Positions 1-64,000 of a DNA stretch of 64,000 nucleotides are shown here, piece by piece; positions within the stretch are counted from its first letter, which is position 1, and every line of letters begins with the position of its first letter. Under the pieces are notes generated by a model. The model saw only the letters and a program-made list of their open reading frames with translations. It was not told the origin of the DNA and made no database searches. Source of the DNA: a virus (Duplodnaviria; Heunggongvirae; Uroviricota; Caudoviricetes); the IMG/VR virus record IMGVR_UViG_3300029537_000168; one strand, written 5' to 3'. Made by a program: the position numbers and the translations under genes.

Positions 1-105
1 CCTACTTCCTGTCCTTTTTCTACTTCTTTGACGAGTAGATGGTCGTTTTCGATTTTTGCGTACTTCATGTTGTCTATGGTTTTAAACGTTGCTATCAGTT
101 GTCCG

Positions 106-1578
106 TTATGCTCGCAGATATGCAGGTTCGCGGAGCTGTAGGGGGAGCCTCCTTTTCGGATAGTACCTTTCCGGCGGTCTGAATATGGAAGCATAGTCGT
201 TCAGGTTTAGATATGATGTCTTGTTAGATTTGTATTTGCTTTTCAACACACAGATGAACCGGCCGTTCTTGTTGCGGAAATACAGCGATTCGGAGAATGT
301 TTCCATGGCTTTCCCGGCTATGCGCTTTTTGATGTTGAAGGACGCTGTTCCTTTCATCAGGCCGAAATAGCTGTTTATGCTTTGCATGACGTGTACGGCG
401 TTGCTGTACGACGGTATCCGGCTGTATTCTTCTATCGCTGTATGGAGGGCATGTACTGTGCGGTTGGATATGTAGATACGGTTCAGCTTTACTACCTCTC
501 CGCAGAACTTTACTCCGTGTGAGGCCGGCTGTATGTAGAATTTATCGGGATGGACTTTTAGTTTCAGCCGTCCGGTCGCTTTTATGAATACTTTCCGGGC
601 ATGGATTATTTCGGCTGCTGTTTCTGCCACCACGCATATATCATCTACAAACCGTGTGTATCTCACTCCGGTTTTTATCATTTCCGCATCAGCTTCCGCC
701 ATGACGAGGTTTGCGAGGAGTTGGGAATAGAAGTTTCCTATCGGGAGTCCTTTATCGGGTGGAAGTCCGAAGAGGCTTTTGTTGGGCGGAACTTTATCCC
801 ACATTTTTATATCGGAGCGTCGCTCGCAGTCTGTGGCCGGATTGTGCTGTATCAGGGTGTGAAGCAGAGAGAGTTTTTCTTCTTTATCAGGCTTATCGTA
901 GTACATATCGGCGTATTTCCGCAAGATGCGGTATGCTGTTTCCTTGTCTATCGACATAAAGAAGCCTGATATGTCCATTGTGGCTACGAAGGCTTTCTTC
1001 CTGTAGCCGTCCGTTACATCACGGATGTTCCGCTGTATCTGCTCGATGGCTGTAGATGCGGAATGTCCGATACGGTTGCCGTGGCTTACATCACCATTGG
1101 CTTCATGGACTTTCTCGCATATCTCGCCGAGCATCGGGGCAACGTAGTGGTGCACTATGCGGTCGGTGTAGTTGGCGGCGAAAACTTCCCTATACACAGG
1201 ATAATCGAGGACAAAGCAGATGCTTGTCTGTGGCTGGTAGCCGTTGTCTATTCTGTTTATCAATTCATAAATACGCGACAGGTTGAAATGAAACGATGCT
1301 GCTTCGAGCGATGCGTGCTTGTTTTTGTAACAGTCGCTTTCGGCAGCTATCCAGGCGGGCACTTTTTCTGATAAATCGGAGGCCGGCACCACACTATAGG
1401 TGTTGTTCGTGTTGTTGTTGTTCAAGTTGCCATTGCCCATGTTCACATACCAGGCGTTGTTGCCATTGTTGCGGACACAGCTCCAGACGTTTCCGCCCAG
1501 GACTTCTGCCCTGTTAATCGAAATAGCTTGCTCACCGCAAGCACAGGGACCTTTATCATTAAACAGTTCTGCCGACAT
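106..1578 (-). CDS. DGR reverse transcriptase (bRT-like). The catalytic protein probably starts downstream of the TR, about 106..1370, and the ORF-track N-terminus reads through the TR in frame.
   Basis: RT palm motifs in the translation: FGLPPDKGLPIGNFYSQLLANLVMAEAD and YTRFVDDICVV (YxDD). It lies immediately downstream of an A-rich template repeat that matches the 3' end of the neighbouring tail-fibre gene. Confidence 0.85.
   Translation of the reverse strand: MSAELFNDKGPCACGEQAISINRAEVLGGNVWSCVRNNGNNAWYVNMGNGNLNNNNTNNTYSVVPASDLSEKVPAWIAAESDCYKNKHASLEAASFHFNLSRIYELINRIDNGYQPQTSICFVLDYPVYREVFAANYTDRIVHHYVAPMLGEICEKVHEANGDVSHGNRIGHSASTAIEQIQRNIRDVTDGYRKKAFVATMDISGFFMSIDKETAYRILRKYADMYYDKPDKEEKLSLLHTLIQHNPATDCERRSDIKMWDKVPPNKSLFGLPPDKGLPIGNFYSQLLANLVMAEADAEMIKTGVRYTRFVDDICVVAETAAEIIHARKVFIKATGRLKLKVHPDKFYIQPASHGVKFCGEVVKLNRIYISNRTVHALHTAIEEYSRIPSYSNAVHVMQSINSYFGLMKGTASFNIKKRIAGKAMETFSESLYFRNKNGRFICVLKSKYKSNKTSYLNLNDYASIFRPPERYYPKRRLPLQLREPAYLRA
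1377..1503 (-). repeat. DGR template repeat (TR), 127 bp
   Basis: 127/127 alignment to 2021..2147 with 10 mismatches. All 10 are T on the plus strand, which is A on the coding strand, and they fall in AAC (Asn) codons: NNGNN...GNGNLNNNNTNNTY. Confidence 0.85.
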
Positions 1579-1581
1579 AGT

Positions 1582-1935
1582 TCAAGACTTTTCGGATCTG
1601 ACATTCTTTATCCTCGCAAGCGAAGATAAAATATTATCGCACAAAACGTCTATTACAGACGCTTTCTCTTTGCTGCATCCTCCAAGAGCCACTATCAGGT
1701 ATATCCCGAACTGCAATTCGTATGTCAGTTCTGTAGCTCTTTTATAATAGTCCATTCCACGAACCTGGCGCATAGCGTAACTAAAAAGCAATGCGCCTTG
1801 CTTCAGCATAGGATCTATATATGTTCTGCTTATGACTTTATAAGCTTTGCTGTTGATTTCTATGAGACAATTATTCAGGCGTATAACGTCCTGAATAATT
1901 GGTGCGTCCAAATGTTTCCTCCCGGATCTATTCAT
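1582..1935 (-). CDS. DGR accessory variability determinant (Avd-like four-helix-bundle protein), putative
   Basis: 117-aa ORF placed exactly between the target gene/VR and the TR/RT, as in the canonical mtd-avd-TR-brt order. It is basic and helical, and its similarity to Avd is weak and positional. Confidence 0.45.
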   Translation of the reverse strand: MNRSGRKHLDAPIIQDVIRLNNCLIEINSKAYKVISRTYIDPMLKQGALLFSYAMRQVRGMDYYKRATELTYELQFGIYLIVALGGCSKEKASVIDVLCDNILSSLARIKNVRSEKS

Positions 1936-1985
1936 TTCTATTGTCGCGTATTAAATGTTAATATATTTTAATGCAAAAGTTGATG

Positions 1986-2004
1986 AGCCGTGCTCCGCAC
2001 GGCT
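1986..2004 (-). other. GC-rich hairpin immediately 3' of the VR (DGR homing-associated stem-loop)
   Basis: agccgtgc-tcc-gcacggct is a perfect 8-bp stem with a 3-nt loop, 9 nt downstream of the target stop codon. It is present next to the VR only, not next to the TR. Confidence 0.5.
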
Positions 2005-2012
2005 GAGATAAA

Positions 2013-3428
2013 TCAAAAAGCGGAGGCCGGCACCACACTATAGGTGTTGAACGTGTTGTTGCCGATCAAGTTGCCAACGCCCATGTTCACATACCAGGCG
2101 CTGTTGCCACCGTTGCGGACACAGCTCCAGACGTTTCCGCCCAGGACGCCAGGTATGCCCCATTTTTCATAACTGTTAAGATAGTTTATCAATCCTGAAA
2201 TTATGCTTTTATTAGTCCAGTATGGGTATAATTCTTTTTCTCCTGCCATGTATTTCCCAAGGGACTTAATGTAATACACCGCGTGAGAATCTGCCATATT
2301 CCAGTCGTAATTTGTACCAGAATTTCCCGGTCTGCTTATGTATGGGGTAATGATATACCAATACCCGTCTACAGTTATGGCTTCCGCTCCTTTTGCGCCC
2401 GGAGAAAGAAGAGGTCGTTCGGCGGAGTTTACTCCGGTGTCGTTCATGTTTACACCGTTTGTTTTCTGCTGTTCGTACAGCCATTCAGCGTATTCAGGTT
2501 TGAAATAGTATGCGTTGTTTACTGAATACTTATTATTTGTATTGTACATTGCTTTCAAACCTGTGTTCTGGCCGTTTACGAAGAAAAACATATCTTCGCC
2601 TGCCTGAGCCTGTACGCCTGATGAATTTAGGATTTCCACATTGGTTATTGTGCCTTCTGCTTCAGAAGATGCTATGCCGCTACAGATGGCAAACCTGTGG
2701 CGAAGCCATTCATTCTGTACATACATGGCTTCAAGACGTCCGGCGTAATTATCCGCTATCATAGCATTTACATTGCCGCAATTCTTTTCCATTATCCAGC
2801 GTTGCTTGGTATTACCGCTGTAAAGTTCAAGCTTATCGTCTTCAGTTACGGTTACGCTCCAGTCGGCTGCAAAGTGACTTCCTGCGGCGTGAGTACCAAG
2901 GTTTTCATCCACAGTTCCATGATAATCTGTACCCTCGCGCGCTCCAGTCATCTGGTCGTATTCAAACACGGAGTGTTGCATCGAGTTTGACGATTTGCTT
3001 GTACTGCCGGACGTGGCGTAATATTCTCCCTTCCACGGCCAATAAAGAATGGCTCTGATACCGTTACATTCCAAAGAAAAACCTACAGGAGGAGCAATGA
3101 GTTCATTGTCAAAGCCATTTGCCACACTTCGGTCGTTCCATTCTTTTACTGTGTAATGTTTCAGGTCTGCATCTACAATCTTGATATGGTCGTTTGTAGC
3201 TACGGCTGCCGTCTTGCCTTCTTTTGTTGTGATGGCTGTGGAGCGTACCGGCAGTATCAGCATTTGCGATTCAAGGGCGTATTCGTCCCCTGTCGGAATG
3301 GCTGCTATTTTAGCCGGGTATTCGGAAAGGATTTCTCCTACATTTTCTACACCCTTTGCCTCTATGGCGGCCTTTATTGCGGCTTTGCTTTCTTTCAGTT
3401 TGTTAAGTTTATCTGCTGTCGTTCCCAT
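2013..3428 (-). CDS. DGR target protein: phage tail-fibre / receptor-binding protein with a C-terminal variable (C-type-lectin-fold-like) region
   Basis: 471 aa. The C-terminus VLGGNVWSCVRNGGNSAWYVNMGVGNLIGNNTFNTYSVVPASAF is the VR translation. It lies in the late gene cluster. Confidence 0.8.
   Translation of the reverse strand: MGTTADKLNKLKESKAAIKAAIEAKGVENVGEILSEYPAKIAAIPTGDEYALESQMLILPVRSTAITTKEGKTAAVATNDHIKIVDADLKHYTVKEWNDRSVANGFDNELIAPPVGFSLECNGIRAILYWPWKGEYYATSGSTSKSSNSMQHSVFEYDQMTGAREGTDYHGTVDENLGTHAAGSHFAADWSVTVTEDDKLELYSGNTKQRWIMEKNCGNVNAMIADNYAGRLEAMYVQNEWLRHRFAICSGIASSEAEGTITNVEILNSSGVQAQAGEDMFFFVNGQNTGLKAMYNTNNKYSVNNAYYFKPEYAEWLYEQQKTNGVNMNDTGVNSAERPLLSPGAKGAEAITVDGYWYIITPYISRPGNSGTNYDWNMADSHAVYYIKSLGKYMAGEKELYPYWTNKSIISGLINYLNSYEKWGIPGVLGGNVWSCVRNGGNSAWYVNMGVGNLIGNNTFNTYSVVPASAF
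2021..2147 (-). repeat. DGR variable repeat (VR) at the 3' end of the target gene
   Basis: Counterpart of the TR. Substitutions occur only where the TR has A on the coding strand, giving N>G, S, V, I, G, F changes. Confidence 0.85.
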
Positions 3429-3679
3429 TATATCACCTCCCCGTTTACTTCATCAAGTACTGTGTTTATGTTTCCTATCGCATTGTTCAAATCCCGAGAG
3501 GTGGCGTACCCTTTCTGCGCAAGAGTTTCTTCTGTTACATATCCTTCAGGAACTTGCTTTAAAGAAGAATTTACTCCATCAACGAGTTCGTCTATCTTCT
3601 TCGTTATAGCGTTCATTTCTGCCGATTGCAAAACCTGTTCACGAGAAAAAGTTTTATTTAATTTCTGTATATCTGCCAT
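3428..3679 (-). CDS. Small hypothetical protein, start overlapping the DGR target gene (fibre-associated?)
   Basis: 83-aa ORF with ATG/stop overlap with the downstream gene. Call is by position only. Confidence 0.45.
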   Translation of the reverse strand: MADIQKLNKTFSREQVLQSAEMNAITKKIDELVDGVNSSLKQVPEGYVTEETLAQKGYATSRDLNNAIGNINTVLDEVNGEVI

Positions 3680-3822
3680 GGCATATTATTTTAATTTATT
3701 TACATCAAGCTTTCCTTTGTCGAGTACGAGGTATTTTTCTTCAGGAGGAGATATATGCTTTTTCTTCTTAATCTCACAGAATCTATACGTCAAAAGCTTA
3801 AACGTATTTAGCTTAATAGGTT

Positions 3823-4122
3823 TCATGATCCTGCCTCCCTTATGGTTGCTTTTGTGACTTTACTCGATACGACAATTTTAATATACTTAGGATAGACTGC
3901 ATGACAAAAATCTGCATCTATTACATCCCCCCACTTTAGTTCAATATATGAACGCCTATACTTTCCTTCATCACTTCCCCTTTGATAAATCTCCAATGTT
4001 CCTCCACTCTCCATTTCGATATGAAGATTATAGTCTGAGTTTACTTTTGTTTCTGATACAAATGATTTGCCTTCCTCATTAAATAATAATTCTCTCTGTT
4101 CCATGATATTTGTTTTTAGCAA
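3823..4122 (-). CDS. Hypothetical protein
   Basis: 99-aa ORF in the late-gene orientation. Confidence 0.35.
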   Translation of the reverse strand: MLKTNIMEQRELLFNEEGKSFVSETKVNSDYNLHIEMESGGTLEIYQRGSDEGKYRRSYIELKWGDVIDADFCHAVYPKYIKIVVSSKVTKATIREAGS

Positions 4123-4333
4123 AAATAAGTAACATACACAAAAATAAGAAGGACAAAAAAAACAGCTGTATATATATCGGATAAGACTACTTTTTTAAAA
4201 GGGAATCCAATTAAAATTGTCTCATATTTTATATTTTACACCGATTTTCAGCACTTTTTTGATTTAATCAGAAATTGTGAAACGCAAACACAACCAAATC
4301 AATATTTTTGCAATAAACAAACTACTTATTATT

Positions 4334-5008
4334 ATGAAAAAAAACTTATTTTTTACATTGACTTTAATTTTAATTATGTGCTTGTTTACTTCTTGCGGAA
4401 GTACATATATGGCTGTTTACGATTTAGGTCTTTCTTCTGTTGAAAGCCCTTCAGACTCAAAAGATCCATTTGGTAATTCGGAAATAGTAAAGATTTCTGA
4501 TGAAGTCCCTTCAAAAAATAAAAAGGCTCAGATTGTAAACAAATACAGATACACAGATAAATACATTGACATTGTGTGGTGGTACTCTACCACTCAGTTT
4601 GAATTTGAGCTGAAAAATGTTTCAGAAAAAACACTGAAAATAAATTGGGATGATGTAACCTTTATGGACTATACAGGTAATATAAGCCGGATTATGCACA
4701 AAGGAGTAAAATACATAGACAAAGATAAAAGTCAGGGAAGCATAAGCATACCCAAAAACGGAAAGCTAAACGATATTATAGTCCCTACGTCTAATGTATA
4801 TTTCAGTCAGGGGTTTGGCGTTTATGTTCCTTCTGAATGGAAACAAAAATCAATCATTCCATGTTTCTACAAGAGTAAGAAAGAAATGCAGAATGATATT
4901 GACAATAAAATTTGGATAGGTAAAAAAGTACAAATACTTTTCCCGATAGAGATTGAAGGAAAGAAAAATGACTACAATTTTGAATTTACAGTTAACGGTA
5001 CATACTGA
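4334..5008 (+). CDS. Lipoprotein (moron; possible superinfection-exclusion or surface protein)
   Basis: MKKNLFFTLTLILIMCLFTSCGS is a signal peptide plus lipobox Cys. Orientation is opposite to the flanking late genes, and the gene is AT-rich. A hairpin (9-bp stem aatgcagcc/ggctgcatt) follows at 5021..5068. Confidence 0.6.
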   Translation: MKKNLFFTLTLILIMCLFTSCGSTYMAVYDLGLSSVESPSDSKDPFGNSEIVKISDEVPSKNKKAQIVNKYRYTDKYIDIVWWYSTTQFEFELKNVSEKTLKINWDDVTFMDYTGNISRIMHKGVKYIDKDKSQGSISIPKNGKLNDIIVPTSNVYFSQGFGVYVPSEWKQKSIIPCFYKSKKEMQNDIDNKIWIGKKVQILFPIEIEGKKNDYNFEFTVNGTY

Positions 5009-5216
5009 TAATTAAAAAACAATGCAGCCGGGGAAGAAACGACAAAACCCAGGCTGCATTTTCATTCATATAGGGTGGAAAGACAAACTACATCATCTTT
5101 TTCTCATAATTATATCGCCCACCACATTTGCCAGCACATTAGAGCCAAATCCTCTTATCCCGTCAAGTTGAGCTACCATCCGGATAAGAAGGTCCAGCTT
5201 TTCTTCTATGCGGCTG

Positions 5217-5765
5217 TTACATGGCTGCCGGCTCTCCGTACATGCGCTTCTTGAAGTAACGGCGCACCTGAAAGTTCTTGTCCTTGTCTTTCAGGTAGGA
5301 CACAGCTTTCTTGTAGCATGAAAGGGCCATCTTTTCGTTCGGCACTTCGGCAGGTGTCTTGTATCCCATGTCTTCAGCGATGCTGTATGCCATGTCGCTG
5401 TAAATCATGTTGGCTGTGACACAAAGTGCATACGAGTTGTACGAAGGTTTTTCTTCAGGAACTCCTCCAAGTTGTTTCACGGCAGCCACGAAAGTGTCAT
5501 GCCCCCAGTGGAATCCTTTCAACCCATCTTCGTTGACCATGGTCTTACCGATATTCACGGCCTCTGTTTCCGACAAAAAATTATCCCAGCACATTGCTTC
5601 GAGGTGGCTCAACCAGCTCATAGCCATTTCCGGGTGCATCTTTGCCATTTCCTTGAAATAATAGGTAGCAGCTTCGCCGAATATTTTCATATTCTTCACG
5701 TCCTTGCTGTCCTTCATCTTATCATACAGCTCCTCGTAACGGGAGATCATTTGTTCTCTATCCAT
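5217..5765 (-). CDS. Hypothetical protein
   Basis: 182-aa ORF with good coding look and no recognisable motif. Confidence 0.5.
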   Translation of the reverse strand: MDREQMISRYEELYDKMKDSKDVKNMKIFGEAATYYFKEMAKMHPEMAMSWLSHLEAMCWDNFLSETEAVNIGKTMVNEDGLKGFHWGHDTFVAAVKQLGGVPEEKPSYNSYALCVTANMIYSDMAYSIAEDMGYKTPAEVPNEKMALSCYKKAVSYLKDKDKNFQVRRYFKKRMYGEPAAM

Positions 5766-5913
5766 ATCTCGATATTTTTAAATTAGTTTCTTCAAAACTT
5801 CCCGCCCTCGCGGACGGGAAGCCACTCAAACATTTTTCCTTTTCCTTCGCTTTTTTACGGGTTCATCGGCAGATGCCAGACTGAAAGCGCTAAACGCGGC
5901 TGCCTGAACTTCG

Positions 5914-6330
5914 TTAAGCGGGAAAGGTAGCAGTAATCGTGACCGGGACTGCAATCAGTGCGCCGCAAGCAGAGCAACCGCAACCGTTCTCATTGTAAGA
6001 GAATACCTGCGGAACTAAAGCTGTAGCTACCACACTGGTAGGGGCTGTATTTGCCGCACCGATGAAGGTTACTGTAAACTGTTCGGTCCACTGAATAGTC
6101 TTTGCTGCACATCCGTTTTTCGGAGTGTAGGTCAGAGTTACAGCTGCGTTGATAAGCGCAATGTTCTGCGTGTTGTTGTTTGTGACGCTTGCTACACTGA
6201 ATACGACGGTAGCAGTAGGTTGAACGCCGTTGTTCACGCAATAAGCCTGACGCAGTTTCTTAGTGATGTTTACCGTCAGTGGCTGAGCGGTATCTGTCGG
6301 AACTCCAGACAAAGTAATTGACTGAATCAT
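5914..6330 (-). CDS. Hypothetical beta-rich protein with a C-terminal CGCSACG cysteine cluster
   Basis: 138-aa ORF. Confidence 0.45.
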   Translation of the reverse strand: MIQSITLSGVPTDTAQPLTVNITKKLRQAYCVNNGVQPTATVVFSVASVTNNNTQNIALINAAVTLTYTPKNGCAAKTIQWTEQFTVTFIGAANTAPTSVVATALVPQVFSYNENGCGCSACGALIAVPVTITATFPA

Positions 6331-6391
6331 AGTTGTGTTGTGTTTGTGTTATATATCTTTTACAGGACACCAGGCCGCCTGTATTCGGCAC

Positions 6392-6883
6392 TTATTTCTC
6401 TTCTTTTTCTCGTGTTTCATTCTTTGGTGCAGGCTGCGGTTGTGGGTGCGACGGCTGTGCCTGCGGAACCTTCACCACATATTCCTCGGGTTTCTGATAC
6501 GGAAGGTTGCAGTCCAGGTATTTCTTCAGTTCCACCAGGTCATCGCGGTCGAAAGTGAAAAATCCGTCGATTATGGAAAGCTTTCCCTGTTGGATGGCAG
6601 AGTCAACATATCCGTGAGCCAGTTCCGGGATCATGTCGTCCGGAATGCGGGACACAAATCGTTCAAGGAACGGACGGATCATTTTTGTCCCTCCTAAAGA
6701 TGCCAGCGAATTGATTTCATTGGAAATCTGCCATCCGGGGCCTGCGAGTCCGATTGACTTGAATAACTTCTCCACCGGAAGCATACCGGCAGAAATACCG
6801 TTGAGCGTATTGCCCATCATAACCGGAATGACCGGCTCACCCCATTTCAGGATGACAGCGGTCAGAATCTGTGCGTTTGTCAT
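6392..6883 (-). CDS. Hypothetical protein with a Pro/Gln-rich C-terminal tail
   Basis: 163-aa ORF. Confidence 0.5.
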   Translation of the reverse strand: MTNAQILTAVILKWGEPVIPVMMGNTLNGISAGMLPVEKLFKSIGLAGPGWQISNEINSLASLGGTKMIRPFLERFVSRIPDDMIPELAHGYVDSAIQQGKLSIIDGFFTFDRDDLVELKKYLDCNLPYQKPEEYVVKVPQAQPSHPQPQPAPKNETREKEEK

Positions 6884-6972
6884 TGTGCTGCGTGTTTGAG
6901 TTTTTTCTACAGTGCTTGAAAATCAAAAGGAAGGGGAAGACCGGACGGTCCTCCCCCGGGGCCAGTTTGGGG

Positions 6973-7533
6973 TTACTGGGCAGACGGACATCCGCAGCAT
7001 CCATCCTGACATACGTTGCTTGACGGAATGTATGTCTTAGTGATAGCCTGCAAAGCGGCGATGCTGTTCTGCATGCACTGCAGAGCAGCGGTGTTGGTAC
7101 CGTTGTAAACGGCCTGCTGCATGTTGACAGCGGTCTGAGCGTCCTTGTTGGAGCGAACTTCCACTGAAAGTTCCTTGATCTGACCCTGCAAGTCCTTATA
7201 GGCTTCCACAATCTTCTGGTCAGTGTACTTGTCAGCCTTCAGCAAAGCGATTTCTGAATCCTTTGCGTTCAGTTGTTCCACCATGTTCAACTCATAACGG
7301 CTTACGGGCATGTTGTCTGAGCAACATCCTTCTCCGTTCCATCCCCAGCCATTGCGGCCCAGGATGTTACCACCGTTGATACCCAAAAATGATGCGATGC
7401 CGGCTGCAGCCCCCACCGTGTTAAAATTACCTTGTCCCTGGCCGGTTACGTTGTAACTCTGGCCATCCATACCTTTGATTGTCATACTGTTTTGTGTTTG
7501 TGTTGTGTCGTGAACTATTTCCCGACATGACAA
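6973..7533 (-). CDS. Hypothetical Gly-rich / coiled-coil protein with Cys-rich termini
   Basis: 186-aa ORF containing GINGGNILGRNGWGWNGEGCC and a C-terminal QDGCCGCPSAQ. Confidence 0.5.
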   Translation of the reverse strand: MSCREIVHDTTQTQNSMTIKGMDGQSYNVTGQGQGNFNTVGAAAGIASFLGINGGNILGRNGWGWNGEGCCSDNMPVSRYELNMVEQLNAKDSEIALLKADKYTDQKIVEAYKDLQGQIKELSVEVRSNKDAQTAVNMQQAVYNGTNTAALQCMQNSIAALQAITKTYIPSSNVCQDGCCGCPSAQ

Positions 7534-7549
7534 AGGTACGGACGAAGCA

Positions 7550-7855
7550 TTACTCTGGGAATGAGTTATTTCCTAACCTCTTCCTGATTCTTTCGCAACT
7601 TATTCTGAATATTTTCTGTGTGCTGAAACGCTGGTCGAAATTGGTATGAATCTGGTTGACGGCACGCTCCGTCTTTCCGATTCGTGCAGCGATATACGAC
7701 GGATTCAATCCGCTCTGAAAAAGGAAATGCACCAGCAGATAGCGTGCATCTACCGTTTCTGTGTCCTTCCTTCCGGAAAGAATCTGTGCAGACGGTATTT
7801 CCGTTTCCTCCGATACCATGCGGAGGATGGTGTTAAAAATCTCACTCTTACTCAT
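7550..7855 (-). CDS. Helix-turn-helix protein (DnaA C-terminal-domain-like)
   Basis: 101 aa containing SAQILSGRKDTETVDARYLLVHFLFQSGLNPSYIAARIGKTERAVNQ, which resembles a DnaA-C/HTH fold. Confidence 0.45.
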   Translation of the reverse strand: MSKSEIFNTILRMVSEETEIPSAQILSGRKDTETVDARYLLVHFLFQSGLNPSYIAARIGKTERAVNQIHTNFDQRFSTQKIFRISCERIRKRLGNNSFPE

Positions 7856-7922
7856 CGTTTCTTTGTTTATCGGGCACGTCTGCCCTGTGTTTTTCTCTTG
7901 TGTTTAAAGAAACAACCTGCCG

Positions 7923-8477
7923 CTACCATTGCAGCAGGTTGTAATTAAGCGTAACGCCCAGAAACGGTTCTGTCTTCCCTGAAAGCCCTATCCCGTATCC
8001 GGCGCTCAGTCCTATCCCCCACCTCTTTTTTTTCGGTGCCGGTGCATTTACCACCCCCGTCTGTGTGCGTCGGTAAAACTCTGCCGACACCATTTGCGGG
8101 CGATACCCTGAAATGACTATCCGGTAGTCGTCCGTACGGTATTCCTTCTCTGTGAGAGGAATAATCACGTCTACGCTGTCTGTTCCTGTAGAAAGCGAAT
8201 CAGAAACAACCGTAGCCGTATCCGCTATGCTGTCCGGAATGGAAGCTGACCCGGACGGTTTCTGCGGACGATATACCGGAAGGCGTGCGGTGTCTGTTCC
8301 TGCGGGACGCTCTGACACGGGAGGAGCAACTGCCGTGTCGCGTATCGTATCTACCCTGACGGGAAGCCATACGGTATCACCCTGACCAGACTGCGGCGAC
8401 GCGCATCCACGGAAGAAAAGCGAAAAGAGGAGCGCGGCCGACAGCAAGCCTACCAGTATCCACGGAAGCTGTTTCAT
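7923..8477 (-). CDS. Secreted protein or lipoprotein downstream of the endolysin (possible spanin-like lysis accessory)
   Basis: N-terminal signal peptide MKQLPWILVGLLSAALLFSLFFRGCAS. Start overlaps the amidase gene, and the protein has a C-terminal beta-strand-like tail. Confidence 0.45.
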   Translation of the reverse strand: MKQLPWILVGLLSAALLFSLFFRGCASPQSGQGDTVWLPVRVDTIRDTAVAPPVSERPAGTDTARLPVYRPQKPSGSASIPDSIADTATVVSDSLSTGTDSVDVIIPLTEKEYRTDDYRIVISGYRPQMVSAEFYRRTQTGVVNAPAPKKKRWGIGLSAGYGIGLSGKTEPFLGVTLNYNLLQW

Positions 8478-9046
8478 ACGCCCAGGTATTTACAGATTCC
8501 CTGCACATGCAGCGTGACAATCTTCTGGCGGCCTTCATCCGACAGAAGGAAGTCCACATCTTCGCGATTGTCCTGGAAAAGGTTTTCAGTCAGCACAGCC
8601 GGGCATACGGTGTGCTTCAGAATATAGAAACCGCTTTCCTTGTCGCTGTCGCCGTCGGCGGTGTCCTTGCGAATCTTCATGCCTTTCAGCACCTGCTCCG
8701 CACTCTGATACAGACATTCGGCCAGTTTGTCGGCCTTGGTCTGACCTACGCTGGTCCATGCCTCCCATCCGCGTGCGGTCATCCACTGCGTGCCGCTTCC
8801 GGCAGCGTTACAATGGACGGATACCAGGATGCTGTCTTTCACCCGGTTGGCGCGTGCGCACCGTTCCTGAAGCGAAATGTCTTCCTCTTCCGGAACGAGC
8901 AGCTGCACGTCGAGCCCTTTCTTCTTTAGCGCATCCACCACGCGGCGTGCAATGTCGCGTGCATAGGCATATTCACGCAACCGTCCGTCGGGCGACTGCT
9001 TCCCATTGGTGTCTGCACCATGACCGTTATCAATCCAGATTCTCAT
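8474..9046 (-). CDS. N-acetylmuramoyl-L-alanine amidase (Amidase_3-type endolysin)
   Basis: Motifs IDNGHGADTNG, SVHCNA and LTENLFQDN are typical of MurNAc-LAA. Confidence 0.85.
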   Translation of the reverse strand: MRIWIDNGHGADTNGKQSPDGRLREYAYARDIARRVVDALKKKGLDVQLLVPEEEDISLQERCARANRVKDSILVSVHCNAAGSGTQWMTARGWEAWTSVGQTKADKLAECLYQSAEQVLKGMKIRKDTADGDSDKESGFYILKHTVCPAVLTENLFQDNREDVDFLLSDEGRQKIVTLHVQGICKYLGV

Positions 9047-9082
9047 GTCGTGTCTAGTTTAGTTTGTGTGTTGTGACTGTGG

Positions 9083-9658
9083 TTATGCAGAAGCCAGAAC
9101 CCCGGCCTTTTCAAGCTCGTCAATCAGCTTGTTCAGTACGGTATGTGCATCTTCCGAACCTGTAGCATCTGTTACATGGGCACCCTGTTTTACAATTCCG
9201 GGCTTTGCTGTTGTAGCATTGGTATATGTGGTGTCTGTCCAGTTTACCGTGACATACGCTTTACCTGCTCCGTCTACTCTTACAGCATAGTTCTTCCCGC
9301 TTTCTGAAAATCCGGTCTGGATTCCTCCCAAAGCAGAGTCGCTGGCTTTCGGGAGCACATAGCTTTCACCTCCTCCGCCACCACCGGCTGCTGCGGTATC
9401 CTTGATGACCAATGCCTTGACTTTTTTCACCTCCACATCGCTCAGAAGCCGTACCTTCATGCCGGCAGGTACATTGATTTCAATTACTGAATTTGTGAAA
9501 TTCACCGTATCCATTGCGACGGGTTCCATGGAGTCAATAAACTGGGAGATTGAAAGCCTTCCGCTTTTCACACCCTGAATCTGCACCATTGTACGTCCTT
9601 CGGAAGTATATTCGGCCACATAGCCTTCAGCTCCCTTCTTAAAACTGATTTCGTCCAT
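9083..9658 (-). CDS. Virion fibre-like protein with a poly-Gly linker, sharing a C-terminal module with the ORF at 26602..27456
   Basis: Contains AAAGGGGGGE. The C-terminus ALGGIQTGF...IVKQGAHVTDATGSEDAHTVLNKLIDELEKAGVLASA parallels the C-terminus of 26602..27456. Confidence 0.5.
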   Translation of the reverse strand: MDEISFKKGAEGYVAEYTSEGRTMVQIQGVKSGRLSISQFIDSMEPVAMDTVNFTNSVIEINVPAGMKVRLLSDVEVKKVKALVIKDTAAAGGGGGGESYVLPKASDSALGGIQTGFSESGKNYAVRVDGAGKAYVTVNWTDTTYTNATTAKPGIVKQGAHVTDATGSEDAHTVLNKLIDELEKAGVLASA

Positions 9659-9687
9659 TGTTTGTGTTGTGTTTTTGGTTTGTAACT

Positions 9688-10320
9688 CTATTTATAGGGA
9701 TTCTCCCGGTATTCCGGAAGAATGAACTGTATGTTCACCGCTGCATCGTGCAGCACCTTGTGGGTTTGTTCCTCACTTACCTCCATTTCGTCGGTAAACT
9801 CGCAGAAGATGTTTCCTACCCAGTCGGAAGCGCTGTTCAGCCTCTTTATGGCTACGGCGCGACAGCCATTGGTTATAAACAGGGATTTGGCCATCTTGTC
9901 CTTCACTTGAGAGTCTATATCCGTATAGCAGAGAAAAAGGTTTTCGGCCAGTCCTCTGCTGAATACTGCCATTTCGCTCATGGGGAGCCGCTGCACATTA
10001 TCCTTCATGCCCGACACCCCCTTGCGTTTCACTTCGAAATAGATGGAAAGGAAGGCTGCGTTACCCAGTGGGTGCGGCTGTACGATGTACACCCTGTCGG
10101 CCTTTGTCTCGTAGAGCACCTTCCACAGTTCGCCGAATACCTTTGCCGTATTCTCGCTTCGCTTGAAGCTAAGACGTTCGGTTTCCTGCTTGTACCGTTC
10201 CAACTTCATATCGTTCATCTTGTCACGATACTTCTGCGTCATTTTATTGTACTGAGTAAGAATAAAGGTACCCACGGAAACTACAGCTGCGCTTATGGCC
10301 GTCACCATTTCTGCGTCCAT
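9688..10320 (-). CDS. Hypothetical protein with an N-terminal transmembrane helix
   Basis: 210-aa ORF between the holin and the fibre-like gene. Confidence 0.5.
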   Translation of the reverse strand: MDAEMVTAISAAVVSVGTFILTQYNKMTQKYRDKMNDMKLERYKQETERLSFKRSENTAKVFGELWKVLYETKADRVYIVQPHPLGNAAFLSIYFEVKRKGVSGMKDNVQRLPMSEMAVFSRGLAENLFLCYTDIDSQVKDKMAKSLFITNGCRAVAIKRLNSASDWVGNIFCEFTDEMEVSEEQTHKVLHDAAVNIQFILPEYRENPYK

Positions 10321-10344
10321 TCCGTGCCTCCTTCCGATTTCCCG

Positions 10345-10743
10345 TTATTCCATCTCTTCCGTATTATCCTTAAAAAGAGCGGCAATAGCTTTTACCACAT
10401 CGTAGAAACCGCATCCGCTAAGGCCGGCAGCCAGTCCGTAAATAAGCGTTCCCCACCATTGGTATCCTTCGAGCAGAGGAGTAAGCTGAAGCGCCCATGC
10501 CAGCACGCACACCACCATACCTACCGCCACGCTCACACCGATTTTTGCGAACTTGCTTTCTGAAATGGCAGGAATGACTTTCAGGATCTGTGTCACGATG
10601 GCCGAAATAAGTGCTACGATTCCGGTAAACGTGCCCAGGTCGATTACAAATCCGGCAGTAGAAGGTTCAGAGGTTACAGCTTCCTGTGCGAAAACGGTCA
10701 CTGCAGAGATCAGCATTGCAAACAATAAAATCATCTTTTTCAT
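10345..10743 (-). CDS. Holin-like small membrane protein
   Basis: 132 aa with several hydrophobic helices and a charged C-terminus. It is the first gene of the lysis cassette upstream of the amidase. Confidence 0.5.
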   Translation of the reverse strand: MKKMILLFAMLISAVTVFAQEAVTSEPSTAGFVIDLGTFTGIVALISAIVTQILKVIPAISESKFAKIGVSVAVGMVVCVLAWALQLTPLLEGYQWWGTLIYGLAAGLSGCGFYDVVKAIAALFKDNTEEME

Positions 10744-10861
10744 TTTGTCGTCGTTTTTAGTTAAACATTTGGTTTTTGTTGCAATGCAAAGTTACGAAGA
10801 GCACATTGGAGAATGAAGGACAAAAAAAACGACGGTTTCTCGGCGGACAAAAACAAGAAAG

Positions 10862-10893
10862 GAGACAATCGCTTGTCTCCTTTCTGTGTTGAT
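10862..10893 (-). terminator. Intrinsic terminator-like hairpin upstream of the lysis cassette
   Basis: ggagaca-atcgct-tgtctcc is a 7-bp stem, followed on the minus strand by cttgtttttgtcc. Confidence 0.35.
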
Positions 10894-11176
10894 AAAACTC
10901 TCATCGAAGAAGGGAATCCCTGTTTTCCCTATCACGCCGCTAAATTACAAAAAATATTTATTTCCGAATAAAACGGATATGTTTTTTTGATAATTGAATG
11001 CTTATTTGCACTTTAAAACAATAAAAAGGGGAATATACCTCTCTTGGAAATATCCCCCTTTATGCATCTAATAATTCATTAAGAATTATAGCTGCAAATA
11101 TAGCTTTTTATTATGATTGACATTTTGTTTATGCTTAATTTTTAATATATTTATAGTGCATCTAATAATAATCATT

Positions 11177-12322
11177 ATGAATAAAATTAAGTATGAGCTT
11201 GTAACACATCGTGTACACGGAGGAATGCTAGCTATTTTTGTGAAATGTTCACAGTATGGTTCTGTAATAGAACTAGATACTAATGTCAGAGTGTTTAATG
11301 ACGAATGGAGTGAAGAATCCGGACTTATTTCTAAAAGTCCAAATGCCGCTAATCTTAACCTGCTAATCAGAAAACTTGTGTATAACCTGGAAGAGATTGA
11401 ACTAACTTATTCTGGAGAAATTACATTGTCTAAATTGCATGACATATATTCAAAACGTGGAGCTTCTGCAGACTGGTATGCAATGTGGGAAAAATCCATG
11501 AATGAAAGAGGGTTAAAACCTCAGACTATAGAAATACATGCAAATGTTTTGAAGACTATAAAAAAATTCAAAGGTTCTTGTCCTGTCATATCATTGACAG
11601 AGGATTTCTTCCGCGGATTCATGGGATTTTTAATTAATTCCGGACTTAAATATTCAACCGTATGCAAGGAAATGCATGTTGTTAAGACATATTATAATAT
11701 CGCACGTAAATTGTATGGGAATAAGGTTCCATCGGATGCATTCGCTTTTTACCATGATCCAAAAGACCTGAACAATACTTATAAACTGAAGTCGTTAAGT
11801 GATGATGACATACGTAAGATTGAGAATTATGTAGCATCTGGGACGTTATCAGAAAGTAAAAAGCTAACTATCAATCAATTCTTATTCATGAGCTATTCTG
11901 GAACTAGGATAAGTGATTTTGCTTCTCTCAACGAAAAGAGCTTCAAGTTGGAAAATGATCGGATTTGGCTTGAATATAATTCCGTAAAAACAAATACACA
12001 TGTCAGAATACCTCTTTTTGCTCTGTTTGATGGAAGAGGTGAGCAAATATATAGCCAGTATCAGAATCGGCTTTCAGAGTTTTTTTATGTGGGGAGCAAT
12101 TGCAGATTCAATTCAAGGTTATCTTCCGCTCTTAAAGGAAGTGGACTTAACAAGCATGTAACCGCTCACGTTGCAAGACATACTTGCGCAAGCAGATTGA
12201 TTAATAGAAATGTTCCTATAACTACAATACAGCAAGTAATCGGTCATAGACAAATAAAGACTACGATGATATATGCAAAGATTGACGACAATTCGTTTGT
12301 AAGACAATTAAAAGGATTGTAA
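11177..12322 (+). CDS. int: Tyrosine recombinase / phage integrase
   Basis: C-terminal catalytic region HVARHTCASRLI...IQQVIGHRQIKTTMIYAKI carries the R..H..R..Y signature. It is a lone plus-strand gene among minus-strand late genes. The real start is MNKIKYEL at 11177. Confidence 0.85.
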   Translation: MNKIKYELVTHRVHGGMLAIFVKCSQYGSVIELDTNVRVFNDEWSEESGLISKSPNAANLNLLIRKLVYNLEEIELTYSGEITLSKLHDIYSKRGASADWYAMWEKSMNERGLKPQTIEIHANVLKTIKKFKGSCPVISLTEDFFRGFMGFLINSGLKYSTVCKEMHVVKTYYNIARKLYGNKVPSDAFAFYHDPKDLNNTYKLKSLSDDDIRKIENYVASGTLSESKKLTINQFLFMSYSGTRISDFASLNEKSFKLENDRIWLEYNSVKTNTHVRIPLFALFDGRGEQIYSQYQNRLSEFFYVGSNCRFNSRLSSALKGSGLNKHVTAHVARHTCASRLINRNVPITTIQQVIGHRQIKTTMIYAKIDDNSFVRQLKGL

Positions 12323-12323
12323 A

Positions 12324-12348
12324 AAGCCTCTTTGCGAGGCTTTTTACA
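12324..12348. terminator. Bidirectional intrinsic terminator after int
   Basis: aagcctc-tttgc-gaggctt hairpin flanked by A-run and T-run. Confidence 0.6.
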
Positions 12349-12673
12349 AGTTCTGGCGGGACTTATTGGGATTAATAGCACGGTAACAACAATACTTCAA
12401 GTTGGGGAATCCGTTGAAATAGGAGAAACTAACACGGCAAGTATATATTTACTTTCAATTCGTGCTAGTGCTAGTAATACGGAGTATCTAGCTACGTACA
12501 TATTAGCATGGGCATCCGTATATGCTGCTGGTATAACTAAAATATCTGAATATAGCTACACAAGTAATGTTACGCTAGAGGTATCCAGAACCGGTACTGA
12601 CAAATATAAAATTACATATAAGACTGGGAATGTATCTTCTGTCGAGCTGAAGTATTCTCTTCGGAAATTAATA

Positions 12674-13237
12674 TTATAGTTGTTTCCATGATGTCCAACT
12701 ATTATAATGCATTCTTATATATGCTAATCCATTATCTCCACCTGCACATAATTGCATACGAATCCATCCGTCACAAGAAAATGCAACTAATATGCCATAA
12801 TTCACGGGCATATTGTCCTGTTGTGAGTCAAATTTATAAACTCCGTTATTTACGGTATTGGCATCACCTTCCAAATTTAATCCAATAGCACTCAGGAAAC
12901 CTGATTTTGACATTAATCCATCATTTTTTAAAGTAGCCGTTCCAATAAGTTCCGCCAGAACTGACGCAACCTGCTCTTTTGTCATTACTCCGACGGCATT
13001 TCCGGCGGCATTCACGGCCACAAAACTGGAGATGTCTTCCAAAGCTGGGAGAGCCAGTGTAGACTTCTTCAAAAGTTCCGTTTTCGACACCTTATGCGGC
13101 ACGCCGTTTGTATCGTACACCTGTACCGTTTCACCATCTTCTTCCGTTGTCTGATTCTTCATACTTTCTGTATGTTTCAATAGATTGTCAGTTTCTTCAC
13201 CTGTAAAGCTTAATACAAAATCTTCTTCTGCTGCCAT
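12674..13237 (-). CDS. Hypothetical tail-associated protein
   Basis: 187-aa ORF at the distal end of the tail module. Confidence 0.45.
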   Translation of the reverse strand: MAAEEDFVLSFTGEETDNLLKHTESMKNQTTEEDGETVQVYDTNGVPHKVSKTELLKKSTLALPALEDISSFVAVNAAGNAVGVMTKEQVASVLAELIGTATLKNDGLMSKSGFLSAIGLNLEGDANTVNNGVYKFDSQQDNMPVNYGILVAFSCDGWIRMQLCAGGDNGLAYIRMHYNSWTSWKQL

Positions 13238-13290
13238 AATTGTTTTTAATTTATAGTTATTAATGATATTACCAACATTGTATATTATAA

Positions 13291-13551
13291 TTATCTCATT
13301 GCATCATTAAGCCCAGCAAGAAACCATGGAAGAAGCGACGCTGCATGATGTCTTACCCTGTTAACTTCATCATCTGAAAATTCGGTATCGTCATCGCTGG
13401 AAAAAATTTTCTCAGCCAATTTTAAATCAGCAATACCAACTCCTGTCACATTGAAAATGTTATCTGCAAACATTTCTCTGACATCAATCTCCACGAAATC
13501 GGATTTATCTATCTTCGTGTACTTCTTAAATTTCTTAAAATCTATTTTCAT
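13291..13551 (-). CDS. Hypothetical small protein
   Basis: 86-aa ORF. Confidence 0.35.
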   Translation of the reverse strand: MKIDFKKFKKYTKIDKSDFVEIDVREMFADNIFNVTGVGIADLKLAEKIFSSDDDTEFSDDEVNRVRHHAASLLPWFLAGLNDAMR

Positions 13552-13553
13552 GA

Positions 13554-16500
13554 TTAATCGACTAAAATTCCATTTTCAAAAACCAGTTTATACGTTGAAG
13601 GTATCGAACCATTCTGTATAGTCCATGATATTGTTCTCGTTGCTCCTTTTTTGTATGTATATGATCCATCGGCTTGCAATGACCATCCGGTACCGAACTC
13701 ATTAGACAATATCGTATTGGTATAAAGATTTCCGTTTACATGTACTCCTCCGTCAAAATATCCGGCATAAGTATTAGAACTATGTGGCTTGCTAGTACCG
13801 TTCCTTGAAGCATAGATGCATGCTCCACCGTCATTGCTTCCAATTACTTTAACCCCAAATTTCCCGTCAGTCGCACCATTGAAATTTATGTCAATCATAC
13901 CACTGTTATCATCCGTAGGAACACCAATCCGTATACTCCTGCTATCATTGCCGAAAAAATCCCTTCCCTTCCAATTCAAGGAACCGTTGTCTATAGTGAA
14001 ACCTCCAATCTTAGCACCATCGGCAGATATTGTTCCGGAAAAAGTACCTTTAGCGGCTTTCAGTTCACCCGAAAATGTACCGTCCGCACCATCCAGATGT
14101 TTCACTTTTAACGAGTTTACATCTATGCACTCTGTAAGAAGAAGTGGTTTCCCATTTTTAACCGTAAACACGGCTATTCCTTTCCCTTCAGAACTTTTAA
14201 TTTTAAACTTATCTGAAGAAATAACAATCTCATTTTTTTCGATGTCAATACCCGTAGCACCAAGTTTAATTGAGATATTTTTCTCTGCTACATCTACAAC
14301 GCTTTCACCATTTGACAACAATATTCTTGCTGCACGTACCTCTATTTCTCCAGAAGCAAGTCTGATATAATTTGTCTTGTCCCTATTACCGATATATGTC
14401 TTTCCATAAACATTAAAGTATCCTTCTTTAGTTAGACGATCATATCCGATTGAAACTATATCTTTCCCTGAGAGGGAGTAAGAACTTATCCCCTGATAGA
14501 AGGTAAGAGAAGGCGCACCGTCTCCGTATGCAGACAACACGATTGCAGCCTGATAGTCCGGGTCGGCTATGTCTCCAAGTTGTACCATCACGTCACCCAC
14601 TTTGGGTATATCGCTTCCTTCGTCACAATGATTCACGGATACATCTATCCAGTTATCACCAACATTTTCCACCAGACGCCACCAATAGTGATTGGATACG
14701 CCGTCATACGCGCCTTCCTTAATATTAAAGGACTGTGAGCGTACTAAATTCCCTGGCTTAAAACGATTTTCTATGGCTTTCTCACCATCATCTGCAAGGA
14801 AGTAACAGCGATAAACAGAACCATAAGTTCCAGGAGATGAGTAACCTCTTTTCCCGTCTGAGAACTTGACTCCTTTACCATCCTTGAAACGAATTCCTTT
14901 TTTTTCTATAAACTCGACCTTAGTAATCGTTGCTCTGGCCCCGCTGGCGTTGAACATGAAGGAAGCTCCGGCCAGCTCGGTCTCCATTATTGAAAGTAAC
15001 TGGAAGATAGCTTTCTTGCGCACGTACAGTTTGTCAATCCATCCGACAGACTCGCCGCCCTTTTCTGAAGAGAATGACATACCAGCACCCATCATACCGG
15101 TCACGAAGTCAATTGATTCCAGGAAAGGAGATATGATACCGCCAAGAAGCTTAATGAGATAGTTTGTCTGGTCTTCCTTGTCCTTTCTCAATAATGTTGC
15201 AAGTGACCGTTTTGCCGAAAATACGTTACTGTCCGATGGGGCAGTAGAATCATTGGTCTTAATCACATATATGCTACTACCTCCGCCTCCAACATAAGTA
15301 TGCCCTTTATACGTAATCGACTCCAGTTTCTCTTCCACATCATTAAGGCGAGAGTAGGGCATACTTTCCCCAATAGTATATACCGGAGAATCCCATGGAA
15401 TGTCAAGGTTAAACTCCCATCCGAGAACACGGCTTTCACGGCCATTCTCAAAAAAGGCTTTATTGACCAGGTTTATCTTTTGCCCGAACTCGAAAAAGCG
15501 TTTCAGCTTGTCTTCATTAACCCATTCTGACCGGAGGGTAGTGTAGTATGTACCATCGTCCTTTTTTCGCTGGTCTGCTATCTTCTGTGCCTTCTCTTTC
15601 AGTTCCTGCTCCGCGTCCGGAATCATTTGTACAGAAACAAACTTTGGATCAAAACCGGAAAGGATATACTTGTCATCATTTTCAGGATATATGGTATCAT
15701 CCGGCAATGGACGTCCGTAGTCTTCGCTGCGGACAATTTCCCAAAGCTGGCTTCCGTTGTTGTCCGGGTCAAAAATAACACCGAACTCCAATCCATTCAT
15801 TTTGCCGGACTGAAAGATAATTGTCAGCTCTTGTCCCGGAAGTATGTAGTCCTTGGAGAAATTCAGGCCAGTATCACGATAGCGATAGTAAGTCACGGTT
15901 TCCTGACCTCCGTCTTCATTTGTAACGGTTTCCGTCCTCGTAGATACACTTGACATCGTACTTTCAAGTCGGGGATATACCTCGTCAAATACCACGATGT
16001 CTTCAATTGCTTCTTCCTGGCTCATGTCAGGATACACATCTATGTATGGCGTACCAGCGGGAAGCATAAGTCGTCTTTGCACAACTCCGTTTACTACCGT
16101 CTGCTCTTCAATGGAACGGTAGTTCTCAGGTATGTTTCTTGTAGATCCGAATGCATAAATGCGGGTGGCATAAGTGCCTTTGCTCTCACTGCGAGTCATG
16201 GCAGACGCTTCAACCCCTAACTCGATTTTCACGGCATCACCGAATTCGTTTCGCCCAAAATGAATTACGTTGTCCGTTATCCAGCAATCACAGTTCCACT
16301 TATCCTCACCCGCCATTGAGAATAAGGCATCCAGCAGGTTCATATTGTCATACGTCATTGCAACTGCCTTATTCTCTACTGTTGAATCTATTTCAAATAC
16401 GAATTCTTTTCCCTTATAGGTATATCCCAAAGCTTTCAGGTTACGTAAGAACACACCAAGCTGTACATCAAGGGCTGCGGTGAGAGACCATGACGCTTCA

Positions 16501-16862
16501 TATCCAGCATGTTCAGGAGTGTATTTGAAAATTTTGTTTTTCCACTTCCAGTAGTAAGCATCCAGTTTCAGCTCATAATCATATCCAGCGGTAGAAGCAT
16601 TGAAAGAAGGTTTCTGCAAGTCAGTTACCTCATATACTTTTGAAAGTAATCCGCCCAGAGAATCATCCAGAACCCCAGAAAGGTCTACATAGTCACCAAG
16701 TTTAAAATATATAGGTTCAGGCACGGAAAAGGGGAGAACGATGTAGTCCTCTTTCATCAGTGTAAACTTTCCCTTCGCCCCTTTGTTGATAGGGGTAGAG
16801 AACCTTGTTTTTCCGGATATGTCCTTAATTTCAATCATATCCCCAAAGTTCATAAATAACAA
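13554..16862 (-). CDS. Tail tip / receptor-binding tail protein (Tal-like, 1102 aa)
   Basis: A very large protein directly after the TMP and Dit-like genes, which is the siphovirus TMP-Dit-Tal order. Confidence 0.65.
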   Translation of the reverse strand: MLFMNFGDMIEIKDISGKTRFSTPINKGAKGKFTLMKEDYIVLPFSVPEPIYFKLGDYVDLSGVLDDSLGGLLSKVYEVTDLQKPSFNASTAGYDYELKLDAYYWKWKNKIFKYTPEHAGYEASWSLTAALDVQLGVFLRNLKALGYTYKGKEFVFEIDSTVENKAVAMTYDNMNLLDALFSMAGEDKWNCDCWITDNVIHFGRNEFGDAVKIELGVEASAMTRSESKGTYATRIYAFGSTRNIPENYRSIEEQTVVNGVVQRRLMLPAGTPYIDVYPDMSQEEAIEDIVVFDEVYPRLESTMSSVSTRTETVTNEDGGQETVTYYRYRDTGLNFSKDYILPGQELTIIFQSGKMNGLEFGVIFDPDNNGSQLWEIVRSEDYGRPLPDDTIYPENDDKYILSGFDPKFVSVQMIPDAEQELKEKAQKIADQRKKDDGTYYTTLRSEWVNEDKLKRFFEFGQKINLVNKAFFENGRESRVLGWEFNLDIPWDSPVYTIGESMPYSRLNDVEEKLESITYKGHTYVGGGGSSIYVIKTNDSTAPSDSNVFSAKRSLATLLRKDKEDQTNYLIKLLGGIISPFLESIDFVTGMMGAGMSFSSEKGGESVGWIDKLYVRKKAIFQLLSIMETELAGASFMFNASGARATITKVEFIEKKGIRFKDGKGVKFSDGKRGYSSPGTYGSVYRCYFLADDGEKAIENRFKPGNLVRSQSFNIKEGAYDGVSNHYWWRLVENVGDNWIDVSVNHCDEGSDIPKVGDVMVQLGDIADPDYQAAIVLSAYGDGAPSLTFYQGISSYSLSGKDIVSIGYDRLTKEGYFNVYGKTYIGNRDKTNYIRLASGEIEVRAARILLSNGESVVDVAEKNISIKLGATGIDIEKNEIVISSDKFKIKSSEGKGIAVFTVKNGKPLLLTECIDVNSLKVKHLDGADGTFSGELKAAKGTFSGTISADGAKIGGFTIDNGSLNWKGRDFFGNDSRSIRIGVPTDDNSGMIDINFNGATDGKFGVKVIGSNDGGACIYASRNGTSKPHSSNTYAGYFDGGVHVNGNLYTNTILSNEFGTGWSLQADGSYTYKKGATRTISWTIQNGSIPSTYKLVFENGILVD

Positions 16863-16915
16863 ATGGAAGCCCTAAAAATCCGGACTTCCATTTGAAACAA
16901 TAAAGGAAATGTTTG

Positions 16916-17338
16916 TTATTCGCTTCTGTCCATGGGATTCGGTTCGCAAAACTTACTTGAAACCTTACCGAAACACCTGTCAATACTTAACCCGTAAGAG
17001 ATGCTTTTCCCCAGGTAAACCAGCTTGAAGACTTCGCTCCCAAGAGCGGGGATTTTGATGTTTACGGCTCCCTTCTCCAGTTCTGACTGAAAGGCTTTCT
17101 TCTTTGTCCGATAGTCACCTTCTGAGTCTCCTTCTATGGTGAACTGGAGAGTGATTTCACGCGATGCTACTTTTGCATTGTCGGTTATTATTCGCTTCCC
17201 GTGCTCCAGACGGCTCTCATCTTCGATGTAGTCTTTCATCTGGTTGAATCCGTCGATAGCATCGAGAAAACTGTCACCCATGCGGACACCCCATGTGCTC
17301 CAGGCATCCTTCCCGTTAATAAATAAATCTCCTGTCAT
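16916..17338 (-). CDS. Distal tail protein (Dit-like)
   Basis: 140-aa ORF whose start overlaps the TMP stop. Call is positional. Confidence 0.45.
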   Translation of the reverse strand: MTGDLFINGKDAWSTWGVRMGDSFLDAIDGFNQMKDYIEDESRLEHGKRIITDNAKVASREITLQFTIEGDSEGDYRTKKKAFQSELEKGAVNIKIPALGSEVFKLVYLGKSISYGLSIDRCFGKVSSKFCEPNPMDRSE

Positions 17339-20300
17339 AGTCTTGCTGTATTACGTTTCACTTCGGCAATGTCGGCCTGCATCTGTTTGATAGGTTTGAC
17401 AATTTCGCCTGTGTTCTCTCTGATTTGCTGTAACTCCAAATAGGAATTGGCCAGGATAGTACGTGTCTCGTCGGCAATGTTGTACAGACCGGTCACTTGT
17501 GATGTCAGGGAGCCGATGGAACCTCGCAGTTCGGTAATAGCTACCGTTTGCTGCTGTTCTGCCGTCTCAATACGAAGATTGGACTCATACACGGCTGTAA
17601 ACCGCCCACTCAGTTCCCCGGCATCCTCGTGCGTCATTTCTGTACCGAATCCGCGGCTGGAGGCCGACTGCTTGGAACTGCTGCCAGCCTTGTCGTATCC
17701 GGTAGCTGCGGCAAGTTCATCCCGTAGTTTCAATGCTTCATTCACGTACCCCATATATTCGTTTTGGAGTGAATTACGTTCACTCTCACTCAGGTTTCCG
17801 TCCTTCATACTTTCACCGAATCTGTTCCACCAGTCTTCCAGCTTCTGGCTGTACATGTTACCGATTTTATCTGAAAGCATGGCACGCATAAAGTATTCTG
17901 ATAGGTTATCCGCAAAATCTTCCGCCGATGCATCCATATCCATAAGGGTATCGATGAAACTATCATACATGGAATCAAAACTTATTCCGGTAAGCTGTTC
18001 GAAAAGTCCCTCTTTCAGTCCTTCGAGGTTTCCGGCCAGATCTGCATATTCATCTAGTGCATCAACGACAGCATTTCCATAGCCTCCTTTTCCTGAATCG
18101 GCCATTTTCTGCCACAAGTCTACATTCTGACGTAATAAGTCCATCTGCTCCGGCGACATCTGCCACAAGGAATCTGTACCTGTGAATTCTGCCATGACAT
18201 TTTCTCGAATCCATTGTATGTCACTTTCCGACCAGCCCATGTAATAGGCCCAGCTATGATGCTTACTGTGATAGCCAGCATTTGCCTGCGCTTTTGCAAG
18301 GACATTCTTGTTGTATTCCTCCTGATACTTGATGGCTTTATTGTACTCTGCTACGGATTTCTCGCTTCCCTTGCTGGACTTCATTTCTTCCGTAAGGGAT
18401 TCGATGGCAGACTGCAACTTTTCGTTTCTGTCCGTGAGTCTGTTGATGGTATCCTGCACCTCTTTTTCGTTTCCTCCAATACCGAAAAGTTTGCTGAATC
18501 CGCCGAAAGTCAAAGTATCCCATATTCCACCTACAGACTTAAAGACACTACTGAATATGTTACCTACGAAACCATCCAGCCCCTGTGTCCCGATAGCATC
18601 TAAAAGAGAAAATGCAGCTCCAATTATACCTCCAAGTTTCTCGCTCTCTTCTGCAAATATGTCTACTATATTTCCGGCCAAATCACCGACCTGAGAGAGT
18701 GAAATTTCAGAATTTGAACCAAGCTGGGTAATGACGTTCGACAATGTGACAAGGTTGCTTGTCGTTTTATCTGTCGACTTTTGTACATTGACCTGAGCGT
18801 TCTGCTGTCTTTTTTGGGCATCATTCAGTTTCTTCGTGGCCGCTTCCTTCTGCTCATCTGTTCCGCTTCTCATGGCTTCGTTGTATTCCTCCTGAGCTTG
18901 TGACAGTTCTTCCTGTGCCTTGGCTAATTCGCTTAACTGTTTGGGTAGGTCGGCCAGCAATCCTCCTTTGTCGATAAGGGTTGACTGGATGTTGCTTAAA
19001 GCCTCGTCAATGACCTTCTTCTGGTCAACAGCCATATTCTTGTATTCTTCGGAGTTCTTGAAGTCCCTAAGCTGCTGCTTTACCTTGTTCAGGGACTTTT
19101 TGGATACCTTGTCCAAGTCACCGAAGATAAGTTCCCAGTTGATTCCCTGTTTCAGCTTCTCAAGATCAAGGGAGGAGAGTGCCTTATCCATTTCTTTCTG
19201 GAGTATGTCCTTGTCTCCCTGGGTAGTGGCTTCCGAGATTTTACGGGTGTACTCGGCTATGATTGCATCACGTTTCTGCATGAACGTACCGTAGCTTTTC
19301 AGGTAACGTTCGTTGGCCTCGATTGCAGCTTGATTTTCAGTTTCTGTAATTTCGGCCAGACCTTTTTCACGCGACGTCATGGCATTAGACGCACGACTTC
19401 CTAATACTTCCCGCTGTTCAGACGTAAGCTTTCCTCCTTGCGCATCTTCCCATTTTTTGCGCTGTTTCCTAATTTCATCGATTTCTCGCTGGTAATCCAG
19501 CTCAATCTGTCTGCGCTTCTTTTCAGAACCTTCTTCCATCAGGTTGATTTCTTCCTGCTGATTTGTTCTGCGAAGCTGAAGGAGTTCTTCTGCAACCTGT
19601 TGCTGCTCTTTCTTTTGTCGCTCGGCATCTTTCTTCGCATTATTCTCTTGTTTGGCCAGAGTGTCTCCTGTTACACCACCGAGCGATTTATATGATTTTT
19701 CTGCTGCTTCCAACTCTTCTACAGCTTTCTTATAAGCAGATTCAGTGCCTTTTTTAGCATCCTCTACGGCCTTTAATTTTGCTTCGTAAACAGCTTTTGC
19801 TTCTTTATATGCTTGCTGATACGTCTTTTCCGATGCTTCTCTTTGCGATTCCAGGCCAGATATGGTGCCGTCAATCCCTTTTAACGCTGCTTGCGCATTA
19901 TTGAACCGTATTTGAACGTCAATAGGAATTGTTGCAAAAGGAAAATTCTTAATTTTTTCTTGCTCTTCCTGCAATATTTGTCTTGCTATATTGTATTCGC
20001 GTATAATCTGCTCACGATTACTTCTTGCTTCCATCAGCTTGACTTCAACAGGTTTCGAGTTTTCCTCTGTTTCCTTTTTCAGTCGATTATATTCGCTCAA
20101 GGCTGATTTCCACTTGTTAAGATTTGCTTTTGCTGATTCTATTTGTGAAGCGATTAATGGGGCACCTTGTCCCGCATTTTTTAAAGAAGCATTTAATGAT
20201 TTTATTTTCTCCTCCCATTGTTGAATATTCTTTAGTATGTTTTCATAACTGTTCTTGTCTCGTTCCTTATTCAGTTCTTTATTTGCTTCTGCAAGATTGA

Positions 20301-21987
20301 GTACAGCCAGTTGTTCACGGGTATAAGCAGAAGAAAGTGCAGGAGAATACCTTTGTAGTTCCTCATAGGCCTTTATCTTTGAAAACTCGGTTTCTGTCTC
20401 ATCTTGGATAACGCGTATCAGCTCTTCTATTTTTTTCTTGCGTTCCTCTTCCTGATTCGCAAAATTCTTTTGTTCTTCATTGAATTTTTGCTGTGCCTTT
20501 TCCGATGCGGTTGTGCTGTCATGAAAGGCCCACATTGTAGCAACAAGCCCGGCAAGAACCGTAGCTGCCAGTACATACGGGTTAGCTTTCATAACCGTAT
20601 TCAAAGCCTTTTGTGCTATCATTTGAGCTTTGGTAACCAAGATTGCAAGTTCCATTCTGGCCGTTAATGTATCCTGAGCTATTCGCACTACAATAAGAGC
20701 GGTTTTATATGTCCCGTATGTAGCAATCAGTCCTATCAAAATCTTACCAACAGTTTCATAGTTCTCAATAAGACCTTTCAATCCTGAAATACCTGCAGAA
20801 GCAATTCCCTGAGTATCTTTTCCAATCTCATTCAACATTGTATCCCAAGCATCTCCAAGGTTACTCAACTGACCTGTAAGAGACTTAGACTGTTCTTGCA
20901 TCAGGTTATAATAGATTCCTGATTCACTAGTCATATTTTTGAAGGCCTGTTCTACTTCTTTAAATCCTACCTTGCCTTCCTTTACTAAACCGGAAACTTC
21001 ATCTTTTGTCACACCAAGCACTTTTGCCAGTTCCTCGTAGATGGGAATACCACGTCCTGCAAACTGACGAATATCGACAGCATAGGCTCTCCCTTGTGTC
21101 CTTAATGTGCCATAGAGATAGGCTATTTCACTAAGCTGGGAGCCAACACCGGCGGCTACATTACCAAGCATGACAAGTTCATCACCCACATTCTCAGCTG
21201 ACGAGCCGTAAGCAATCATTTGCTTGGCAGATGATGCCACCCCTTGAAGGTCGAAGGGTGTCTTTGCGGCAATATCCACCAGCTCTGACATCAGTTTATC
21301 TGCTTTTTCCTTACTTTTCAGCATGGTTGAAAAAGCAATTTCAAGCTGCTGGAATTGTCCTCGTACATTAACAAGTTCTGTAACAAAGTTTTTCAAGGCA
21401 GTTACTCCACCTATTATACCAAGTACTTTGGTTAAGGAAACGGACATCTTTTCATTTGCTTCGACCGTTTCGCCGGCTTCTTCCTTAAAAGCTGCATATT
21501 CATCCTTCAGTCTCTTTACTGAAAGACGGGCTTCTGCCTGCTGTTGAGTAAGTCCAAACAAAATATCTTTCTGCTCCCTTAACTTATCGGTTTGAGCTTT
21601 TATCTGCTCCGACATACCGCTGGTATTACCACCCGACTTTACAGTTTCTCGGTATTTCTCTTTCAATAAAGTAAGCTCATTTTGTAATTGCCTAATGACA
21701 CCCCTTTGTGAAGTAATATTTGCAGAGAGGTTGTTTACTGTTTGTGAAGCGCTGTAAATTCCATTTTTGAAATCACGCTCCATTGTAGCTCCAACTTTAG
21801 CCGCCTCGGTTACCAGCCCCATCATTTGTTGGCGAGCAGATGCCAATTGGGTTTCCAAAGCCCTTGCCGCTGCCGGAGATTTGTTCACGTCCATCTTTTT
21901 GAGTTGGGCTTCCAGCTTTTCACATTCTTGTCTTAGCTTTACGACCTGTTCCCAGTCACTTGATACACGGAATACGAGTGTTGCCAT
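17335..21987 (-). CDS. Tail tape measure protein
   Basis: 1550 aa, with long coiled-coil regions, Gly-rich hydrophobic segments and a C-terminal catalytic-like region. Size and position are typical of a TMP. Confidence 0.85.
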   Translation of the reverse strand: MATLVFRVSSDWEQVVKLRQECEKLEAQLKKMDVNKSPAAARALETQLASARQQMMGLVTEAAKVGATMERDFKNGIYSASQTVNNLSANITSQRGVIRQLQNELTLLKEKYRETVKSGGNTSGMSEQIKAQTDKLREQKDILFGLTQQQAEARLSVKRLKDEYAAFKEEAGETVEANEKMSVSLTKVLGIIGGVTALKNFVTELVNVRGQFQQLEIAFSTMLKSKEKADKLMSELVDIAAKTPFDLQGVASSAKQMIAYGSSAENVGDELVMLGNVAAGVGSQLSEIAYLYGTLRTQGRAYAVDIRQFAGRGIPIYEELAKVLGVTKDEVSGLVKEGKVGFKEVEQAFKNMTSESGIYYNLMQEQSKSLTGQLSNLGDAWDTMLNEIGKDTQGIASAGISGLKGLIENYETVGKILIGLIATYGTYKTALIVVRIAQDTLTARMELAILVTKAQMIAQKALNTVMKANPYVLAATVLAGLVATMWAFHDSTTASEKAQQKFNEEQKNFANQEEERKKKIEELIRVIQDETETEFSKIKAYEELQRYSPALSSAYTREQLAVLNLAEANKELNKERDKNSYENILKNIQQWEEKIKSLNASLKNAGQGAPLIASQIESAKANLNKWKSALSEYNRLKKETEENSKPVEVKLMEARSNREQIIREYNIARQILQEEQEKIKNFPFATIPIDVQIRFNNAQAALKGIDGTISGLESQREASEKTYQQAYKEAKAVYEAKLKAVEDAKKGTESAYKKAVEELEAAEKSYKSLGGVTGDTLAKQENNAKKDAERQKKEQQQVAEELLQLRRTNQQEEINLMEEGSEKKRRQIELDYQREIDEIRKQRKKWEDAQGGKLTSEQREVLGSRASNAMTSREKGLAEITETENQAAIEANERYLKSYGTFMQKRDAIIAEYTRKISEATTQGDKDILQKEMDKALSSLDLEKLKQGINWELIFGDLDKVSKKSLNKVKQQLRDFKNSEEYKNMAVDQKKVIDEALSNIQSTLIDKGGLLADLPKQLSELAKAQEELSQAQEEYNEAMRSGTDEQKEAATKKLNDAQKRQQNAQVNVQKSTDKTTSNLVTLSNVITQLGSNSEISLSQVGDLAGNIVDIFAEESEKLGGIIGAAFSLLDAIGTQGLDGFVGNIFSSVFKSVGGIWDTLTFGGFSKLFGIGGNEKEVQDTINRLTDRNEKLQSAIESLTEEMKSSKGSEKSVAEYNKAIKYQEEYNKNVLAKAQANAGYHSKHHSWAYYMGWSESDIQWIRENVMAEFTGTDSLWQMSPEQMDLLRQNVDLWQKMADSGKGGYGNAVVDALDEYADLAGNLEGLKEGLFEQLTGISFDSMYDSFIDTLMDMDASAEDFADNLSEYFMRAMLSDKIGNMYSQKLEDWWNRFGESMKDGNLSESERNSLQNEYMGYVNEALKLRDELAAATGYDKAGSSSKQSASSRGFGTEMTHEDAGELSGRFTAVYESNLRIETAEQQQTVAITELRGSIGSLTSQVTGLYNIADETRTILANSYLELQQIRENTGEIVKPIKQMQADIAEVKRNTARL

Positions 21988-22138
21988 AAATAAAAATCTA
22001 AATATTAATGCTTAAAATTATGATATAAGCAAATAGTATTCAGACTTTTTGAAATCAAAAACGAAACAACTTGGCAATTGTCGTGTAATTTAACTTCTAT
22101 TTTTGAATAATTAGACTCCATCTCGGAATAGAACAAAA

Positions 22139-22170
22139 AAGGCGCACCATTATGATGCGCCCGATTGTCA
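22139..22170 (-). terminator. Intrinsic terminator downstream of hicB (pair 1)
   Basis: ggcgca-ccattatga-tgcgcc hairpin followed on the minus strand by a T-run. Confidence 0.4.
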
Positions 22171-22211
22171 ATTTGTTCTTTAATTTATATCAGAGCCTCA
22201 CGGCTGGAATA

Positions 22212-22616
22212 TCAAAACTTGACATTTGCCATTCTTTTAAGTATCTCATTGTATTTTGATTGTATGATAGCTCTTTGCTTTTCTGATGCTGTAATTATCT
22301 TTCCTTTATACTTTCGCATTACAGATTCATTTATACCTATTTCCTTTGCAAACTTACTTGCATTAATAAAAGGGAACGCTTCAAAAAATCCACTTAAGTC
22401 ATACACATACTCCACAGAATAGCCAGCTTTATACCAACTTGGAAATTCACCATGTTTTTCTTTGTAATATTCTGCCTGTTCCTCTAAAACAGAAACAAAG
22501 TCCTCTTTCGCTTCTTGTTCTGTAAGCCCAAAGCCATACGCACCGTTTACATCTTCAGAATAGATAGAAATTCCTCCATCATCTGCTTTTTCAATAATAG
22601 CCTGAATCTTCTTCAT
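22212..22616 (-). CDS. hicB: HicB-family antitoxin (pair 1)
   Basis: 134 aa, with an RNase-H-like N-terminal part and a C-terminal HTH-like region. It lies directly downstream of a HicA-like ORF. Confidence 0.65.
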   Translation of the reverse strand: MKKIQAIIEKADDGGISIYSEDVNGAYGFGLTEQEAKEDFVSVLEEQAEYYKEKHGEFPSWYKAGYSVEYVYDLSGFFEAFPFINASKFAKEIGINESVMRKYKGKIITASEKQRAIIQSKYNEILKRMANVKF

Positions 22617-22674
22617 AATCGTGTATTTTAAGTTTTGTCAATTAAATGCACCCACCGAAGTGGGTGCTGTTCTT

Positions 22675-22860
22675 TTACTTCTTTAACCCCGCCTTTTTCA
22701 TCATGCTGTCAAGAGTACCTTTAGGTATCTCTTTGGCTGGATGTCTGCCTACAGGGATAAAGTAGTCAAAGTCGGGATGAACATACTTGTGATGTTTCTT
22801 TCCCTTTTCGATTGTCCAGCCTGCTGACTCAATCAATTTGTAAAACTCTGAAAACTTCAT
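22675..22860 (-). CDS. hicA: HicA-family mRNA-interferase toxin (pair 1)
   Basis: 61 aa, MKFSEFYKLIESAGWTIEKGKKHHKYVHPD...PVGRHPAKEIPKGTLDSMMKKAGL, matching the YcfA/HicA signature (GW..........H....P). Confidence 0.8.
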   Translation of the reverse strand: MKFSEFYKLIESAGWTIEKGKKHHKYVHPDFDYFIPVGRHPAKEIPKGTLDSMMKKAGLKK

Positions 22861-22978
22861 AAATCAAAGAACTTTTAATTGACAATGCAAAGGTAACATT
22901 TTCGTTACTATTAAGCAAGCTTTGTAACGTAAAAAAGTAACGTTTCTGTTGCTTTTTAACATTCTAATAGAGCCATAT

Positions 22979-23245
22979 CTATTTCTTGTTTCTTCTTCTG
23001 CGTGAAGCCATATCCTTGCCTTTCACCTTCGTGACTTTTGTCCCGGTTACAGTATGAAGCTTGTCACGCTGCATTAATACTAAATTCCTGTATGGTATCT
23101 CATAGACCACTTCCCGGTATGACAGATGCAGATTTTCCATGAACGATGCAATCTGTCCCAAGAGAGTATCATTTCCTACAACCTCGGTTTCGCTGCCAGC
23201 AGACTTACGTTCCTCGCCAAGCTGACAGCTTTGAGAAAAACCTTT
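22979..23245 (-). other. Putative -1 programmed-frameshift extension of the tail chaperone (gpGT-like)
   Basis: The 0-frame reads aag gtt ttt ctc, with the T5 run at 23236..23242 (minus). The -1 frame has no stop from there to the end of the 60-aa ORF at 22979..23161. Confidence 0.4.
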
Positions 23246-23559
23246 GAGTCAATCATAGAGAGTGTTTCATCCAATGCGTCCACATTCTCTTCGTATGTTC
23301 CTTTTGCCAGTTCTTCGCTCAAGTTTTCGTCACCAGCTATCAGCCAGGAAAGAGCCCTGCTGTAGGCCTCACTTTCTCCCAGGGAGAGAAGAACTTCTTT
23401 CAAATTGTCTGCTTCTTGTACACCTGACAAATGGGAGATTGCTCCGGCCAGTTTGTTGATAGTAGGAGGGTAGACCGTGTAGGCTTTCCCAGCGACAAAC
23501 ACCGTTCTGAAATCACTTCCGATAATGGATTCAGTTACTATTTTTGCTCCTTGATTCAT
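23176..23559 (-). CDS. Tail assembly chaperone (gpG-like)
   Basis: 127-aa ORF between the major tail protein and the TMP. A -1 frame stays open for about 85 codons past its stop (see next feature). Confidence 0.5.
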   Translation of the reverse strand: MNQGAKIVTESIIGSDFRTVFVAGKAYTVYPPTINKLAGAISHLSGVQEADNLKEVLLSLGESEAYSRALSWLIAGDENLSEELAKGTYEENVDALDETLSMIDSKVFLKAVSLARNVSLLAAKPRL

Positions 23560-23642
23560 TCTGATAAAAGATAAAAATTAAGGGGTGAAGCCATAAAGCC
23601 CACCCCTGTTATGGAATTCAATCTCTACCTATTGGATAGGCA

Positions 23643-24194
23643 TTAAGCACCTGCTGTTACTTCAGATGAGTCAAACCAGTATTCCGGTGCAACTTCTGCA
23701 TTTTGTGGTTCCAGTTCCACCGCACTTACAGGAATACCGACAGCCTTGTCTGTTGTGGCTTCACGTGCACCGATGTCAGCACGGGGAATCACACAATACT
23801 GGTCATCGTCAGTCAAAGCGACAAGTAACTTCTCAATGTTTACCTTGCCTCTTGCTCGTTTCCAACCCTTATCAGTGTTAATTACATCACCACCCATGAG
23901 GTCTTTCTTGGTCGGATAGTCGTACTCACCAATGGTGAAGTTCACGGTTACATCGCCCATTTCCTTATCACTACGATAAGTCTGACCGGTAAGCTGGTTC
24001 TTGTAGTTAGTGCGGCTTGCTTCCGCTTCTTCAAGTGTCCATGTATCCTGATGGATATTCTTCACCTCTTTTAAGGTTTCACCTTGTAAAAGAGTATATA
24101 AAGCCTGCCCAGTCAAATCTGCTGTGATAGCATTTGTCTCGCCATACCAAAGTTTCTTGATATTCACAGCTGTGATTTTCTTTGATTCTGCCAT
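23643..24194 (-). CDS. Major tail protein
   Basis: 183-aa ORF immediately upstream of the chaperone/TMP genes. Confidence 0.55.
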   Translation of the reverse strand: MAESKKITAVNIKKLWYGETNAITADLTGQALYTLLQGETLKEVKNIHQDTWTLEEAEASRTNYKNQLTGQTYRSDKEMGDVTVNFTIGEYDYPTKKDLMGGDVINTDKGWKRARGKVNIEKLLVALTDDDQYCVIPRADIGAREATTDKAVGIPVSAVELEPQNAEVAPEYWFDSSEVTAGA

Positions 24195-24195
24195 A

Positions 24196-24588
24196 TTATT
24201 TCACATTTAAAACTTCAAACAAAATTCTTACATTCACATAGTGACACTTTAAGGATGTGTCTTCCTCAATTCCGATTGACTCGATGGAATAATGATAGGT
24301 TGTTCCGTCATAGCGTCCGGTCACTCCGTCAAACAATTCTTGCGCCTGTTTCTCCAGCTCGTTCAGACGTATTGTGTTAGCTTCACCTTCTTTCAAGTCA
24401 GGAACGCAAAGGTTCACTTCTACGAAAGACTTCTTCCAGTACGTCTCCGGTTGCTGCTTCTTAGAGTGAATGACAATCCTTTCGGACTTCATCGGCCCCG
24501 TCAGCTTCTTACCGTGTGGAACGATGTCAATTTCAAAAGGCTGGCAATCACGATAGAGTATGTTCGCTATGTCGGTGGTAACTATCAT
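24196..24588 (-). CDS. Tail completion / neck protein
   Basis: 130-aa ORF in the head-tail joining cluster. Confidence 0.4.
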   Translation of the reverse strand: MIVTTDIANILYRDCQPFEIDIVPHGKKLTGPMKSERIVIHSKKQQPETYWKKSFVEVNLCVPDLKEGEANTIRLNELEKQAQELFDGVTGRYDGTTYHYSIESIGIEEDTSLKCHYVNVRILFEVLNVK

Positions 24589-24881
24589 TTTATTTCCTCC
24601 TTTAATCGTTTCTCAGCATATATGGCTGCACCAGTCAAGACTTCGTAACCTTTGGATTCAACGAAAGAAGCGTATTCAGCTTCATTCCTCAACTCCAGTC
24701 CATCATCCTGAACTGAGTATTTGTTTGACTTACGGAGTGTTCCGGTATGATTCTGATAGCTTCCATTCTTTACAGCGTAATCGACAGCCTCTTTACCAAC
24801 CTTCTCCTTAACGGCTTTCACCTCGGCATAACCTTGTTTAAAAAAGCTATCCATGTCCGAAAAATCAAACTTTACAGCCAT
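24585..24881 (-). CDS. Head-tail adaptor-like small protein
   Basis: 98-aa ORF with overlapping start/stop. Confidence 0.35.
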   Translation of the reverse strand: MAVKFDFSDMDSFFKQGYAEVKAVKEKVGKEAVDYAVKNGSYQNHTGTLRKSNKYSVQDDGLELRNEAEYASFVESKGYEVLTGAAIYAEKRLKEEIK

Positions 24882-25195
24882 ATTTCTGAGTAACCAAAAT
24901 AGTTAGTATTTTTTACCGTATAAACCTTGCCAGTTCCCCTGGTATTATCGCCATCCATACATCTGACTTCATCGCCAGCCTTCAGGGAGGTTTTCTTTTC
25001 ACAGACTATGTGATAGTTCGGTCGGTACACCTCGCCGTTCTCCGAAGTAAACTCCTTGGTGGAGTTATCATCACACCGGCACTTACATACGTCCTGCCAG
25101 CTTTCTCCACCGGTTCCGGGAATAGGCCGGCCGAACTCGTCTGTTTCCATTGGAGTAGTAACCTTGATTTGTAATATATGTGGCGCGAATATCAT
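24872..25195 (-). CDS. Head-tail joining protein
   Basis: 107-aa ORF. Confidence 0.35.
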   Translation of the reverse strand: MIFAPHILQIKVTTPMETDEFGRPIPGTGGESWQDVCKCRCDDNSTKEFTSENGEVYRPNYHIVCEKKTSLKAGDEVRCMDGDNTRGTGKVYTVKNTNYFGYSEIWL

Positions 25196-25506
25196 AGGAA
25201 TCTGACTTTAGGTTTATCTGACAGTGTGTCTTCAAGGCCATACTTCTTGCACAAGAATGAGTAGTATTCCTTCAAGCCTTTGGTGTCCCAGGACATAGAG
25301 AAACCGTTCTCGCTGATGGAAGTAGCACGAAGTAGAAGAGAGGGGATAAACTTCGCCATAGACACCGAAACAAGTCCGATGTTTGACGGGCCCATCTCAT
25401 CCTCTCCGCTTACTTCTGAAGACAAACTTATCTCCAAAAGGTCAGCCTCCGACAAGTTGATGCCGAAGGTCTGAAACTTCTGTGATATGTAGTCATTTAC
25501 TGTCAT
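25192..25506 (-). CDS. Head-tail connector / DNA-packaging accessory
   Basis: 104-aa ORF. Confidence 0.35.
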   Translation of the reverse strand: MTVNDYISQKFQTFGINLSEADLLEISLSSEVSGEDEMGPSNIGLVSVSMAKFIPSLLLRATSISENGFSMSWDTKGLKEYYSFLCKKYGLEDTLSDKPKVRFL

Positions 25507-26585
25507 GCGTTCATGGTTGACAAATCAAAGTTCACAATCAGATTCGGGTTCGTAATCTGAGGAATCCACTCTGCGGTGTATTCCAGATAACGACCGTTCT
25601 TGTCCTTGTAACCGGAAATAAGCATATCACCGTCTGCCTGGGTGTAGTTACGTCCCGGTACGCCGTCCACTGCTTCGTATGGAGTGTGGAAACGCATATA
25701 ACCGACCTTATCCTGCGGAAGCAAGGTGATACGGTCGTCGGCGTAAATCTGCACGTTCTTTCCGGTCTGGTCTTTTACGTAATCTTCCTTGATTTCAATG
25801 GCCGGAAGCCCGATGCCAGTGAACACTTGGGAAGCCAGTTGAGATGTAATCAACCCGGTTGAAAGATACATCTCATTTCCTGTAAGCTGCATCTTGAACT
25901 TGTCACCAAACTCAGCCGACCCGATGATATTCTTCACGAAAGTTCCTCGTGACATAATCATCTTCTGGAAATTACCGTAGTCCGCTTTCAGTGCATTAAT
26001 CTGCTGCTGCAAATAGGTGATGAAGTTCGTCTTCGCACCAGTATCAGGCTTGATGAACTTGAACGGCAATTCAATGTTAAGAAGGTCAACGCCTCCGGCA
26101 TTGTCATCCTTATTCTTGACTGTTGCTTCTCCGGTCATCAGAAGTGAACCTACAATAATATCCATGCGCTTGTGGGCTGCCAAAAGTACCTGACGGTAAT
26201 CATCATAGATGAAGTTCACGATTTCCTGCATGGCTGCTACCTGGTCGGCAGGTTTAGCTGCATTGAACTTGTCAATCAAGTCCTGAAGTTCGGACAGGCG
26301 GTCAATGGAAATCTGGTAAGCATCGCCAAGATAAGCGATTTCACCATATCCTGAGCCGATATTCCGGCGTTCACGGATAGGCTTCTCACCATAACGAGAG
26401 TTGATAGAACCGGCCATCACTCCAGTAACCTGACCGATGTAGTCCTTGAATACACGGGTAGTCGTTCTACGGAAATCAAGATACTGCTGCCAGTAGATTG
26501 TATCCTTACGAGTCTGAAGGACACGCTGAATAACGGCGTTAACGATGTTGGGGTCGTTAAACAGAGTATGAATAGTTAGCATCAT
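25503..26585 (-). CDS. Major capsid protein (HK97-fold size class)
   Basis: 360 aa, lying between the scaffold/decoration genes and the connector genes. Confidence 0.7.
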   Translation of the reverse strand: MMLTIHTLFNDPNIVNAVIQRVLQTRKDTIYWQQYLDFRRTTTRVFKDYIGQVTGVMAGSINSRYGEKPIRERRNIGSGYGEIAYLGDAYQISIDRLSELQDLIDKFNAAKPADQVAAMQEIVNFIYDDYRQVLLAAHKRMDIIVGSLLMTGEATVKNKDDNAGGVDLLNIELPFKFIKPDTGAKTNFITYLQQQINALKADYGNFQKMIMSRGTFVKNIIGSAEFGDKFKMQLTGNEMYLSTGLITSQLASQVFTGIGLPAIEIKEDYVKDQTGKNVQIYADDRITLLPQDKVGYMRFHTPYEAVDGVPGRNYTQADGDMLISGYKDKNGRYLEYTAEWIPQITNPNLIVNFDLSTMNA

Positions 26586-26601
26586 GTTTTACCTCCTTTC
26601 T

Positions 26602-27456
26602 TTATTTGCTTGCAATTACACCTGCTGTTCTCAAAGATGCCAGAAGGGCATTCAATTTTGTATGTGCATCTTCCTGCCCAGTAGCATCATCTACTTTAAC
26701 ACCTTGCTTTACACCTCCGAGAGCAGAAGATGTTGCTGCAGACAAAGTGAATTTGTTGGCTTGGGATGCGATACCATCCAATTTAGCTTTGTCTTCTTTA
26801 CTCATCAAGCCATCTTGACTGGAAGACGCTTTGGCAACTACAGCCTTTCCACCTTGAGTAACGTCAGGAGCGTTGAACTGGAAATGCGGCATGTTGGCCT
26901 TGTCAATGTCAGAGAAAGGCATAACCAATTTGGTAGGCTCAATCTCGAATGCTCGCATCAAAAGAGCAACTAATACAATGCCTTCTTCTACTTGTACTCT
27001 TCCGTACAAGGCTGAGTTAGCAATGACTTTCGGAGTTGTGCCGCTTACCGCTGTAGCTTCATAGAGTACAGTACCAGCTTCCAATGTTTCGCCAAAGTCG
27101 GCAGACAGCGTCAACTTATCGAAAGCTTTGTCTGATTTGTCAATACTGTTGATGGTAGCTCCATGAGAACCATTACCCAGATGCATACCCACATAAGCCA
27201 AAGAGTTTTTCTTGATCTTCAAAGTGGTATTGGAACCGGTGGTAAACTTTTCATAGACTTCTACACGGATGGCCACCTGAGCGGTTTTCTTTACTAAGTC
27301 GGCGGCAATGGGAGTGAAGGATGGAAGAAATGAACCAGCGACAAGGTTGGTCGTATCCAGCTTGTAAGGCCCTCTGCGTCTTACTCCGGTAGAAACATCA
27401 TAGCGTTCCTCGATGGACGGTTCAGGCTCCATGTTGTACTTAAATCCTGCTGACAT
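26602..27456 (-). CDS. Head decoration / head fibre protein
   Basis: 284 aa containing the GLMSKEDKAKLDGI fibre-repeat motif and a C-terminal module shared with 9083..9658. Confidence 0.5.
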   Translation of the reverse strand: MSAGFKYNMEPEPSIEERYDVSTGVRRRGPYKLDTTNLVAGSFLPSFTPIAADLVKKTAQVAIRVEVYEKFTTGSNTTLKIKKNSLAYVGMHLGNGSHGATINSIDKSDKAFDKLTLSADFGETLEAGTVLYEATAVSGTTPKVIANSALYGRVQVEEGIVLVALLMRAFEIEPTKLVMPFSDIDKANMPHFQFNAPDVTQGGKAVVAKASSSQDGLMSKEDKAKLDGIASQANKFTLSAATSSALGGVKQGVKVDDATGQEDAHTKLNALLASLRTAGVIASK

Positions 27457-27459
27457 AAA

Positions 27460-28116
27460 TTACTTGTTTTGTTGTTCGACAATAGATTTTGTGTCCGCCT
27501 CAATCATTTTGGCGAACTCACTCGCTTCTTTCTCCTGCTTCTGTTCGGCAGTCTCAGGAGCTTTGGAGAACTGAAACCCGTTGTTAGACATATCCTGCTT
27601 CATGTCCTTGAAATAAGTATCCAAGTCCGTGTTCTCAGGAATGTTGCGGTCTTTCAGCATAAATTCGGGAATACCGTACTTCTTCGCCACTGCTGAAATC
27701 TGAGAATTGCGCTGCGCCTGCGCTTCATTTTCCTCCATTTTGGCCAGCTTGTCGGCAAACGGCTTGATACCGGCGGCAATGCCATCGGCAATCATCTTTG
27801 CGATGTCTGTCTCCTGCGGCTTTGGAGGGTCGTTTGGTTTCGGTGGTTCTGGTTTCGGATTCTCGATTGGTTTCCCGTCTTTCAGTCCATGCTTCTTCTC
27901 GTAGTTTGAAACAGCGGAAGTCTGCGCCTGTCCTGCACGGAAATCACCATAGTTTTGCATCACGTCCTGAAATGAGATACCCTCAACGATGGAGGTCACC
28001 TTCGTTTCGTCCGTTACACCCTCTGCCTTCTTTGTGGCGATACGGGTGAGTGTGGCAGTGTCCACCCCAGCGAATTTCTGTTGCAGTCCTGCCAAGATTT
28101 GTTCAAAGATTGTCAT
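27460..28116 (-). CDS. Scaffolding protein
   Basis: 218 aa, helical and charged, with a Pro/Lys-rich PKPEPPKPNDPPKPQ linker. It lies between the portal and capsid genes. Confidence 0.5.
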   Translation of the reverse strand: MTIFEQILAGLQQKFAGVDTATLTRIATKKAEGVTDETKVTSIVEGISFQDVMQNYGDFRAGQAQTSAVSNYEKKHGLKDGKPIENPKPEPPKPNDPPKPQETDIAKMIADGIAAGIKPFADKLAKMEENEAQAQRNSQISAVAKKYGIPEFMLKDRNIPENTDLDTYFKDMKQDMSNNGFQFSKAPETAEQKQEKEASEFAKMIEADTKSIVEQQNK

Positions 28117-28285
28117 ACCGTATGAGTTTGATTAATAATTTCATACGGTAAATTTACTTATAGAGAAAGGGAAGGGGAAATTTAAAGGCTAACGATACGA
28201 AACAATTAGGGAAATGTTCGTTTTTAGGTAAAAAGAAAGCGTGACTACCTAAATAATCACGCTAGATCATCATCCAATTATACTT

Positions 28286-28579
28286 TTAAAATTTCAATAT
28301 AGCTGCTTCTATTTCTTTTTTGTCAGAATCTTTTACGTTCCTTAAAGCATTCAGAAAAGGTAATATTAAAGAGTCATCAACGATGAACCAGACTGGGTTT
28401 TTAAATAATTTAGGGTATCCAGGATCATCTCCATAACCATTCCATCTCATTGCCATTCTTCTTTCCCCATTTTCCCAAATACCTATCGCTATAGAAAAAT
28501 CATCATTTTCAAATACAACATTCTCAACCTTAAAATTACTTGGATTTACATCTTTTGCTTTCATTGTACTATCCTCCAT
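28286..28579 (-). CDS. Hypothetical protein co-located with hicAB pair 2
   Basis: 97-aa ORF in an AT-rich segment. Confidence 0.4.
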   Translation of the reverse strand: MEDSTMKAKDVNPSNFKVENVVFENDDFSIAIGIWENGERRMAMRWNGYGDDPGYPKLFKNPVWFIVDDSLILPFLNALRNVKDSDKKEIEAAILKF

Positions 28580-28595
28580 TATATTTAATTAATAA

Positions 28596-29027
28596 TCATA
28601 ACAAATTTATAGCTGCCAGTTCCTCTGTCAGCGCGTTAATACCTTTCTGAATCTTCTCCAACTGCTGTTTACGGGGTTTGTGTACTCCAGCCGCATAATG
28701 CCATAACTGGCGCTCATTGATTCCGGTGATCCGGCTCAAAGCGGCCTTTGTGAAAATACTGCTGTAATAGTTGATGAAGGTGGCAGCATCTATCTTGAAC
28801 TTCAATGTGAACTCTCCCTGCAAAATTTCCACTGGAGCGATGTTCATCTCCTTGCATGACTCCAGGTAAAGTTCAACAGCTTCCTTCATGTTCTTCTCGA
28901 TTTCCTTCACGTCGTTACCGACAGTAATCACCGGAGCACCTTCAATATAGGCACTAAGATTATTTCCAGCATGTTCTACAATCACTTCTACGGTTTTCAT
29001 ACTGACCTCCTTTTTATCGTTAAACAA
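28596..29027 (-). CDS. hicB: HicB-family antitoxin with a C-terminal HTH (pair 2)
   Basis: 143 aa. The C-terminus LSRITGINERQLWHYAAGVHKPRKQQLEKIQKGI is an XRE-like HTH. It lies 12 nt downstream of a HicA-like ORF. Confidence 0.65.
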   Translation of the reverse strand: MFNDKKEVSMKTVEVIVEHAGNNLSAYIEGAPVITVGNDVKEIEKNMKEAVELYLESCKEMNIAPVEILQGEFTLKFKIDAATFINYYSSIFTKAALSRITGINERQLWHYAAGVHKPRKQQLEKIQKGINALTEELAAINLL

Positions 29028-29039
29028 AAGAGGCGGGGG

Positions 29040-29228
29040 CTATTTTAGCCCCGCTTGCCTCAGAATGTTGTAATAAGTGCCTTTCTCAACGCCTTTCTTG
29101 CCGTGGTCGGGTACAATCACTACATGGCTACCATCAGTGTAAACCATGTGACTGCCTTTCTGCCTCACGAACCAAAAGCCATTTTCAGTAAGCAGCGTTA
29201 CAACGTCTTTAACTGATTTGTAGCTCAT
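29040..29228 (-). CDS. hicA: HicA-family toxin (pair 2)
   Basis: 62 aa, MSYKSVKDVVTLLTENGFWFVRQKGSHMVY...VPDHGKKGVEKGTYYNILRQAGL, matching the HicA signature. Confidence 0.8.
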   Translation of the reverse strand: MSYKSVKDVVTLLTENGFWFVRQKGSHMVYTDGSHVVIVPDHGKKGVEKGTYYNILRQAGLK

Positions 29229-29416
29229 AGCGTTTAAGACTTAATTACGATGCAAATATAGTAAAATAACGAATAATTACAAAGAAGTATTCATGTTTTT
29301 ACTATGATAAAGGAAATAGCGATACCTCGAAAGATACCGCTACTCAAATAGTCAATATTTTAGATTTATATCATTCTGTTTTGTATTATCCCCGTAAATA
29401 TTCTGACTGGGTTGTT

Positions 29417-30928
29417 CTATTCTTCAGATTTACTGCTGGAACTTTTAAGAGAGGAAAGCTGTTTCTGCTTCTCGATGTCGTTCTTCTGTTTCTCAGATTG
29501 CTCTTCCTTGATGGCTTCAATCTCATCCAGAACTGCATCCACGTTCCCCACAAAGGTAATGGCCCGCTGTTGAGACCAGATTTCACCGTCCTTGGCCTTG
29601 ATAGCTGTGTCTATCTTGTCTTTGATGTCCTCCAGCTTATACGGCTGCATCTGCACATCCACATCGATGGTTTCGGAGGCTTCTTCAAGGGTGGAATTCA
29701 CGGAACCCAACGCGGAGACAAGGAAATTTACACGTCGTTGCATGAACTCGCCGACGATCTCGTTCAGATTTTCTACGTTAAGGTGGGTGGACATAAACAC
29801 ATAATCGAAAGTCACACCGGAAACGGCGTTTCCTGTACCTTTCAGGGAGTCAAAAGAGATTCTGGGTGTATTGGTCAGTCCATATATCTGGCTCAGCAAG
29901 GTTTCTACCTCGAACTTGACAGTATCAGGTACCTGTGACCAGGTAAGATACTGGGCATTTGCTCCCTGGCCGGTCAACTCGACAACACGGTTCTTGAACT
30001 CACCTGAGAAATTCTCCACGTTACCAAAAAGCATGAGGATAGGGAAGAAGTGGTAGTCGATACAGTCTGCATAGTTTGAGAGAAGCTTCTCCAGTCTTAC
30101 ACGGAGGCTCTTTATCTTTTCACAGTACGCTTCCGGACGGTACATATAAATCACCGGCATCTTCTTGAATCCATGTGCAAATGAGCCTTTGTCAGTCCAG
30201 TTGCTTGTCAGTTCCCACTGATAAACCATGTCCTTGGTAATGGTCATGAAGCAGGTAATCTCCACGTCATTCAGATCTTTCTTCTTGTATTCACGGGACA
30301 GGGCCACCAAATCCCCCTGGTCATTGAAGAAAGGGTAGAGCTTGTCGCCACGGAACGGAGACCAGATGGCACTCTTCAGACGGTATTCAGGTTTTGATTT
30401 GCCGAAGATTCCTGAAATCTTTCGTTTGAGCTTTGCCCAGAAGCCGTCATCCTTCACCACATACCAGTATTCGGCCACTTCCTGCTCGGCCAGCCATGCC
30501 CGGACTACTTTCTTGTTCTGGTATTTCAACTTGTTTTTCTTGAACACCTGCTTCAATGTGGAAAGAAGGCTTTCTTCCGACTGGTCCGGCTGGCAATCAA
30601 GGACCGGTTCTGTTCCCACGGTGAAGGCAGTCTGAATGTTCACGATGTCCTGCTCGATAGGAAGAGCAATCCTGTTCGGGTCAACTTCTTTCCTTGCCGC
30701 CGGCTCAACATATTCTTTCCCGGTTGTAGGGTCTGTAATCCGTTTCTCAGGCTGGGTCGTAATTTTGATTTTCGGGTATTTCTCTTCATCTATCACTATC
30801 TCGTGCTTGTTCGGATTCCAGTCGTTGTAAAGAGCGTGAGCGTTTGGTTGCTCGGTCTTTCGTCCTTTCTTCAGATAGTAGATTTTTCTCTCTACTTCCG
30901 GCATAGCTAAAATTTCTTCTATAGTCAT
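29417..30928 (-). CDS. Portal protein
   Basis: 503 aa immediately downstream of the large terminase gene. Confidence 0.65.
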   Translation of the reverse strand: MTIEEILAMPEVERKIYYLKKGRKTEQPNAHALYNDWNPNKHEIVIDEEKYPKIKITTQPEKRITDPTTGKEYVEPAARKEVDPNRIALPIEQDIVNIQTAFTVGTEPVLDCQPDQSEESLLSTLKQVFKKNKLKYQNKKVVRAWLAEQEVAEYWYVVKDDGFWAKLKRKISGIFGKSKPEYRLKSAIWSPFRGDKLYPFFNDQGDLVALSREYKKKDLNDVEITCFMTITKDMVYQWELTSNWTDKGSFAHGFKKMPVIYMYRPEAYCEKIKSLRVRLEKLLSNYADCIDYHFFPILMLFGNVENFSGEFKNRVVELTGQGANAQYLTWSQVPDTVKFEVETLLSQIYGLTNTPRISFDSLKGTGNAVSGVTFDYVFMSTHLNVENLNEIVGEFMQRRVNFLVSALGSVNSTLEEASETIDVDVQMQPYKLEDIKDKIDTAIKAKDGEIWSQQRAITFVGNVDAVLDEIEAIKEEQSEKQKNDIEKQKQLSSLKSSSSKSEE

Positions 30929-30938
30929 ATCTCAAAGT

Positions 30939-32207
30939 TTAATGTCCAAATATTCCTGAAACGTCTTTGGGTTTCATAATTCTACCGAGAAGTTCTCCCA
31001 GCACATAGTAGCGTGCAGCATCTATGCCATGATTATCATGGTCTTCAGGTTTGTTGATGTAGTTTCCATCCTTATCTTTTGCCCAGACATAATTTCTGAA
31101 CTCCCTTTGCAGGTTATAAGAACGCTTGGTAATGAATATTTCCATTCCCTGCATCTTGTCAATACCGGCATTGACAGAACCTTGCCCTTTCTCTACCGCG
31201 TATATTTTAATCCCTCCGTTATGAATCTCCTGGATGAGTCGCGGGTCCGCACTGTCGGCAATCACTCTCAAATTCCACGGGCGTAGCGTCTTTATAATAT
31301 CCCCAGAAAGTAATCCAGTTCTATAATCCACTTCATCCAGATAAAGCGCATTGTCAATGATTCCACACCGGATAGAAGCCGATGGGTCATTGGTATAACC
31401 AAAGTCCTGTCCAATAGCCACTTTCTTGCACCACATGGGGAACTCGTCCACAATACCCCATTTCTTGAACACGGCACCTTCGGCCACGTCCGCCCATCGA
31501 CCGATAACCACATGAGCGTACTTCTCCGGATTCTTCTCTTTCATTTCCTTGACTTCTCTCAGGAACTCAGGAGAAAGGTTCTCTATATTGTCGAAGTAAG
31601 TCGTATGGATATGAAGTACATTCGGATGGGTGGAAATCTGTACCTGGACGCCGTCAATCTCCACCAGCCGGTGAGTATTCTCGATGTATTTCTTGTAGAT
31701 GAAATGGTTTGAATCGCATGGATTCATGATGATGATAATCCGGTTCTGGATTCCCTTTTTACGGATGGAGAGCATAATCTTGTCAAACTCGTCCTCACTG
31801 GTCCATTCCTCTGCTTCATCACAGACAAAGGTGGTGATACCCTGAATTGATTTCAACTTGGCCGTCTGGTTCCCTGAAGAGGTTTTGATACCACGGAACA
31901 TGATACGGCTGCCGGTCATCCGGTTTACTATATCGGTTTTGGTGGTCTTGAAATACTTCGTGGTTCCATCCAAATCTATCTTTTCCATCATTTCAGGAAT
32001 AATAGACATCCCGGCAGATACCATCGTGTAACGGGTATAAAGAATCTGGTGGACTATCTTCTCTGTGGGAGTCATCTCGAACGTCAGCCGCTCTATGAAG
32101 GTAGAAGCGTTGAAAGACTTTCCCGATCCACGGCCACCGGTAATGAGAATGATAAACTTCTCGCTATCGGTATATAACGGATGATATATCGCTTGGGGTA
32201 CAATCAT
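30939..32207 (-). CDS. terL: Terminase large subunit
   Basis: Walker A ILITGGRGSGKSF, with nuclease-domain acidic residues in the C-terminal half. Confidence 0.85.
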   Translation of the reverse strand: MIVPQAIYHPLYTDSEKFIILITGGRGSGKSFNASTFIERLTFEMTPTEKIVHQILYTRYTMVSAGMSIIPEMMEKIDLDGTTKYFKTTKTDIVNRMTGSRIMFRGIKTSSGNQTAKLKSIQGITTFVCDEAEEWTSEDEFDKIMLSIRKKGIQNRIIIIMNPCDSNHFIYKKYIENTHRLVEIDGVQVQISTHPNVLHIHTTYFDNIENLSPEFLREVKEMKEKNPEKYAHVVIGRWADVAEGAVFKKWGIVDEFPMWCKKVAIGQDFGYTNDPSASIRCGIIDNALYLDEVDYRTGLLSGDIIKTLRPWNLRVIADSADPRLIQEIHNGGIKIYAVEKGQGSVNAGIDKMQGMEIFITKRSYNLQREFRNYVWAKDKDGNYINKPEDHDNHGIDAARYYVLGELLGRIMKPKDVSGIFGH

Positions 32208-32608
32208 TTCAGCTTGTCTTTAATCCATGAGTCGATAGAAATTCCGTGGTCAATATCCTTTGGAATGTCTGCGTCTTCGTCTTCTCGGTCTCCAAAACCT
32301 TCTTTTCTTCCTAATGTGGAAAGTAAATAGCGAATCATATACCCATCTGGACGTTCACGCCATCCGATAAAGTTCCCATTTTCATCTTTCTCAGGGATAC
32401 CAAGCGCAAGTACACGTGCAGATACAAGGCATTCATCTATCAGAGAACCTCTTTCGTCGGTGATAGCATCTTTGAACTGGCTGTCTGCTCTGGCCCAATC
32501 ATACACGGTTTTTCGGGTTACATTGAATACAGCAGCAACCTTAGAGAGATTTCCACCTGTTTTATGAAGGACCTCTCTGAATTTCGATATGTCTGGCTTC
32601 TTTCCCAT
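32204..32608 (-). CDS. terS: Terminase small subunit
   Basis: 134 aa with the HTH GGNLSKVAAVFNVTRKTVYDWA. Its stop overlaps the terL start. Confidence 0.6.
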   Translation of the reverse strand: MGKKPDISKFREVLHKTGGNLSKVAAVFNVTRKTVYDWARADSQFKDAITDERGSLIDECLVSARVLALGIPEKDENGNFIGWRERPDGYMIRYLLSTLGRKEGFGDREDEDADIPKDIDHGISIDSWIKDKLK

Positions 32609-32631
32609 GCGCGCGTATCTGTTTATTTTGA

Positions 32632-33366
32632 TTACTCAATCAATTTCAAAACCTCTTCTCCTTTGGCAAATTTTTCATCCGTACTGATACCCAACAAATC
32701 ACAAAAATCTGATTTTGTCTCAAAAGAAGAAAATGAAAGTATTATATAAGCATCTTCATCCTGCCTGTGCTGAAATGCAGATTCTTTTACTTGTTGCTTT
32801 ACCGCTTTCATGTGTTCTTTCTTCTCTTCATATGGCAGTGCAGCATCTTCAGGAATAGGATTTTTTATACCATCGAAGTCTGTTGGCAATAACAAGTCAT
32901 CTAATGACTCTGATAAGGAATTGGCATCAACTTCACTTATCGCAAGTATATCATTCAACTCATCAGGACTCAACCCGACTTCGGAATAGTCTATATCAGG
33001 CAAATAACTCGCGAGCAAATCTAAATCAGGCTTGGTGTTTCCTACTGCCATATAAGTAAGCTGTTCCTTTTCTTTTTTTTCGTCAAGGTTCACAACCTCC
33101 ACTTTTACCTTATAGTCTGTATCAGAAGTACCATCGTATTTGTAATACATATCCATAGCCTTGATACGCCTGTGCCCATCTATTAGGTTTCCGCTTAATT
33201 CATTCCATACAATACCACCAAGAAAACCGACTTTTTGCAGGTTTTTCTTTTGCAGTCTAATACGTTCATCCGAATGCCTCTTAGGGTTTATCGGATTCAG
33301 ATTTATCTGCGAACGTTTTATTATTCTTGTCTCACTTTGTTTCAGTTCCTTCATAATCATGCTCAA
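32632..33366 (-). CDS. ParB-like nuclease domain protein
   Basis: ParB/Srx N-terminal motif LIDGHRRIKAM. Confidence 0.65.
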   Translation of the reverse strand: MSMIMKELKQSETRIIKRSQINLNPINPKRHSDERIRLQKKNLQKVGFLGGIVWNELSGNLIDGHRRIKAMDMYYKYDGTSDTDYKVKVEVVNLDEKKEKEQLTYMAVGNTKPDLDLLASYLPDIDYSEVGLSPDELNDILAISEVDANSLSESLDDLLLPTDFDGIKNPIPEDAALPYEEKKEHMKAVKQQVKESAFQHRQDEDAYIILSFSSFETKSDFCDLLGISTDEKFAKGEEVLKLIE

Positions 33367-34018
33367 ACAACAATCGTTCTACCATAGGGTATTCCTCTAT
33401 AATCTTTTTCAAGTCTGCCGGGAAATTACTTCTGAGCCACAAAAGATAGTTCATATCGCTTATATTCGTTCCTGCCGACTGGCTGTTACCGTATTTCTCC
33501 GGCTTTATAAGACTTTTCTTTTCGATATAGTTCAGAATATCAACATTCTTGTAAGCTGATAGGGGATAACATTTCTTTTGCGCTTCATTGATAGCTTCAT
33601 CTTTGTACGTCCTTAGCATCAACCGTCTGTTCATTGAGTCGGATTGTTTGAACCCGAAAAATGCCCAGTCTATATGATATTTTTCTCTGACTATCTCTGT
33701 AAGCTGCGCCATACTGTACTGCCTCTGCTTTTCGTTCTTTATACAACCCATGTAACCACTCTTACGATATGAATATACCGCAAAGTGAGGCACTTGTATG
33801 AACTTCACATTACCATATTTCTTGCAGGTGTAGTTGATGTATCTGTTAATATGCTGCAAGTCCTTGACTACATACATGTAAACACATACTATCTCTTTGA
33901 AATAGGGGTGCATAAGATCTAAAAGGGCTATACTGTCCTTACCCGATGCTGAGTGAAACAATATAACCCTATCTGTCAGCTCTGAGACTTGTTTAATTAT
34001 GCTTATAGCCTTCTTCAT
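33332..34018 (-). CDS. PAPS-reductase-family protein (PP-loop ATP pyrophosphatase)
   Basis: PP-loop ILFHSASGKDSIALLDL. It overlaps the ParB-like gene by 35 nt. Confidence 0.75.
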   Translation of the reverse strand: MKKAISIIKQVSELTDRVILFHSASGKDSIALLDLMHPYFKEIVCVYMYVVKDLQHINRYINYTCKKYGNVKFIQVPHFAVYSYRKSGYMGCIKNEKQRQYSMAQLTEIVREKYHIDWAFFGFKQSDSMNRRLMLRTYKDEAINEAQKKCYPLSAYKNVDILNYIEKKSLIKPEKYGNSQSAGTNISDMNYLLWLRSNFPADLKKIIEEYPMVERLLFEHDYEGTETK

Positions 34019-34232
34019 GATTAAACAACTCTACCGCCAACTGCTCTGTTGATTCTCGCTCTCTGAGCAGCGTTTGTGCCCATTGATTGAAAACGTCCAG
34101 CTTCATAATCAGCTCTTGTTCGGTACGTTCTACCGTCTGAAGCTGTTGCATAAACTTCTGCCATAATCACTTTTTTTAAGTTACACAATCTTTTTACCTA
34201 TATGCAGACAAAGCCGCATAAAGCGGCTTGAC

Positions 34233-34688
34233 TTATTTTAATCCTTCATGGTTAATCACTTCACTAATATGCAGGTAATAAAACAATGGAATTTCTTCTG
34301 GTGGATTTTTCTTGAACTCTTCTAACTGTTCGTCGAAATCGTGAAAATCAAATTCTTCGTGCATGAACTTTATGCCCTCTTCAGTAACCTCACCAATGCC
34401 GATTTCATCTATCGCCACATCAAGAAACCACGGGGCACCTGTGCTATAAAAATGAATTGCTTCTATATCAGTACGCAGAATAGGCTGGCACTCATTTTCA
34501 CGTCCTTCTTTTCTCAATCTCTCGTTTTCTTCAAGTTGCTTGAAATTTGTAAACATCTTTTCGTATTTAGAACTTAGCTTACGAGCTTCTATAACTTTCT
34601 TGCCATTGAGAATATCCAAAGCATTAGCCTTCGTCATTATCAGCGAGTAGGCTTCTACTTCTTGGCCATTATATTTGATTGTTTTCAT
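34233..34688 (-). CDS. Hypothetical acidic protein
   Basis: 151-aa ORF. Confidence 0.45.
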   Translation of the reverse strand: MKTIKYNGQEVEAYSLIMTKANALDILNGKKVIEARKLSSKYEKMFTNFKQLEENERLRKEGRENECQPILRTDIEAIHFYSTGAPWFLDVAIDEIGIGEVTEEGIKFMHEEFDFHDFDEQLEEFKKNPPEEIPLFYYLHISEVINHEGLK

Positions 34689-34827
34689 TTGATTATTAAT
34701 ATTTTACTATTCAAAAATAGTATATACTTACCTCAAAACAGAATAAATTGCTAGTACATACGAAACAATATGCCAATTGTTTCATTTTATACACACGCCA
34801 ACTTAATGACGTGTGTATGAACGGTTT

Positions 34828-35928
34828 TTAAGCTGCCGATTTACTGTTTACTAAATCAAGTATAAACTTTCTACCAAGTTGCGTCCAACACAAGTATTGC
34901 TTTGCAACCTGCATACCAGTGGTATCACTTGTATAGGTGTGTGTCCTGTACTTGTCATAACCTAATCCCCTGTACTTGGCATAAAGCATGTAAACCCCAT
35001 TCTGGTTGTACAATACGCCTAAATCTTTTAATATCTTGTACAGCTTTTTGGCACTCATGCCAAGTTCGTTGGCTATGATATTTGTTGTTATCAATCCTTC
35101 GCTTTGAAGGACATTGTCGAAGTAGGCAGCTTTTGGCGCCATCAGTCTGTTCTGTTCTTCTACCAGATTCTTTTCGGTTTCAAGTACAGATATTCGTTCT
35201 TTCTGCCTTTCGATGGTTGAGTTTGCTAACAGGATGGCTTTTGCCATGATTTCTTCTGGCGTATCATCCGATTTTACTGCCATATAACCGCCTTTAGTTC
35301 GGATTTCTTTCAGTATGGCTTTTACGCCTTTCTTGAACTGTTTGGCTATTGGCTTGCGGCTTTGCATCAGGACTTCATATAAACCGCTCTCTGTCAGCAT
35401 CCAGACTTGACGGTTCTGACCTGACCGGAATAATGTTCCGACCAGCCTTTCATCTTCGTCTACTGTATTTACGAGTTTATTAAGGCTGCTTACATCGTAT
35501 TCAATCCACTCTGCTACATCTTTAGCAAGAAACAACGGATTCTCTGCATTGCCGTAAACGGTAAGTTCTTTACCTAATAAAGTTGTTCTCTGTAAAACCT
35601 GTATCTCATTCATATTTTTTGAATTTAAGTTACCAATCTGACTCTTTACACACTCTGTCAATTCTTTATTGTTTGCGAAATACATCAAAGCTATCCCGAT
35701 TTCTAGATACTGGCCGAAATACATGATTTCTCTTAGTTTCAATCCGTTTTCGGCTGCATACGTTTTTATTTGCAACATGTTCTTTGATTTCCATTCGCTT
35801 ATGCTTATCCCGACATCAGAATTAAGCCCCTTGCAAGAAATATATATCCTGCCATTGTAGGTACAATAAGAAATTTGCTTATCTTTGTACCGTATGAATT
35901 GGGATTCATTTATGGTTTCTTTGTTCAT
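34828..35928 (-). CDS. Phage antirepressor (Bro-N + KilA-C domains)
   Basis: Bro-N-like AENPLFLAKDVAEWIEY and KilAC-like YFDNVLQSEGLITTNIIANELGMSAKKLYKILKDLGV. The probable start is the second Met. Confidence 0.75.
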   Translation of the reverse strand: MNKETINESQFIRYKDKQISYCTYNGRIYISCKGLNSDVGISISEWKSKNMLQIKTYAAENGLKLREIMYFGQYLEIGIALMYFANNKELTECVKSQIGNLNSKNMNEIQVLQRTTLLGKELTVYGNAENPLFLAKDVAEWIEYDVSSLNKLVNTVDEDERLVGTLFRSGQNRQVWMLTESGLYEVLMQSRKPIAKQFKKGVKAILKEIRTKGGYMAVKSDDTPEEIMAKAILLANSTIERQKERISVLETEKNLVEEQNRLMAPKAAYFDNVLQSEGLITTNIIANELGMSAKKLYKILKDLGVLYNQNGVYMLYAKYRGLGYDKYRTHTYTSDTTGMQVAKQYLCWTQLGRKFILDLVNSKSAA

Positions 35929-36003
35929 ACGCTGTAAAACCTGAATTAAACATATCCTCATTGATGGCCGGTCAATTCATCAATGAGGATTTTATTTTGA
36001 CCG

Positions 36004-36032
36004 TAGTAGCAAGCTGGGATTTGAACCCATGC
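36004..36032 (-). other. tRNA 3'-fragment-like element (T-arm plus 3' acceptor strand only)
   Basis: Minus strand reads catGGGTTCAAATCCCagcttgcta. No 5' acceptor partner is found upstream. Confidence 0.35.
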
Positions 36033-36272
36033 ACACCTGAATGTCTTGCCTTGACCTGTCACGCCTGACATATAAAAAGGCAAATCTTAAAAGAGGTCTA
36101 AAGTGGCAGTTTACCCCTTGAAAGAAATGCCTTGAATATCTTTGCAGCGCAACTGCCACGAAGCGCATTTCATTCTATGGCAAAATTACCAACCGCCAAA
36201 TGTTTATCCTAAAAATTGCCGTAATCAGAACAAACATTTGGCTGATTGTTTCAAAATAATCGTGTGAGGGAT

Positions 36273-36608
36273 TTACATTGCAGTTTTCATCATGTTTGGA
36301 TTAAAGCCTTGCATAAGATTACCTTCGCAGTCAAAAAAGGTGTCTTCTCGTAGCAGACTACCAATAAGTTCATTTGCAAGCCTAAATATCGGGTAAACTT
36401 CATCATTAGAGTCTATCATGCCATCTTTACAACATTTCTTTTCACTCAGAGAACGCAACAGCCAAAGTGTTTTCATGTAATACTGGTATTTTTCGGGGTT
36501 GTTGAACATTCGTTTTAATAACATAATGTTTGATTCAGTTATTACTGTTTCTTGTTTGTTAGTAAATGTTATCTTGTGCAATTCAGGATTAAAGTCTATA
36601 ATTCTCAT
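36273..36608 (-). CDS. Hypothetical protein
   Basis: 111-aa ORF. Confidence 0.45.
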   Translation of the reverse strand: MRIIDFNPELHKITFTNKQETVITESNIMLLKRMFNNPEKYQYYMKTLWLLRSLSEKKCCKDGMIDSNDEVYPIFRLANELIGSLLREDTFFDCEGNLMQGFNPNMMKTAM

Positions 36609-36634
36609 AAGTCATATTCTTTTAAATGTTAATA

Positions 36635-36961
36635 CTAAGCTATCTTTATAAGGTTGCATTTTTTGAAACAACGCCATTCTTCTTTTTCACAATCGAAATA
36701 CACCTGGCAGTTATCTGCTGTTTTCTTTGTACCCTTTGTCTCTGGTATTCTGCCACTCATTAAAGTACCGAAAGCCTGACGCAGTGTGCCGTCTGTTTTC
36801 TTGAAATAGAACTCAACCACCTTCTTATGAAGCAATGCACGAAGTTTGATATTAGTCCAAGCGCATTTCAATGCTTCACTCATTGAATAACCGTTCTTGC
36901 GTACAAATGACCAAGCAAGGTTCATAATCTCTTTTAATAGGTTTCTCTTTTCTGTTGCCAT
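36635..36961 (-). CDS. Conserved small basic protein, paralog A (about 60 % identical to 59171..59494)
   Basis: Both copies contain KCAW.N.KL, FYFKK.DG, QVYFD and RCFKK.NL. Confidence 0.55.
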   Translation of the reverse strand: MATEKRNLLKEIMNLAWSFVRKNGYSMSEALKCAWTNIKLRALLHKKVVEFYFKKTDGTLRQAFGTLMSGRIPETKGTKKTADNCQVYFDCEKEEWRCFKKCNLIKIA

Positions 36962-37009
36962 AGTTCTTATATTTATTAGTTCTTTAAATGCTGTTTAAAT
37001 TTTATGCTG

Positions 37010-37089
37010 CAAATATAATTGATATTTAAATTATAGAACAAGCTTTCATAGTTAATAAAATCTAAATATAAAATTGATATTTAAATTAT
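37010..37089. promoter_or_regulatory. Two direct repeats of about 24 bp (aaatataa(a)attgatatttaaattat) in a divergent intergenic region
   Basis: Copies at 37010..37034 and 37064..37089, each containing the palindromic atttaaat. They lie between the paralog A gene and a plus-strand HTH gene. Confidence 0.5.
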
Positions 37090-37140
37090 TTGCTTATTAT
37101 TTAAATAGTAGATATTTTTGTGCTATAAAACTAAATTTAA

Positions 37141-37386
37141 ATGAGAATTAAAGAATTGTTGCGAGAAAAAGGAATTACCGCAAAAGAACTGGCTTCTAAA
37201 ATCGGTATGACTGAAACTGGGTTAAGTATCGCTATGGGAGATAATGGAAACCCACCATTAAAGAGATTAGAACAGATTGCCACCGCTTTAGGTGTGCCAG
37301 TAACAGAACTCTTTGATAAACCCAAAGAGGGAGTTATACACTGTCCTCACTGCGGTAAGGAGATAAAATTGAATCCGAATGTTTAA
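37141..37386 (+). CDS. XRE-family HTH regulator with a C-terminal CxxC zinc ribbon (Cro-like)
   Basis: MRIKELLREKGITAKELASKIGMTETGLSIAM...CPHCGKEI. Confidence 0.7.
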   Translation: MRIKELLREKGITAKELASKIGMTETGLSIAMGDNGNPPLKRLEQIATALGVPVTELFDKPKEGVIHCPHCGKEIKLNPNV

Positions 37387-37402
37387 TTTTAAATTTAGAA
37401 TT

Positions 37403-38062
37403 ATGAGAAAAATACTATTTATTTTATTGCCCACGTTTTTACTTGTGGGCTGTAAATCTCGCGAAGAAAAGGTAGCAGAACTTATAAAACAAGAAATGTT
37501 CAAAACCCTTTATGATTTTGAGAGTTATGAACCTGTTGAAACTAAAATAGATAGTGCATTTACATCTATATATACAGATTCAGTAATCAAATCTTATGCT
37601 TATATAGCACGCTCATTTCTCGATGACGTACAAGAAGGACTTGATAAAGTAAAAGATGCGCAAAGAACAGCAGAAATATGGAGAGATAGCTATTCATCTT
37701 ATGGGAGGGGCAAGTATGAAGAAGCATACAATGAAATGAGAGAACATTTAGATGAAGTTAAATCAAAAATGAGTATTGTAAATGGTTATACAGATTCAAT
37801 AAGAAATGCTTCTGTTGGCTTTAAACCTGAATTTTGCGGATGGAGGGTTAAACATAGATTTAGATGTAAAACCAAAGGTGGTAATTTTGATTTAGGCGAT
37901 TATATTTATATTGTTGATAAAAGAGTAACTAAAATTATATATAAAGAAGACCCTGATGATGAATATACTAAAAAAGTAAATGGGTTAATTGAAGAAGCTG
38001 TTAGTTCAAAAAATGAACAGGAAGAAACTGATAGTGTTAGTGGTGCAACATCAAATATTTAA
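37403..38062 (+). CDS. Lipoprotein
   Basis: MRKILFILLPTFLLVGCKS signal peptide plus lipobox, in an AT-rich segment. Confidence 0.6.
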   Translation: MRKILFILLPTFLLVGCKSREEKVAELIKQEMFKTLYDFESYEPVETKIDSAFTSIYTDSVIKSYAYIARSFLDDVQEGLDKVKDAQRTAEIWRDSYSSYGRGKYEEAYNEMREHLDEVKSKMSIVNGYTDSIRNASVGFKPEFCGWRVKHRFRCKTKGGNFDLGDYIYIVDKRVTKIIYKEDPDDEYTKKVNGLIEEAVSSKNEQEETDSVSGATSNI

Positions 38063-38140
38063 ACACGATTATTCCAGCCCCGTTCCTTATGGTTCGGGGC
38101 TTTATCCTCTAAGAATCAAAATAGAGAAAGGAAAATAACC

Positions 38141-38689
38141 ATGACAACAAACGAAATAGACAAATTAAGCCTTGAAAAAGCCCATGCCTTATTTGAAACA
38201 GGTGATATAGATAAAATTGGAGTAGGAACGGTGAAAGGATTGTGCGAGATTCACCGCTACTTGTTCGATGGCTTGTATGACTTTGCCGGAAAGGTACGTA
38301 CATTGAACATCGCCAAAGGAAACTTCCGTTTTGCCAACTGCTTGTATCTTGATGCAATTCTCCCGGTTATAGAGAAGATGCCGGAAACGACATTTGATGA
38401 AATCATTGCCAAATATGTGGAAATGAATATCGCCCATCCATTTATGGAAGGCAACGGGCGAGCCACCCGTATTTGGCTGGATATGATATTGAAAAAACGT
38501 CTGAAAAAAGTAATAGACTGGCGCAATGTGGATAAAAACCTGTATCTACAAGCTATGGAACGCAGCCCTATAAATGATTTGGAACTCCGGGTATTGTTGC
38601 AACAGGCATTAACAGACCAAGTAGATGACCGTGAAGTAATATTCAAGGGGATTACTCAATCTTACTATTATGAGGGATATGAAGCATAA
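38141..38689 (+). CDS. fic: Fic-family protein, class III (C-terminal inhibitory helix), putative AMP-transferase
   Basis: Catalytic motif [12 protein letters not shown] matches HPFx[DE]GNGR. The C-terminal [11 protein letters not shown] matches the [ST]xxxE[GN] inhibitory motif, and 182 aa is the NmFic size class. Confidence 0.8.
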
Positions 38690-38692
38690 AAC

Positions 38693-38728
38693 TAAAGCCG
38701 GAAGCATAACGCTCCGGCTTTTCTACTT
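38693..38728. terminator. Bidirectional terminator between fic and the KilA-N gene
   Basis: agccgga-agcataacgc-tccggct hairpin followed by a T-rich run. Confidence 0.5.
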
Positions 38729-38738
38729 TTGTAATATT

Positions 38739-39398
38739 TTATCCAGCATTAGCAAAGACCTTTGGATAGTTCCTTTTCTGGTATTGAATTCTCAGATACC
38801 CAATAAGGCTTTCATAGTCGGTCAAGAAACCTTCATTGACCAAATCAGCAATCTTCTTTTCAAGCTGCCACAATTCACGTTGTTTTTGTTCCTCACCATG
38901 CTTATTACGTAGCATCTTTTCATGACTGTTGAAGATAACCCAGTTCAAGGCTTCACCGACCTTCTGCATGGCTTTAGGCATAAAGTCTTTGGGAACGATT
39001 TTCATGATGGCAGAAGAGAGTTCCCTATAAGCGTCCCCAGCATCATTCCGGTAACGAATCATTTGGTCAGAAACGAATTTGATTACATCATATTTGAATG
39101 ACGCATTTAGCCACATAGCCAAATCAATGAACAATACAGGATGAACCCAGGTTCCACCGCATTTACCACGTGAACTTAAATAGGGAGAATTTTGCCCATT
39201 TAGATTTTCTTTTTCAACGATGGTAGCGATTAATTCCTTGGTTGATTCATTTTCAAAGTATTTCTTCAATTCTTTGTTTGAGGAGTTTCGTTCGTTCCAT
39301 AACTTTACAAGCCTGGTAGCATTGAAATAGCCGTCAACGGTGCGTTGAATAACTTCTAAATTTCCCATTTGCCTTACCATTTCTTGATTTGTTTTCAT
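38739..39398 (-). CDS. KilA-N domain protein
   Basis: N-terminus LEVIQRTVDGYFNATRLVKLW is KilA-N-like. Confidence 0.65.
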   Translation of the reverse strand: MKTNQEMVRQMGNLEVIQRTVDGYFNATRLVKLWNERNSSNKELKKYFENESTKELIATIVEKENLNGQNSPYLSSRGKCGGTWVHPVLFIDLAMWLNASFKYDVIKFVSDQMIRYRNDAGDAYRELSSAIMKIVPKDFMPKAMQKVGEALNWVIFNSHEKMLRNKHGEEQKQRELWQLEKKIADLVNEGFLTDYESLIGYLRIQYQKRNYPKVFANAG

Positions 39399-39618
39399 GT
39401 CTCAGTGAATCTTAGATTAAAAAATTACCCCACCAAAGGCAAGCTCCTCACTTCTTACCGATGGCAGGGTTTATACTTTTCAGCCATGAGGATAGCTGTT
39501 ATTATCTCTTTGAGACAAAGTTACCAACATGGTGATTTTTAGCCTAAGATTGCTTAAACCAAGAACAAACAATTGGCAATATGTTTCATAAAAATACCCC
39601 GAGCCATTCGGAACGGGG

Positions 39619-40056
39619 TTACTTGATTAGTCCTTTGGATTTCAATCTTTCTACGATTTGGCAGTAAAGGTACTCTATATCCTGCCGGAAATCCTTATAC
39701 TGCTGGTAGATAAAGGAAACATCAGCGATATTGTTTGATATTACACACGGAGAAACATCCGGGAACACGCCGGAAATTTCTGCTCGGATACCGTTCGGCA
39801 GCCGTCCGCCGGCAAGCACACTAGGGGCGAACAAGAACAACACAATGAAGAGGAACTTCTTTCGCTGGGTAACACTTTCCGGATTGGGCGGACAATCTGC
39901 CCCGGAAAGTATCTCCCTGAACCACTCATAAATCTCCGGGATGAGAGAAAAATCAGTCAGGATAGGGGAGGATAACTCCTGCTCGCGTTCTGATAATCTT
40001 GATTTCTGTTCACGTATTGATTTCAACTCCACGATTGATGAAAATTCTTTTGTCAT
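39619..40056 (-). CDS. Hypothetical protein
   Basis: 145-aa ORF. Confidence 0.45.
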   Translation of the reverse strand: MTKEFSSIVELKSIREQKSRLSEREQELSSPILTDFSLIPEIYEWFREILSGADCPPNPESVTQRKKFLFIVLFLFAPSVLAGGRLPNGIRAEISGVFPDVSPCVISNNIADVSFIYQQYKDFRQDIEYLYCQIVERLKSKGLIK

Positions 40057-40095
40057 AGCACGATTTATTTAGTTGGAAATTCTTATATTTGCATC

Positions 40096-40147
40096 ATAAT
40101 CGTGTGGGGGAGTTGGCTTCTAATCGTGTGGGCTGGCTCCCTTTTTT
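40096..40147 (+). ncRNA. Candidate small RNA or terminator unit: two copies of the TAATCGTGTGGG motif inside a 10-bp-stem hairpin followed by T6
   Basis: gggagttggc (40108..40117) pairs with gctggctccc (40132..40141) using 3 G-U pairs, followed by tttttt. The motif shared with 36256 and 59493 starts at 40096. Confidence 0.35.
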
Positions 40148-40150
40148 ATT

Positions 40151-40507
40151 TTATGCCAAGTGATATGCATTCAGGATGGCGAAAGCGTAGATGATAACCG
40201 TTACCAGACTGTCCAGGAACACCGCCCATGCTCCTAGCTTTTGGATCTGGCTGAAGCTCATGACCAGGACAACAAGGAAACACACCCACTGGCTTGAAAA
40301 CAATCCCATCCCCAGCAATAAAAGTCCGATGGTATCCATGAAGAATGCAACATGAAGCCATGGATGCGCCATCAGATACCAGCTTTTTGCTGTCTTATCC
40401 AGCTTCTGAAAGACTTTTACATGTCGGTATATGGATTTACATTTGAGCAGCTTCACAAGCTCGTACAGGGCTTGTATGATGATTAAGGCGTAGAATGCGT
40501 GTTTCAT
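40151..40507 (-). CDS. Small membrane protein (3 predicted TM helices)
   Basis: 118 aa with hydrophobic segments. Confidence 0.45.
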   Translation of the reverse strand: MKHAFYALIIIQALYELVKLLKCKSIYRHVKVFQKLDKTAKSWYLMAHPWLHVAFFMDTIGLLLLGMGLFSSQWVCFLVVLVMSFSQIQKLGAWAVFLDSLVTVIIYAFAILNAYHLA

Positions 40508-40509
40508 GG

Positions 40510-41115
40510 TCAGTAGTTTTTATCTCCATGCTTGTACGGACGAAGTTCATTGTATTTTATTTTCTGCTTGATGTGCCAGAAGATGTCGATATTTCTATCC
40601 CGGCAGAAAGCGAATATCTCATTCAGGAGGATAAATGGTTCATCCCTGTAGAAGTTGTCGGTGACATAGACGCAGATTCTAAACATGGACTCCGTGAAGG
40701 TCATATCAGAATAATCTTCCGTATCGCTTCCTTCGTAGTCAAAGCTATCCAAATCATATCCTCTCAATCCAGCCAAATCCAGCAGACGGATGCAGGCATC
40801 GGCAAGTTCTTCCTCGACAGTCCCTTTGATAAATGCCTCAAAGTATTCCATGAATCTCCTTTTCCTAGTTTCTTCGGTCAATGGGACGCTATTCCCTTGC
40901 CATTCTTTGAACATTGCAACTTTCGCATGTTTCCCTTTCCGGTCTGCTTCCACAGCTTCCATAAGTTCGGATATGACCAGGCAGAGGAAATGTTCGTCAC
41001 TCAGGTTCTCTTCGTGCCATCCGTGGGCTACTGCGCACTGGTAGGCTTTATCTCTCAATTTGTTTAAGTTTATAATTTCTATATTTATGACATTTTGACA
41101 TCGTTTCTCTGGCAC
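40510..41115 (-). CDS. Putative MazG-like nucleotide pyrophosphohydrolase
   Basis: Helical region HFLCLVISELMEAVEADRKG resembles the EExxE/D metal-binding helix. The call is weak. Confidence 0.35.
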   Translation of the reverse strand: MPEKRCQNVINIEIINLNKLRDKAYQCAVAHGWHEENLSDEHFLCLVISELMEAVEADRKGKHAKVAMFKEWQGNSVPLTEETRKRRFMEYFEAFIKGTVEEELADACIRLLDLAGLRGYDLDSFDYEGSDTEDYSDMTFTESMFRICVYVTDNFYRDEPFILLNEIFAFCRDRNIDIFWHIKQKIKYNELRPYKHGDKNY

Positions 41116-41154
41116 ACATATTGTATGCCCATAGTATAATTTAATTATATCTAT

Positions 41155-41469
41155 ATGAATGAATTTGATTCTTATAAGAATGATTTTGGTTTTGAAATAG
41201 GCTCTGGATTCTCAGGAAACTCTGATTACATGAAGGCTCTGGATGAGAAGAAAAGACGCGCTCTCATGGAAGAGCAATACAACTTTCTTCAAATTCAGAA
41301 ATCAGAAATCCTCGCCCAACAGAAATATCGTGAGTTGCATCAGAAGGAAATCCTTGCTCAACAAAAATACCGCGAAGAGCAACGTAAAGGGGCCAATTTC
41401 GATAAATGGCTTCTAATTTTTAATACTATTATAGCCATTGCATCATTATTGGTATCTATATTCAAATAA
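41155..41469 (+). CDS. Small tail-anchored membrane protein with the duplicated EILAQQKYRE repeat
   Basis: 104 aa with a C-terminal TM helix LLIFNTIIAIASLLVSIF. Confidence 0.35.
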   Translation: MNEFDSYKNDFGFEIGSGFSGNSDYMKALDEKKRRALMEEQYNFLQIQKSEILAQQKYRELHQKEILAQQKYREEQRKGANFDKWLLIFNTIIAIASLLVSIFK

Positions 41470-41555
41470 AATACCCGGTCACCGCCACAAAGCAGTTACC
41501 GGGTATTCACAAAGCACTGACAAGGGTTGTCAGTAAGATTGGAAAATTTTAATGA

Positions 41556-42110
41556 TTACCGTACCAGTCTAACTGGTAATTTAAATCCGCAAAACACGCC
41601 AATTTTTGAGTTGCTACTAGAAGTGAGACATGCACTCGTTTTATAATTAGCCTTATTATCATTTAACAACCAAAAATAGGAAGAATCTTGATTCATAATA
41701 ACATTAAAACCAATCTTACCCGTTTTATTAAAAGTCATCATAGTGCCATTAACACCAAGAAAATACACTCCACTGTATTGGTTAAGATCATCCTTAAAAC
41801 CTCTTCTCAAACAAGCTAATATCAACTCATTATATTGTTCTATTGTTGGTATTTTATATTGCAAAGCTTCATCATAAGTAAAATAACAGATTTCTCCATT
41901 TTCATCTCTCAAATAATCAGATGCCCATAAAGTCCCGCTCGACAAACCAAGGTCAACAAATTCCGCATCATTACATCCTATTTGAGCATTTTCTTGACCG
42001 CTCTTATAACCATCTTTGTATCCATCTATATATGCCTGAGCAATGGCCTTTGTTATAGCTTCATTTGCTTTCCCATCAGCATAAGAGTTTGCTTTTTCTT
42101 GAATATCCAT
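41556..42110 (-). CDS. Hypothetical protein
   Basis: 184-aa ORF with the motif AYIDGYKDGYKSG. Confidence 0.45.
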   Translation of the reverse strand: MDIQEKANSYADGKANEAITKAIAQAYIDGYKDGYKSGQENAQIGCNDAEFVDLGLSSGTLWASDYLRDENGEICYFTYDEALQYKIPTIEQYNELILACLRRGFKDDLNQYSGVYFLGVNGTMMTFNKTGKIGFNVIMNQDSSYFWLLNDNKANYKTSACLTSSSNSKIGVFCGFKLPVRLVR

Positions 42111-42320
42111 ATTAGTTCAAATTATCATAGTTTACACTTGTTACAAACTTCGTAAGTTTTGTTTGAATGAACAAATAAAAAGGAAAATTTTATCCATTTA
42201 AGCCCATTATGATTTGTCTAGAATTATAATCACGATTATGTGTTTATAACTTATTTATTTTTATTTGTTGATTCTCATATTTTACTTATAATTTTGTTGA
42301 AACGATACAAACTTATAGTT

Positions 42321-43733
42321 ATGGAACTTATACCAATAAAAAACGAACTTAAATCTTTCAAAGACCATCTTGATATTAACGAACGTACCGTTTTCTCAGC
42401 CAAATTTGGAGACGGGAAAACATACTTTTTAAATGAATTCAAAAAGAAATATGGAGATAGTTATGAATTTATTACCATATATCCGGTTAATTATCAGATA
42501 GCTGATAATAAAGAGGTTTTTGAGTATATTAAAAGAGATATTCTTATACAAATGGTTTCAAAGAAAATGATAGAGCCATCTTATGAAATCCCTGATTCAC
42601 TAATATTCCAATTCTTTATTATGCAGAATTCTGACTCATTCTTGGGTAATCTATTAAAAATACTACCAAGTCTAGGTGTTCCAGAACAAACAGCATCTCT
42701 TTTCTTAGCTGGATACCATGCTTTAAATTGGTCGAAAAAGATGGCTAAAAAATATAAAGAATATAAGGACGCAATTCAAAGCCAAGATGAGAATCAAATT
42801 ATAGCAACCTTTTTAGAATCTTTTTCAAAGAGAATAGGAAGTCCTTATGAGATTGATTTAATCACTCAAATTATAATTGATAATATTCAATGGTTCTGTA
42901 AAAGCAACAACAAAAAAGTTATTTTAATCATCGAAGACTTGGACCGTATGGATCCTGCTCATCTATTCAGAATTTTAAATATTTTCTCTGCACATATTGA
43001 CAGAGTATACCAATATCAAAACAGTAGTACTCAAAAAGAAGAAGATACTACATATTCAGAATTATTGCCAAATAAATTTGGATTTAACAATATCATAACA
43101 GTATTTGATTATAATAAAACTAAAAGTATTTTCCAGCATTTTTATGGACAAGAGGCTAACTATGATGGTTATATCAACAAATTCACATCCCATCAACCAT
43201 TTTTCTATTCTATAGATGAAATAGCACGTGAATATTTATATAAAGTTATATCTGAAAAATGTTGCATAACAAAAGAATCTATCAGGCATATTTCAAAACA
43301 AATTAACAACAAATTTGATTCATTGTCAGTAAGAGATGTAAATACGATTTTAAACGGAATAGATTTATATATTCAAGAAGATATTTACAAATCAGGCACT
43401 ACGGAATTTAATACAAAGTCTCCTCTAACTTATACTATTGCAATGTTTAAACTATTAGGTTACTCAAATACAGATATCAGGAGATATATTTTAAGCTTGT
43501 CAAAATCGGATTTATTAAACTGTATAAATGTGTTTTTATATATCCGTCCAGATGTTTCAGCTAATTCCTTTACATTTCATGATATATCATATATTATTAG
43601 AATTCCTTCAAGCGATACTATCAATAAAATTCAAATAAAACCTGGGCATGACCATAGTGGATTTCATTTAATATTAACAGAAGATGATATAAATAAATGT
43701 TTAGACAGAGCATTTGATTATATCATCAAATAG
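42321..43733 (+). CDS. KAP-family-like P-loop NTPase (candidate abortive-infection / defence moron)
   Basis: Walker A FSAKFGDGKTYF and Walker B KVILIIEDLDRMDP (the DLDR signature of KAP NTPases). It is extremely AT-rich compared with its neighbours, and its orientation is opposite to the surrounding genes. Confidence 0.6.
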   Translation: MELIPIKNELKSFKDHLDINERTVFSAKFGDGKTYFLNEFKKKYGDSYEFITIYPVNYQIADNKEVFEYIKRDILIQMVSKKMIEPSYEIPDSLIFQFFIMQNSDSFLGNLLKILPSLGVPEQTASLFLAGYHALNWSKKMAKKYKEYKDAIQSQDENQIIATFLESFSKRIGSPYEIDLITQIIIDNIQWFCKSNNKKVILIIEDLDRMDPAHLFRILNIFSAHIDRVYQYQNSSTQKEEDTTYSELLPNKFGFNNIITVFDYNKTKSIFQHFYGQEANYDGYINKFTSHQPFFYSIDEIAREYLYKVISEKCCITKESIRHISKQINNKFDSLSVRDVNTILNGIDLYIQEDIYKSGTTEFNTKSPLTYTIAMFKLLGYSNTDIRRYILSLSKSDLLNCINVFLYIRPDVSANSFTFHDISYIIRIPSSDTINKIQIKPGHDHSGFHLILTEDDINKCLDRAFDYIIK

Positions 43734-44164
43734 TCATAGATTTCCTTGTTTGATATAAAGGAAACTGGAACTTTTATTTTATACTCCCCAAAACCAAGTT
43801 TTCCTTTCACATTTTGAATCGGCTTATCAAATAGTACTGCATCTTTCAGCACCCAGTTCCAGCAACCTTTCTCAGCCCAGACTGAAGGATGGTTCTGTAC
43901 GCAGTCAGCTATTACCACGCTGCCGATAATGACACCACGAGGTAACTTGTTGCAGTCTACACCTGCTAATTCTGAAGGATGAACTAGAATTTGTACTCTT
44001 TGCTCACTGTTCATTATCCAACCTACTCCCTTACTGTTACTTGCATGTATTAGCACTCTTTGTCCAATGTACTTCTGAGGACACTTCCAAGTCCGGTTCT
44101 CGATGTCTTTGATACCGTGAGCGATTAGGCTCGCCCACGGCTGTTTGATGGATATTGCTTTCAT
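43718..44164 (-). CDS. ASCH-domain protein
   Basis: MKAISIKQPWASLIAHGIKDIENR is an ASCH/PUA-like N-terminus. Confidence 0.55.
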   Translation of the reverse strand: MKAISIKQPWASLIAHGIKDIENRTWKCPQKYIGQRVLIHASNSKGVGWIMNSEQRVQILVHPSELAGVDCNKLPRGVIIGSVVIADCVQNHPSVWAEKGCWNWVLKDAVLFDKPIQNVKGKLGFGEYKIKVPVSFISNKEIYDYLMI

Positions 44165-44375
44165 TTTTTGTTATTTTTAAATTCAAACATTATATTTGCG
44201 CTATAATCAAGGTTAAACGTAGGGCTATGCTTGATTTCAGTCCATTCTTTTGGTTGCTCATTGCCTACCTTTTTCCAGTTTGCAATGGCTGAGATTAGCG
44301 CGTATAATTTCATAAAAAACTTAAACGATATGGATAGTTTTGGAAAACTTTTAAAGAGGTGGGTTTGTAGCACGC

Positions 44376-44467
44376 TGGGCAGTACTCGACTTTGAATGAA
44401 ATGAGCTGGAACTTCATGACCTGAAATTTAATAGCGCTACAAGGGGTTCGATTCCCTATCTGCCCAC
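44376..44467 (+). ncRNA. tRNA-like small RNA (noncanonical, about 92 nt) ending in a T-arm and acceptor stem
   Basis: 5' tgggcag pairs with 3' ctgccca as a perfect 7-bp stem. T-arm GGGGTTCGATTCCC is present, but the D and anticodon arms do not fold canonically. Confidence 0.35.
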
Positions 44468-44472
44468 ACTTA

Positions 44473-44507
44473 AAGACTGCTCTAATTCTAGGGCAGTCTT
44501 TTTTTAA
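44473..44507 (+). terminator. Rho-independent terminator directly after the tRNA-like element
   Basis: aagactgc-tctaattctagg-gcagtctt hairpin followed by ttttttt. Confidence 0.6.
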
Positions 44508-44752
44508 TCCTCCAGTAAATCCAATATGCGAAAAAGTGCTCCTTCAAGAACAGACACCCTGTCCTCCATGTCATTTCTGTAATCTTCATATTCTTGGTCC
44601 TCATAGAGTGTCTCACACCCTTCATTTTTTGATGTTGAGTATTCCAATGATGTGTGACATATATCTGCAATATCACCAAGAACTTCATTAACAGGCTTAT
44701 CGCCTAACATGGTTTCAACAGTTGTTTCAATTTTCACTTTTACTTGTTTCAT
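44504..44752 (-). CDS. Hypothetical acidic protein
   Basis: 82-aa ORF. Confidence 0.4.
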   Translation of the reverse strand: MKQVKVKIETTVETMLGDKPVNEVLGDIADICHTSLEYSTSKNEGCETLYEDQEYEDYRNDMEDRVSVLEGALFRILDLLED

Positions 44753-44820
44753 AGCTCCTCCTTTCCACCTATCCCAGCAGCCACCACATGACTGCCAGGA
44801 ACAGGTAATATAGTTTTGTT

Positions 44821-45096
44821 TTACTCATTTCCATTCATTTTCTTATCCATCCATTCAACAGCATCCTGTATGGATGAAACCTTCTTAAACTCACGTGTAA
44901 CGCAGAACGTCATGTACTCACAGATAATTTCTCCCACATCATTAAAGTAAATGTTGTATGCTCCAGTGCTATTTGCTCCAGTACACGGTATCTCAAGTTC
45001 CAAAGCTTTCAATGCTTTTTCAGCATCACAAGTGAAGTAAGCATATATATCATGCGAAACCTCCTTGCATCCGGTTAATTTGACAATGTTTGCCAT
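44821..45096 (-). CDS. Hypothetical protein
   Basis: 91-aa ORF. Confidence 0.4.
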   Translation of the reverse strand: MANIVKLTGCKEVSHDIYAYFTCDAEKALKALELEIPCTGANSTGAYNIYFNDVGEIICEYMTFCVTREFKKVSSIQDAVEWMDKKMNGNE

Positions 45097-45097
45097 A

Positions 45098-45376
45098 TCA
45101 CTTTTTTGTTTTTAAATGTTTTCTGTATTTCACTGGTATAAATCGTTTGAGTTCCGGAAGCGAAGTAGAAACAATGTGCATCCATGCGTTCCACCTTTGT
45201 CCGTCATGGTCTCTTGATGGTATCGAGCAGATTTGTCCGTAACAAGTTCCGTTCTTTCCTTCAGCCTTGCATTTCACACAGCACCCTTCACATCCGGATG
45301 AAAGATGGCAAAGGATGCAAGCCTGTTCTTTACTAATTCCATAATCCAAGTTTAAGGACAGTTGAGTTTCTTTCAT
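45098..45376 (-). CDS. Cys-rich small protein (possible zinc-binding)
   Basis: CILCHLSSGCEGCCVKCKAEGKNGTCYGQIC. Confidence 0.4.
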   Translation of the reverse strand: MKETQLSLNLDYGISKEQACILCHLSSGCEGCCVKCKAEGKNGTCYGQICSIPSRDHDGQRWNAWMHIVSTSLPELKRFIPVKYRKHLKTKK

Positions 45377-45894
45377 TGATTATTTCTCCTTCTTTCAACT
45401 AATAATTCCAACCGTTTCTCACACTCAGCACACTCGATTTTCTTGCGCTCAAACTTCTCCCGGAACTTAACAAGCTCCTCATCCGTGTTCTCATCAAAGA
45501 ACATGTTGTTCTGACGGTTGTGCTCGATGTACTCATTCATCTTGCGTTCTGCTTTTGTTATCTGGGCTTTGGCCGAAATCAGCTTAGACAGGCAAGAACT
45601 CACTTCAAGCGACTCTCCTGAACGCTTGTCGTAGAAGTACAGGCTTGTAGATACAATCTGTTTGGGGTATTGGCACTGTAATTTCGCCATCCTCCATCTG
45701 ATTACCCATTGGTACCGGAAATACATCTCACGGGGAAGATTGTAGTGATATAAGCTTACTTGTTTTTCTGCATATCCGTAGTAAATAGTTACTTCAACCC
45801 ATTGCTCAATCTTCAGTTCCCTTTCAGCTTTGGCCAAATCCTTAGCCATCTGGAACCAGTCATCCATACTTTCCTGCTTTCCCATATCATTCAA
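45373..45894 (-). CDS. Hypothetical protein
   Basis: 173-aa ORF with a C-terminal CAECEKRLE. Confidence 0.45.
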   Translation of the reverse strand: MNDMGKQESMDDWFQMAKDLAKAERELKIEQWVEVTIYYGYAEKQVSLYHYNLPREMYFRYQWVIRWRMAKLQCQYPKQIVSTSLYFYDKRSGESLEVSSCLSKLISAKAQITKAERKMNEYIEHNRQNNMFFDENTDEELVKFREKFERKKIECAECEKRLELLVERRRNNQ

Positions 45895-46303
45895 ATTTCA
45901 ATTCAAGTTGTGAGTAAGGTTCTTTATACTCAGGATTTGAAAAAAGGAAAGCATTTCTAAGCGCCTCTGAGATTCTTTCACTCATGTCCTTAGAAACATT
46001 GTTCTTGTCGGCATCACTGTTAACTAGCAAGCATCTTTCAAGGCTTCCATTGATAGGTTTCTCGTCGAAGAATAAGCTGTATTCAGTGAATATCCGGTTT
46101 TGCTGTTTACCTTCCTTTTCTTCTTCATTAGTCTGGCACCGCTCAAATACAGTGTCTTGAATTGTTCTCAGGCATCTTTGTCCTCTGTCACTTCTGCAAC
46201 CCATTCTATCATTCTCGAACACAACGGACAAAGCACGCTTTTTACGGACATTTCCTATTCTGGCCCACCCATAATACACTTTCAGTTCACCCATATCACG
46301 CAA
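45887..46303 (-). CDS. Hypothetical protein
   Basis: 138-aa ORF. Confidence 0.4.
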   Translation of the reverse strand: MRDMGELKVYYGWARIGNVRKKRALSVVFENDRMGCRSDRGQRCLRTIQDTVFERCQTNEEEKEGKQQNRIFTEYSLFFDEKPINGSLERCLLVNSDADKNNVSKDMSERISEALRNAFLFSNPEYKEPYSQLELKFE

Positions 46304-47972
46304 CCTTTCTTTTTCTTATAATCTCCTTACAGATAGCTTCACAAAGCACACGGGCCATATTCACCTCCACGGCGTTGCCGATGAACTTCTTCTGGTCTGA
46401 CTGTGGCCCAATCAGTACATAGTCTTCCGGGAATCCCATTATCTTTTTCAGTTCTGCTATCCGTAGCATACGCATCTTGATGTCGATGATACCATACAAA
46501 GCCATAAACTCCTTAATCTTGATTGTCATCGGACTGTCATCAGATGTAACTTGTATGCCGATACCTCCTTCAACCTCTACCAGATAGGGAGGCATCTTGT
46601 CCATCCGTGCTATCAGTGTAAAACAAGGATTGTTCACAGAACCTCCGGCACTGGCAAACTGCGGATTCATAAGGTAATGCCATTTACGGTTGGCCGTGAT
46701 TGTTTGTGACGGCTGTTCTATGCTGCTTCCTACATTTGAGAAAGCTGTGTTCATTATCCACGGTTTGCAGCTTACCATATTGAACTTCGGCACCGTGGTT
46801 ACTGTACCAACTGGCAGCTCAATAGATGTCGGTTTTCCGGTACCGTATTGGTTGTCTATGAAAACAGAATTTACCAATGCCAACCTGTCTTTAGTCGTAA
46901 CTGTCGGAGCTGGAAGTTCTACAGAATGGTTATGACCATTCCCGTAATAGGCTGAGACGAAAGCGTGGTGGTCTTTACAGGTGATAGTTCCGGAAGGTCC
47001 TTCCACAGATATGTTCTTGCTATCTGGATGGCCGCTGAATTGCTTGGAAAGAAAGTTTACCTTAGCTAAAGCCAACCATCCTTGTGTTGCCACAACCGGG
47101 CATGGCTCGTCAACGCTTGGTGCCTGGTATTTCCCCGTCCGACTCATAGAGTTATACTTTACAATAAAAGCCTCCTTACCTCCAGCTACAAACTTAATCA
47201 GTCCGGCATAGATGCGTTCAAGGGTTTTCTCGGCCAGCGGCTTCTTCCGGCAAAAGATACTTTCTCCTTCATCTGAAAAGTTCAGCACTTCCTTGACCGG
47301 CTTCCACTTTTCCAATCGTCCAAACATATCGTTTTTCCCATACTTACAGTGAGTAGGTTCTGGAAATACAATCGGAAGTCCACGCTTGGCGAAGATACCG
47401 AAGAACCGCTTGCGAGTGGTGTATGCCCCATAATCGGCAGCGTTAAGAATGCGCCAGTCAAAATCGTAACCATATTTCCTGACGTTGCGTTTCCACTTCT
47501 CATAGCATCGCCCTTTATCCTTGCTGATGGGGTGCCCTTTTTCATCCATATCGCCCCATGACATGAACTCCTCAACATTCTCTATCTGTATGTAGTCTGG
47601 AACAATAGCCTCGATATATCGGAAAAGATGCTCAGCCAGCGTCCTACTATCGGCGTCCCGTGGCTGGCCGCCCTTGGCTTTACTGAAGTTCGTACATTCA
47701 AGGCTGGCCCATAATACAACCAGTGCATCCGGATAAATCTTCTTCATTCGTTCTACATGGGCCACCAAAGGAGATAGTTCCAAAGTTCTGATGTCCTCCG
47801 TGAAGTGGAGCGCATCCGGGTGATTTGCCGCATGGCTGGCGATGGCGTTTGCATCGTGGTTTACACAAGCGACAACTTTCGCACATTGTTCATCTTCGTA
47901 GCGTGCGTTTTCTACTCCGGTACTGGTTCCCCCAGCACCGCAGAAAAGGTCAATATAGAGTAATTTTATCAT
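46296..47972 (-). CDS. DNA (cytosine-5)-methyltransferase, orphan
   Basis: Motif I DLFCGAGG, motif IV-like region with ENV, and TTRKRFF (QRR-like). 558 aa with a long target-recognition region. No adjacent restriction gene is recognised. Confidence 0.8.
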   Translation of the reverse strand: MIKLLYIDLFCGAGGTSTGVENARYEDEQCAKVVACVNHDANAIASHAANHPDALHFTEDIRTLELSPLVAHVERMKKIYPDALVVLWASLECTNFSKAKGGQPRDADSRTLAEHLFRYIEAIVPDYIQIENVEEFMSWGDMDEKGHPISKDKGRCYEKWKRNVRKYGYDFDWRILNAADYGAYTTRKRFFGIFAKRGLPIVFPEPTHCKYGKNDMFGRLEKWKPVKEVLNFSDEGESIFCRKKPLAEKTLERIYAGLIKFVAGGKEAFIVKYNSMSRTGKYQAPSVDEPCPVVATQGWLALAKVNFLSKQFSGHPDSKNISVEGPSGTITCKDHHAFVSAYYGNGHNHSVELPAPTVTTKDRLALVNSVFIDNQYGTGKPTSIELPVGTVTTVPKFNMVSCKPWIMNTAFSNVGSSIEQPSQTITANRKWHYLMNPQFASAGGSVNNPCFTLIARMDKMPPYLVEVEGGIGIQVTSDDSPMTIKIKEFMALYGIIDIKMRMLRIAELKKIMGFPEDYVLIGPQSDQKKFIGNAVEVNMARVLCEAICKEIIRKRKVA

Positions 47973-47973
47973 A

Positions 47974-48207
47974 TCAGTTCCATCTTTGAGGTCGATTGTT
48001 GATTCTCTCCAAGTAAGCGGCTATCTTCTTCTCCGCATCCTCACCGTTGCGGACGAAAATTCGCGTCCGTGTCTTGTCGCCTGGGATAGCCACATACTTT
48101 CCATGTTTCTCCAGTTCCCGATGCTGGGCGATTTTCAGTTCAGTTCCAGAAGGGTTCTTCTCCAAATCCACTTTATGTGGAAGTATTGGGTCATTTTCCG
48201 TTATCAT
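47974..48207 (-). CDS. Hypothetical small protein
   Basis: 77-aa ORF. Confidence 0.35.
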   Translation of the reverse strand: MITENDPILPHKVDLEKNPSGTELKIAQHRELEKHGKYVAIPGDKTRTRIFVRNGEDAEKKIAAYLERINNRPQRWN

Positions 48208-48650
48208 TTTGCAAGATATTTGTTGATTATGTTACTCACTACAAGTCCGGCTTCATCACACATCCCGGCAAAGTTGTCAGACAATGAAGCGTTTTTCTCT
48301 TCATCGGGTATTCGTACTATGCTTCTCAGTTCTTTCAGTACGCGTTTCACCTGAAAAACTACCTGAGCATCTATTCCGTTTGATTCAAGTTCAGACTGGA
48401 ACTCCAGTGCCGCACCCTCAAGTAAGTCTGAATAGATGAACAGCTTGTGCATCTTGCGAAGCATTTCTACCTTGAACTCCGGGGTATAGTCCTGAAGAAG
48501 TTCTCCCAAGGAATGCGGTTCCACCTCTCTTTCAAGGGAGTCAATCTTGTTCTTGATTTTCTGTGCTTTGGCAAAGTTCATGGATGAAATCAAGGCGATA
48601 TACTTCTTTCTCAGTTCATTGAGCTTTCTTTCTGATTCTTGTCTTGTCAT
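48204..48650 (-). CDS. Hypothetical protein
   Basis: 148-aa ORF. Confidence 0.4.
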   Translation of the reverse strand: MTRQESERKLNELRKKYIALISSMNFAKAQKIKNKIDSLEREVEPHSLGELLQDYTPEFKVEMLRKMHKLFIYSDLLEGAALEFQSELESNGIDAQVVFQVKRVLKELRSIVRIPDEEKNASLSDNFAGMCDEAGLVVSNIINKYLAK

Positions 48651-48833
48651 TTCTCTACTTTTCTGATGATTAAATACTTTGGCTCACCCTTGCGGAGATT
48701 GCTTAATGTCTCTTCGTCAACCTCTGCTTCTGTGAGTCCGTTCACGTTCATGTATTGTGGAAGACGGTATTTCTCACGTAACCTCCTGATCAGGTTCCAG
48801 TCACGAGTTACCCAGTTAATTGTGATTTTCATA

Positions 48834-49418
48834 TCATTTTCTCAGGCTTTCACCGCTGAAGAGGACGGTTTTCGTTATCGCCCTCAGCCGGTCAATGGTT
48901 CTTTCCCCATATTTCTCTCTCAGCTCGTCTATCGTTAGGTTGGTGGTCAGGATAAGAAGCTTTCCTTTCTTCTCTGCTTCGTCTGCCAGTTCAGCGAATG
49001 CAAGCCTTTTTTCGCCGTATTTGACGCTAAGATTCTCTGTCCCTATATCGTCAACGTAGATGATGTGTTTTTGCTTCACGGCGTCCAAATCAGCGTTCAT
49101 CTGCTGTGCATCGTAGCAGCTTACCACCTTGCGGCAGTAATGGTTAAGAACCAAAGGAAGAATCTTTCCGCAGATAAGGGTCTTTCCGCGTCCGCAGTTG
49201 CCGAAACACAGAAGTCCGCGACCTTCATTGCCGGCCAGCCAGCCTGCCACTTCTTCGTACTCAGGAAGCCATCTGGCATTTTCTCCAGTGAAGTACCTGA
49301 TACCGGCCCAGAGAACTCTTTTGGCATCCGGAACGGTTATCTTTACGACGTTAGGAATAGGGGAGAAACCCGTATCTTTGAGCCGTTCGATTGTCTGTTG
49401 AAAATTTATCTGTTCCAT
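48834..49418 (-). CDS. DnaC/IstB-like helicase loader ATPase
   Basis: Walker A FGNCGRGKTLI and Walker B HIIYVDDIG. Confidence 0.75.
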   Translation of the reverse strand: MEQINFQQTIERLKDTGFSPIPNVVKITVPDAKRVLWAGIRYFTGENARWLPEYEEVAGWLAGNEGRGLLCFGNCGRGKTLICGKILPLVLNHYCRKVVSCYDAQQMNADLDAVKQKHIIYVDDIGTENLSVKYGEKRLAFAELADEAEKKGKLLILTTNLTIDELREKYGERTIDRLRAITKTVLFSGESLRK

Positions 49419-49420
49419 GT

Positions 49421-50263
49421 TTACCAGCCTTTCTTGTATTTTCCCGGTGAATTATCCTTCAGAACTATGCCTACATCTGTTTTTGAAGGCACTTTCTCAC
49501 GACTGGCCCAGGTCGCCAGCCGTCTTGGAAGCTCCCAGGTCTTTTCCAGTTCATAGCGCATCTTGGTTTCTGACTTGTTAAGCTCGCTCCAGTAATCGAA
49601 GAAAGCCCGAATCATTTCTTTCGGGTACTGACTGACATAAGGGACTAACGACTGGTAGAAGGATTCTTTCCTAGAGAGAGTAGCGGCTTTAGCCGCGTCT
49701 TTCTTTGCTACTACGTTAGTAGTAGTTTCTTTAATAATATTCTTCTCCTTTATTTGCTTTGTGTCACCCGTGTGTCGCTTTTCTGGCTCTTTGGCAGGGT
49801 GTGTCACCTGCTGTGTCGCCACTTGTGTCATTAGCTGTGTCACTTGCATCCGTAAATTATTGATTTCCTGAATGATATTTATGTCACTCATTGTGTCATT
49901 GCTTGTGTCACTTACTGTGTCAGACTCTGAGCCATTATACTCATTGTACTTTACCAAGGTTATTACATTCATTCCTTGTTCTTTGGAAAGAGTTATCATG
50001 TTCTCTCTTCTCAGAAAGGCAAGAAACGTCCGTACTTTCCTCTCAGACCATTTCCAACGCTTTGATAAGAATCTTATGGATGCAGGATATTGTCCTCTTG
50101 TATAAGAGACTTCTCGACCTCCGATACTCTCCATACGGGGCGTTGCCTCAAATCGTGCTGACTGAATCAAGTCAAGCCACGCTTCGCAACTGCTAAAAGT
50201 CCGGGCTTCATTCCACATATCATTCGAGAAGAACTTGCGGCTTAGTTTTATATATCCTTCCAT
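49421..50263 (-). CDS. Phage replication initiation / replisome organiser protein
   Basis: 280 aa with an N-terminal winged-helix-like region, lying upstream of the DnaC-like gene. Call is positional. Confidence 0.5.
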   Translation of the reverse strand: MEGYIKLSRKFFSNDMWNEARTFSSCEAWLDLIQSARFEATPRMESIGGREVSYTRGQYPASIRFLSKRWKWSERKVRTFLAFLRRENMITLSKEQGMNVITLVKYNEYNGSESDTVSDTSNDTMSDINIIQEINNLRMQVTQLMTQVATQQVTHPAKEPEKRHTGDTKQIKEKNIIKETTTNVVAKKDAAKAATLSRKESFYQSLVPYVSQYPKEMIRAFFDYWSELNKSETKMRYELEKTWELPRRLATWASREKVPSKTDVGIVLKDNSPGKYKKGW

Positions 50264-50267
50264 AATC

Positions 50268-51440
50268 TTAGAATCTTACGTTAGTCAACTGTCTGCTATT
50301 GGAGTACACGGCCCATTTACCGTTTCCGCTATCCACCAGGCGTAAATCCTTGACTTCGCCAAATCGTTTCAGATTCCCGCAAAGGTCAACGATCCAGCCA
50401 GCCTCCTTGTTAGGATGCGGACGGATGGCACGACCGACTATCTGATACCAAAGAGCCAGTGACATTGTCGGACGGGCCATGACAATCGTATCCAGTTCAG
50501 GATAGTCAAATCCGGTAGTAAGTACACCTACGTTGGCTACAACGGGTATCTCTCCGGCCTTGAACGCTTCAAGGATATGTTCGCGTTCTTTTTTCGGTGT
50601 TTCTCCTGAAACGATGGCTGTTCCGGGAATGGACCAGGTGAGACGTTCTGCTTCTTTCAAGAAACGGGTGAAAACCAATATACCTTTTCGTTTTACACCG
50701 CTCTTGGGATTCATAAGCCTTTGGACGATGCTCACCAGAAACCCGTAGAAGTCGATACGCTCATACTCTTTCACTACAGACTTGTCCGTGTAGTCGGCTC
50801 CGGTAGTGTTCACCTTCAGGTTAAGTTCGTTCCATCCCAAAGGATTCATCGGATAATAGTTCAGCTTCGAAAGATACCCCATATCCAATAGAGTAGAGAT
50901 TTGAACCTGATAGATTACCTCAGAGAACACGCACGGGCGTGTGCGTGTGATGAACTTCAACATACTGCCGAAATCCCTGCTTGATGAAAGCCGGTAAGGC
51001 GTAGCCGTCAATCCAAGAACTTTACATTTCAGCATCGAAAGAAATCTCTTGTACATTCCGTCTTTCGGGTTAACCAGATGGCACTCGTCGATGATGATAT
51101 TCTGAAAATGCTGGAAAAGTTCCGGATGGTTGACTACGCTTCCGATAGTGGCGAAAGTTATTCTTGAAATCTCCTTTCGCCCGAATGAGGCAGAGTAGAT
51201 GGAACAATCCAGAACACCATACGAACAGAGCTTCAGATAGTTCTGTTCTAGTATCTCCTTACTGGGCTGAAATACTAGCGTGTGCCCTTCAAGACGGCTG
51301 GCGATGTCGGCTATCACAAGACTCTTGCCGGCTCCGGTAGGCAGTACCATGATGGCATTGTTCTTCTTGGCCCTGTTAGCAAAGAAGCTGACTGCAGCAT
51401 TACTGGCCTTCTGCTGGTAATCCCGTAAAACATAACTCAT
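50268..51440 (-). CDS. SF2 DEAD/DEAH-box DNA helicase
   Basis: Motifs LRDYQ, MVLPTGAGKS, IIIDECH and LGLTATP. Confidence 0.8.
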   Translation of the reverse strand: MSYVLRDYQQKASNAAVSFFANRAKKNNAIMVLPTGAGKSLVIADIASRLEGHTLVFQPSKEILEQNYLKLCSYGVLDCSIYSASFGRKEISRITFATIGSVVNHPELFQHFQNIIIDECHLVNPKDGMYKRFLSMLKCKVLGLTATPYRLSSSRDFGSMLKFITRTRPCVFSEVIYQVQISTLLDMGYLSKLNYYPMNPLGWNELNLKVNTTGADYTDKSVVKEYERIDFYGFLVSIVQRLMNPKSGVKRKGILVFTRFLKEAERLTWSIPGTAIVSGETPKKEREHILEAFKAGEIPVVANVGVLTTGFDYPELDTIVMARPTMSLALWYQIVGRAIRPHPNKEAGWIVDLCGNLKRFGEVKDLRLVDSGNGKWAVYSNSRQLTNVRF

Positions 51441-51910
51441 AATCCTTTCTCCTTACTCAGTTTGTCTCCCAAAGCCTTGTAATACTTGGTGAGTTCTATT
51501 AATTCAAAATCAGTCCATTTCTTCGCCTGGCTTGCTCTCCATGCCAGCTTGTCGAAGCGTTGCTGACCGATTTTTGATTTCAAGTTTTTCTCGTAATGTA
51601 TCAGATGGTCTGCGCTGAAACGGTTGCACGCCCGGCACTCTGCGTGGGCATTGTCCTCGTCAAAGCGTGTAGCCATGTGGCGGCGCGAATGGAAGTGTCC
51701 GCAATCTGCCTGTTCGTATGGCTTTATCTGGGCGCATGAGATACAACGGAAATACCCGTTCGGCATACAATCACGAAGCCGGATATAGCGGCTGAAAACT
51801 TTGTCGAGTTTGGCCACTAAATCCGGCTTCTTTTTAATCTTGATACCTGCCTTATCGAATAACGGCAAAGGCTTTTCTTTCTTCTTTTTAGGTTTCTTGA
51901 TGTAATACAT
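51437..51910 (-). CDS. NinG/Rap-like recombination protein
   Basis: Cys/His-rich pattern YFRCISC...CGHFHSRRH...HAECRACN is typical of the NinG family. Confidence 0.55.
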   Translation of the reverse strand: MYYIKKPKKKKEKPLPLFDKAGIKIKKKPDLVAKLDKVFSRYIRLRDCMPNGYFRCISCAQIKPYEQADCGHFHSRRHMATRFDEDNAHAECRACNRFSADHLIHYEKNLKSKIGQQRFDKLAWRASQAKKWTDFELIELTKYYKALGDKLSKEKGL

Positions 51911-51912
51911 AT

Positions 51913-52428
51913 TTATAAAGCCTTATAATCATTCATACTACCCCAATAACCATATATTTCTTCATCACTCTCACCATTAAGCCGAGCTTTTTCTATTTCT
52001 TTATTCATGCTATGTGAAAGACCAGTCAAATCTCCTGAAAGACTTTCGAATGACGAACATTCTTTCGTACTATTTCTGCGTATTTTGTGTGTAATGTATT
52101 TTTCAATACTGTTGAATATTGGATTATCCTTTTCAGACATTCTTAAAGATATATATCCATAATTGAATGTAAATGGAGTATTTAACTTTTCATATGACTC
52201 TCTGTCTTTTATATGCTTATACATCATTTCAACCGGAAAAGTCATTGGCAAGCGTTCCTTCTTAATCATTATGGCTATCGCATCATATAAAGCCTGTTCT
52301 TGATCTGTCAGCTTAAACCAGTTGATATTCTCAAAGCACCACATGATATAACCAATATGAGTAAGTATGATATACTTTATCTCTTGTCCTTTGTATTTCC
52401 CAAATGTTAATTTCCGTTCTTCTTTCAT
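51913..52428 (-). CDS. DUF3820-like protein (FGKYKG motif)
   Basis: The N-terminus is LTFGKYKGQEIKYI. Confidence 0.4.
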   Translation of the reverse strand: MKEERKLTFGKYKGQEIKYIILTHIGYIMWCFENINWFKLTDQEQALYDAIAIMIKKERLPMTFPVEMMYKHIKDRESYEKLNTPFTFNYGYISLRMSEKDNPIFNSIEKYITHKIRRNSTKECSSFESLSGDLTGLSHSMNKEIEKARLNGESDEEIYGYWGSMNDYKAL

Positions 52429-52449
52429 AATAATTCCATTATTGGTTGT

Positions 52450-52475
52450 GGACGCAACGGGAATCGAACCCGCCC
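52450..52475 (-). other. tRNA 3'-fragment-like element (T-arm plus acceptor 3' strand)
   Basis: Minus strand reads gGCGGGTTCGATTCCCGTtgcgtcca, about 20 nt upstream of the DUF3820-like start codon. No 5' half is found. Confidence 0.3.
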
Positions 52476-52750
52476 AACCATCACGGTTTTACTTGCTCAT
52501 ATATTAGCTAATTCAATGGGACAAGTGTATGGAGATATTGCGCAATTACTCCATACTAAAGCACGTCCTGTGCTTGCGCCCGTATGCCCGTCTTTCCGGG
52601 CGTTTATTCATGCTATTTCGTTATTTTTAAAAACTCAGGGGCAATTCCATAAAGTGGTGTACGGCCATCCCATTTATCTATGAATTGCTTATAGAGTATT
52701 TCTTTAGTCAACCCACGTGATTGAATGATAGCCTGTTCTGTTTTTAATTG

Positions 52751-53419
52751 CTACAATTCGTTGCGTTTCTTCTGCTCTGCAATCTGCTGGTCTAATACAG
52801 ATATATTGGTATTCACCTCATTACGACTATCAATCTTCTCACGCACAGCCTTTGAAAATTCAAGCTGTGCAGAAAAAGTCAGCAATTGAAGCCCTCTTTT
52901 CTCAAATTCTTTATCCACAATCTGCTCCAACCGCTTTTCAAAAAGAAGAGAACCACCGTCAGCCATTAAACTGTCTGTCTTGTGCTTACGGCTTTCTTCT
53001 TTGATTAAATCATAAATACGAGGTTCAAGTATATTATCTTCAAGGCTTTGCATAAACCCGTCTTTTCCTGATTCTGTATCAGCTTTATCTATATGTTTGT
53101 TATCGAATACAACATCTATAGCTCTATTCTTGATAACTTTATAAGAATAAGTAGGACGTGCGTTAAATTCAGTGTTATCAGCAGCCTTCAATGTGACAGG
53201 TTCAGCAAATTCCCCTCTTTGGTCAAACAATGGAACTTGAAACAATTCAGTGCCCCATTCCCAAGTGGAAACTTTACCGGACACTACCTTAAAATCCTCT
53301 TTTCCTTGCTTCCCATAGTTCTCCATTAGAACACCGGCATAATTAGGGGCTACTCTTTCGCATGAAGCAAATACCACTAAGGTCATACAGACCAACATTA
53401 GATTAATCAATCTTTTCAT
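52751..53419 (-). CDS. Lipoprotein
   Basis: LMLVCMTLVVFASCE is a signal peptide plus lipobox. Confidence 0.5.
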   Translation of the reverse strand: MKRLINLMLVCMTLVVFASCERVAPNYAGVLMENYGKQGKEDFKVVSGKVSTWEWGTELFQVPLFDQRGEFAEPVTLKAADNTEFNARPTYSYKVIKNRAIDVVFDNKHIDKADTESGKDGFMQSLEDNILEPRIYDLIKEESRKHKTDSLMADGGSLLFEKRLEQIVDKEFEKRGLQLLTFSAQLEFSKAVREKIDSRNEVNTNISVLDQQIAEQKKRNEL

Positions 53420-53572
53420 TCTTCAAATTTTTAATTAGTTTATAAACGAAATAAATCACTGTGGCTGATATTATTACCACGCCCAGCCAAGCGTTGAGGT
53501 GATTGAATATTCTGTTTCCGATAGATACTCCGACTACCAGAAACAGAATTAAATAAATTTGCTTTCTCATTG

Positions 53573-54310
53573 TTACACCTCAATGATTACGATGTCAGGT
53601 GCAACACCTTTGATTGCTTCAACCTGTTTGTCAATCACCTTATTCTTGTATTCTTCAATGGCCTCATTCGCACCGGCAGAAACCAAAGAAAGGGAAACTT
53701 CCCGTCCGTCCACATCGGCGTAGATTTCAACTTCGATTTCTTCACAGGCAAAACCTTTGAAAAGAGGGATATTCAGTTTGAACGATTTTGGCAGATTGGA
53801 ATCAACCACTTGAGAATAGTTATCCGTCTTGTTTCCGTTTTCCTCTTTACTACGTTCTATATCCTGGTTTACTTTCGCCTTGAAATTCTTCAAAGTAGAA
53901 ACCAGCATCATGTTCTCAGACTTATCCTTGAAGAAGGCACGGTGCATCTTGAAGAACTGGGACAATTTGATAGGTTCCCATTTCCTTTCCGCATTGATAC
54001 CGAACTCCTGCATTTCCTTTGAAGCCTGTAAAACTCCACTAATTACTGTCTGGTAATAATTGGTTTCATCAATAGTCAAAGCCAGACACATCTTATCACG
54101 GTTCACAATGATATTGGCCGATTTCTGATTAATCAGTTCGACACGCTTTTCCAGCCATCTGAAGGGTGCTTCTATCGTTCCATTGATAACTACTCTCTCC
54201 GGTTCTTTCGGGTCAAGGGCTACGGATGCTTTACCTTCTCTCAATACTACTTCGATGGGGGTACCATTGTACTCTTTCGGTACTACCAAATTGATTTTGT
54301 TTTCACTCAT
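53573..54310 (-). CDS. Hypothetical protein
   Basis: 245-aa ORF. Confidence 0.45.
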   Translation of the reverse strand: MSENKINLVVPKEYNGTPIEVVLREGKASVALDPKEPERVVINGTIEAPFRWLEKRVELINQKSANIIVNRDKMCLALTIDETNYYQTVISGVLQASKEMQEFGINAERKWEPIKLSQFFKMHRAFFKDKSENMMLVSTLKNFKAKVNQDIERSKEENGNKTDNYSQVVDSNLPKSFKLNIPLFKGFACEEIEVEIYADVDGREVSLSLVSAGANEAIEEYKNKVIDKQVEAIKGVAPDIVIIEV

Positions 54311-54744
54311 GATTCTGTTCCAGTTTTACGGTTAATACTAAATACTGTCTTCTGCATTTCTTGTGGCATGATTGGGCGGCTATAAACCAGTTCACCTAAC
54401 TTGTTGTAGAATCCTACCATCTTTTCTTTATGGTATAGGAATTTTGCACATTCTTCATTCTCGACGAACTCCGAACCTCTTTTGATGTGGTCCAAAAGTT
54501 CCTGCTTTTCTTCATTCAAAGGCTTCAATCGTTCTTTGAAGCTTTCCATAGCCTCTTTCTTCTCCAACTCAACATCGTTGATGGTGATTGATACCTCGGC
54601 CAAAGTCTCTTTCTTCTGAGCCAGTTCTTCGGGGGTGAATCGGTGAGTATATCCGATTTTCTCTACCGCATCGGCGTTGTCCTGAAGGAACTGCCATCGT
54701 TCCTGTTCAGGGATGTCTTGTCCTAAAAATTTGTCCATAGTCAA
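54307..54744 (-). CDS. Hypothetical protein
   Basis: 145-aa ORF. Confidence 0.45.
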   Translation of the reverse strand: MTMDKFLGQDIPEQERWQFLQDNADAVEKIGYTHRFTPEELAQKKETLAEVSITINDVELEKKEAMESFKERLKPLNEEKQELLDHIKRGSEFVENEECAKFLYHKEKMVGFYNKLGELVYSRPIMPQEMQKTVFSINRKTGTES

Positions 54745-54775
54745 ATAAACTCTTTGTTACGTTCGATTTAATTTA

Positions 54776-55315
54776 TTATTCAAACTTCCAACAATATCCA
54801 CCAGCAGTTTTTCTTTTATGATAACAGCAAAGTGAAATATTTCGGTAATCTACACCAGTATCTCTATAAGCATCCATCAATGTTAAATGGCGTTTTATCA
54901 AAACTCCATTTTTATCCAATTGAAGAACCACCTTTCCTTGCGATATAGCTCTACGTCTTTTAGCTGTACCGTAATTAAGATTGTAAGCATGGCTACACCA
55001 TTCAAGATTTCCTACATTGTTGTTTGTTTTGTTTTCATCTTTATGATTTACAACTGGATAATTATGAGGATTAGGCAAGAAAGATTCAGCCACTAAACGA
55101 TGAATGTTTACTGTATGAATACTTCCATCTTTGAATAGATTTACGCATCTATATCCACATCTGTTTTGTGGTTTCAAAATATGTGGTTTCTTTTTCATTA
55201 ACTCGCCATTTTGAAGCCTTACATGACTGCATATAGATTTAACCCGTCCCATATCTGATACTTGATATAAACCTTCATATCCGGATATATCTTTCCAATT
55301 CTCACCCATCCCCAT
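54776..55315 (-). CDS. HNH homing endonuclease with an N-terminal NUMOD4 motif
   Basis: GYEGLYQVSDMGRVKS (NUMOD4) and VNHKDENKTNNNVGNLEWCSHAYN (HNH). Confidence 0.75.
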   Translation of the reverse strand: MGMGENWKDISGYEGLYQVSDMGRVKSICSHVRLQNGELMKKKPHILKPQNRCGYRCVNLFKDGSIHTVNIHRLVAESFLPNPHNYPVVNHKDENKTNNNVGNLEWCSHAYNLNYGTAKRRRAISQGKVVLQLDKNGVLIKRHLTLMDAYRDTGVDYRNISLCCYHKRKTAGGYCWKFE

Positions 55316-55757
55316 AGCTTAGAAATTCTTTATCTTTTTCTATCTCTTGTTGAATATGTAATAGAAACTCATTCTCGTTAGGACTTGGTAAATATATTCC
55401 TGCTTTAGCACTAGAATAATTCCGAAATCTTTCAATAGCGAGAGTCATTTCTCCCGTACTCAGTTCAGACGAGCTTCTCAAAGTTTTTATAATCTTTCCT
55501 TTTTTGTTCGTCTTTTCTTTCTCGAATATATCCCTATTACATAACCTCTTGAAAATATCGATTTTAACTTCCTCTACACTATAACCTGTTTCACTTGCGA
55601 ACCAATTTAGAAGCAAATAGAAGTATCTGTTCTGGGCGAGCGTGCGGTTGGGCAGCTTCTTTCTCACTTCCACAACCGCCCGCTCCTGGAACAGTTTGTT
55701 TACATAAGCCTTGAACTTGGGTATATCGTATTCATTCTTCAGATTGAATATGCTCAT
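55302..55757 (-). CDS. Hypothetical protein
   Basis: 151-aa ORF. Confidence 0.45.
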   Translation of the reverse strand: MSIFNLKNEYDIPKFKAYVNKLFQERAVVEVRKKLPNRTLAQNRYFYLLLNWFASETGYSVEEVKIDIFKRLCNRDIFEKEKTNKKGKIIKTLRSSSELSTGEMTLAIERFRNYSSAKAGIYLPSPNENEFLLHIQQEIEKDKEFLSYGDG

Positions 55758-55760
55758 AGG

Positions 55761-56207
55761 CTAGAACGGTAAGTCATCTTTGGGATTTCCATTCGCATCT
55801 ACATCAGGTGGAAACGCCTGTGCCATGGTTGGCGTTTGTGTCGGTGACGGTTGCTGTGCTGGCACGGATGCTGGCTGGTGCATTGGCTGACGGCCTTCCA
55901 GTTTATAGCAGCGGATGGACACCATACGTTTTAGTTGTCCGTCCTGATTTGTCCATTCCCGACCTTGGAGGGAAAAGGAAACCGTTATTACATCACCGGT
56001 TCTGAACTGGTCAAGTTCGGCACATTTGTCACCACTTACTTCAAGAGGTAGAATGTTCTCGTACTGGCTTCGTTCACCTGTATAGGGGTCATAGGTTGTG
56101 GCATCAAGAATAAATTCACGTTTCACAAACGGGTTGCCACCGCTTTTGGATGGGATTTCTTGGGGCTGGCCAATATAGACCAGCCGTCCAGTTATTTGAT
56201 TTGCCAT
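55761..56207 (-). CDS. Putative SSB-like OB-fold protein (DUF3127-like)
   Basis: MANQITGRLVYIGQPQEIPSKSGG N-terminus and a Gln/Pro-rich acidic tail, located in the recombination module. Confidence 0.4.
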   Translation of the reverse strand: MANQITGRLVYIGQPQEIPSKSGGNPFVKREFILDATTYDPYTGERSQYENILPLEVSGDKCAELDQFRTGDVITVSFSLQGREWTNQDGQLKRMVSIRCYKLEGRQPMHQPASVPAQQPSPTQTPTMAQAFPPDVDANGNPKDDLPF

Positions 56208-56208
56208 A

Positions 56209-56829
56209 TTAGTTTGAATAAAAATCTTTTATCTGTTGGAAAATCTGTCCACGTCGTTTTATTTCTGCAATTGCCTGTTCGTCACGAGTGATACGGATTT
56301 TACAATACTCATTGGGAAGGATATTACGATGCCAGTTGGCTTCGTCGTCGTAGGTTGTTACAGACAGAAAAACAAGGTTACAGCTTTTAAGATGAGTGCA
56401 AAAGAGTTGTTCCTGAACCTGATAATAATAAGCTTTATGCTTCTTCTTGACGTATTCGATTAAAGCTTTGTTGTCATGCTTGATAGGCTCAATAAAATCA
56501 AGGTAATCTGAAAGATAAAGAGTCTTTAATTCATCAAAATCAGTTAACTTTCCTTTATCGATACAAGCAAAGTCCAGGCTGCACTTGAACACGTTCATTT
56601 CATCTGACCTGACAACATACTGAGTAAAGTAGTTGTCAGGCAAAGTGAGAAGATACCTGTTCTCAAGAATGGCTCCCGTACGTAAAGCATCTATAGGGCT
56701 GGCAAAAGCATTGTAATAAGGCTTTATCCCGCTGACGAAACGCTGCATGAGGGCGATATGTGATTTCGTATTCTTACCACTCATCAAGGCATGAACGTCA
56801 CCGCTTCCTATGTACATGGTTTCTGTCAT
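56209..56829 (-). CDS. Putative PD-(D/E)xK exonuclease (YqaJ-like) partner of ERF
   Basis: 206 aa, translationally coupled (4-nt overlap) to the ERF-like gene. Confidence 0.4.
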   Translation of the reverse strand: MTETMYIGSGDVHALMSGKNTKSHIALMQRFVSGIKPYYNAFASPIDALRTGAILENRYLLTLPDNYFTQYVVRSDEMNVFKCSLDFACIDKGKLTDFDELKTLYLSDYLDFIEPIKHDNKALIEYVKKKHKAYYYQVQEQLFCTHLKSCNLVFLSVTTYDDEANWHRNILPNEYCKIRITRDEQAIAEIKRRGQIFQQIKDFYSN

Positions 56830-57449
56830 ATCTTTCCTTTCTTCTTGAGGTTGTTATATGCCATTTTAAGCTGTTCGCTTGTCATGTCATCAGCACTTCC
56901 TACATTGAAATAAGACAGTATGTTCTGCGCAAACTGATTGTCGGTCATCATGTAATCAACGACAATATTTTTCACTTCATCTACTGTAGCAGGGGTTTGC
57001 ACTTTGGATTTGTTTTCATCAGGGTCTTCACCTGTAGCAATCTTATAGGCATTAAGTAAAGCGTATTTTCTGGCATAAGTAGAAGCCTTTCCAAATCCCT
57101 TGTCGCCTGGGTCAAGTCCACGCCCAAAACTTTCCACGTCTATGTATTCTGATGTGTTGTCCAGATTGATAATGCGTAGGGTCATTTTTATGATGTCCAT
57201 ATAGTTGATGGATTCCCCTCCACCTTCTTTGACAACTCTAATTATTTCCGATTTAACAAGTTCCTGCTTAATGGGAATACTGACAAGGCCATGCTTGGAC
57301 TCGGCTTCTTTCACTTCCAAGGTGACATCAATGTCCTGTACTGCCTTGTAGGCATAATTACCTTTGCCTACGGTCAGGTTCTTTTCGATATTTTTTATCT
57401 CATTTGAGACAAGCTGTATCTTCTGATATAGATTTGGCTTTTCTTCCAT
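56826..57449 (-). CDS. ERF-family single-strand annealing recombinase
   Basis: N-terminus LYQKIQLVSNEIKNIEKNLTVGKGNYAYKAVQDIDV follows the ERF pattern. Confidence 0.5.
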   Translation of the reverse strand: MEEKPNLYQKIQLVSNEIKNIEKNLTVGKGNYAYKAVQDIDVTLEVKEAESKHGLVSIPIKQELVKSEIIRVVKEGGGESINYMDIIKMTLRIINLDNTSEYIDVESFGRGLDPGDKGFGKASTYARKYALLNAYKIATGEDPDENKSKVQTPATVDEVKNIVVDYMMTDNQFAQNILSYFNVGSADDMTSEQLKMAYNNLKKKGKI

Positions 57450-57674
57450 AATAATTGGTTTTAATACATCAATTTTGCATGTTTTATCACGTCCCAGGCA
57501 TTACAAGCCCATCTGCTGTGTGGCACGCCTTCTTTGGTCTTGTATCTTATCCTTCCGGATTCGCACAATTCTTTCAGCCTTTTGAGACCGCCTACTATCG
57601 AAGCTGCTTCGTATTTCCCGAAAGACTTGTTGTTTAAGACTATTTTCAATACATCTTCGTTTATCATAAGCATT

Positions 57675-57917
57675 TTATTTTAAGCAGATAATTGCCGAGA
57701 AACCCGGATACTCTGTTGCTGATACCCGATATTTCACGTCCATTTTGTTTTTAAGTGTCCCGATCAAGCGAAGGTCACGATTGCGGCGTGATGCTTCCAG
57801 CTTGATTCCGTTGTGCCGTTTCTTGTCATAGGGAACCTTGTAAATGTCCCCTTTCTTCATTTCGTCAAAAAGACGTACTGTTTGGTAGTTTTCGTCTACT
57901 GTAATTTCTCTAACCAT
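57675..57917 (-). CDS. Hypothetical protein
   Basis: 80-aa ORF. Confidence 0.4.
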   Translation of the reverse strand: MVREITVDENYQTVRLFDEMKKGDIYKVPYDKKRHNGIKLEASRRNRDLRLIGTLKNKMDVKYRVSATEYPGFSAIICLK

Positions 57918-57939
57918 AGTTTAAGTATTTGATTGTTTG

Positions 57940-58015
57940 CTGGCAGAACGGGACTCGAACCCGTGACTTCCATGCTAACCCTTACATGGTGTTCTACCGC
58001 CTGAACTATCTGCCA
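57940..58015 (-). tRNA. tRNA-like gene with canonical acceptor, D and T arms but an enlarged anticodon loop (8-10 nt)
   Basis: Acceptor tggcaga/tctgcca is a 7-bp stem, D-arm is gttc-aggcggta-gaac, T-arm is acggg-ttcgagt-cccgt. The anticodon region is ccatg-taagggttag-catgg, which can also be drawn as a 6-bp stem with an 8-nt loop. Confidence 0.5.
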
Positions 58016-58070
58016 ATGAAAATGCCGGACTTTCATAGCCCGGCATCTACCCATTTTCAAACCATAAAAA

Positions 58071-58259
58071 CTAATCTACTAAGCCAGCTAATGACTTAAC
58101 CATGTTCTTGAAGTTGTCAAACTTCGATTCAATCTTTTTCTCTTCTTCCATGTAATACAGCATTGATTTTTTGTATTCTTCGGATTCTCGTTGCAGATTC
58201 TGTGTGTATGCCACGAGTTCATCATGCGTCATACCTTGTAATTCCTCATTTGTTTTCAT
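58071..58259 (-). CDS. Hypothetical small protein
   Basis: 62-aa ORF. Confidence 0.35.
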   Translation of the reverse strand: MKTNEELQGMTHDELVAYTQNLQRESEEYKKSMLYYMEEEKKIESKFDNFKNMVKSLAGLVD

Positions 58260-58919
58260 GTCTATTCTTTTTAATGTTTTTTATTTCCGTTTCTATCTCC
58301 TTATCAAATAGCTCCCGTCTGTCCAGTTCCCGTGAGCGTGCCGTCAGAATGGCACTGATGTCCGCAAATTCATCACAGATGCTTTTTATTGTTTCTTGCA
58401 GCTCGTTCATTGTCCAGTCTGTTTGCGATTGAAAAACCAGTGATTATAAACCCGACAAATCCTATCCAGTACATAGCAGACAGGTCTTGATTGAAGTGCA
58501 TTACCAGAACGGACAATGCACAGAGAAAAAGTAGTATTTTCATAACCGTGTGTATTAAATATCGTTCCCGTGGGCGTTCCGGTGGTTGCCTTACTGCTTA
58601 TCAAAGGTCTGGTAAGCCACGGGTATATATAGTTCATGCTGGTGTCTAATCAGTGAAGATTGTCTTTGTAGCCGACCTACGGCCACCTGCAATCGTATAA
58701 GTGTCTTTTTGTTATCTGTGTGATTCGTATGCTGCGTTTGCTTAGTGCAGCCCTTTACTCATACTCTTTTCACACAGCCGTTATCGCTACTCAGTCGTCC
58801 GTTTCACGTCAGGCTTAACGGTAAGCCTAAATTTCCATCATGTCAAAGAACCAATCAAGTAGAACCCTGCCCGATTCTCGCTATCGGTTGCCGTTCAGTC
58901 CGTCAGCAGGGTAGGTGAG

Positions 58920-59174
58920 TTACCAGCGTGTAACTGCCATGCCTTGTGATAACTGAAGGTTAATGTAGTCCATGCCATCATCTTCAGGCAGGTTGTATTC
59001 TTCAAGAAGGGCTTCGTATTTGTCCACCTCTTCAGTAAGTACTTTGATGTATTCTTGCTTGCTGTCAGCATTGAAAGCCCTGCATAAAGTCTCTTCATCT
59101 GCGTTGTAGGCGAAGTTCAGGTCTTTGTACAGCCCGTCAAGTTCTTCTTCGATTTCGTGGCGTGTCATAGTCAT
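58920..59174 (-). CDS. Hypothetical acidic protein
   Basis: 84-aa ORF, translationally coupled to paralog B. Confidence 0.4.
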   Translation of the reverse strand: MTMTRHEIEEELDGLYKDLNFAYNADEETLCRAFNADSKQEYIKVLTEEVDKYEALLEEYNLPEDDGMDYINLQLSQGMAVTRW

Positions 59175-59494
59175 GCGGCGATGTTTAAAAGGTTAGCTTT
59201 CTTGAAGCATCTGTATTCTTGTCTCTCAGTATCGAAGTACACCTGAACAGTGTCATTCTTCTTTCTGCTTTCACCAGATGTGGCTGGTATCAGATTTTCT
59301 TTCAGCGTGCCGTAGGCTTCACGAACAGAACCATCTACCTTTTTGAAGTAGAACTTTACGATTCTTTGCTTCATGGCAGCTTTCAGCTTCATGTTTGCCC
59401 AAGCGCATTTCATCGCTTCACTCATAGAGAAACCGTTTCTCTTTACCAACTGCCATGCAAGACTCATAATCTCGTGTAATAAATTCTTTTTCAT
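59171..59494 (-). CDS. Conserved small basic protein, paralog B
   Basis: About 60 % identical to 36635..36961. The 15-nt motif ataatcgtgtgaggg abuts its start codon. Confidence 0.55.
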   Translation of the reverse strand: MKKNLLHEIMSLAWQLVKRNGFSMSEAMKCAWANMKLKAAMKQRIVKFYFKKVDGSVREAYGTLKENLIPATSGESRKKNDTVQVYFDTERQEYRCFKKANLLNIAA

Positions 59495-59558
59495 AATCGT
59501 GTGAGGGTTAGTTGTTTTTTACTATATTTGTTTCGTATCTAAGTTTCGATATGCAAAT

Positions 59559-59610
59559 GTACTTTATAATTCTAAAGTATCAAATAAATAGCTTTAGAAT
59601 TATAAAGTAC
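59559..59610. promoter_or_regulatory. Operator-like 19-bp inverted repeat (gtactttataattctaaag ... ctttagaattataaagtac)
   Basis: Perfect inverted repeat separated by 14 bp, in a divergent promoter region. The 26-bp left arm is repeated at 60601..60626, immediately upstream of the repressor gene. Confidence 0.6.
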
Positions 59611-59651
59611 ATAACATTATTTAACTATCAGGTTTCTTAATACATTATTAT

Positions 59652-60191
59652 ATGAAGAAAGATAATTGGGCGTTAGGATTAGGTATAGCCTCAATAGTGA
59701 CAAGTTTTATATCTATAATGCTATGGCTATGTAAATATGAACCTATAACATGGACTTTGCTGGATACTATAATGACCATGCTTTCTTTAATAGTGGCGAT
59801 TATCTCCGTCCTTTTTGCATTTAATATGTTTGGCCTGAGAAAGGAGCTTAAAAATGAGATAGATGAAAAATTGAAGGAGATAAGCGACAATCATGTAATT
59901 CATACTGCTAAAACCATGATGTACATGGAAATGCGTTTGTTGCATTTAGCAACCGAATTGAGTAAAATTGACGATATAAGACAGTCTATTTACATGATGC
60001 TTGATACAACAGAAAAAACTAAAAATAAGAAAGATGTGGATTATATTATTAACCAGTTAAGAGAGCTTGAAAAACGTTATGGAGACAGATTGTTCGATGA
60101 TACATTCAAAGGGAAACTAAGGATTAGACTGGAGAAAGTTACCTCTTTCTCTGACAGTGCTCTTCTCTTCCTTCAAAATTTCAAGGTATGA
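59652..60191 (+). CDS. Membrane protein (2 TM helices plus coiled-coil cytoplasmic domain); possible exclusion/immunity function
   Basis: 179 aa, AT-rich, lying between the two operator copies next to the repressor. Confidence 0.45.
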   Translation: MKKDNWALGLGIASIVTSFISIMLWLCKYEPITWTLLDTIMTMLSLIVAIISVLFAFNMFGLRKELKNEIDEKLKEISDNHVIHTAKTMMYMEMRLLHLATELSKIDDIRQSIYMMLDTTEKTKNKKDVDYIINQLRELEKRYGDRLFDDTFKGKLRIRLEKVTSFSDSALLFLQNFKV

Positions 60192-60518
60192 TTCTTTTGC
60201 GTGGTCGATGATTTTATCCGACTCTTCAAAAGGATTCCTAGGTCCTTGAGGTTCTTGATGATGCATAGGTTTGATACACAAAATCTTTAAATCATCATAA
60301 GACGACATAGAAGTCTTAGAGTCTTTAGAATCATTAGTACTCTTTGAATCCTTAGAAAACATAGAATACTTATCCATGCCAAGCAATGGGAGTAATACTT
60401 TTGTCCAAACAAGTATCACAGTCACGCATATAAGTATAAACAAGAGTAATAGCAGAACTTTAAACATAAAAGAACAATAACCATAGTAAAAACACCCACA
60501 ATAGGTACGAGCTATCAT
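60117..60518 (-). CDS. Hypothetical small membrane protein
   Basis: 133 aa with a hydrophobic N-terminus, convergent with the previous gene. Confidence 0.3.
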   Translation of the reverse strand: MIARTYCGCFYYGYCSFMFKVLLLLLFILICVTVILVWTKVLLPLLGMDKYSMFSKDSKSTNDSKDSKTSMSSYDDLKILCIKPMHHQEPQGPRNPFEESDKIIDHAKESYLEILKEEKSTVRERGNFLQSNP

Positions 60519-60600
60519 GGGTGTATATATTAAACCTCCTCGGAGGAATGTTTAACCAACTTGTTCCTTTAACACCTCGTACTTGTTACGGTACAAAGAT

Positions 60601-60626
60601 ACTTTATAATTCTAAAGTATCAAATA
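60601..60626. promoter_or_regulatory. Second operator copy (actttataattctaaagtatcaaata)
   Basis: Identical 26-mer to 59561..59586, located 15 nt upstream of the repressor start codon. Confidence 0.6.
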
Positions 60627-60640
60627 CAAGCTTTAAAATT

Positions 60641-61354
60641 ATGGGAATTATTGAAAGATTTTTTGAAAGTATTGAAAAAGCAGGAATTTCTTCTTACGAA
60701 ATTGAAAAGAAATACGGAGTTAAATCTGCTCAATCTAAACTTTCACAATTAAAGGAAGGAAAGACTAAAAGTGGAAAAGAAAAAACTCTCCCATCTGATT
60801 TATTATCTGCTGTATGTTCTGCAAGAGAAGATATTAATCCAGATTATATTTTAACTGGTCGCGGAACTCCATTGCGTCAGCAACCTGAAGTTACTCAAAT
60901 ATTTCACCCAAAGAGCATAGAAAAAGCTGAAGAAGATGGATTGATAACCCTTTATGATGTTGAAGCTGCTGCAAACTTGAAATCCCTCTTCGATAACAAA
61001 GACCAGAATATCCTTGGACAAATCAATATTCCAAATATCCCTAAATGCGATGGAGCTGTTTATGTCAAAGGGGATTCCATGTATCCATTACTTAAATCTG
61101 GTGACATCGTAGCATATAAGGAGGTACCTTTAGAAATGAGTCATATTTTCTTTGGAGAAATGTACCTTGTGTCAATAGATCTGGATGGAGATGAATACTT
61201 AACTGTAAAATACGTCCAGCATTCAGAAAAAGGTGAAGACTGGATAAAACTGGTAAGTTACAATCAAAACCACCAACCCAAAGATTTTCCATTATCTTCT
61301 GTGAGAGCTATGGCTTTGGTAAAATTGAGTATTAGAATGAACACAATGAAATAA
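60641..61354 (+). CDS. CI/LexA-like repressor (HTH plus S24 peptidase domain)
   Basis: The C-terminal domain contains VYVKGDSMYPLLKSGDIVAYKEV (Ser-Lys dyad context). The N-terminus is HTH-like. The probable start is MGIIERFF. Confidence 0.75.
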   Translation: MGIIERFFESIEKAGISSYEIEKKYGVKSAQSKLSQLKEGKTKSGKEKTLPSDLLSAVCSAREDINPDYILTGRGTPLRQQPEVTQIFHPKSIEKAEEDGLITLYDVEAAANLKSLFDNKDQNILGQINIPNIPKCDGAVYVKGDSMYPLLKSGDIVAYKEVPLEMSHIFFGEMYLVSIDLDGDEYLTVKYVQHSEKGEDWIKLVSYNQNHQPKDFPLSSVRAMALVKLSIRMNTMK

Positions 61355-61355
61355 T

Positions 61356-62603
61356 ATGGGACTTTATTTTAGGAAAAGGGTGAAGATTCTTCCTGGAGTG
61401 CATTTAAACATAAGCAAAACAGGGACAAGTTGGTCTGTTGGTCCGCGTGGAGCTTCAGTGAATGTGGGTAAGAGAGGAGTTTATGTGAATACCGGGATAC
61501 CAGGAACTGGTATATATTCTCGGACTAAAATATCGGGAGGTAGTAGTAACTATGATAGAGATAAACATTATTCTTCTAAGCGTGAACAAGAAAATGAAGC
61601 AATTAATAGCAATCCGTTGAGGTTTATTTTGACATTTCTGTTTTTACTGGCTTCAGTAATGATTCCGTTACTTACAAGTGCTTCATGGATTTGGTTTCCT
61701 ATACTCGCCTTAATTGGAATTTGTTGTGCTTTTATTCCTGATAGTAAAACGGAAGCTAATAATTTAAACTATAATGCTGATAAAGTAGAACCTATCCATA
61801 TAATCCCGGATAAAGTTATAAACATATCAGAAGAGAAATACGTATCTGAAAATACTTCTACTCTAAAAGAAAATGAGTCTCATAGAGAAGAAAATATTTT
61901 AAAGGATTCCGTGATACATAAATTAGATCCATTATTTGAAGAATCGGCTCGTTTGGTCGTGAATCAGCAGCAAGGAAGTACTTCTCTTCTTCAGCGTAAA
62001 CTTATAATAGGATATAATAGGGCAAGAAGGATAATGGGATTACTTGAGAAAGCTGGGATTGTTGGACCAGCAAATGGAGCAAACCTTCATGACGTGCTTT
62101 GTAAGGATGAAGTTGAGTTGGCTGAGAGGTTAGAAAACCTGAGTGATGACATGTTCCAAGAAACAACAAAAGATACTAATATAGAGGATAATTTTGATAA
62201 GAGTTCTCGGCTTGTTAATATTGGAATTGATTTAGAAAAAGAAGGAATGATTGATGAAGCTATTAATGTGTATGAGAAATCAATCATTTACAGATTACCG
62301 CTTAAGCACCCATACGAGAGACTTGCTATCCTTTACAGAAAAAGAAAAGATTATGAGAATGAAATCCGAGTTATAAAAATTGCAATAGAAGTCTTCATGA
62401 AAGAAAATGAGAGAAGAGCCAATATGGTAATTGATGAGGATAATTCTATGTATAATCAAGTAATGCAAGCATTAGAGACCAACGAAAGTATTAAGTATGA
62501 AGATGGGAAATGGGCTTTCGTTCAATATGATGTCATGAGTTATATAACAAGACTAGAAAAGGCACAAACTTTACTTGATAAATCAAAAAACAAAAAGGAA
62601 TGA
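61356..62603 (+). CDS. DUF4236 + FtsK-gamma-like winged-helix + TPR-like protein
   Basis: N-terminus GLYFRKRVKILPGVHLNISKTGTSWSVGPRG (DUF4236-like), then STSLLQRKLIIGYNRARRIMGLLEKAGIVGP (FtsK gamma-like), with two TM helices between them. Confidence 0.5.
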   Translation: MGLYFRKRVKILPGVHLNISKTGTSWSVGPRGASVNVGKRGVYVNTGIPGTGIYSRTKISGGSSNYDRDKHYSSKREQENEAINSNPLRFILTFLFLLASVMIPLLTSASWIWFPILALIGICCAFIPDSKTEANNLNYNADKVEPIHIIPDKVINISEEKYVSENTSTLKENESHREENILKDSVIHKLDPLFEESARLVVNQQQGSTSLLQRKLIIGYNRARRIMGLLEKAGIVGPANGANLHDVLCKDEVELAERLENLSDDMFQETTKDTNIEDNFDKSSRLVNIGIDLEKEGMIDEAINVYEKSIIYRLPLKHPYERLAILYRKRKDYENEIRVIKIAIEVFMKENERRANMVIDEDNSMYNQVMQALETNESIKYEDGKWAFVQYDVMSYITRLEKAQTLLDKSKNKKE

Positions 62604-63052
62604 GAAGAGTATTGACTTTGTTGATGGGATTGTTCTTTTTCTGCACATTTCATGCACAAGAAGTAGTAAGATATGTAACGGCAAACCTAAATTTAAGAGA
62701 TTCTCCTGATGTAACATCTTCTATTATTACTCAGATTCCTAGAGGTACTGCAGTTCTAATTGATGAGGATTGTGATTGCAAATGGATTCCTGTTAGTTAT
62801 AATGGGTATATTGGATATGTTTCAACGAAGTATCTTTCAAAAGAAAAAGTTTATTATTCTTCTGAAAATCATTCATCAGGACAAATAAGATATTATACTA
62901 ATTCTAGAGGTGAGAGAGTTCAGTCTCCTACATATTATTCTTCTGCACCTCCTGGGGCAACTGCTTTATGCAGAGATGGAACATATAGTTTTAGTAAAAG
63001 CCGTAGAGGAACTTGCTCTCATCATGGTGGTGTTGCAAAATGGTTAAAATAG
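62600..63052 (+). CDS. Secreted SH3b + DUF3761 protein
   Basis: Signal peptide, SH3_3-like VTANLNLRDSPDVTSSIITQIPRGTAVLIDE, and DUF3761-like C-terminus CRDGTYSFSKSRRGTCSHHGGVAKW. Confidence 0.5.
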   Translation: MRRVLTLLMGLFFFCTFHAQEVVRYVTANLNLRDSPDVTSSIITQIPRGTAVLIDEDCDCKWIPVSYNGYIGYVSTKYLSKEKVYYSSENHSSGQIRYYTNSRGERVQSPTYYSSAPPGATALCRDGTYSFSKSRRGTCSHHGGVAKWLK

Positions 63053-63058
63053 AGATTT

Positions 63059-64000
63059 ATGATAGTAACAACAACAAATAGTATAGAAGGATATACAATA
63101 AGAAAATATCTTGGGGTAGTCAATGCGAATGTTGTAATAGGTACAAATCTGTTTTCCGATATTGCAGCCTCTTTGACAGATGTATTTGGCGGACGTTCTG
63201 GAAGCTACAAGAGTAAATTGACTACAATTTACGATGAAGTAATGAAGGAACTGACTGGAAAGGCTGAAAGTTATCATGCAGATGCAATCGTCGGTTTACA
63301 TGTGGATTTTGACGAAGTTTCTGGCGGTGGCAAATCCATGTTTATGGTTTCCGCATCTGGGACTGCTATTACATTGGAGAAAACTACTCAAGACAGATAC
63401 TTTCTGTATGACTTACTTGAAAAAATTTACGACTATAAAGAGAAAGGAATATTGACGGAGGAAGAGTTTGATTACGAAAAGAATCGAATTTTGAATCAAC
63501 ACAGAAATCCTATCTCGGAAGAGTATAAAGGCATTTGCCAAGAGCAGAAGGAAAAGGAGAGGGAAGAGCTTTTGCGTGAGGAAAGAATAAACGAAGCTAA
63601 GGAGCTTTTAAAGAATCGTACTGGGTGCTCGATTGATGATATAGAAAAAATTGATGAATATCAGCTACAGGCTGTGTCCTATGATGATATTGATTTTGAC
63701 CCCAATGATTCCATGCAGTATATAATCTCCAAGTTCATAAGATTAAACCGCGTTCCTGAAGCGTGTAAATTCTATATGGAAGAAACGGGCCTTGAGGATT
63801 TACAGTCTGCAATAGATTTTTGTCTCAATGTATATAAACAAATGTCCTCCGTTGATGAGGAGAAAGTTGCGGCTCTTATTTCCAAACTCAAGGTGTTAAA
63901 GAAGCGTGGATTTATAGAACAAGCAGTATCAGAATATCAAAAGATGACAATATCGGATAAGCAAACATCTGAAGCATTCATACTTTCTTTAGAGATTTGA
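63059..64000 (+). CDS. YbjQ/UPF0145-family + SHOCT domain protein (runs off the window end)
   Basis: YbjQ-like N-terminus MIVTTTNSIEGYTIRKYLGVV...VFGGRSGSY, and SHOCT-like KEKGILTEEEFDYEKNRIL. Confidence 0.5.
   Translation: MIVTTTNSIEGYTIRKYLGVVNANVVIGTNLFSDIAASLTDVFGGRSGSYKSKLTTIYDEVMKELTGKAESYHADAIVGLHVDFDEVSGGGKSMFMVSASGTAITLEKTTQDRYFLYDLLEKIYDYKEKGILTEEEFDYEKNRILNQHRNPISEEYKGICQEQKEKEREELLREERINEAKELLKNRTGCSIDDIEKIDEYQLQAVSYDDIDFDPNDSMQYIISKFIRLNRVPEACKFYMEETGLEDLQSAIDFCLNVYKQMSSVDEEKVAALISKLKVLKKRGFIEQAVSEYQKMTISDKQTSEAFILSLEI

Follow-up and report, generated by a model that had tools for sequence, protein, structure and literature searches.

An uncultured gut Bacteroidales phage has a diversity-generating retroelement with its template repeat inside the reverse transcriptase gene

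The viral DNA studied here (IMGVR_UViG_3300029537_000168), a stretch of 64,000 nucleotides that we call the window, carries on its minus strand a cassette of three genes: a target gene that ends in a variable repeat (VR), a small accessory gene, and a reverse transcriptase (RT) gene that contains the template repeat (TR). The parts of the cassette, in the order in which they are met on the coding strand, are as follows.

2013..3428, minus strand: target gene, 471 aa, with a conserved body and then a hypervariable C-terminus
2017..2147, minus strand: VR, 131 nt long and with 11 mismatches to the TR; it makes up the final 42-43 codons of the target gene
2021..2034, minus strand: IMH-like boundary at the 3' end of the VR, rich in GC (GGTGCCGGCCTCCG); its counterpart in the TR is at 1377-1390
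1986..2004, minus strand: GC hairpin with an 8-bp stem and a 3-nt loop (AGCCGTGC-GGA-GCACGGCT)
1582..1935, minus strand: accessory gene, 117 aa, pI 9.5; Avd-like by predicted fold, of a divergent family
106..1578, minus strand: RT ORF, 490 aa, made up of a leader (aa 1-25), the peptide encoded by the TR (aa 26-69), the RT core (aa ~72-446) and, at the C-terminus, a basic tail
1373..1503, minus strand: TR, located in the RT ORF (codons 26-69) and sharing the reading frame of the VR
241..1365, minus strand: RT core homologous to the RT of the Bordetella diversity-generating retroelement (DGR), with LPIGNFYSQLLAN (motif 4/B) and FVDD (motif C)

A repeat search of the window returned TR and VR as a 131-nt repeat with 92% identity and 11 mismatches; a search for a second VR in the 64 kb found none. 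The preliminary description of this DNA had given a 127-bp TR (1377..1503) and VR (2021..2147) with 10 differences, all at TR adenines, and this is exact for the core of the repeat on the coding (minus) strand; the eleventh mismatch, A1376 in the TR and C2020 in the VR, comes from the extension to 131 nt. All 11 mismatches are at TR adenines, which would happen by chance with a probability of ~2.7e-7 given 37 A in 131 nt, and each one falls on the first or second position of a codon in the target ORF, whose last 42 codons (42-43 in our count) do coincide with the VR, as had been proposed. The TR contains 14 Asn codons (12 AAC and 2 AAT), a stop codon can be reached from none of the variable codons, and in the commonest TR variant 36/36 adenines occupy codon positions 1 or 2. 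Since these positions are filled by adenine in the 14 Asn codons and 8 other variable codons, ~1e21 peptides can be reached, none of them with a stop.

Variation in the population was tested by proxy, using independent assemblies from other samples instead of reads. The comparison set consisted of 31 near-identical loci, with RTs 95-98% identical, taken from ENA, JGI, Logan and IMG/VR, and it yielded 28-29 distinct TR/VR pairs. When each VR in these pairs is compared with its own TR, 443 mismatches are found at TR adenines and 4 elsewhere (4/447 non-adenine); at 34 of the 36 adenine positions one VR or more has a substitution, and the median is 16 substitutions per VR. The TR is nearly invariant over the same 31 loci, with 9 variants that carry 1-3 substitutions, one with a 3-nt deletion. 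Further afield, relatives of the RT occur in 78 viral loci, 56-60 of which have an adenine-only TR/VR pair, a count that varies with trimming and search range. A lack of adenine-specific variation confined to the VR had been named beforehand as an observation that would speak against a DGR; variation of precisely this kind is seen between assemblies. The element is evidently active; the diversity was measured between assemblies from different samples, and activity in this particular genome is inferred from it.

The A/C difference between TR and VR at 1376/2020, where the homology ends, is found without exception in the 28-29 pairs, and it recurs in most other lineages whose repeat ends were compared. 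By analogy with Bordetella phage BPP-1, the GC-rich boundary probably acts as an IMH. The hairpin begins 12 nt past the end of the repeat, on the 3' side of the VR; folded as DNA it has a dG of -9.4 kcal/mol (z -3.4), and 0/200 shuffles were as stable, while the flank of the TR has nothing comparable (dG -1). The earlier claim of a GC hairpin 3' of the VR only is confirmed by this comparison. The hairpin core CGTGC-GGA(N)-GCACG is kept throughout the clade, the outer stem showing compensatory changes, and intrinsic terminator prediction did not call the structure at 1986-2004. Again by analogy, boundary and hairpin together have a putative function in homing.

The RT ORF matches Pfam RVT_1 (5.5e-15) and phrog_1423, reverse transcriptase (2e-50, over aa 78-446). 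A family profile built from the window RT and 26 relatives has the DGR RT of the Bordetella phage (bRT, 8ub7_A) as its best PDB match with 82 bits and an E-value of 2.6e-22, compared to 53 bits for Cas6-RT-Cas1, 49 for a group II maturase and 42 or less for retron RTs; a check of the RT class, suggested at the outset, thus does not favour group II introns or retrons, and supports an assignment of this sequence to the DGR type. In the alignment to 8ub7_A, profile position 68, directly past the TR, pairs with bRT residue 13, GIPIGSLTSQLFAN pairs with GLPIGNFYSQLIAN, and YMDD pairs with FVDD; these columns are invariant in the 27 sequences, and the LPIGNFYSQ motif (IGxxxSQ, motif 4) is invariant in the RT family. 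As the YMDD of bRT pairs with F-V-D-D, the catalytic box is FVDD, and the YxDD motif (YTRFVDD) reported at first has to be corrected accordingly.

For the accessory protein, searches of Pfam, NCBIfam, PHROG and the PDB with the single sequence gave no match. The Avd sequence models (bAvd-like PF22296 and PF05635) do not recognise it, PF05635 being matched by 1 of 8 relatives with an E-value of 0.11; a profile search of PDB sequences with the accessory family brought up no Avd, and hhalign of the family against canonical bAvd-type proteins of distant DGR loci gave probabilities of 3-9%, which is not significant. The structure prediction is a confident four-helix bundle (pLDDT 95) with Avd and its relatives as the best structural matches, so that the protein is modelled as a small basic four-helix bundle of Avd topology, encoded beside TR and RT. 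The predicted fold supports calling the protein Avd-like; the original naming of the 117-aa ORF as avd-like holds at this level, and finds no counterpart in the sequence models. The family is small, with 33 cluster representatives among 1.84 billion; a word-index homology search with the protein retrieved only 4 near-identical proteins, and the alignment was supplied by an exhaustive search. Since the Avd sequence models miss this family, DGR finders that rely on them would score such cassettes as being without Avd.

With mismatches confined to TR adenines, an RT of the DGR type, a stop-free coding VR, VR diversification in the assembly proxy, and a 3' boundary followed by a GC inverted repeat, we have hardly any doubt that the cassette is a phage-borne DGR with the order target (VR), hairpin, avd-like gene, TR and RT. 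The DGR reading of the preliminary description is borne out by the adenine-only VR variation among related genomes, by the RT profile and by the Avd-like predicted fold. DGRs of this order are common and well known, and the cassette is an ordinary member of the class, with an unusual layout in that the template is located within the reverse transcriptase gene; an uncultured phage of gut Bacteroidales uses it to rewrite the last 42 codons of one phage protein. One could instead suppose that the RT is of some other class, be it that of group II introns, of retrons or of defence systems (DRT/Abi, for example), and that the repeat arose as an ordinary duplication. When the RT is searched as a single sequence, Cas6-RT-Cas1 and a group II RT do score slightly above bRT, and the only NCBIfam models it matches are group II, retron and DRT models. 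However, every one of these NCBIfam matches is far below its cut-off (73 bits vs 300 for group II TIGR04416, 55 vs 235 for retron St85), bRT leads by about 30 bits once the family profile is used, and positions 1-4300 contain no Rfam match to a group II intron or retron RNA; moreover, a duplication fails to explain why mismatches are confined to adenines and why this recurs in the 56-60 related loci. The RT profile, the RNA search and the adenine-only mismatches refute this alternative, to which we assign a negligible probability.

It is also very improbable, to our mind, that the DGR in this genome is a recently inactivated fossil with purely historical VR/TR differences and no present diversification. 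The window does hold one genome only, VR differences between samples could predate an inactivation, and DGRs with inactivated RTs yet clean adenine-only repeats are known (PMC3521204). Against this, all three ORFs are intact, as are the catalytic FVDD and motif B, and non-adenine mismatches are essentially absent among the compared pairs; furthermore, one of the loci (L008) has an RT protein identical to that of the window and the same TR, yet a different VR.

The 471-aa target protein had been described as tail-fibre-like. This is unproven, as the protein has no homology to anything annotated: it has no match in Pfam, PHROG, NCBIfam or the PDB, nor by tblastn in 50,697 phage records, and homology in Pfam, PHROG and these records does not identify it as a tail fibre or receptor-binding protein. 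There are 387 homologues, of which the 120 listed are all at least 54% identical and are without a Pfam domain; among the 31 homologues that were aligned it is the C-terminus that varies. The gene lies outside the tail module, 4.6 kb beyond the lysis genes. The proposal of a CLec fold for the C-terminus is not supported as written: an AF2 model of the full target (32 sequences) was unusable at pLDDT 40, leaving the CLec scaffold unconfirmed, and PDB matches are absent. Weak matches to Lcl_C/DUF1566 are found in relatives, with Lcl_C matched weakly by 10/32 close homologues and at 7e-10, above the cut-off, by the target of a distant relative (L072), there in the VR-bearing C-terminus; the window protein itself has no Lcl_C match, and its N-terminal ~400 aa are without a known domain. 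The target may be a virion or receptor-binding protein, and the heavy diversification between samples marks it as a likely determinant of host interaction, with binding to a host receptor as its putative role.

With regard to the arrangement of the cassette, the order target, hairpin, avd-like gene, TR and RT was described correctly, except that the TR is not intergenic but lies within the RT ORF. There is no non-coding spacer: the TR fills RT codons 26-69 in frame, the RT core begins right after it, and the ATG of the RT is found 3 nt past the stop codon of the accessory gene (TGA-ACT-ATG). The TR, read in the frame of the VR, is open into an RT ORF of 476-530 codons in 51/51 viral loci where a TR was detected, the RT ORF is uninterrupted and RT identity is 38% or above; three more loci are cut by a contig end or a break, and 1 short viral locus does not show the read-through. 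The same is seen in 11/11 loci of Bacteroidales genomes at 40% identity or above with a detected TR. RNAalifold, applied to the TR 3' end and 170 nt downstream in 10 lineages, found no conserved RNA structure 3' of the TR (consensus energy -1.2 kcal/mol), and the priming mechanism may thus differ from that of BPP-1, in which A56, within a non-coding spacer of 140 nt, is the site of priming (PMC6182149). As the TR is read through as part of the RT and the core follows directly, any counterpart of the BPP-1 spacer, which primes cDNA synthesis, would have to sit inside the RT coding sequence. A TR that overlaps the 5' end of the RT ORF is an architecture class in the DiGReF survey of 2012 (PMC3521204), which recorded the overlap without asking whether the TR is translated; here, by comparison, the in-frame TR is conserved across a Bacteroidales clade down to ~38% RT identity and is coupled to the accessory stop codon.

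The comparative evidence argues for translation through the TR. The extension of the ORF over the TR might nonetheless be an annotation artefact, with the RT starting non-canonically at or after the TR 3' end, for instance at the GTG at 1362-1360 in the window, and the TR remaining untranslated as in BPP-1. A TR copied from a coding VR is stop-free in that frame by construction, the alignment to bRT begins only just past the TR, conservation is much lower in the leader (aa 1-25) than in the RT core, a GTG codon does follow the TR in this window, and the DiGReF survey mentions only overlap with the 'annotated' RT ORF (PMC3521204). This GTG is not conserved, however, being GTT, GTA or GTC in other lineages, and no start codon is conserved anywhere between TR and core; indels at the junction are of whole codons and preserve the frame in every lineage of the clade examined, and upstream of the TR there is always an ATG, which in many cases lies 3 nt past the stop codon of the accessory gene or overlaps it. 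In more distant DGRs of classical layout, in contrast, the TR frame closes after 54-112 codons. We therefore regard the artefact as rather unlikely, while granting it some weight. Going beyond translation as such, we can speculate that the RT is made as a fusion starting with the TR-encoded peptide, a copy of the C-terminal strands of the target, and that this arrangement is functional and not merely tolerated, though we find this a doubtful proposition. If it were so, the fusion might keep each nascent RT with its own template RNA (cis preference), or the passage of ribosomes across the TR might instead gate the availability of the template RNA; the priming region would also be embedded in coding sequence.

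In gene order the cassette matches the BPP-1 paradigm (mtd - avd - TR - brt), as had been pointed out from the start. BPP-1 and the window further share a target gene that has the VR at its 3' end, with adenine-only differences, a GC-rich repeat 3' end that is followed by a GC hairpin at the VR only, and the RT motifs IGxxxSQ and xxDD. They differ in the length of the RT (490 aa in the window, 328 in BPP-1) and in the in-frame position of the TR inside the RT ORF. Moreover, the accessory protein of the window goes undetected with the Pfam model for bAvd, and the target has no similarity to Mtd, its VR resembling the Lcl_C/DUF1566 type and not the Mtd type. Targets of category 'd', such as Legionella LdtA, have DUF1566 / Lcl_C-type VRs (Wu et al. 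2018, PMC5758913), which is the domain matched by the VR-bearing C-termini of our relatives; the window target, itself without an Lcl_C match, differs from LdtA in being a phage gene product and not a bacterial surface lipoprotein.

Among gut phages, the cultured Bacteroides phage BS-TP1 (PQ571274.1; host B. salyersiae), whose genome of about 110 kb is a further likeness to the window phage, has a target, a 'four helix bundle protein' and then a 493-aa RT in the same arrangement, and in its deposited annotation the TR-encoded peptide is in frame within the RT CDS. Its RT is only 33% identical to that of the window, there is no nucleotide similarity, and its target is much larger (CDS 28212-34775, about 2,190 aa). 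Hankyphage and Bacuni_F1/F2/F4 (PMC6199706, PMC8143477) likewise have gut Bacteroides phage DGRs with a small accessory ORF adjoining the RT. The Bacuni RTs are 30-31% identical to the window RT and their match begins only at residue 77, leaving out the part encoded by the TR; Hankyphage, with a target of 2,225 aa and 117-bp repeats (PMC6199706), is absent among the 25 RT matches listed (20 more are unlisted).

By analogy with BPP-1, we consider the following mechanism most likely. The avd-like and RT genes would be co-transcribed, with the TR on the same RNA, and the RT would copy the TR into cDNA jointly with the accessory protein, the basic four-helix bundle. Synthesis would begin within the TR at its GC-rich 3' end and place random bases opposite template adenines, and the cDNA would then take the place of the VR with which the target gene ends; the VR would be marked as the recipient by its GC-rich boundary and by the hairpin that flanks it, with the fixed A/C difference separating the repeat ends. 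DGRs are abundant in gut phages, and the element itself therefore adds little to what is known of them. What it does reveal, in the between-sample comparison, is a phage lineage that heavily diversifies one protein in human guts, and a conserved in-frame TR inside an RT gene without non-coding spacer, which does not fit the RNA layout of BPP-1. Since BS-TP1 is cultured and has the in-frame layout, translation through the template and the priming site are directly testable.

Concerning the genomic context, the cassette had been placed at the end of the late region; genes on the same strand in fact continue past the RT and include a second tape-measure gene. A suggestion that part of the window is an inserted prophage was dropped, as a search for att-like direct repeats found only a 14-mer shared by the integrase region and a tRNA-like region. 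A genome scan of GTDB species representatives found no near-identical prophage, and the host can be assigned, as an inference, to Bacteroidales and no finer. The phage BS-TP2 matches neither the cassette at the nucleotide level nor the target protein, and is absent among the 25 RT matches listed. Megablast of positions 1-4200, 1-25000 and 25001-50000 against the 50,697 phage records gave no match to the cassette. The sole megablast match, at 83%, covers the HicAB genes of BS-TP2, and the terminase of the window is 91% identical to that of the same phage.

A repeat search of the window returned one strong hit, a 131-nt direct repeat of 92% identity, and no further copy in the 64 kb. The cassette region around it was inspected on both strands, and its genes all lie on the minus strand:

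1373-1503 and 2017-2147, direct repeat: template repeat (TR) and variable repeat (VR), respectively
106..1578, (-), reverse transcriptase (RT) ORF, with an RVT_1 domain and a phage RT PHROG match
1582..1935, (-), accessory ORF, 117 aa
2013..3428, (-), target ORF, 471 aa
1986-2004, GC hairpin with an 8-bp stem, 12 nt past the VR repeat end

On the minus strand the two repeat copies differ at 11 positions, and at all 11 the TR carries an adenine, a pattern with a chance probability of about 2.7e-7 given 37 A per 131 nt. The 127-nt core with 10 mismatches given in the preliminary description is exact; the eleventh mismatch, A1376/C2020, lies just beyond it. All substitutions fall in codon position 1 or 2 of the target ORF. 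The TR holds 14 Asn codons (12 AAC, 2 AAT); of the 22 codons in it that can vary, none can become a stop, and they give access to about 1e21 peptides.

Single-sequence comparisons fail to discriminate the class of the RT, but a profile built from it and 26 relatives does. This profile matches the RT of the Bordetella phage diversity-generating retroelement (DGR) (bRT; 8ub7_A, from a DGR ribonucleoprotein structure) with 82 bits (E 2.6e-22), compared with 53 bits for Cas6-RT-Cas1, 49 for a group II maturase and at most 42 for retron RTs, and thus favours a DGR RT over the group II and retron alternatives. Against the NCBIfam group II and retron models the RT scores far under the cut-offs, and an Rfam search of window 1-4300 found no intron or retron RNA. 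An adenine-only repeat pair lies close to the RT at 56-60 of 78 viral loci with RT relatives, the range reflecting trimming and search span; relatives also occur in Bacteroides, Prevotella, Paludibacteraceae and Muribaculaceae genomes. The catalytic box had been read as YxDD; in the profile alignment to 8ub7_A, where GIPIGSLTSQLFAN is aligned with GLPIGNFYSQLIAN, YMDD pairs with FVDD, and the box is therefore FVDD. The window element is a genuine DGR, and as such an already known kind of element.

As a stand-in for reads, VR diversity was measured between independent assemblies of different samples. Exact-protein look-ups and an IMG/VR scan gathered 31 loci with an RT 95-98% identical to that of the window, giving 28-29 distinct TR/VR pairs. 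Summed over these pairs, the VRs differ from their own TRs by 443 mismatches at TR adenines and 4 at other bases, so that the adenine-specific variation proposed for the VR is borne out by assemblies; of 36 adenine positions, 34 are substituted in one or more VRs, and the median VR carries 16 substitutions. The TR hardly varies among the 31 loci (9 variants, 1-3 substitutions apart, one with a 3-nt deletion), and its polymorphisms, where present, appear in the VR too. The near-identical locus L008 has an identical RT protein and the same TR, with a different VR. Such a pattern between assemblies is what would be expected of ongoing mutagenic retrohoming, and judging from these sequences the DGR lineage is evidently active.

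The TR itself lies inside the RT gene. It makes up RT codons 26-69, read in the VR frame, with the bRT-like core starting right behind it, and the ATG of the RT ORF is 3 nt past the accessory stop codon (TGA ACT ATG). In an RT alignment with homologues down to 37% identity, a short leader is followed by an Asn-rich TR-like peptide and then by the core. At the DNA level, we used 55 viral loci with an RT at least 38% identical and a detected TR. In 51 of the 55 the RT ORF is uninterrupted, and in all of these the VR frame stays open through the TR and on into an RT ORF of 476-530 codons; in three (L057, L058 and L070) the TR is open and the RT ORF is shortened by a contig end or break, and the short locus L059 shows no such read-through. 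An ATG is found upstream of the TR in every one of these loci, and all 11 Bacteroidales genome loci with an RT at least 40% identical and a detected TR have the same in-frame layout. Indels at the TR/core junction are whole codons, and neither the RT alignment nor the printed lineage junctions hold a conserved alternative start codon between TR and core. Distant DGRs have mixed layouts, the classical ones with a TR frame that closes after 54-112 codons. The cultured Bacteroides phage BS-TP1, as annotated in its deposited record, has the layout seen in the window, an in-frame TR within a 493-aa RT CDS.

That TR and RT ORF can overlap has already been published as an architecture class, 'group 3' (PMC3521204); our literature search found no discussion of TR translation. 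In Bordetella phage BPP-1, TR and brt are separated by a 140-nt non-coding spacer, which primes cDNA synthesis at its A56 and is required over almost its entire length (PMC6182149). Unlike BPP-1, the window DGR has no non-coding spacer, and no conserved RNA structure was detected in the 170 nt behind the TR. We think it likely that the TR is translated as part of the RT; any role of the fused peptide would be hypothetical. It is this conserved layout that is of interest, and it is open to testing in a cultured relative. In one relative's protein, P0274, the accessory ORF continues into the RT leader peptide (...KGLPTCPHRQVTS), in the frame of the P0063 RT leader, the result of either a fusion between accessory gene and RT or an assembly error.

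TR and VR share the 3' end GGTGCCGGCCTCCG. Behind it comes a fixed difference, A in the TR and C in the VR, which all 28-29 lineage pairs have in common, which is found in most other lineages with printed repeat ends, and which recurs even in some whose RT is only 28-36% identical. It may be a conserved mark telling donor from recipient. At position 1376/2020 and its equivalents, the TR codon is GAN and the VR codon GCN. The hairpin had been placed 3' of the VR only, and this holds: it has a dG of -9.4 kcal/mol (z -3.4) there, and none was found in the TR flank. It has no T-run such as an intrinsic terminator would have. The clade as a whole keeps the core, CGTGC-GGA(N)-GCACG, and the outer stem pairs show compensatory changes (AGCC/GGCT, GTC/GAC, ATC/GAT, ACAA/TTGT). 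Repeat end and hairpin match the arrangement of IMH (the boundary at the repeat's 3' end) and inverted repeat in BPP-1 (PMC5758913), and by this analogy we infer the same role for them.

Searches of Pfam, PHROGs, NCBIfam and PDB sequences gave no match to the accessory protein. Its counterparts at the same position in related loci form a separate family, with just 33 cluster representatives among the 1.84 billion proteins searched exhaustively. In more distant DGR loci the accessory proteins are of the canonical kind (Pfam bAvd match in 4 of 6); profile-profile comparison of the two sets gave no significant relation (probability 3-9%). The structure predicted from a 22-sequence alignment is a confident four-helix bundle (pLDDT 95, pTM 0.86). 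A Foldseek search of the PDB placed only Avd and its S23-IVP relatives among the best 15 matches (2gsc, 2rld, 4dwl and the Avd chains of 8ub7, 8ub8 and 8ube; TM 0.56-0.81). The protein is basic, with a pI of 9.5; the reported mean for Avd proteins is likewise 9.5 (PMC5758913). The proposed Avd likeness thus stands by predicted fold, position and charge and finds no backing in sequence models, which fail to recognise this divergent family, a second point of interest.

For the target, the label 'tail fibre' is unsupported, as nothing matched in PHROGs, the PDB or 50,697 phage records. Of 387 detectable homologues, the 120 listed each share 54% identity or more with it and lack Pfam domains; across 31 aligned homologues the body is conserved and the C-terminus scrambled. 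The AF2 model, with a pLDDT of 40, is too poor for use in assessing a C-type lectin (CLec) fold. The sole lead is Pfam Lcl_C (formerly DUF1566), to which 10 of 32 homologues show weak matches; among targets of more distant DGRs with an RT of this family, the match falls on the VR-bearing C-terminus, in one case above the cut-off (7e-10). This would fit the DUF1566-type category of DGR targets, for which mixed, weak matches are usual (PMC5758913).

The window is a siphovirus-like phage genome; reading leftwards, its genes are:

helicase and methyltransferase, first in order
30939-32207, large terminase
portal, then major head protein
17335-21987, tape measure
1102-aa protein
11117-12322, (+), opposite strand, tyrosine integrase, between the tail module and holin/endolysin
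10345-10743, (-), holin
8474-9046, (-), endolysin
small unknown genes, then the DGR

The cassette had been put at the end of the late region. In related contigs, which extend beyond the left end of the window, three small genes and another tape-measure gene (~1,950 aa) lie further on in the same orientation, so the late region does not end with the cassette. In L007 the stretch concerned is 9165-13473. Two tape-measure genes per ~108-kb genome are odd, and two elements may have combined to make up this genome. Near-identical IMG/VR contigs (L009-L037, L052) cluster at 105-110 kb with the DGR offset from 5 kb to 88 kb, which suggests that the genomes are complete, about 108 kb long and circularly permuted.

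Nucleotide similarity to deposited phages is almost nil: the terminase protein shares 91% identity with its counterpart in Bacteroides phage BS-TP2, yet its gene gave no megablast hit. The sole part of 1-50000 similar to a deposited phage (83%, BS-TP2) is 22134-22920, a HicA/HicB toxin-antitoxin pair. A lone opposite-strand ORF amid leftward genes, 4277-5008 (+), encodes a lipoprotein-type signal peptide (…LIMCLFTSCGS) and matches no family; it resembles a moron and might code for a surface or exclusion protein. Adjoining the early genes, ARAGORN reports a tRNA-like gene at 57939-58015 (-) with a four-base anticodon (gggt) and no definite identity. An ORF at 60521-61354 (+), with the motif GDSMYPLL spotted by eye, resembles an S24-peptidase (LexA/CI-like) repressor; taken with the integrase and an anti-repressor (34828-35961), it suggests a temperate lifestyle.

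What the first reader, a model, noticed from the sequence alone, without database searches (positions are those of the whole stretch)
22212..22860. HicA/HicB toxin-antitoxin pair 1 inserted between the tail chaperone genes and the tape measure gene
A 61-aa HicA-signature ORF is followed by a 134-aa HicB-like ORF with its own downstream terminator hairpin (22139..22170). This interrupts what is normally a tightly packed MTP-chaperone-TMP block. A TA module inside a morphogenesis operon is a moron and may act in prophage stabilisation or anti-phage abortive infection. A second hairpin (gcacccac-cgaa-gtgggtgc, 22644..22663) sits between the toxin and antitoxin genes.
Basis: partly seen in the sequence, partly recalled or inferred. 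Interest (0 to 1): 0.6.

Follow-up and report, generated by a model that had tools for sequence, protein, structure and literature searches.

The report
HicAB toxin-antitoxin moron in prophage tail operon
A self-contained HicA/HicB toxin-antitoxin cassette, with its own promoter, operators, internal attenuator hairpin and terminator, sits as an optional add-on between the tail-chaperone and tape-measure genes of a Bacteroides-type prophage; this is a clear but ordinary example of a known kind of phage add-on gene.

Summary
On the minus strand, hicA (22675-22860, Pfam HicA_toxin 54.5 bits) is followed by a 134-aa protein (22212-22616). That protein misses every HicB sequence model, but its predicted structure finds HicB structures as its best matches.

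Among 80 closely related phage contigs, the junction between the chaperone-like genes and the tape measure gene is empty in 19 (2-5 nt), holds hicAB in 37, and holds other cargo of at least 4.2 kb in 21. The same cassette (83% DNA identity) sits at an unrelated position in Bacteroides phage BS-TP2. So it is a mobile moron. HK97 gene 15, the archetypal moron, occupies the same position.

The cassette carries a Bacteroides-type promoter overlapped by two conserved GTAAC-N6-GTTAC palindromes, and a canonical terminator.

The hicA-hicB hairpin is conserved across Bacteroidales homologues with compensatory changes (7 of 8 pairs). It matches the internal "noncanonical terminator" layout described in 2025 for plasmid HicA^T^B, without detectable protein similarity.

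Verdict: a new member of a known kind. Interest is modest (0.33). The biological role, addiction/competition or phage defence, is inferred and untested.

The parts
22675..22860 (-). hicA, 61-aa HicA-family toxin (putative mRNA interferase)
   Evidence: Pfam PF07927 at 54.5 bits (cut-off 27), E 1.3e-14. phrog_353 'toxin', E 3e-17. Sequence matches to solved HicA chains 4c26, 6g26, 4p78 and 6hpb_A; His23 aligns with His23 of E. coli HicA.
22212..22616 (-). hicB-like antitoxin, 134 aa: N-terminal HicB fold plus a C-terminal three-helix (HTH-like) domain
   Evidence: No Pfam, NCBIfam or PDB sequence hit at threshold. AF2 model with pLDDT 83. The top 17 Foldseek PDB hits are HicB or HicB-fold proteins, including E. 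coli HicB 6hpb_B and 6u0i. Some sources name homologues 'HicB family'.
22648..22667 (-). Intergenic RNA hairpin GCACCCAC-UUCG-GUGGGUGC; candidate internal attenuator between toxin and antitoxin genes
   Evidence: dG -16.4 kcal/mol, z -5.2. Invariant in close cassette variants. Structurally conserved with covariation in homologues with 45-93% HicB identity. Same layout as the HicA^T^B internal terminator (PMC11878559).
22637..22647 (-). AUUUAAUUGAC motif directly 3' of the hairpin: a short U tract plus the conserved UUAAUUG(A/G)AC
   Evidence: Conserved next to the hairpin in most homologous loci.
22888..22895 (-). -7 box TACCTTTG (Bacteroides TAnnTTTG consensus), 28 nt upstream of the hicA ATG
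   Evidence: Pattern search. The TTTG and flanking columns are invariant in 8 diverged cassettes.
22914..22917 (-). -33-like element: CTTG in the window, TTTG in six of the other seven cassette variants; about 20 nt upstream of the -7 box
   Evidence: Alignment A7; coordinates.
22893..22908 (-). Operator-like palindrome O2, GTAACGAAAATGTTAC, between the -33 and -7 elements and overlapping the -7 box
   Evidence: The GTAAC and GTTAC half-sites are invariant in 8 cassette variants, including BS-TP2. Coordinates.
22937..22952 (-). Operator-like palindrome O1, GCAACAGAAACGTTAC (GTAAC-N6-GTTAC in six of the other seven variants; BS-TP2 has GTTAT in the 3' half-site)
22964..22978 (-). Left edge of the insert: ATATGGCTCTATTAG, a remnant of the tape measure start (ATATGGCTACA...) just after the stop of the upstream ORF
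   Evidence: Alignments of empty and occupied junctions. The direct repeat ATATGGCTACA is intact in type-2 loci.
22131..22162 (-). Canonical intrinsic terminator after hicB: 10-bp stem (6 GC pairs) followed by UUUUUUGUUC
   Evidence: dG -21.4 kcal/mol, z -5.4. Lies inside the 787-nt stretch shared with phage BS-TP2.
21988..22130 (-). Spacer between the cassette terminator and the tape measure ATG. Its last ~45 nt resemble the right end of the same slot in loci with other cargo
   Evidence: No TAnnTTTG on the minus strand here.
17335..21987 (-). Tape measure protein gene (1550 aa), downstream neighbour
   Evidence: Pfam TMP_3 at 87 bits. Its first ~416 nt travel with the type-1 cassette.
22979..23161 (-). 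60-aa ORF in the -1 frame relative to the upstream 127-aa gene; likely the frameshift extension of a tail assembly chaperone (upstream neighbour)
   Evidence: phrog_14740. The -1 frame is open from 23248 and overlaps the upstream gene by 73 nt; GGTTTTTC lies at its start. The chaperone role is inferred from position.
23176..23559 (-). 127-aa chaperone-like gene between the tail-tube-position gene and the tape measure gene
   Evidence: phrog_13669, unknown function. Role inferred from position and frame arrangement.

Best explanation
This is a type II HicA/HicB toxin-antitoxin cassette carried as a moron in the tail operon of a temperate Bacteroides/Phocaeicola siphovirus. The window holds an integrated prophage, with an integrase at 11117-12322 and an S24 repressor at 60521-61354.

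Shown:
- The roughly 990-nt insert occupies a junction that is only 2-5 nt long in related phages.
- The 787-nt core, from operators to terminator, is a portable unit also found elsewhere in another phage. The protein family is also found on Bacteroidales chromosomes.
- The core consists of a Bacteroides-type promoter overlapped by two GTAAC-N6-GTTAC palindromes, then hicA, a covarying GC-rich UUCG hairpin with a short U tract, hicB, and a canonical terminator.

Inferred mechanism:
- In the lysogen the cassette is transcribed from its own promoter.
- HicB, through its C-terminal HTH-like domain, binds the palindromes and autorepresses the promoter.
- The N-terminal domain of HicB sequesters HicA, a ribosome-independent mRNA-cleaving toxin.
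- The internal hairpin acts as a leaky terminator or translation barrier that keeps the toxin:antitoxin ratio high, as shown experimentally for plasmid HicA^T^B.
- The most likely benefit is addiction and competition. Cells or lineages that lose or replace the cassette-bearing prophage are poisoned, which favours carriers over cassette-less relatives. A role in aborting infection by other phages is the main alternative.
- Phage late transcription must read through both cassette hairpins to express the tape measure gene.
For: Identity:
- HicA HMM and PDB sequence matches.
- HicB fold.

Moron status:
- Junction states among 80 relatives are 19 empty, 37 hicAB and 21 other cargo.
- 83% DNA identity over window 22134-22920 only, to BS-TP2, where the pair lies next to Bro-N and regulator genes and outside the tail module.
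- Other contexts occur in viral and genomic loci.
- G+C is 33-38% in the cassette against 40-47% in the flanks.

Transcription signals:
- The -7 box and palindromes are invariant in 8 diverged cassettes.
- Terminator.

Internal hairpin:
- MFE z below -2 in 33 of 45 homologous spacers.
- The covariance model hits only the hicA-hicB spacer, in 38 loci out of 649 kb searched.
- 98.9% of cells are paired and 7 of 8 pairs show double changes; covariation score is 0.508 against 0.215 in shuffles (0 of 500 reach it); 15 G.U cells point to RNA on the sense strand.

Literature:
- An internal GC hairpin plus UUU in hicAB raises the toxin:antitoxin ratio and drives plasmid competition (PMC11878559).
- A HicAB of a B. 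thetaiotaomicron prophage is constitutively expressed in lysogeny, and its HicA is toxic in E. coli (bioRxiv 10.64898/2026.06.25.734096).
- HK97 moron gene 15 lies at the same position (PMC3594210).
Against: - No HicB sequence model reaches threshold. Foldseek E-values are modest (8e-3 to 0.3), and whole-chain TM scores are low because the domain orientation differs.
- In the window the -33 element is CTTG, not TTTG.
- Nothing here shows expression, toxicity, neutralisation, operator binding or termination at the hairpin.
- The hairpin alignment used for pair counts was fitted to the model, and palindromes bound by proteins can also covary. The G.U pairs and the UUCG loops argue for RNA.
- An integrated prophage is seldom lost, so the value of addiction is uncertain.
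- A strong terminator just upstream of the essential tape measure gene, with no recognisable promoter in the spacer, means that read-through has to be assumed.
Confidence: 0.85

Rival explanations
1. The anatomy is the same, but the selected function is anti-phage defence. Infection by another phage shuts off host transcription or depletes HicB, freeing HicA to cleave mRNA and abort the infection. This protects the lysogen population.
For: The slot holds alternative accessory cargo in relatives (Cro/C1 HTH, WYL_2, KilA-N/ANT, DUF6414), like the defence hotspots of other phages. There is a weak PADLOC 'HicA-like' hit at E 3e-5. The literature cited in PMC10367356 and PMC10884400 notes that TA systems act in inter-phage competition.
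Against: No direct evidence here. HicB has no PADLOC hit. The plasmid study found HicB stable in E. coli lysate and considered activation by HicB degradation unlikely. No sensor component is evident.
Confidence: 0.3
2. It is a purely selfish mobile cassette. It persists because loss is lethal to the cell and spreads by recombination between related phages, with no net benefit to phage or host.
For: The cassette appears in unrelated contexts. It travels with about 416 nt of linked tape measure sequence, as expected for homologous exchange between phages. It is polymorphic in the lineage.
Against: It occurs in 37 of 77 informative relatives in two diverged versions. Promoter, operators and hairpin are strictly conserved, so regulated expression is maintained. 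That does not exclude selfishness.
Confidence: 0.2
3. The cassette serves the lytic cycle. Late-operon read-through makes excess hicA mRNA upstream of the internal hairpin, so free HicA degrades host mRNA late in infection.
For: The cassette lies in the same orientation inside the late tail operon, with the toxin gene first and an attenuator before the antitoxin gene.
Against: HicA would also cleave phage late mRNAs. The same cassette sits outside late operons in BS-TP2 and on chromosomes. Many relatives do without it.
Confidence: 0.05
4. The 134-aa protein is not an antitoxin but an unrelated regulator or structural accessory, and the 61-aa HicA-like protein is a degenerate, inactive remnant.
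For: HicB models fail at threshold.
Against: Both ORFs are intact and 84-100% conserved as a pair across contexts. About 65 of 80 genomic loci keep a HicA gene just upstream. The fold matches HicB. The catalytic-position His is present.
Confidence: 0.03

Closest known systems
HK97 gene 15 moron (Juhala et al. 2000; Cumby et al. 2012, as reviewed in PMC3594210)
   Same: [quoted passage not shown] It is absent from related phages, has its own promoter and terminator, and differs in G+C from its flanks.
   Different: HK97 gp15 is a single small inner-membrane superinfection-exclusion protein of a lambdoid coliphage. Here the cargo is a two-gene toxin-antitoxin operon in a Bacteroidales phage.
HicA^T^B of IncI2 mcr-1 plasmids (Lin et al. 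2025, PMC11878559)
   Same: The toxin gene comes first. A G/C-rich hairpin with a short U tract lies in the hicA-hicB spacer just upstream of hicB, and a canonical terminator follows hicB.
   Different: tblastn of the window's HicA and HicB against plasmids returned no listed Escherichia or IncI2 record. The spacer is 58 nt here against 24 bp there. The host phylum, the promoter type and the carrier (prophage rather than plasmid) all differ. Termination has not been measured here.
E. coli K-12 HicAB (solved complex 6hpb)
   Same: HicA of about 60 aa, with His23 aligned. HicB has an N-terminal HicB fold and a C-terminal helical DNA-binding domain. 6hpb_B and 6u0i are the top fold hits.
   Different: Sequence identity is about 20%. 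The E. coli operon uses two sigma-70 promoters, and no internal hairpin has been reported for it.
Bacteroides phage BS-TP2 gp43/gp44 (PQ571275)
   Same: The same cassette: 83% DNA identity from operators to terminator, HicA 87% and HicB 84% identical, with an identical hairpin.
   Different: It lies between a Bro-N gene and regulator genes, about 16 kb from that phage's chaperone homologue, and not in the tail operon.
HicAB of B. thetaiotaomicron prophage Wilby 2 and of Porphyromonas gingivalis phages
   Same: HicAB pairs carried by Bacteroidales temperate phages. The Wilby 2 pair is constitutively expressed in lysogeny and its HicA is toxic in E. coli.
   Different: Their sequence relationship to this pair and their position in those genomes were not available to me.

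Membership tests
HicA toxin (Pfam PF07927) | Match to the family HMM above the curated cut-off | tested here: met
   54.5 bits against a cut-off of 27, E 1.3e-14, covering 57 of 58 model positions.
HicA toxin (Pfam PF07927) | Similarity to solved HicA proteins, with the catalytic-position histidine present | tested here: met
   4c26 at E 2.8e-5 and 6g26 at E 3.9e-5. In the 6hpb_A alignment, G20-K-K-H23 lines up with G20-S-N-H23 of E. coli HicA. That His23 is the catalytic residue is from my own knowledge.
HicA toxin (Pfam PF07927) | Ribosome-independent RNA cleavage and growth arrest | not testable with these tools
   Needs expression and cleavage assays.
HicB antitoxin | Match to a HicB-family sequence model (PF15919 and relatives, NCBIfam) at threshold | tested here: not met
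   No Pfam or NCBIfam hit for the protein. Among 31 homologues only 2 touch PF15919, at E 0.014. The only sequence hit is phrog_497 'HicB-like' at E 4e-4.
HicB antitoxin | N-terminal HicB (partial RNase H-like) fold | tested here: met
   AF2 model with pLDDT 83. The top 17 Foldseek PDB hits are HicB, TTHA0281, TTHA1013 or 3kwr, with probability 0.97-1.0 and rmsd about 2-3 A over 52-73 columns for the best domain-level matches. E-values are modest.
HicB antitoxin | C-terminal DNA-binding domain (HTH or RHH) and cognate operator in the promoter | tested here: inconclusive
   The model shows three C-terminal helices. Full-length alignments to the E. coli HicB chains 6hpb_B (107 columns) and 6u0i_B (128 columns) have high rmsd. 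Two conserved GTAAC-N6-GTTAC palindromes lie in the promoter. Binding was not tested.
HicB antitoxin | Encoded directly downstream of hicA in one operon | tested here: met
   58-nt spacer on the same strand. The pairing is kept in about 65 of 80 genomic loci.
Moron (Juhala/Hendrix sense) | Present in one phage genome and absent at the same junction in close relatives | tested here: met
   19 empty, 37 hicAB and 21 other cargo among 80 loci whose chaperone-like protein is 94-100% identical.
Moron (Juhala/Hendrix sense) | Own promoter and own terminator | tested here: met
   Sequence level only. TACCTTTG -7 box with a -33-like element, conserved across cassettes. Hairpin plus U6 terminator.
Moron (Juhala/Hendrix sense) | Base composition different from neighbouring genes | tested here: met
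   G+C is 0.33-0.38 across 21900-23099 against 0.40-0.47 in the flanks.
Moron (Juhala/Hendrix sense) | Expressed from the repressed prophage | not testable with these tools
   Only an analogy to the Wilby 2 HicAB.
HicA^T^B subfamily (internal-terminator hicAB) | G/C-rich hairpin with a short U tract in the hicA-hicB spacer, and a canonical terminator after hicB | tested here: met
   The hairpin is conserved with covariation in homologues.
HicA^T^B subfamily (internal-terminator hicAB) | Protein sequence relatedness to the IncI2 plasmid pairs | tested here: not met
   tblastn against 72,556 plasmids gave one Bacteroides hit for HicB. For HicA, none of the ten organism genera shown is Escherichia, and two genera are not displayed. 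I therefore treat the two as 'works alike', not as members of one subfamily.
HicA^T^B subfamily (internal-terminator hicAB) | Measured excess of hicA over hicB mRNA caused by the hairpin | not testable with these tools
   Needs RNA-seq or Term-seq and a hairpin deletion.

The most novel reading that the evidence does not exclude
The chaperone/tape-measure junction of this Bacteroidales siphovirus lineage is a dedicated cargo slot. Every cargo starts just after the first few bases of the tape measure gene, whose start is duplicated, and cargos are swapped by recombination. The hicAB occupant uses a phylum-wide, covarying internal attenuator hairpin to keep toxin in excess. On this reading, cassette-bearing prophages out-compete or exclude cassette-less and differently loaded relatives in the gut, the prophage counterpart of the plasmid-plasmid competition shown for HicA^T^B.
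Probability: 0.25. Interest if true: 0.5.

Novelty: new member of a known kind. Interest (0 to 1): 0.33.

Why it matters
The locus is a clean natural example, in an abundant group of human-gut phages, of how accessory cassettes enter and leave a structural operon. One junction exists in empty, hicAB and other-cargo states, with defined boundaries.

The more useful by-product is comparative evidence for the hicA-hicB internal hairpin, a regulatory device shown experimentally only in 2025 for enterobacterial plasmids. Here it shows compensatory changes in 7 of 8 base pairs. A structurally equivalent element is maintained across Bacteroidales hicAB operons on chromosomes and phages.

This gives a concrete target (hairpin deletion in a Bacteroides lysogen) for testing whether a high toxin:antitoxin ratio drives competition between prophages. 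None of this changes the current view of toxin-antitoxin systems or morons.

Tried and rejected
- NCBIfam scan of both proteins: no hits.
- PDB sequence searches with HicB alone and with a 31-sequence profile: nothing meaningful. I therefore turned to structure prediction.
- Rfam at permissive E-values over 21900-23200: only sub-threshold noise, for example BTnc005 at 21 bits against a gathering score of 174.8 and rsmX at 14.6 bits on the hairpin.
- The sigma-70 promoter scan found 0 sites. It is not informative for Bacteroides, so I used the TAnnTTTG consensus instead.
- I looked for a promoter that could restart transcription of the tape measure gene in the 21988-22139 spacer. There is no TAnnTTTG on the minus strand there, so read-through is assumed.
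- A MAFFT alignment of 19 hairpin regions (A4) misplaced the stems. I replaced it with a covariance model built from an ungapped 8-sequence seed.
- I considered that the palindrome could be a protein-binding DNA site rather than an RNA hairpin. The G.U pairs on the sense strand and the UUCG-type loops argue against that.
- I considered membership of the plasmid HicA^T^B subfamily and rejected it at the sequence level.
- A first script to classify junctions failed on a regular expression and was redone.
Full report
**What is there**

The genes of this region lie on the minus strand. In order of transcription they are:
- a 183-aa gene at 23643-24194;
- a 127-aa gene at 23176-23559;
- a 60-aa ORF at 22979-23161;
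- a 61-aa ORF at 22675-22860;
- a 134-aa ORF at 22212-22616;
- a hairpin followed by a T run at 22131-22162;
- a 1550-aa gene at 17335-21987.

The 1550-aa protein is a tape measure protein (Pfam TMP_3, 87 bits). The 183-, 127- and 60-aa proteins match only PHROG families of unknown function. The 60-aa ORF is in the -1 frame of the 127-aa gene. That frame is open from 23248, overlaps the gene by 73 nt, and begins at a GGTTTTTC run.

The window is an integrated temperate phage. It carries a tyrosine integrase (11117-12322), an S24-peptidase repressor (60521-61354), a large terminase, an SPP1-type portal and a KilAC/Bro-N antirepressor.

**Checking the toxin and antitoxin calls**

The 61-aa protein is a HicA:
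- Pfam PF07927 at 54.5 bits against a cut-off of 27.
- phrog_353 'toxin'.
- Sequence matches to solved HicA chains; His23 aligns with His23 of E. coli HicA.

The 134-aa protein is harder to place. It has no Pfam, NCBIfam or PDB sequence match at threshold, alone or as a profile. Of 31 homologues scanned, only two graze PF15919, at E 0.014.

A database search found 310 homologues. None has a precomputed Pfam domain, and a few are named HicB family by their sources. An AlphaFold model built from an alignment of 31 of them has mean pLDDT 83. Its 17 best Foldseek matches in the PDB are all HicB or HicB-fold proteins, with probabilities of 0.97-1.0. They include E. coli HicB 6hpb_B and 6u0i, Burkholderia HicB 6g1c and 6g26, Yersinia HicB3 4p78, TTHA0281 and TTHA1013.

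So the partner is a HicB by fold and gene order, but not by any curated sequence model.

**The two hairpins**

- The terminator stem is 22140-22162, followed by UUUUUUGUUCU. Its dG is -21.4 kcal/mol and its z-score is -5.4.
On the mRNA strand it reads GCACCCAC-UUCG-GUGGGUGC, followed by AUUUAAUUGAC. Its dG is -16.4 kcal/mol and its z-score is -5.2.

**Is it an insert?**

Megablast of window 21000-25000 against phage genomes found a single hit. Window 22134-22920, which is exactly operators to terminator, is 83% identical to Bacteroides phage BS-TP2. The flanks do not match. In BS-TP2 the pair lies between a Bro-N gene and regulator genes, far from that phage's tail genes.

I fetched 80 IMG/VR contigs whose chaperone-like protein is 94-100% identical to the window's. 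The junction between the 60-aa ORF and the tape measure gene has three states:

| State of the junction | Contigs | Size |
|---|---|---|
| Empty | 19 | 2-5 nt |
| hicAB | 37 | 965-991 nt |
| Other, larger cargo | 21 | at least 4.2 kb where the tape measure gene is reached |
| Contig ends | 3 | - |

The larger cargo includes Cro/C1-type HTH proteins, a WYL_2 protein, a KilA-N/ANT antirepressor and a DUF6414 protein. G+C drops to 0.33-0.38 in the cassette, against 0.40-0.47 in the flanks.

**Boundaries of the insert**

In empty sites the sequence reads ...AAATAG-AT-ATGGCTACACT..., that is, the stop of the 60-aa ORF, two bases, and the tape measure start. Every cargo begins just after ATATG or ATATGGCT(ACA). 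The tape measure start is then repeated at the right end.

The direct repeat ATATGGCTACA is intact in the second cassette version (for example L028). In the window it is decayed: the remnant is at 22964-22978 and the true start is at 21985-21987.

The last ~45 nt before the tape measure ATG are shared between type-2 hicAB loci and large-cargo loci. The junction therefore behaves as a slot with common ends.

The window-type cassette is always linked to a distinct first ~416 nt of the tape measure gene. Beyond that point, identity to empty-site phages returns to about 97%. This is as expected if cassettes move between related phages by homologous recombination in the flanking genes.

**Regulatory anatomy**

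I aligned the region upstream of hicA from eight diverged cassettes, including BS-TP2 and two Bacteroides genomes. The alignment shows two GTAAC-N6-GTTAC palindromes with almost invariant half-sites and an invariant TTTG. In the window:
- O1 is at 22937-22952.
- O2 is at 22893-22908.
- The -7 box TACCTTTG is at 22888-22895, 28 nt before the hicA ATG. It matches the Bacteroides TAnnTTTG consensus, which I cite from my own knowledge of Bayley et al. 2000.
- A -33-like element lies about 20 nt upstream of the -7 box. It is CTTG in the window and TTTG in six of the other seven.
- O2 lies between the two promoter elements and overlaps the -7 box.

This is the layout expected for autorepression by a dimeric HTH antitoxin. 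Binding itself is inferred.

**The internal hairpin**

In close cassette variants the 20-nt hairpin is invariant, while the flanking spacer and the proteins vary.

A scan of one genome per species found 80 loci across Bacteroidales, including Bacteroides, Phocaeicola, Parabacteroides, Prevotella, Tannerella and Muribaculaceae. A few lie in MAGs labelled outside the order (Clostridiales, Oribacterium, Gastranaerophilales, Holosporales). About 65 of these loci keep hicA just upstream.

Where HicB is at least 45% identical, the spacer almost always holds a 7-13-bp GC-rich hairpin. It usually has a UUCG-like tetraloop and is followed by UUUAAU(U)G(G/A)AC. The stem sequences are quite different between loci.
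- Spacer folding energies have a median z of -2.8, and 33 of 45 are below -2. For homologues below 45% identity the median is -0.46.
- A covariance model built from eight spacers hit 38 loci, always at the hicA-hicB spacer. It hit nowhere else in 649 kb.
- On the resulting alignment 98.9% of cells pair, and 7 of 8 pairs show changes on both sides.
- The covariation score is 0.508 against 0.215 in shuffles (0 of 500 reach it). Sliding the partners drops pairing to 48-72%.
- That alignment is fitted to the model, which favours the structure. Even so, the 15 G.U cells and the loop type point to an RNA element on the sense strand rather than a protein-binding palindrome.

Rfam has nothing for this element.

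**What the hairpin probably does**

Lin et al. (2025; PMC11878559) described a HicA^T^B subfamily on IncI2 plasmids. [quoted passage not shown] It gives about 10-fold more hicA than hicB mRNA and lowers HicB translation. It is required for plasmid-plasmid competition, and a canonical terminator follows hicB.

The layout here is the same. The proteins are not detectably related to those plasmid pairs. I therefore say it works like HicA^T^B, not that it belongs to that subfamily.

**Function**

The anatomy is shown; the mechanism is inferred.
- The cassette would be transcribed from its own promoter in the lysogen and autorepressed by HicB.
- HicA would be held in check by HicB.
- The toxin:antitoxin ratio would be set high by the internal hairpin.

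A preprint on B. thetaiotaomicron prophages reports a HicAB pair that is constitutively expressed during lysogeny and whose HicA is toxic in E. coli. HicAB pairs are also reported as common in Porphyromonas gingivalis phages.

I rank addiction and competition between related prophages first, anti-phage abortive infection second, and a merely selfish cassette third.

One open point concerns the tape measure gene. A strong terminator now sits 144 nt upstream of this essential gene, and no TAnnTTTG promoter box lies in the spacer. Late transcription must therefore read through, as it does for classical morons.

**Comparison with what is known**

[quoted passage not shown] That is the same position. 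Toxin-antitoxin pairs are listed among moron cargos in the same review.

The finding is therefore a new member of a known kind. Two modest additions are the three-state cargo slot with defined ends, and the comparative evidence for a conserved internal hairpin in Bacteroidales hicAB operons.

**Scores**

- Interest is 0.33.
- Confidence that this is a HicAB moron with the anatomy described is 0.85.
- Confidence in any particular biological role is below 0.5.

Noticed in passing
window 28596-29260 (- strand): A second hicAB pair sits between the portal gene (29417-30928) and a 97-aa ORF plus the scaffold-position gene. hicA2 is at 29040-29228 (PF07927, 57 bits) and a 134-143-aa partner is at 28596-29027. 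A TATATTTG -7-like box lies at 29253-29260. HicA2 is only 31% identical to HicA1, and the two partners show no sequence similarity. The hicA2-hicB2 spacer is short (about 12-39 nt) and was not examined for a hairpin. The pair is present in about 73 of 80 portal-related contigs, so it is far more fixed than pair 1, while the adjacent 97-aa ORF varies.
   Followed up: partly
L014 5582-9780; L041 5582-10378 (relatives of the window): Alternative cargo occupies the same chaperone/tape-measure junction. One version is a 4.2-4.6 kb island with a Cro/C1 HTH protein, a WYL_2 protein, a KilA-N/ANT antirepressor and a 300-aa Cys-rich protein. A second version has a DUF6414 protein, a membrane-like 166-aa ORF that reuses the tape measure start codon (MATL...), and another Cro/C1 HTH.
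   Followed up: partly
window 106-1578 (- strand): A 490-aa reverse transcriptase (Pfam RVT_1, 56 bits) lies outside or at the edge of the prophage, next to an unassigned 471-aa ORF (2013-3428). Its type (retron, DGR, group II intron or Abi) was not determined.
   Followed up: no
window 23162-23260 (- strand): The 60-aa ORF is in the -1 frame of the 127-aa gene, with a 73-nt overlap that opens at 23248 next to GGTTTTTC. This is a candidate programmed -1 frameshift of a tail assembly chaperone, although it is not a canonical XXXYYYZ heptamer.
   Followed up: partly
window 21570-21987 versus L002: The first ~416 nt of the tape measure gene are a distinct allele (about 60% amino-acid identity to empty-site relatives) that always accompanies the window-type cassette. 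Downstream of that point, identity returns to about 97%. This looks like a recombination tract.
   Followed up: partly
window 60521-62603 (+ strand): An S24-peptidase (LexA/CI-like) repressor is followed by a protein that combines DUF4236 with an FtsK gamma domain, an unusual pairing at the prophage end.
   Followed up: no
L184, L187, L188, L190, L196 and other Prevotella loci, about 30 nt upstream of the main hairpin: Many Prevotella hicAB spacers carry a second, upstream hairpin (AGAGCUUC-N-GAAGCUU) directly after the hicA stop codon, in addition to the main GC-rich hairpin.
   Followed up: no

Follow-up and report, generated by a model that had tools for sequence, protein, structure and literature searches.

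A hicAB toxin–antitoxin pair and one exchangeable cargo gene probably form a self-contained moron cassette at the portal–scaffold junction of a temperate siphovirus-type prophage of Phocaeicola plebeius, a carrier found very frequently in human-gut metagenomes. The commonest cargo allele is ORF92, a 92-codon gene that also occupies the junction in the window, the whole 64,000-nucleotide stretch of IMG/VR record IMGVR_UViG_3300029537_000168 that was analysed. Since hicAB is coupled here to an exchangeable cargo, ORF92 would be an interchangeable passenger and neither a third toxin–antitoxin partner nor a head protein. The order portal–HicA–HicB–ORF92–scaffold is found again in chromosome-sized gut contigs, IMG/VR has ~244 copies of the slot, and ~7,780 assembly blocks are listed for a HicB identical to that of the cassette (HicB2). 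The relevant features of the window are given below.

22212–22860, minus strand: hicA1/hicB1 pair, flanked by the tail-chaperone and tape-measure genes
28230–28263, minus strand: putative intrinsic-terminator hairpin AGCGTGA...TCACGCT (11 pairs, loop 4) with TTCTTTTT
28238–29308, minus strand: inserted moron cassette of ~1.07 kb, missing from empty-site relatives
28264–28595, minus strand: variable cargo slot, here holding ORF92; begins 2 nt past the hicB stop and extends up to the shared terminator; GC 0.30
28286–28564, minus strand: ORF92, previously a 97-aa ORF; family without a Pfam model, with an RWNG..DPGYP..PxWF motif
28596–29000, minus strand: hicB2, probable HicB antitoxin with a C-terminal helix-turn-helix (HTH), 134 aa
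29022–29060, minus strand: strong hairpin (about -20 kcal/mol) with TTTTGTTT at the toxin–antitoxin gene junction, spanning the stop codon of hicA
29040–29228, minus strand: hicA2, 62-aa HicA toxin with a GSH motif (His27)
29253–29283, minus strand: Bacteroides-type promoter motif TTTG (-33), 19 nt, TATATTTG (-7), from reading the sequence and a match to TANNTTTG
29258–29305, no strand assigned: 21-nt inverted repeat with a 6-nt spacer, 81% complementary, from a repeat search; centred on the -33 element
29314–29345, minus strand: terminator-like hairpin 3′ of the portal gene, 14 pairs, from a hairpin scan

Results

Genes of the cassette

The identity of HicA2, already recognized in an earlier note as a 62-aa HicA ORF, is firm as judged by its profile matches, which are to Pfam PF07927 (HicA_toxin; E 1.8e-15, 57.2 bits, cut-off 27) and to phrog_353 ('toxin', 3e-16). 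In the translations, the histidine of the G-S/x-H motif lies within ..QKGSHMVY.. in HicA2 and within ..KGKKHHKY.. in HicA1, and on the strength of published HicA work we take it to be catalytic. The co-oriented gene immediately downstream had been described as a 143-aa HicB with HTH that starts 12 nt after hicA. An ORF of this length does run from TTG 29027 to 28596 and its assignment to HicB is probable, but the true start is most likely ATG 29000, 7 nt after AGGAGG, which yields a protein of 134 aa and an intergenic gap of 39 nt. This shorter protein is 100% identical to proteins that NCBI calls 'antitoxin HicB [Phocaeicola plebeius]', also bears the name HicB at JGI, and matches phrog_9151 ('HicB-like antitoxin') at 1e-5. 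The HMM searches that had been recommended for the three genes thus bore out HicA, but neither HicB2 nor the HicB1 of the other pair has a Pfam match at E<=10 or an NCBIfam match at E<=1, and ORF92 has no match in these collections either. A phmmer search with both HicB proteins found no HicB among the PDB sequences, and PADLOC returned nothing usable for HicB2, HicB1 or ORF92. Because the homologues listed (at least 120) are all 98–100% identical, HicB2 was modelled from its single sequence, and the resulting model is poor (pLDDT 55.7). Its N-terminal part is predicted to follow a beta-beta-alpha-beta order compatible with the HicB fold and was left unmatched in a fold search, which is informative for the HTH-like C-terminus only. 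HicB2 is a probable HicB that would combine a HicA-binding N-terminal domain with an HTH.

The third gene had been reported as a co-oriented 97-aa ORF in an AT-rich segment. The ORF is present at 28579–28286 on the minus strand, but all homologues have a length of 92 aa and a Shine–Dalgarno-like GGAGGA precedes ATG 28564 by 7 nt; for these reasons we place the start there rather than at ATG 28579. The low GC content holds for ORF92 itself (0.31, compared with 0.44–0.45 in hicA and hicB).

Boundaries of the insertion

The hicAB2–ORF92 block is flanked by the portal gene (PF05133) and by a gene for a phrog_5824 protein, which is taken to be the scaffold by its position; the head fibre and major capsid genes follow on the scaffold side. 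The view that the pair is a moron inserted into the structural operon is upheld by close relatives with an empty site at the same junction. In three of them (L163, L165 and L166) the portal hairpin aligns and is followed directly by TTTTCTTTTT. In empty sites among near-identical phages, 224–251 nt separate portal and scaffold, and by blastn their similarity to the window's 1300-nt portal–scaffold spacer is confined to its first 108 nt and its last ~110–122 nt. The comparison of insertion sites proposed earlier sets exact limits of the ~1.07-kb insertion, at 29308 and 28238. The portal-side hairpin forms the left edge of the variable region and is found in occupied and empty sites alike, and the T-tract of this terminator appears to be the point at which the cassette enters.

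Putative regulatory elements

From its head, the cassette comprises the promoter motif embedded in the 21-nt palindrome, hicA, hicB, the cargo gene and the terminator hairpin; both a promoter motif and a hairpin with T-run of its own are seen. The motif, whose consensus reportedly goes back to Bayley et al. in 2000, ends 24 nt upstream of the hicA ATG. Since it is barely over-represented in the whole window (76 matches compared with ~60 expected by chance), the match is suggestive only. Alignment of the cassette heads reveals that the inverted repeat is kept in all hicAB2 cassettes, and we regard it as a candidate HicB operator. The hairpin at the hicA stop codon is likewise retained in a 68%-identical hicA variant (L190, L120). 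If efficient, it would stop a transcript from the upstream promoter before hicB and the cargo, so that expression of these genes would call for a further promoter or for read-through. At the right edge of the cassette, the hairpin at 28230–28263 is common to every cargo allele, being kept 3′ of ORF92 and in the Lit-like, DUF3800, DUF4062, membrane-protein and other-hicAB cassettes. An integron-type cassette with attC was considered and rejected: the one shared hairpin with its T-run is terminator-like, and neither the slot nor the flanking genes (terminase, portal, scaffold) include an integrase gene.

Exchange of the cargo

Aligned at their junctions, ten alternative alleles (GC 0.21–0.31) differ from immediately past the stop codon of hicB up to the hairpin, where similarity resumes; every slot allele keeps this 3′ hairpin and the 5′ junction. 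At least eight unrelated cargo families are found between a 97–100% identical hicB and a 99–100% identical scaffold. The alternatives to ORF92 include a Lit-like HExxH peptidase, DUF3800, DUF4062, DUF6864, phrog_10066 and membrane proteins; some cargoes consist of two genes. In PADLOC, the Lit-like allele has a weak match to Lit (2.3e-7) with the HExxH motif present, and apart from this allele and the toxin–antitoxin pairs no cargo, ORF92 included, matched a known system.

For a census, 76 loci were counted from the 80 most similar to the window's scaffold gene. They carry hicAB with ORF92 (47 loci), hicAB with an unrelated cargo (24), an empty site (3), a different hicAB type (1) or higBA with hicB (1); as the loci were chosen by their similarity to this scaffold, the proportions 47/24/3 are not population frequencies. 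The same slot carries higBA and further accessory genes in a cultured relative, Bacteroides phage BS-TP2, and a BS-TP2-like contig (L348) has the order higBA–ORF92–hairpin. By these comparisons the portal–scaffold junction is a hot spot for phage accessory genes.

Independence of the two hicAB pairs

In the first pair, hicA1 (22860–22675) and hicB1 (22616–22212) are separated by 58 nt. HicA1 matches the Pfam HicA model (1.3e-14, 54.5 bits) and HicB1 matches phrog_497 ('HicB-like', 4e-4). The two pairs are as different as first supposed: the HicA proteins share 31% identity, and a pairwise comparison of HicB1 with HicB2 detected no similarity. The site of the first pair is occupied in 34 and empty in 19 of 53 relatives, and related phages display all four combinations of presence and absence of hicAB1 and hicAB2. 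As empty-site relatives exist separately for each pair and every combination occurs, the earlier proposal of separate acquisitions is well founded, and the pairs are best read as independent morons. The remark that two toxin–antitoxin morons in one phage are unusual was, however, overstated, because HicAB dyads and toxin–antitoxin islands have already been described from Bacteroidota prophages (PMC10367356).

The ORF92 family

ORF92 is a small soluble protein of a single domain, with an acidic pI of 5.1. Its family comprises 679 clusters from several phyla, most of whose members are chromosomal and lie outside recognizable phages. Searches of Pfam, PHROGs, PADLOC, PDB and BFVD gave no match. 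The structure is predicted with confidence and has no clear match to a known fold: Foldseek against BFVD gave nothing at E<=0.001, and the family profile had no match among PDB sequences at E<=10. The nearest solved structure is PipX (PDB 3n5b_B), which shares with the ORF92 model a small beta-sheet domain, two C-terminal helices and a length of ~90 aa.

Whether the ORF accompanies hicAB elsewhere had been posed as a check, and the answer is negative for the 23 diverse genome loci with ORF92 relatives, in which neither an adjacent HicA or HicB nor an enriched neighbour family is present. Clustering of the neighbours revealed a fused or adjacent ~150-aa GKT-containing domain and one lipoprotein pair, neither of them a general partner; a search with the fused GKT-containing C-terminal domain returned four unnamed matches. 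A degenerate DNA-motif scan of IMG/VR recovered mostly the same phage, true family members on L294, L308 and L337, and five chance matches. A 62-aa ORF upstream of the ORF92 homologue on L029 was considered as a HicA and is not one. The closest ORF92 subfamily is repeatedly located beside toxin–antitoxin genes, namely hicAB in the window, a hicB stub on L027/L028, higBA on L348 and L002, and Gp49/HTH on L349, and for this reason ORF92 may be tied functionally to HTH antitoxins in general. ORF92 is best read as an autonomous, dispensable and horizontally mobile small cytoplasmic protein that needs neither HicA nor HicB. Frameshifted copies of ORF92 include provirus contigs with isolate-like IMG/VR identifiers.

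Discussion

The position of ORF92, co-oriented with hicB and 31 nt behind it with no terminator separating them, suggested a dedicated third hicAB component, which could be a TAC-like chaperone, a second toxin neutralized by HicB or a co-regulator. Most of the copies sampled have all three genes together, a hicB-like 3′ stub lies upstream of the homologue on L027/L028, and a 74%-identical homologue on L002 is followed after 7 nt by a PF05534 HicB without a HicA; in a pairwise comparison this HicB has no similarity to HicB2. However, no fewer than eight unrelated genes follow a 97–100% identical HicB in the third position, 12 of 67 copies of ORF92 carry a frameshift, on L348 the gene stands behind higBA instead of hicAB, and its relatives occur alone in the 23 genomes across phyla. 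Among the individual forms of this explanation, a TAC module is rejected, as there a SecB-like chaperone always accompanies the antitoxin and ORF92 does not; a toxin neutralized by HicB is implausible because relatives across phyla stand without HicA or HicB. The three-gene unit raised in the earlier note is thus largely refuted by these comparisons, and we consider it improbable. Still further from plausibility is a morphogenetic protein for head assembly or decoration, which would fit the place between portal and scaffold and the late-gene orientation. The note itself had named an ordinary head protein as the contrary outcome, but ORF92 is missing from many otherwise near-identical phages, both those with empty sites and the 24 of 76 with another cargo and a 99–100% identical scaffold. 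The persistence of frameshifted alleles, the GC content of 0.31 compared with ~0.45 in the neighbouring genes, the putative promoter and terminator of the cassette that bracket the gene, the homologues in non-phage chromosomal settings of several phyla and the missing PHROG match all argue against a head role as well.

Somewhat less remote, albeit still unlikely, is a counter-defence or regulatory protein for the infecting phage, such as an inhibitor of a host protein of immunity or nucleic-acid binding, in place of a defence gene that protects the lysogen. The properties of a small, acidic, soluble single domain fit such a role, a conserved exposed loop of aromatic residues and glycine suggests a binding surface, and a type I restriction-modification S subunit or GmrSD is now and then among the genomic neighbours; moreover, read-through of the late operon would express ORF92 in lytic growth too. 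Yet its slot-mates are of a defence or exclusion type and do not look like anti-defence, the family is mainly chromosomal outside recognizable phages, and the viral structure library contains nothing resembling it.

We therefore return to the exchangeable cassette as the preferred reading. In a lysogen, the late operon would be silent and the cassette would be transcribed from its own promoter; HicB would neutralize the HicA mRNA interferase and repress the promoter via the palindrome, and the cargo would be co-transcribed with hicAB. The toxin–antitoxin pair could then bring about addiction or abortive infection while also providing a regulated expression platform for the cargo. By analogy with the other slot occupants only, ORF92 is most likely a lysogen-expressed accessory protein for defence or superinfection exclusion, or for counter-defence. 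A more far-reaching and tentative proposal is that the junction is a cassette exchanger led by toxin–antitoxin genes, with a stress-responsive hicAB or higBA promoter and swapped low-GC effectors, and that ORF92 on its own constitutes a new anti-phage defence, or else a counter-defence.

The cassette shares the toxin-before-antitoxin gene order with type II HicAB systems of Escherichia coli, Burkholderia pseudomallei, Yersinia pestis (HicA3B3) and the Porphyromonas gingivalis prophage dyads (PMC10367356). A 62-aa HicA with the PF07927 domain and GSH motif, a partner of ~135 aa with predicted beta-beta-alpha-beta and C-terminal HTH parts, a palindrome at the putative promoter and carriage in an accessory island of a Bacteroidota prophage are further points of agreement. 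In contrast to these systems, the Pfam HicB models fail to pick up the divergent HicB2 and HicB1, hicA and hicB are separated by a strong terminator-like hairpin, and an exchangeable cargo gene is added to the operon. Morons are reportedly known from the work of Juhala and Hendrix on HK97-type phages as promoter–gene–terminator units between late genes. The cassette resembles them in its presence or absence at one exact junction between structural genes, its own promoter motif and putative terminator and the odd composition of its cargo; whereas classical morons are usually single genes, it is a composite of a conserved toxin–antitoxin head and a replaceable tail gene. The P2/P4 prophage and satellite hot spots of anti-phage systems, said to have been described by Rousset et al. 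in 2022, are comparable in their conserved flanks (here portal and scaffold), in their many unrelated low-GC alleles, among which are a toxin–antitoxin pair and a Lit-like abortive-infection protease, and in the reuse of the locus in a second phage species (BS-TP2). Unlike those hot spots, the present one lies within the head-gene block, most of its alleles match no known defence system, and exchange has exact limits, 2 nt past the hicB stop and at the shared terminator hairpin.

The hicAB pairs themselves are ordinary, and the value of the analysis lies in the map of a hot spot among the head genes of a phage that is among the most often assembled human-gut Bacteroidaceae prophages. Two gene starts have been corrected on the way and a tempting three-component toxin–antitoxin reading has been removed. 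ORF92 represents a widespread family that lacks a Pfam model and a recognizable fold. The locus offers exact boundaries, natural empty sites, natural knock-outs in the form of frameshifts, and at least eight interchangeable and mostly uncharacterized cargoes. To our knowledge, few defence or exclusion systems are known in Bacteroidales, and the alleles of the slot constitute a testable set of candidates for such functions in this order.

Gene content of the portal-scaffold interval

Three co-oriented ORFs lie between the portal and scaffold genes, at exactly the coordinates the earlier note had assigned to them, in the following gene order:

32608-32204, minus strand, small terminase
32207-30939, minus strand, large terminase (Terminase_3/3C)
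30928-29417, minus strand, portal (SPP1_portal, 2e-35)
29228-29040, minus strand, 62-aa ORF (hicA2)
29027-28596, minus strand, 143-aa ORF from TTG (hicB2, longest form)
28579-28286, minus strand, 97-aa ORF (ORF92, longest form)
28116-27460, minus strand, 218-aa protein (phrog_5824), assigned as scaffold by position
27456-26602, minus strand, head-fibre protein (PF11133, 1e-84)
26585-25503, minus strand, major capsid protein (phrog_29)

Read on the minus strand, AGGAGG stands 7 nt before ATG 29000, which yields a 134-aa HicB2, and GGAGGA stands 7 nt before ATG 28564; homologues of the third ORF are all ~92 aa and start at its second Met. We read the real genes as hicA (62 aa), hicB (134 aa rather than 143, 39 nt downstream of hicA) and ORF92 (92 aa rather than 97), so that the ORFs proposed earlier are present with revised lengths and spacing. 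The third is AT-rich as described, with a GC content of 0.31 compared with 0.45 for hicA2 and 0.44 for hicB2. Shine-Dalgarno sequences of the AGGAGG type, seldom used by Bacteroidota and notable for that reason, precede only 4 of the 23 minus-strand phage genes checked in the tail, head and packaging region (window 13554-35961), namely those for the major capsid protein, 24196-24588, hicB2 and ORF92. A 9-bp inverted repeat, ACCGTATGA..TCATACGGT (28117-28149, minus strand), ends at the scaffold start codon, is identical across all relatives, empty sites included, and could serve to control translation or late transcription.

In the kind of HMM search that the earlier note proposed, the 62-aa product scores 57 bits with the HicA profile PF07927 (cut-off 27; E 1.8e-15); it also matches phrog_353 'toxin' (3e-16) and is a genuine HicA. 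The HicB-with-HTH assignment of its neighbour is graded only as probable: it draws on a PHROG 'HicB-like antitoxin' match (1e-5), on its position directly behind hicA2 and on source annotations, the 134-aa form being 100% identical to a protein named 'antitoxin HicB [Phocaeicola plebeius]' by NCBI and 'RNase H-like HicB family nuclease' by JGI, whereas Pfam, NCBIfam and PADLOC did not recognize it and phmmer retrieved no solved HicB structure.

Insertion at the portal terminator

With the scaffold protein as query we retrieved 80 IMG/VR loci, all 99-100% identical to the window scaffold. In three empty sites (L163, L165 and L166) the portal-scaffold gap is just 224-251 nt and aligns with the two ends of the 1300-nt spacer in the window, over its first 108 nt and its final ~110-122 nt. 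The portal terminator hairpin is there followed directly by TTTTCTTTTT; comparison of hairpins and junctions therefore delimits the insertion to ~29308-28238 and places the insertion point, at sequence level, in the terminator T-tract. The signals flanking the genes are:

29345-29314, minus strand, portal terminator hairpin, preceding the cassette in the window
29305-29258, 21-nt inverted repeat centred on the -33 element
29283-29253, promoter motif upstream of hicA2 (TTTG, 19 nt, TATATTTG)
28263-28238, minus strand, cassette-end hairpin AGCGTGA...TCACGCT, then TTCTTTTT

The spaced motif fits the established Bacteroides -33/-7 promoter consensus, although its 8-mer alone exceeds chance only slightly in the window (76 matches versus ~60 expected). 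The inverted repeat is a plausible candidate operator for an HTH antitoxin. With its predicted promoter motif and terminator hairpin, the cassette has textbook moron anatomy. What does not fit the autonomous-cassette model neatly is a strong, terminator-like hairpin (about -20 kcal/mol; GAGGCaagCGGGGCTaaaaTAGCCCCCGCCTC plus the T-run TTTTGTTT) across the hicA2 stop codon (29060-29022, minus strand), between toxin and antitoxin genes, which is kept in a 68%-identical hicA variant. It may couple transcription of hicB and cargo to translation of hicA, or define processed RNA ends.

An exchangeable cargo slot

Both anchors were present in 76 of the scaffold-selected loci. In this census, whose proportions are biased towards relatives of the window, hicA-hicB-ORF92 occupies 47 and the same hicA-hicB with other cargo 24; three are empty. 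In L186 another type of hicA/hicB precedes genes for a DUF6864 protein and a membrane protein, and L162 has an HTH gene, higB, higA, hicB and another cargo. The alternative cargo comprises:

310-aa HExxH protein (PADLOC Lit match, 2.3e-7)
DUF3800 protein
DUF4062 protein
membrane proteins of 200-233 aa
113-150-aa family, phrog_10066

All cargo alleles part 2 nt past the hicB stop and reunite at the common terminator hairpin, and in all of them the cargo segment has a GC content of 0.21-0.31 versus 0.44-0.45 for hicAB. An identical-protein look-up placed the identical HicB in about 7,780 assembly blocks; of the ten chromosome-sized contexts listed, nine contain the trio, and the tenth has 120-aa and 231-aa cargo. 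The same hot spot has a second variable position, where some relatives (L056, L087, L099, L119 and L153) carry an extra 91-103-aa ORF (MGKxIxMGNDEFILYCRKQ...) between portal and hicA, unmatched in Pfam and PHROG.

A +1 frameshift (A5 for A4) interrupts ORF92 in 12 of 67 phage copies (L103-L114, ORF92 at 4001-4277), in an A-run (IWEKWG*) equivalent to ~28470-28480 of the window. It is probably no assembly artefact, because the carriers include the provirus contigs 2914270739 and 2893933596, whose IMG/VR ids resemble isolate-genome ids; these alleles are natural knock-outs, or possibly slippage-prone. Cargo exchange and frameshift alleles together show that ORF92 is dispensable and that HicB does not need it. 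They also speak against the possible three-gene unit of the earlier note, and an ordinary head protein is ruled out by the same exchange, the empty sites and the frameshifts.

Two independent hicAB pairs

The other pair, at the tail-chaperone/tape-measure junction, comprises hicA1 and hicB1 (22860-22675 and 22616-22212), with a Pfam match for HicA1 (1.3e-14), a phrog_497 'HicB-like' match for HicB1 (4e-4) and a TACCTTTG -7 motif 28 nt upstream of hicA1. HicA1 and HicA2 are 31% identical, and pairwise comparison of HicB1 with HicB2 detected no similarity. Among 53 related loci this first site holds hicA1-hicB1 in 34 and is empty in 19, with no alternative cargo. When loci from the same contig were paired, both sites were occupied in 22, only the portal-scaffold site in seven, only the first site in one and neither in one. 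All four combinations occur, which supports the two morons being independent acquisitions, as proposed earlier. The initial reading was largely right once two start codons are corrected, but the three-gene unit that it raised as a possibility is not supported.

Elsewhere in the window, Rfam identifies a DUF2693-FD RNA (58864-58912, minus strand, 76 bits), near a tRNA-like gene (57939-58015, minus strand) in which ARAGORN calls a four-base anticodon (gggt) but assigns no amino acid.

ORF92 beyond the cassette

Bacteroides phage BS-TP2, a cultured relative, is reported to be among the most prevalent gut phages of a Chinese cohort (PMC12694917). It shares the head module and carries an HNH endonuclease, regulators and higBA in the same slot, the hairpin directly following higBA (L116 6770-7655). 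On a short contig with BS-TP2-like flanks (L348 1-1312) the order is higB-higA-ORF92 (80% identical), then the hairpin; a second lineage therefore places the same cargo after another toxin-antitoxin pair. As a separate observation, the head-tail connector genes of BS-TP2 are interrupted by a DUF2829 gene (L116 2666-3166), where the window phage has none; DUF2829 is the domain of the Thoeris inhibitor Tad2.

In other Bacteroidaceae genomes (L027/L028) a 91%-identical ORF92 copy adjoins chromosomal meaB, the two being separated by a remnant, ~33 nt long, of a hicB2-like 3' end (3933-4000), which suggests that the cargo departed from a hicAB cassette with a hicB stub. Of two further close copies, that in L002 follows higBA and an antitoxin fragment and precedes a PF05534 HicB without HicA, and that in L349 shares an integrase-bearing element with a Gp49/HTH pair. 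Remoter homologues come from Bacteroidota, several proteobacterial classes, Verrucomicrobiota, Kiritimatiellales and Sulfurimonas. At 23 such loci neither phmmer nor tblastn found adjacent HicA/HicB, and a Pfam scan of 86 neighbours revealed no enriched family; co-occurrence with hicAB thus fails to extend to them, and the toxin-antitoxin neighbourhood is a trait of the Bacteroidales mobile-element subfamily, not of the whole ORF92 family.

When all 1.84 billion representatives were searched with a profile, 679 clusters reached E<=1e-3, and the stricter E<=1e-10 left 207. Most members are 85-125 aa long; a few are duplicated in tandem or extended at the C terminus. One such extension (~150 aa, GKT-containing, P-loop-like) is sometimes fused to the ORF92-type domain and sometimes encoded by its own gene immediately behind it (L040 2049-2489; proteins P0259, P0281 and P0300); Pfam does not match this extension, and a search for its homologues returned four unnamed relatives only. 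The ORF92 family itself is named in no source. Its conserved motif is R40-W41-N-G43 ... D47-P-G49-Y50-P51 ... P57-x-W59-F60, its pI 5.1, and inspection revealed neither signal peptide nor membrane segment. The AlphaFold model, built from 27 sequences, is confident (pLDDT 89.7, pTM 0.81) and predicts three strands, two helices and, in the conserved loop, a short fourth strand. Foldseek against viral models gave nothing at E<=0.001, and the family profile matched no PDB sequence. A function for ORF92 can be suggested only by association with the other slot occupants.

A model for the cassette

These comparisons show an autonomous cassette in which a toxin-antitoxin pair and its cargo stand between a promoter motif with its palindrome and a terminator hairpin, and in which the cargo is swapped at fixed junctions. 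We propose that the cassette would be transcribed in the lysogen; HicB would neutralize the HicA RNase and autoregulate through the palindrome. Cargo would be co-transcribed with hicAB and, because its ATG lies 2 nt past the hicB stop, translationally coupled in most alleles. The pair may provide addiction or abortive infection together with regulated expression of defence or exclusion cargo.

Neither morons nor prophage defence hot spots are new as concepts, and Bacteroidota prophages have already been reported to carry HicAB dyads and toxin-antitoxin islands (PMC10367356). New here are the toxin-antitoxin operon as a fixed head with an exact cargo junction and a shared terminator, the location of such a cassette within the head-gene block of a gut phage lineage that is very prevalent, and the placement of ORF92 in a widespread family that has neither a Pfam model nor a recognizable fold.
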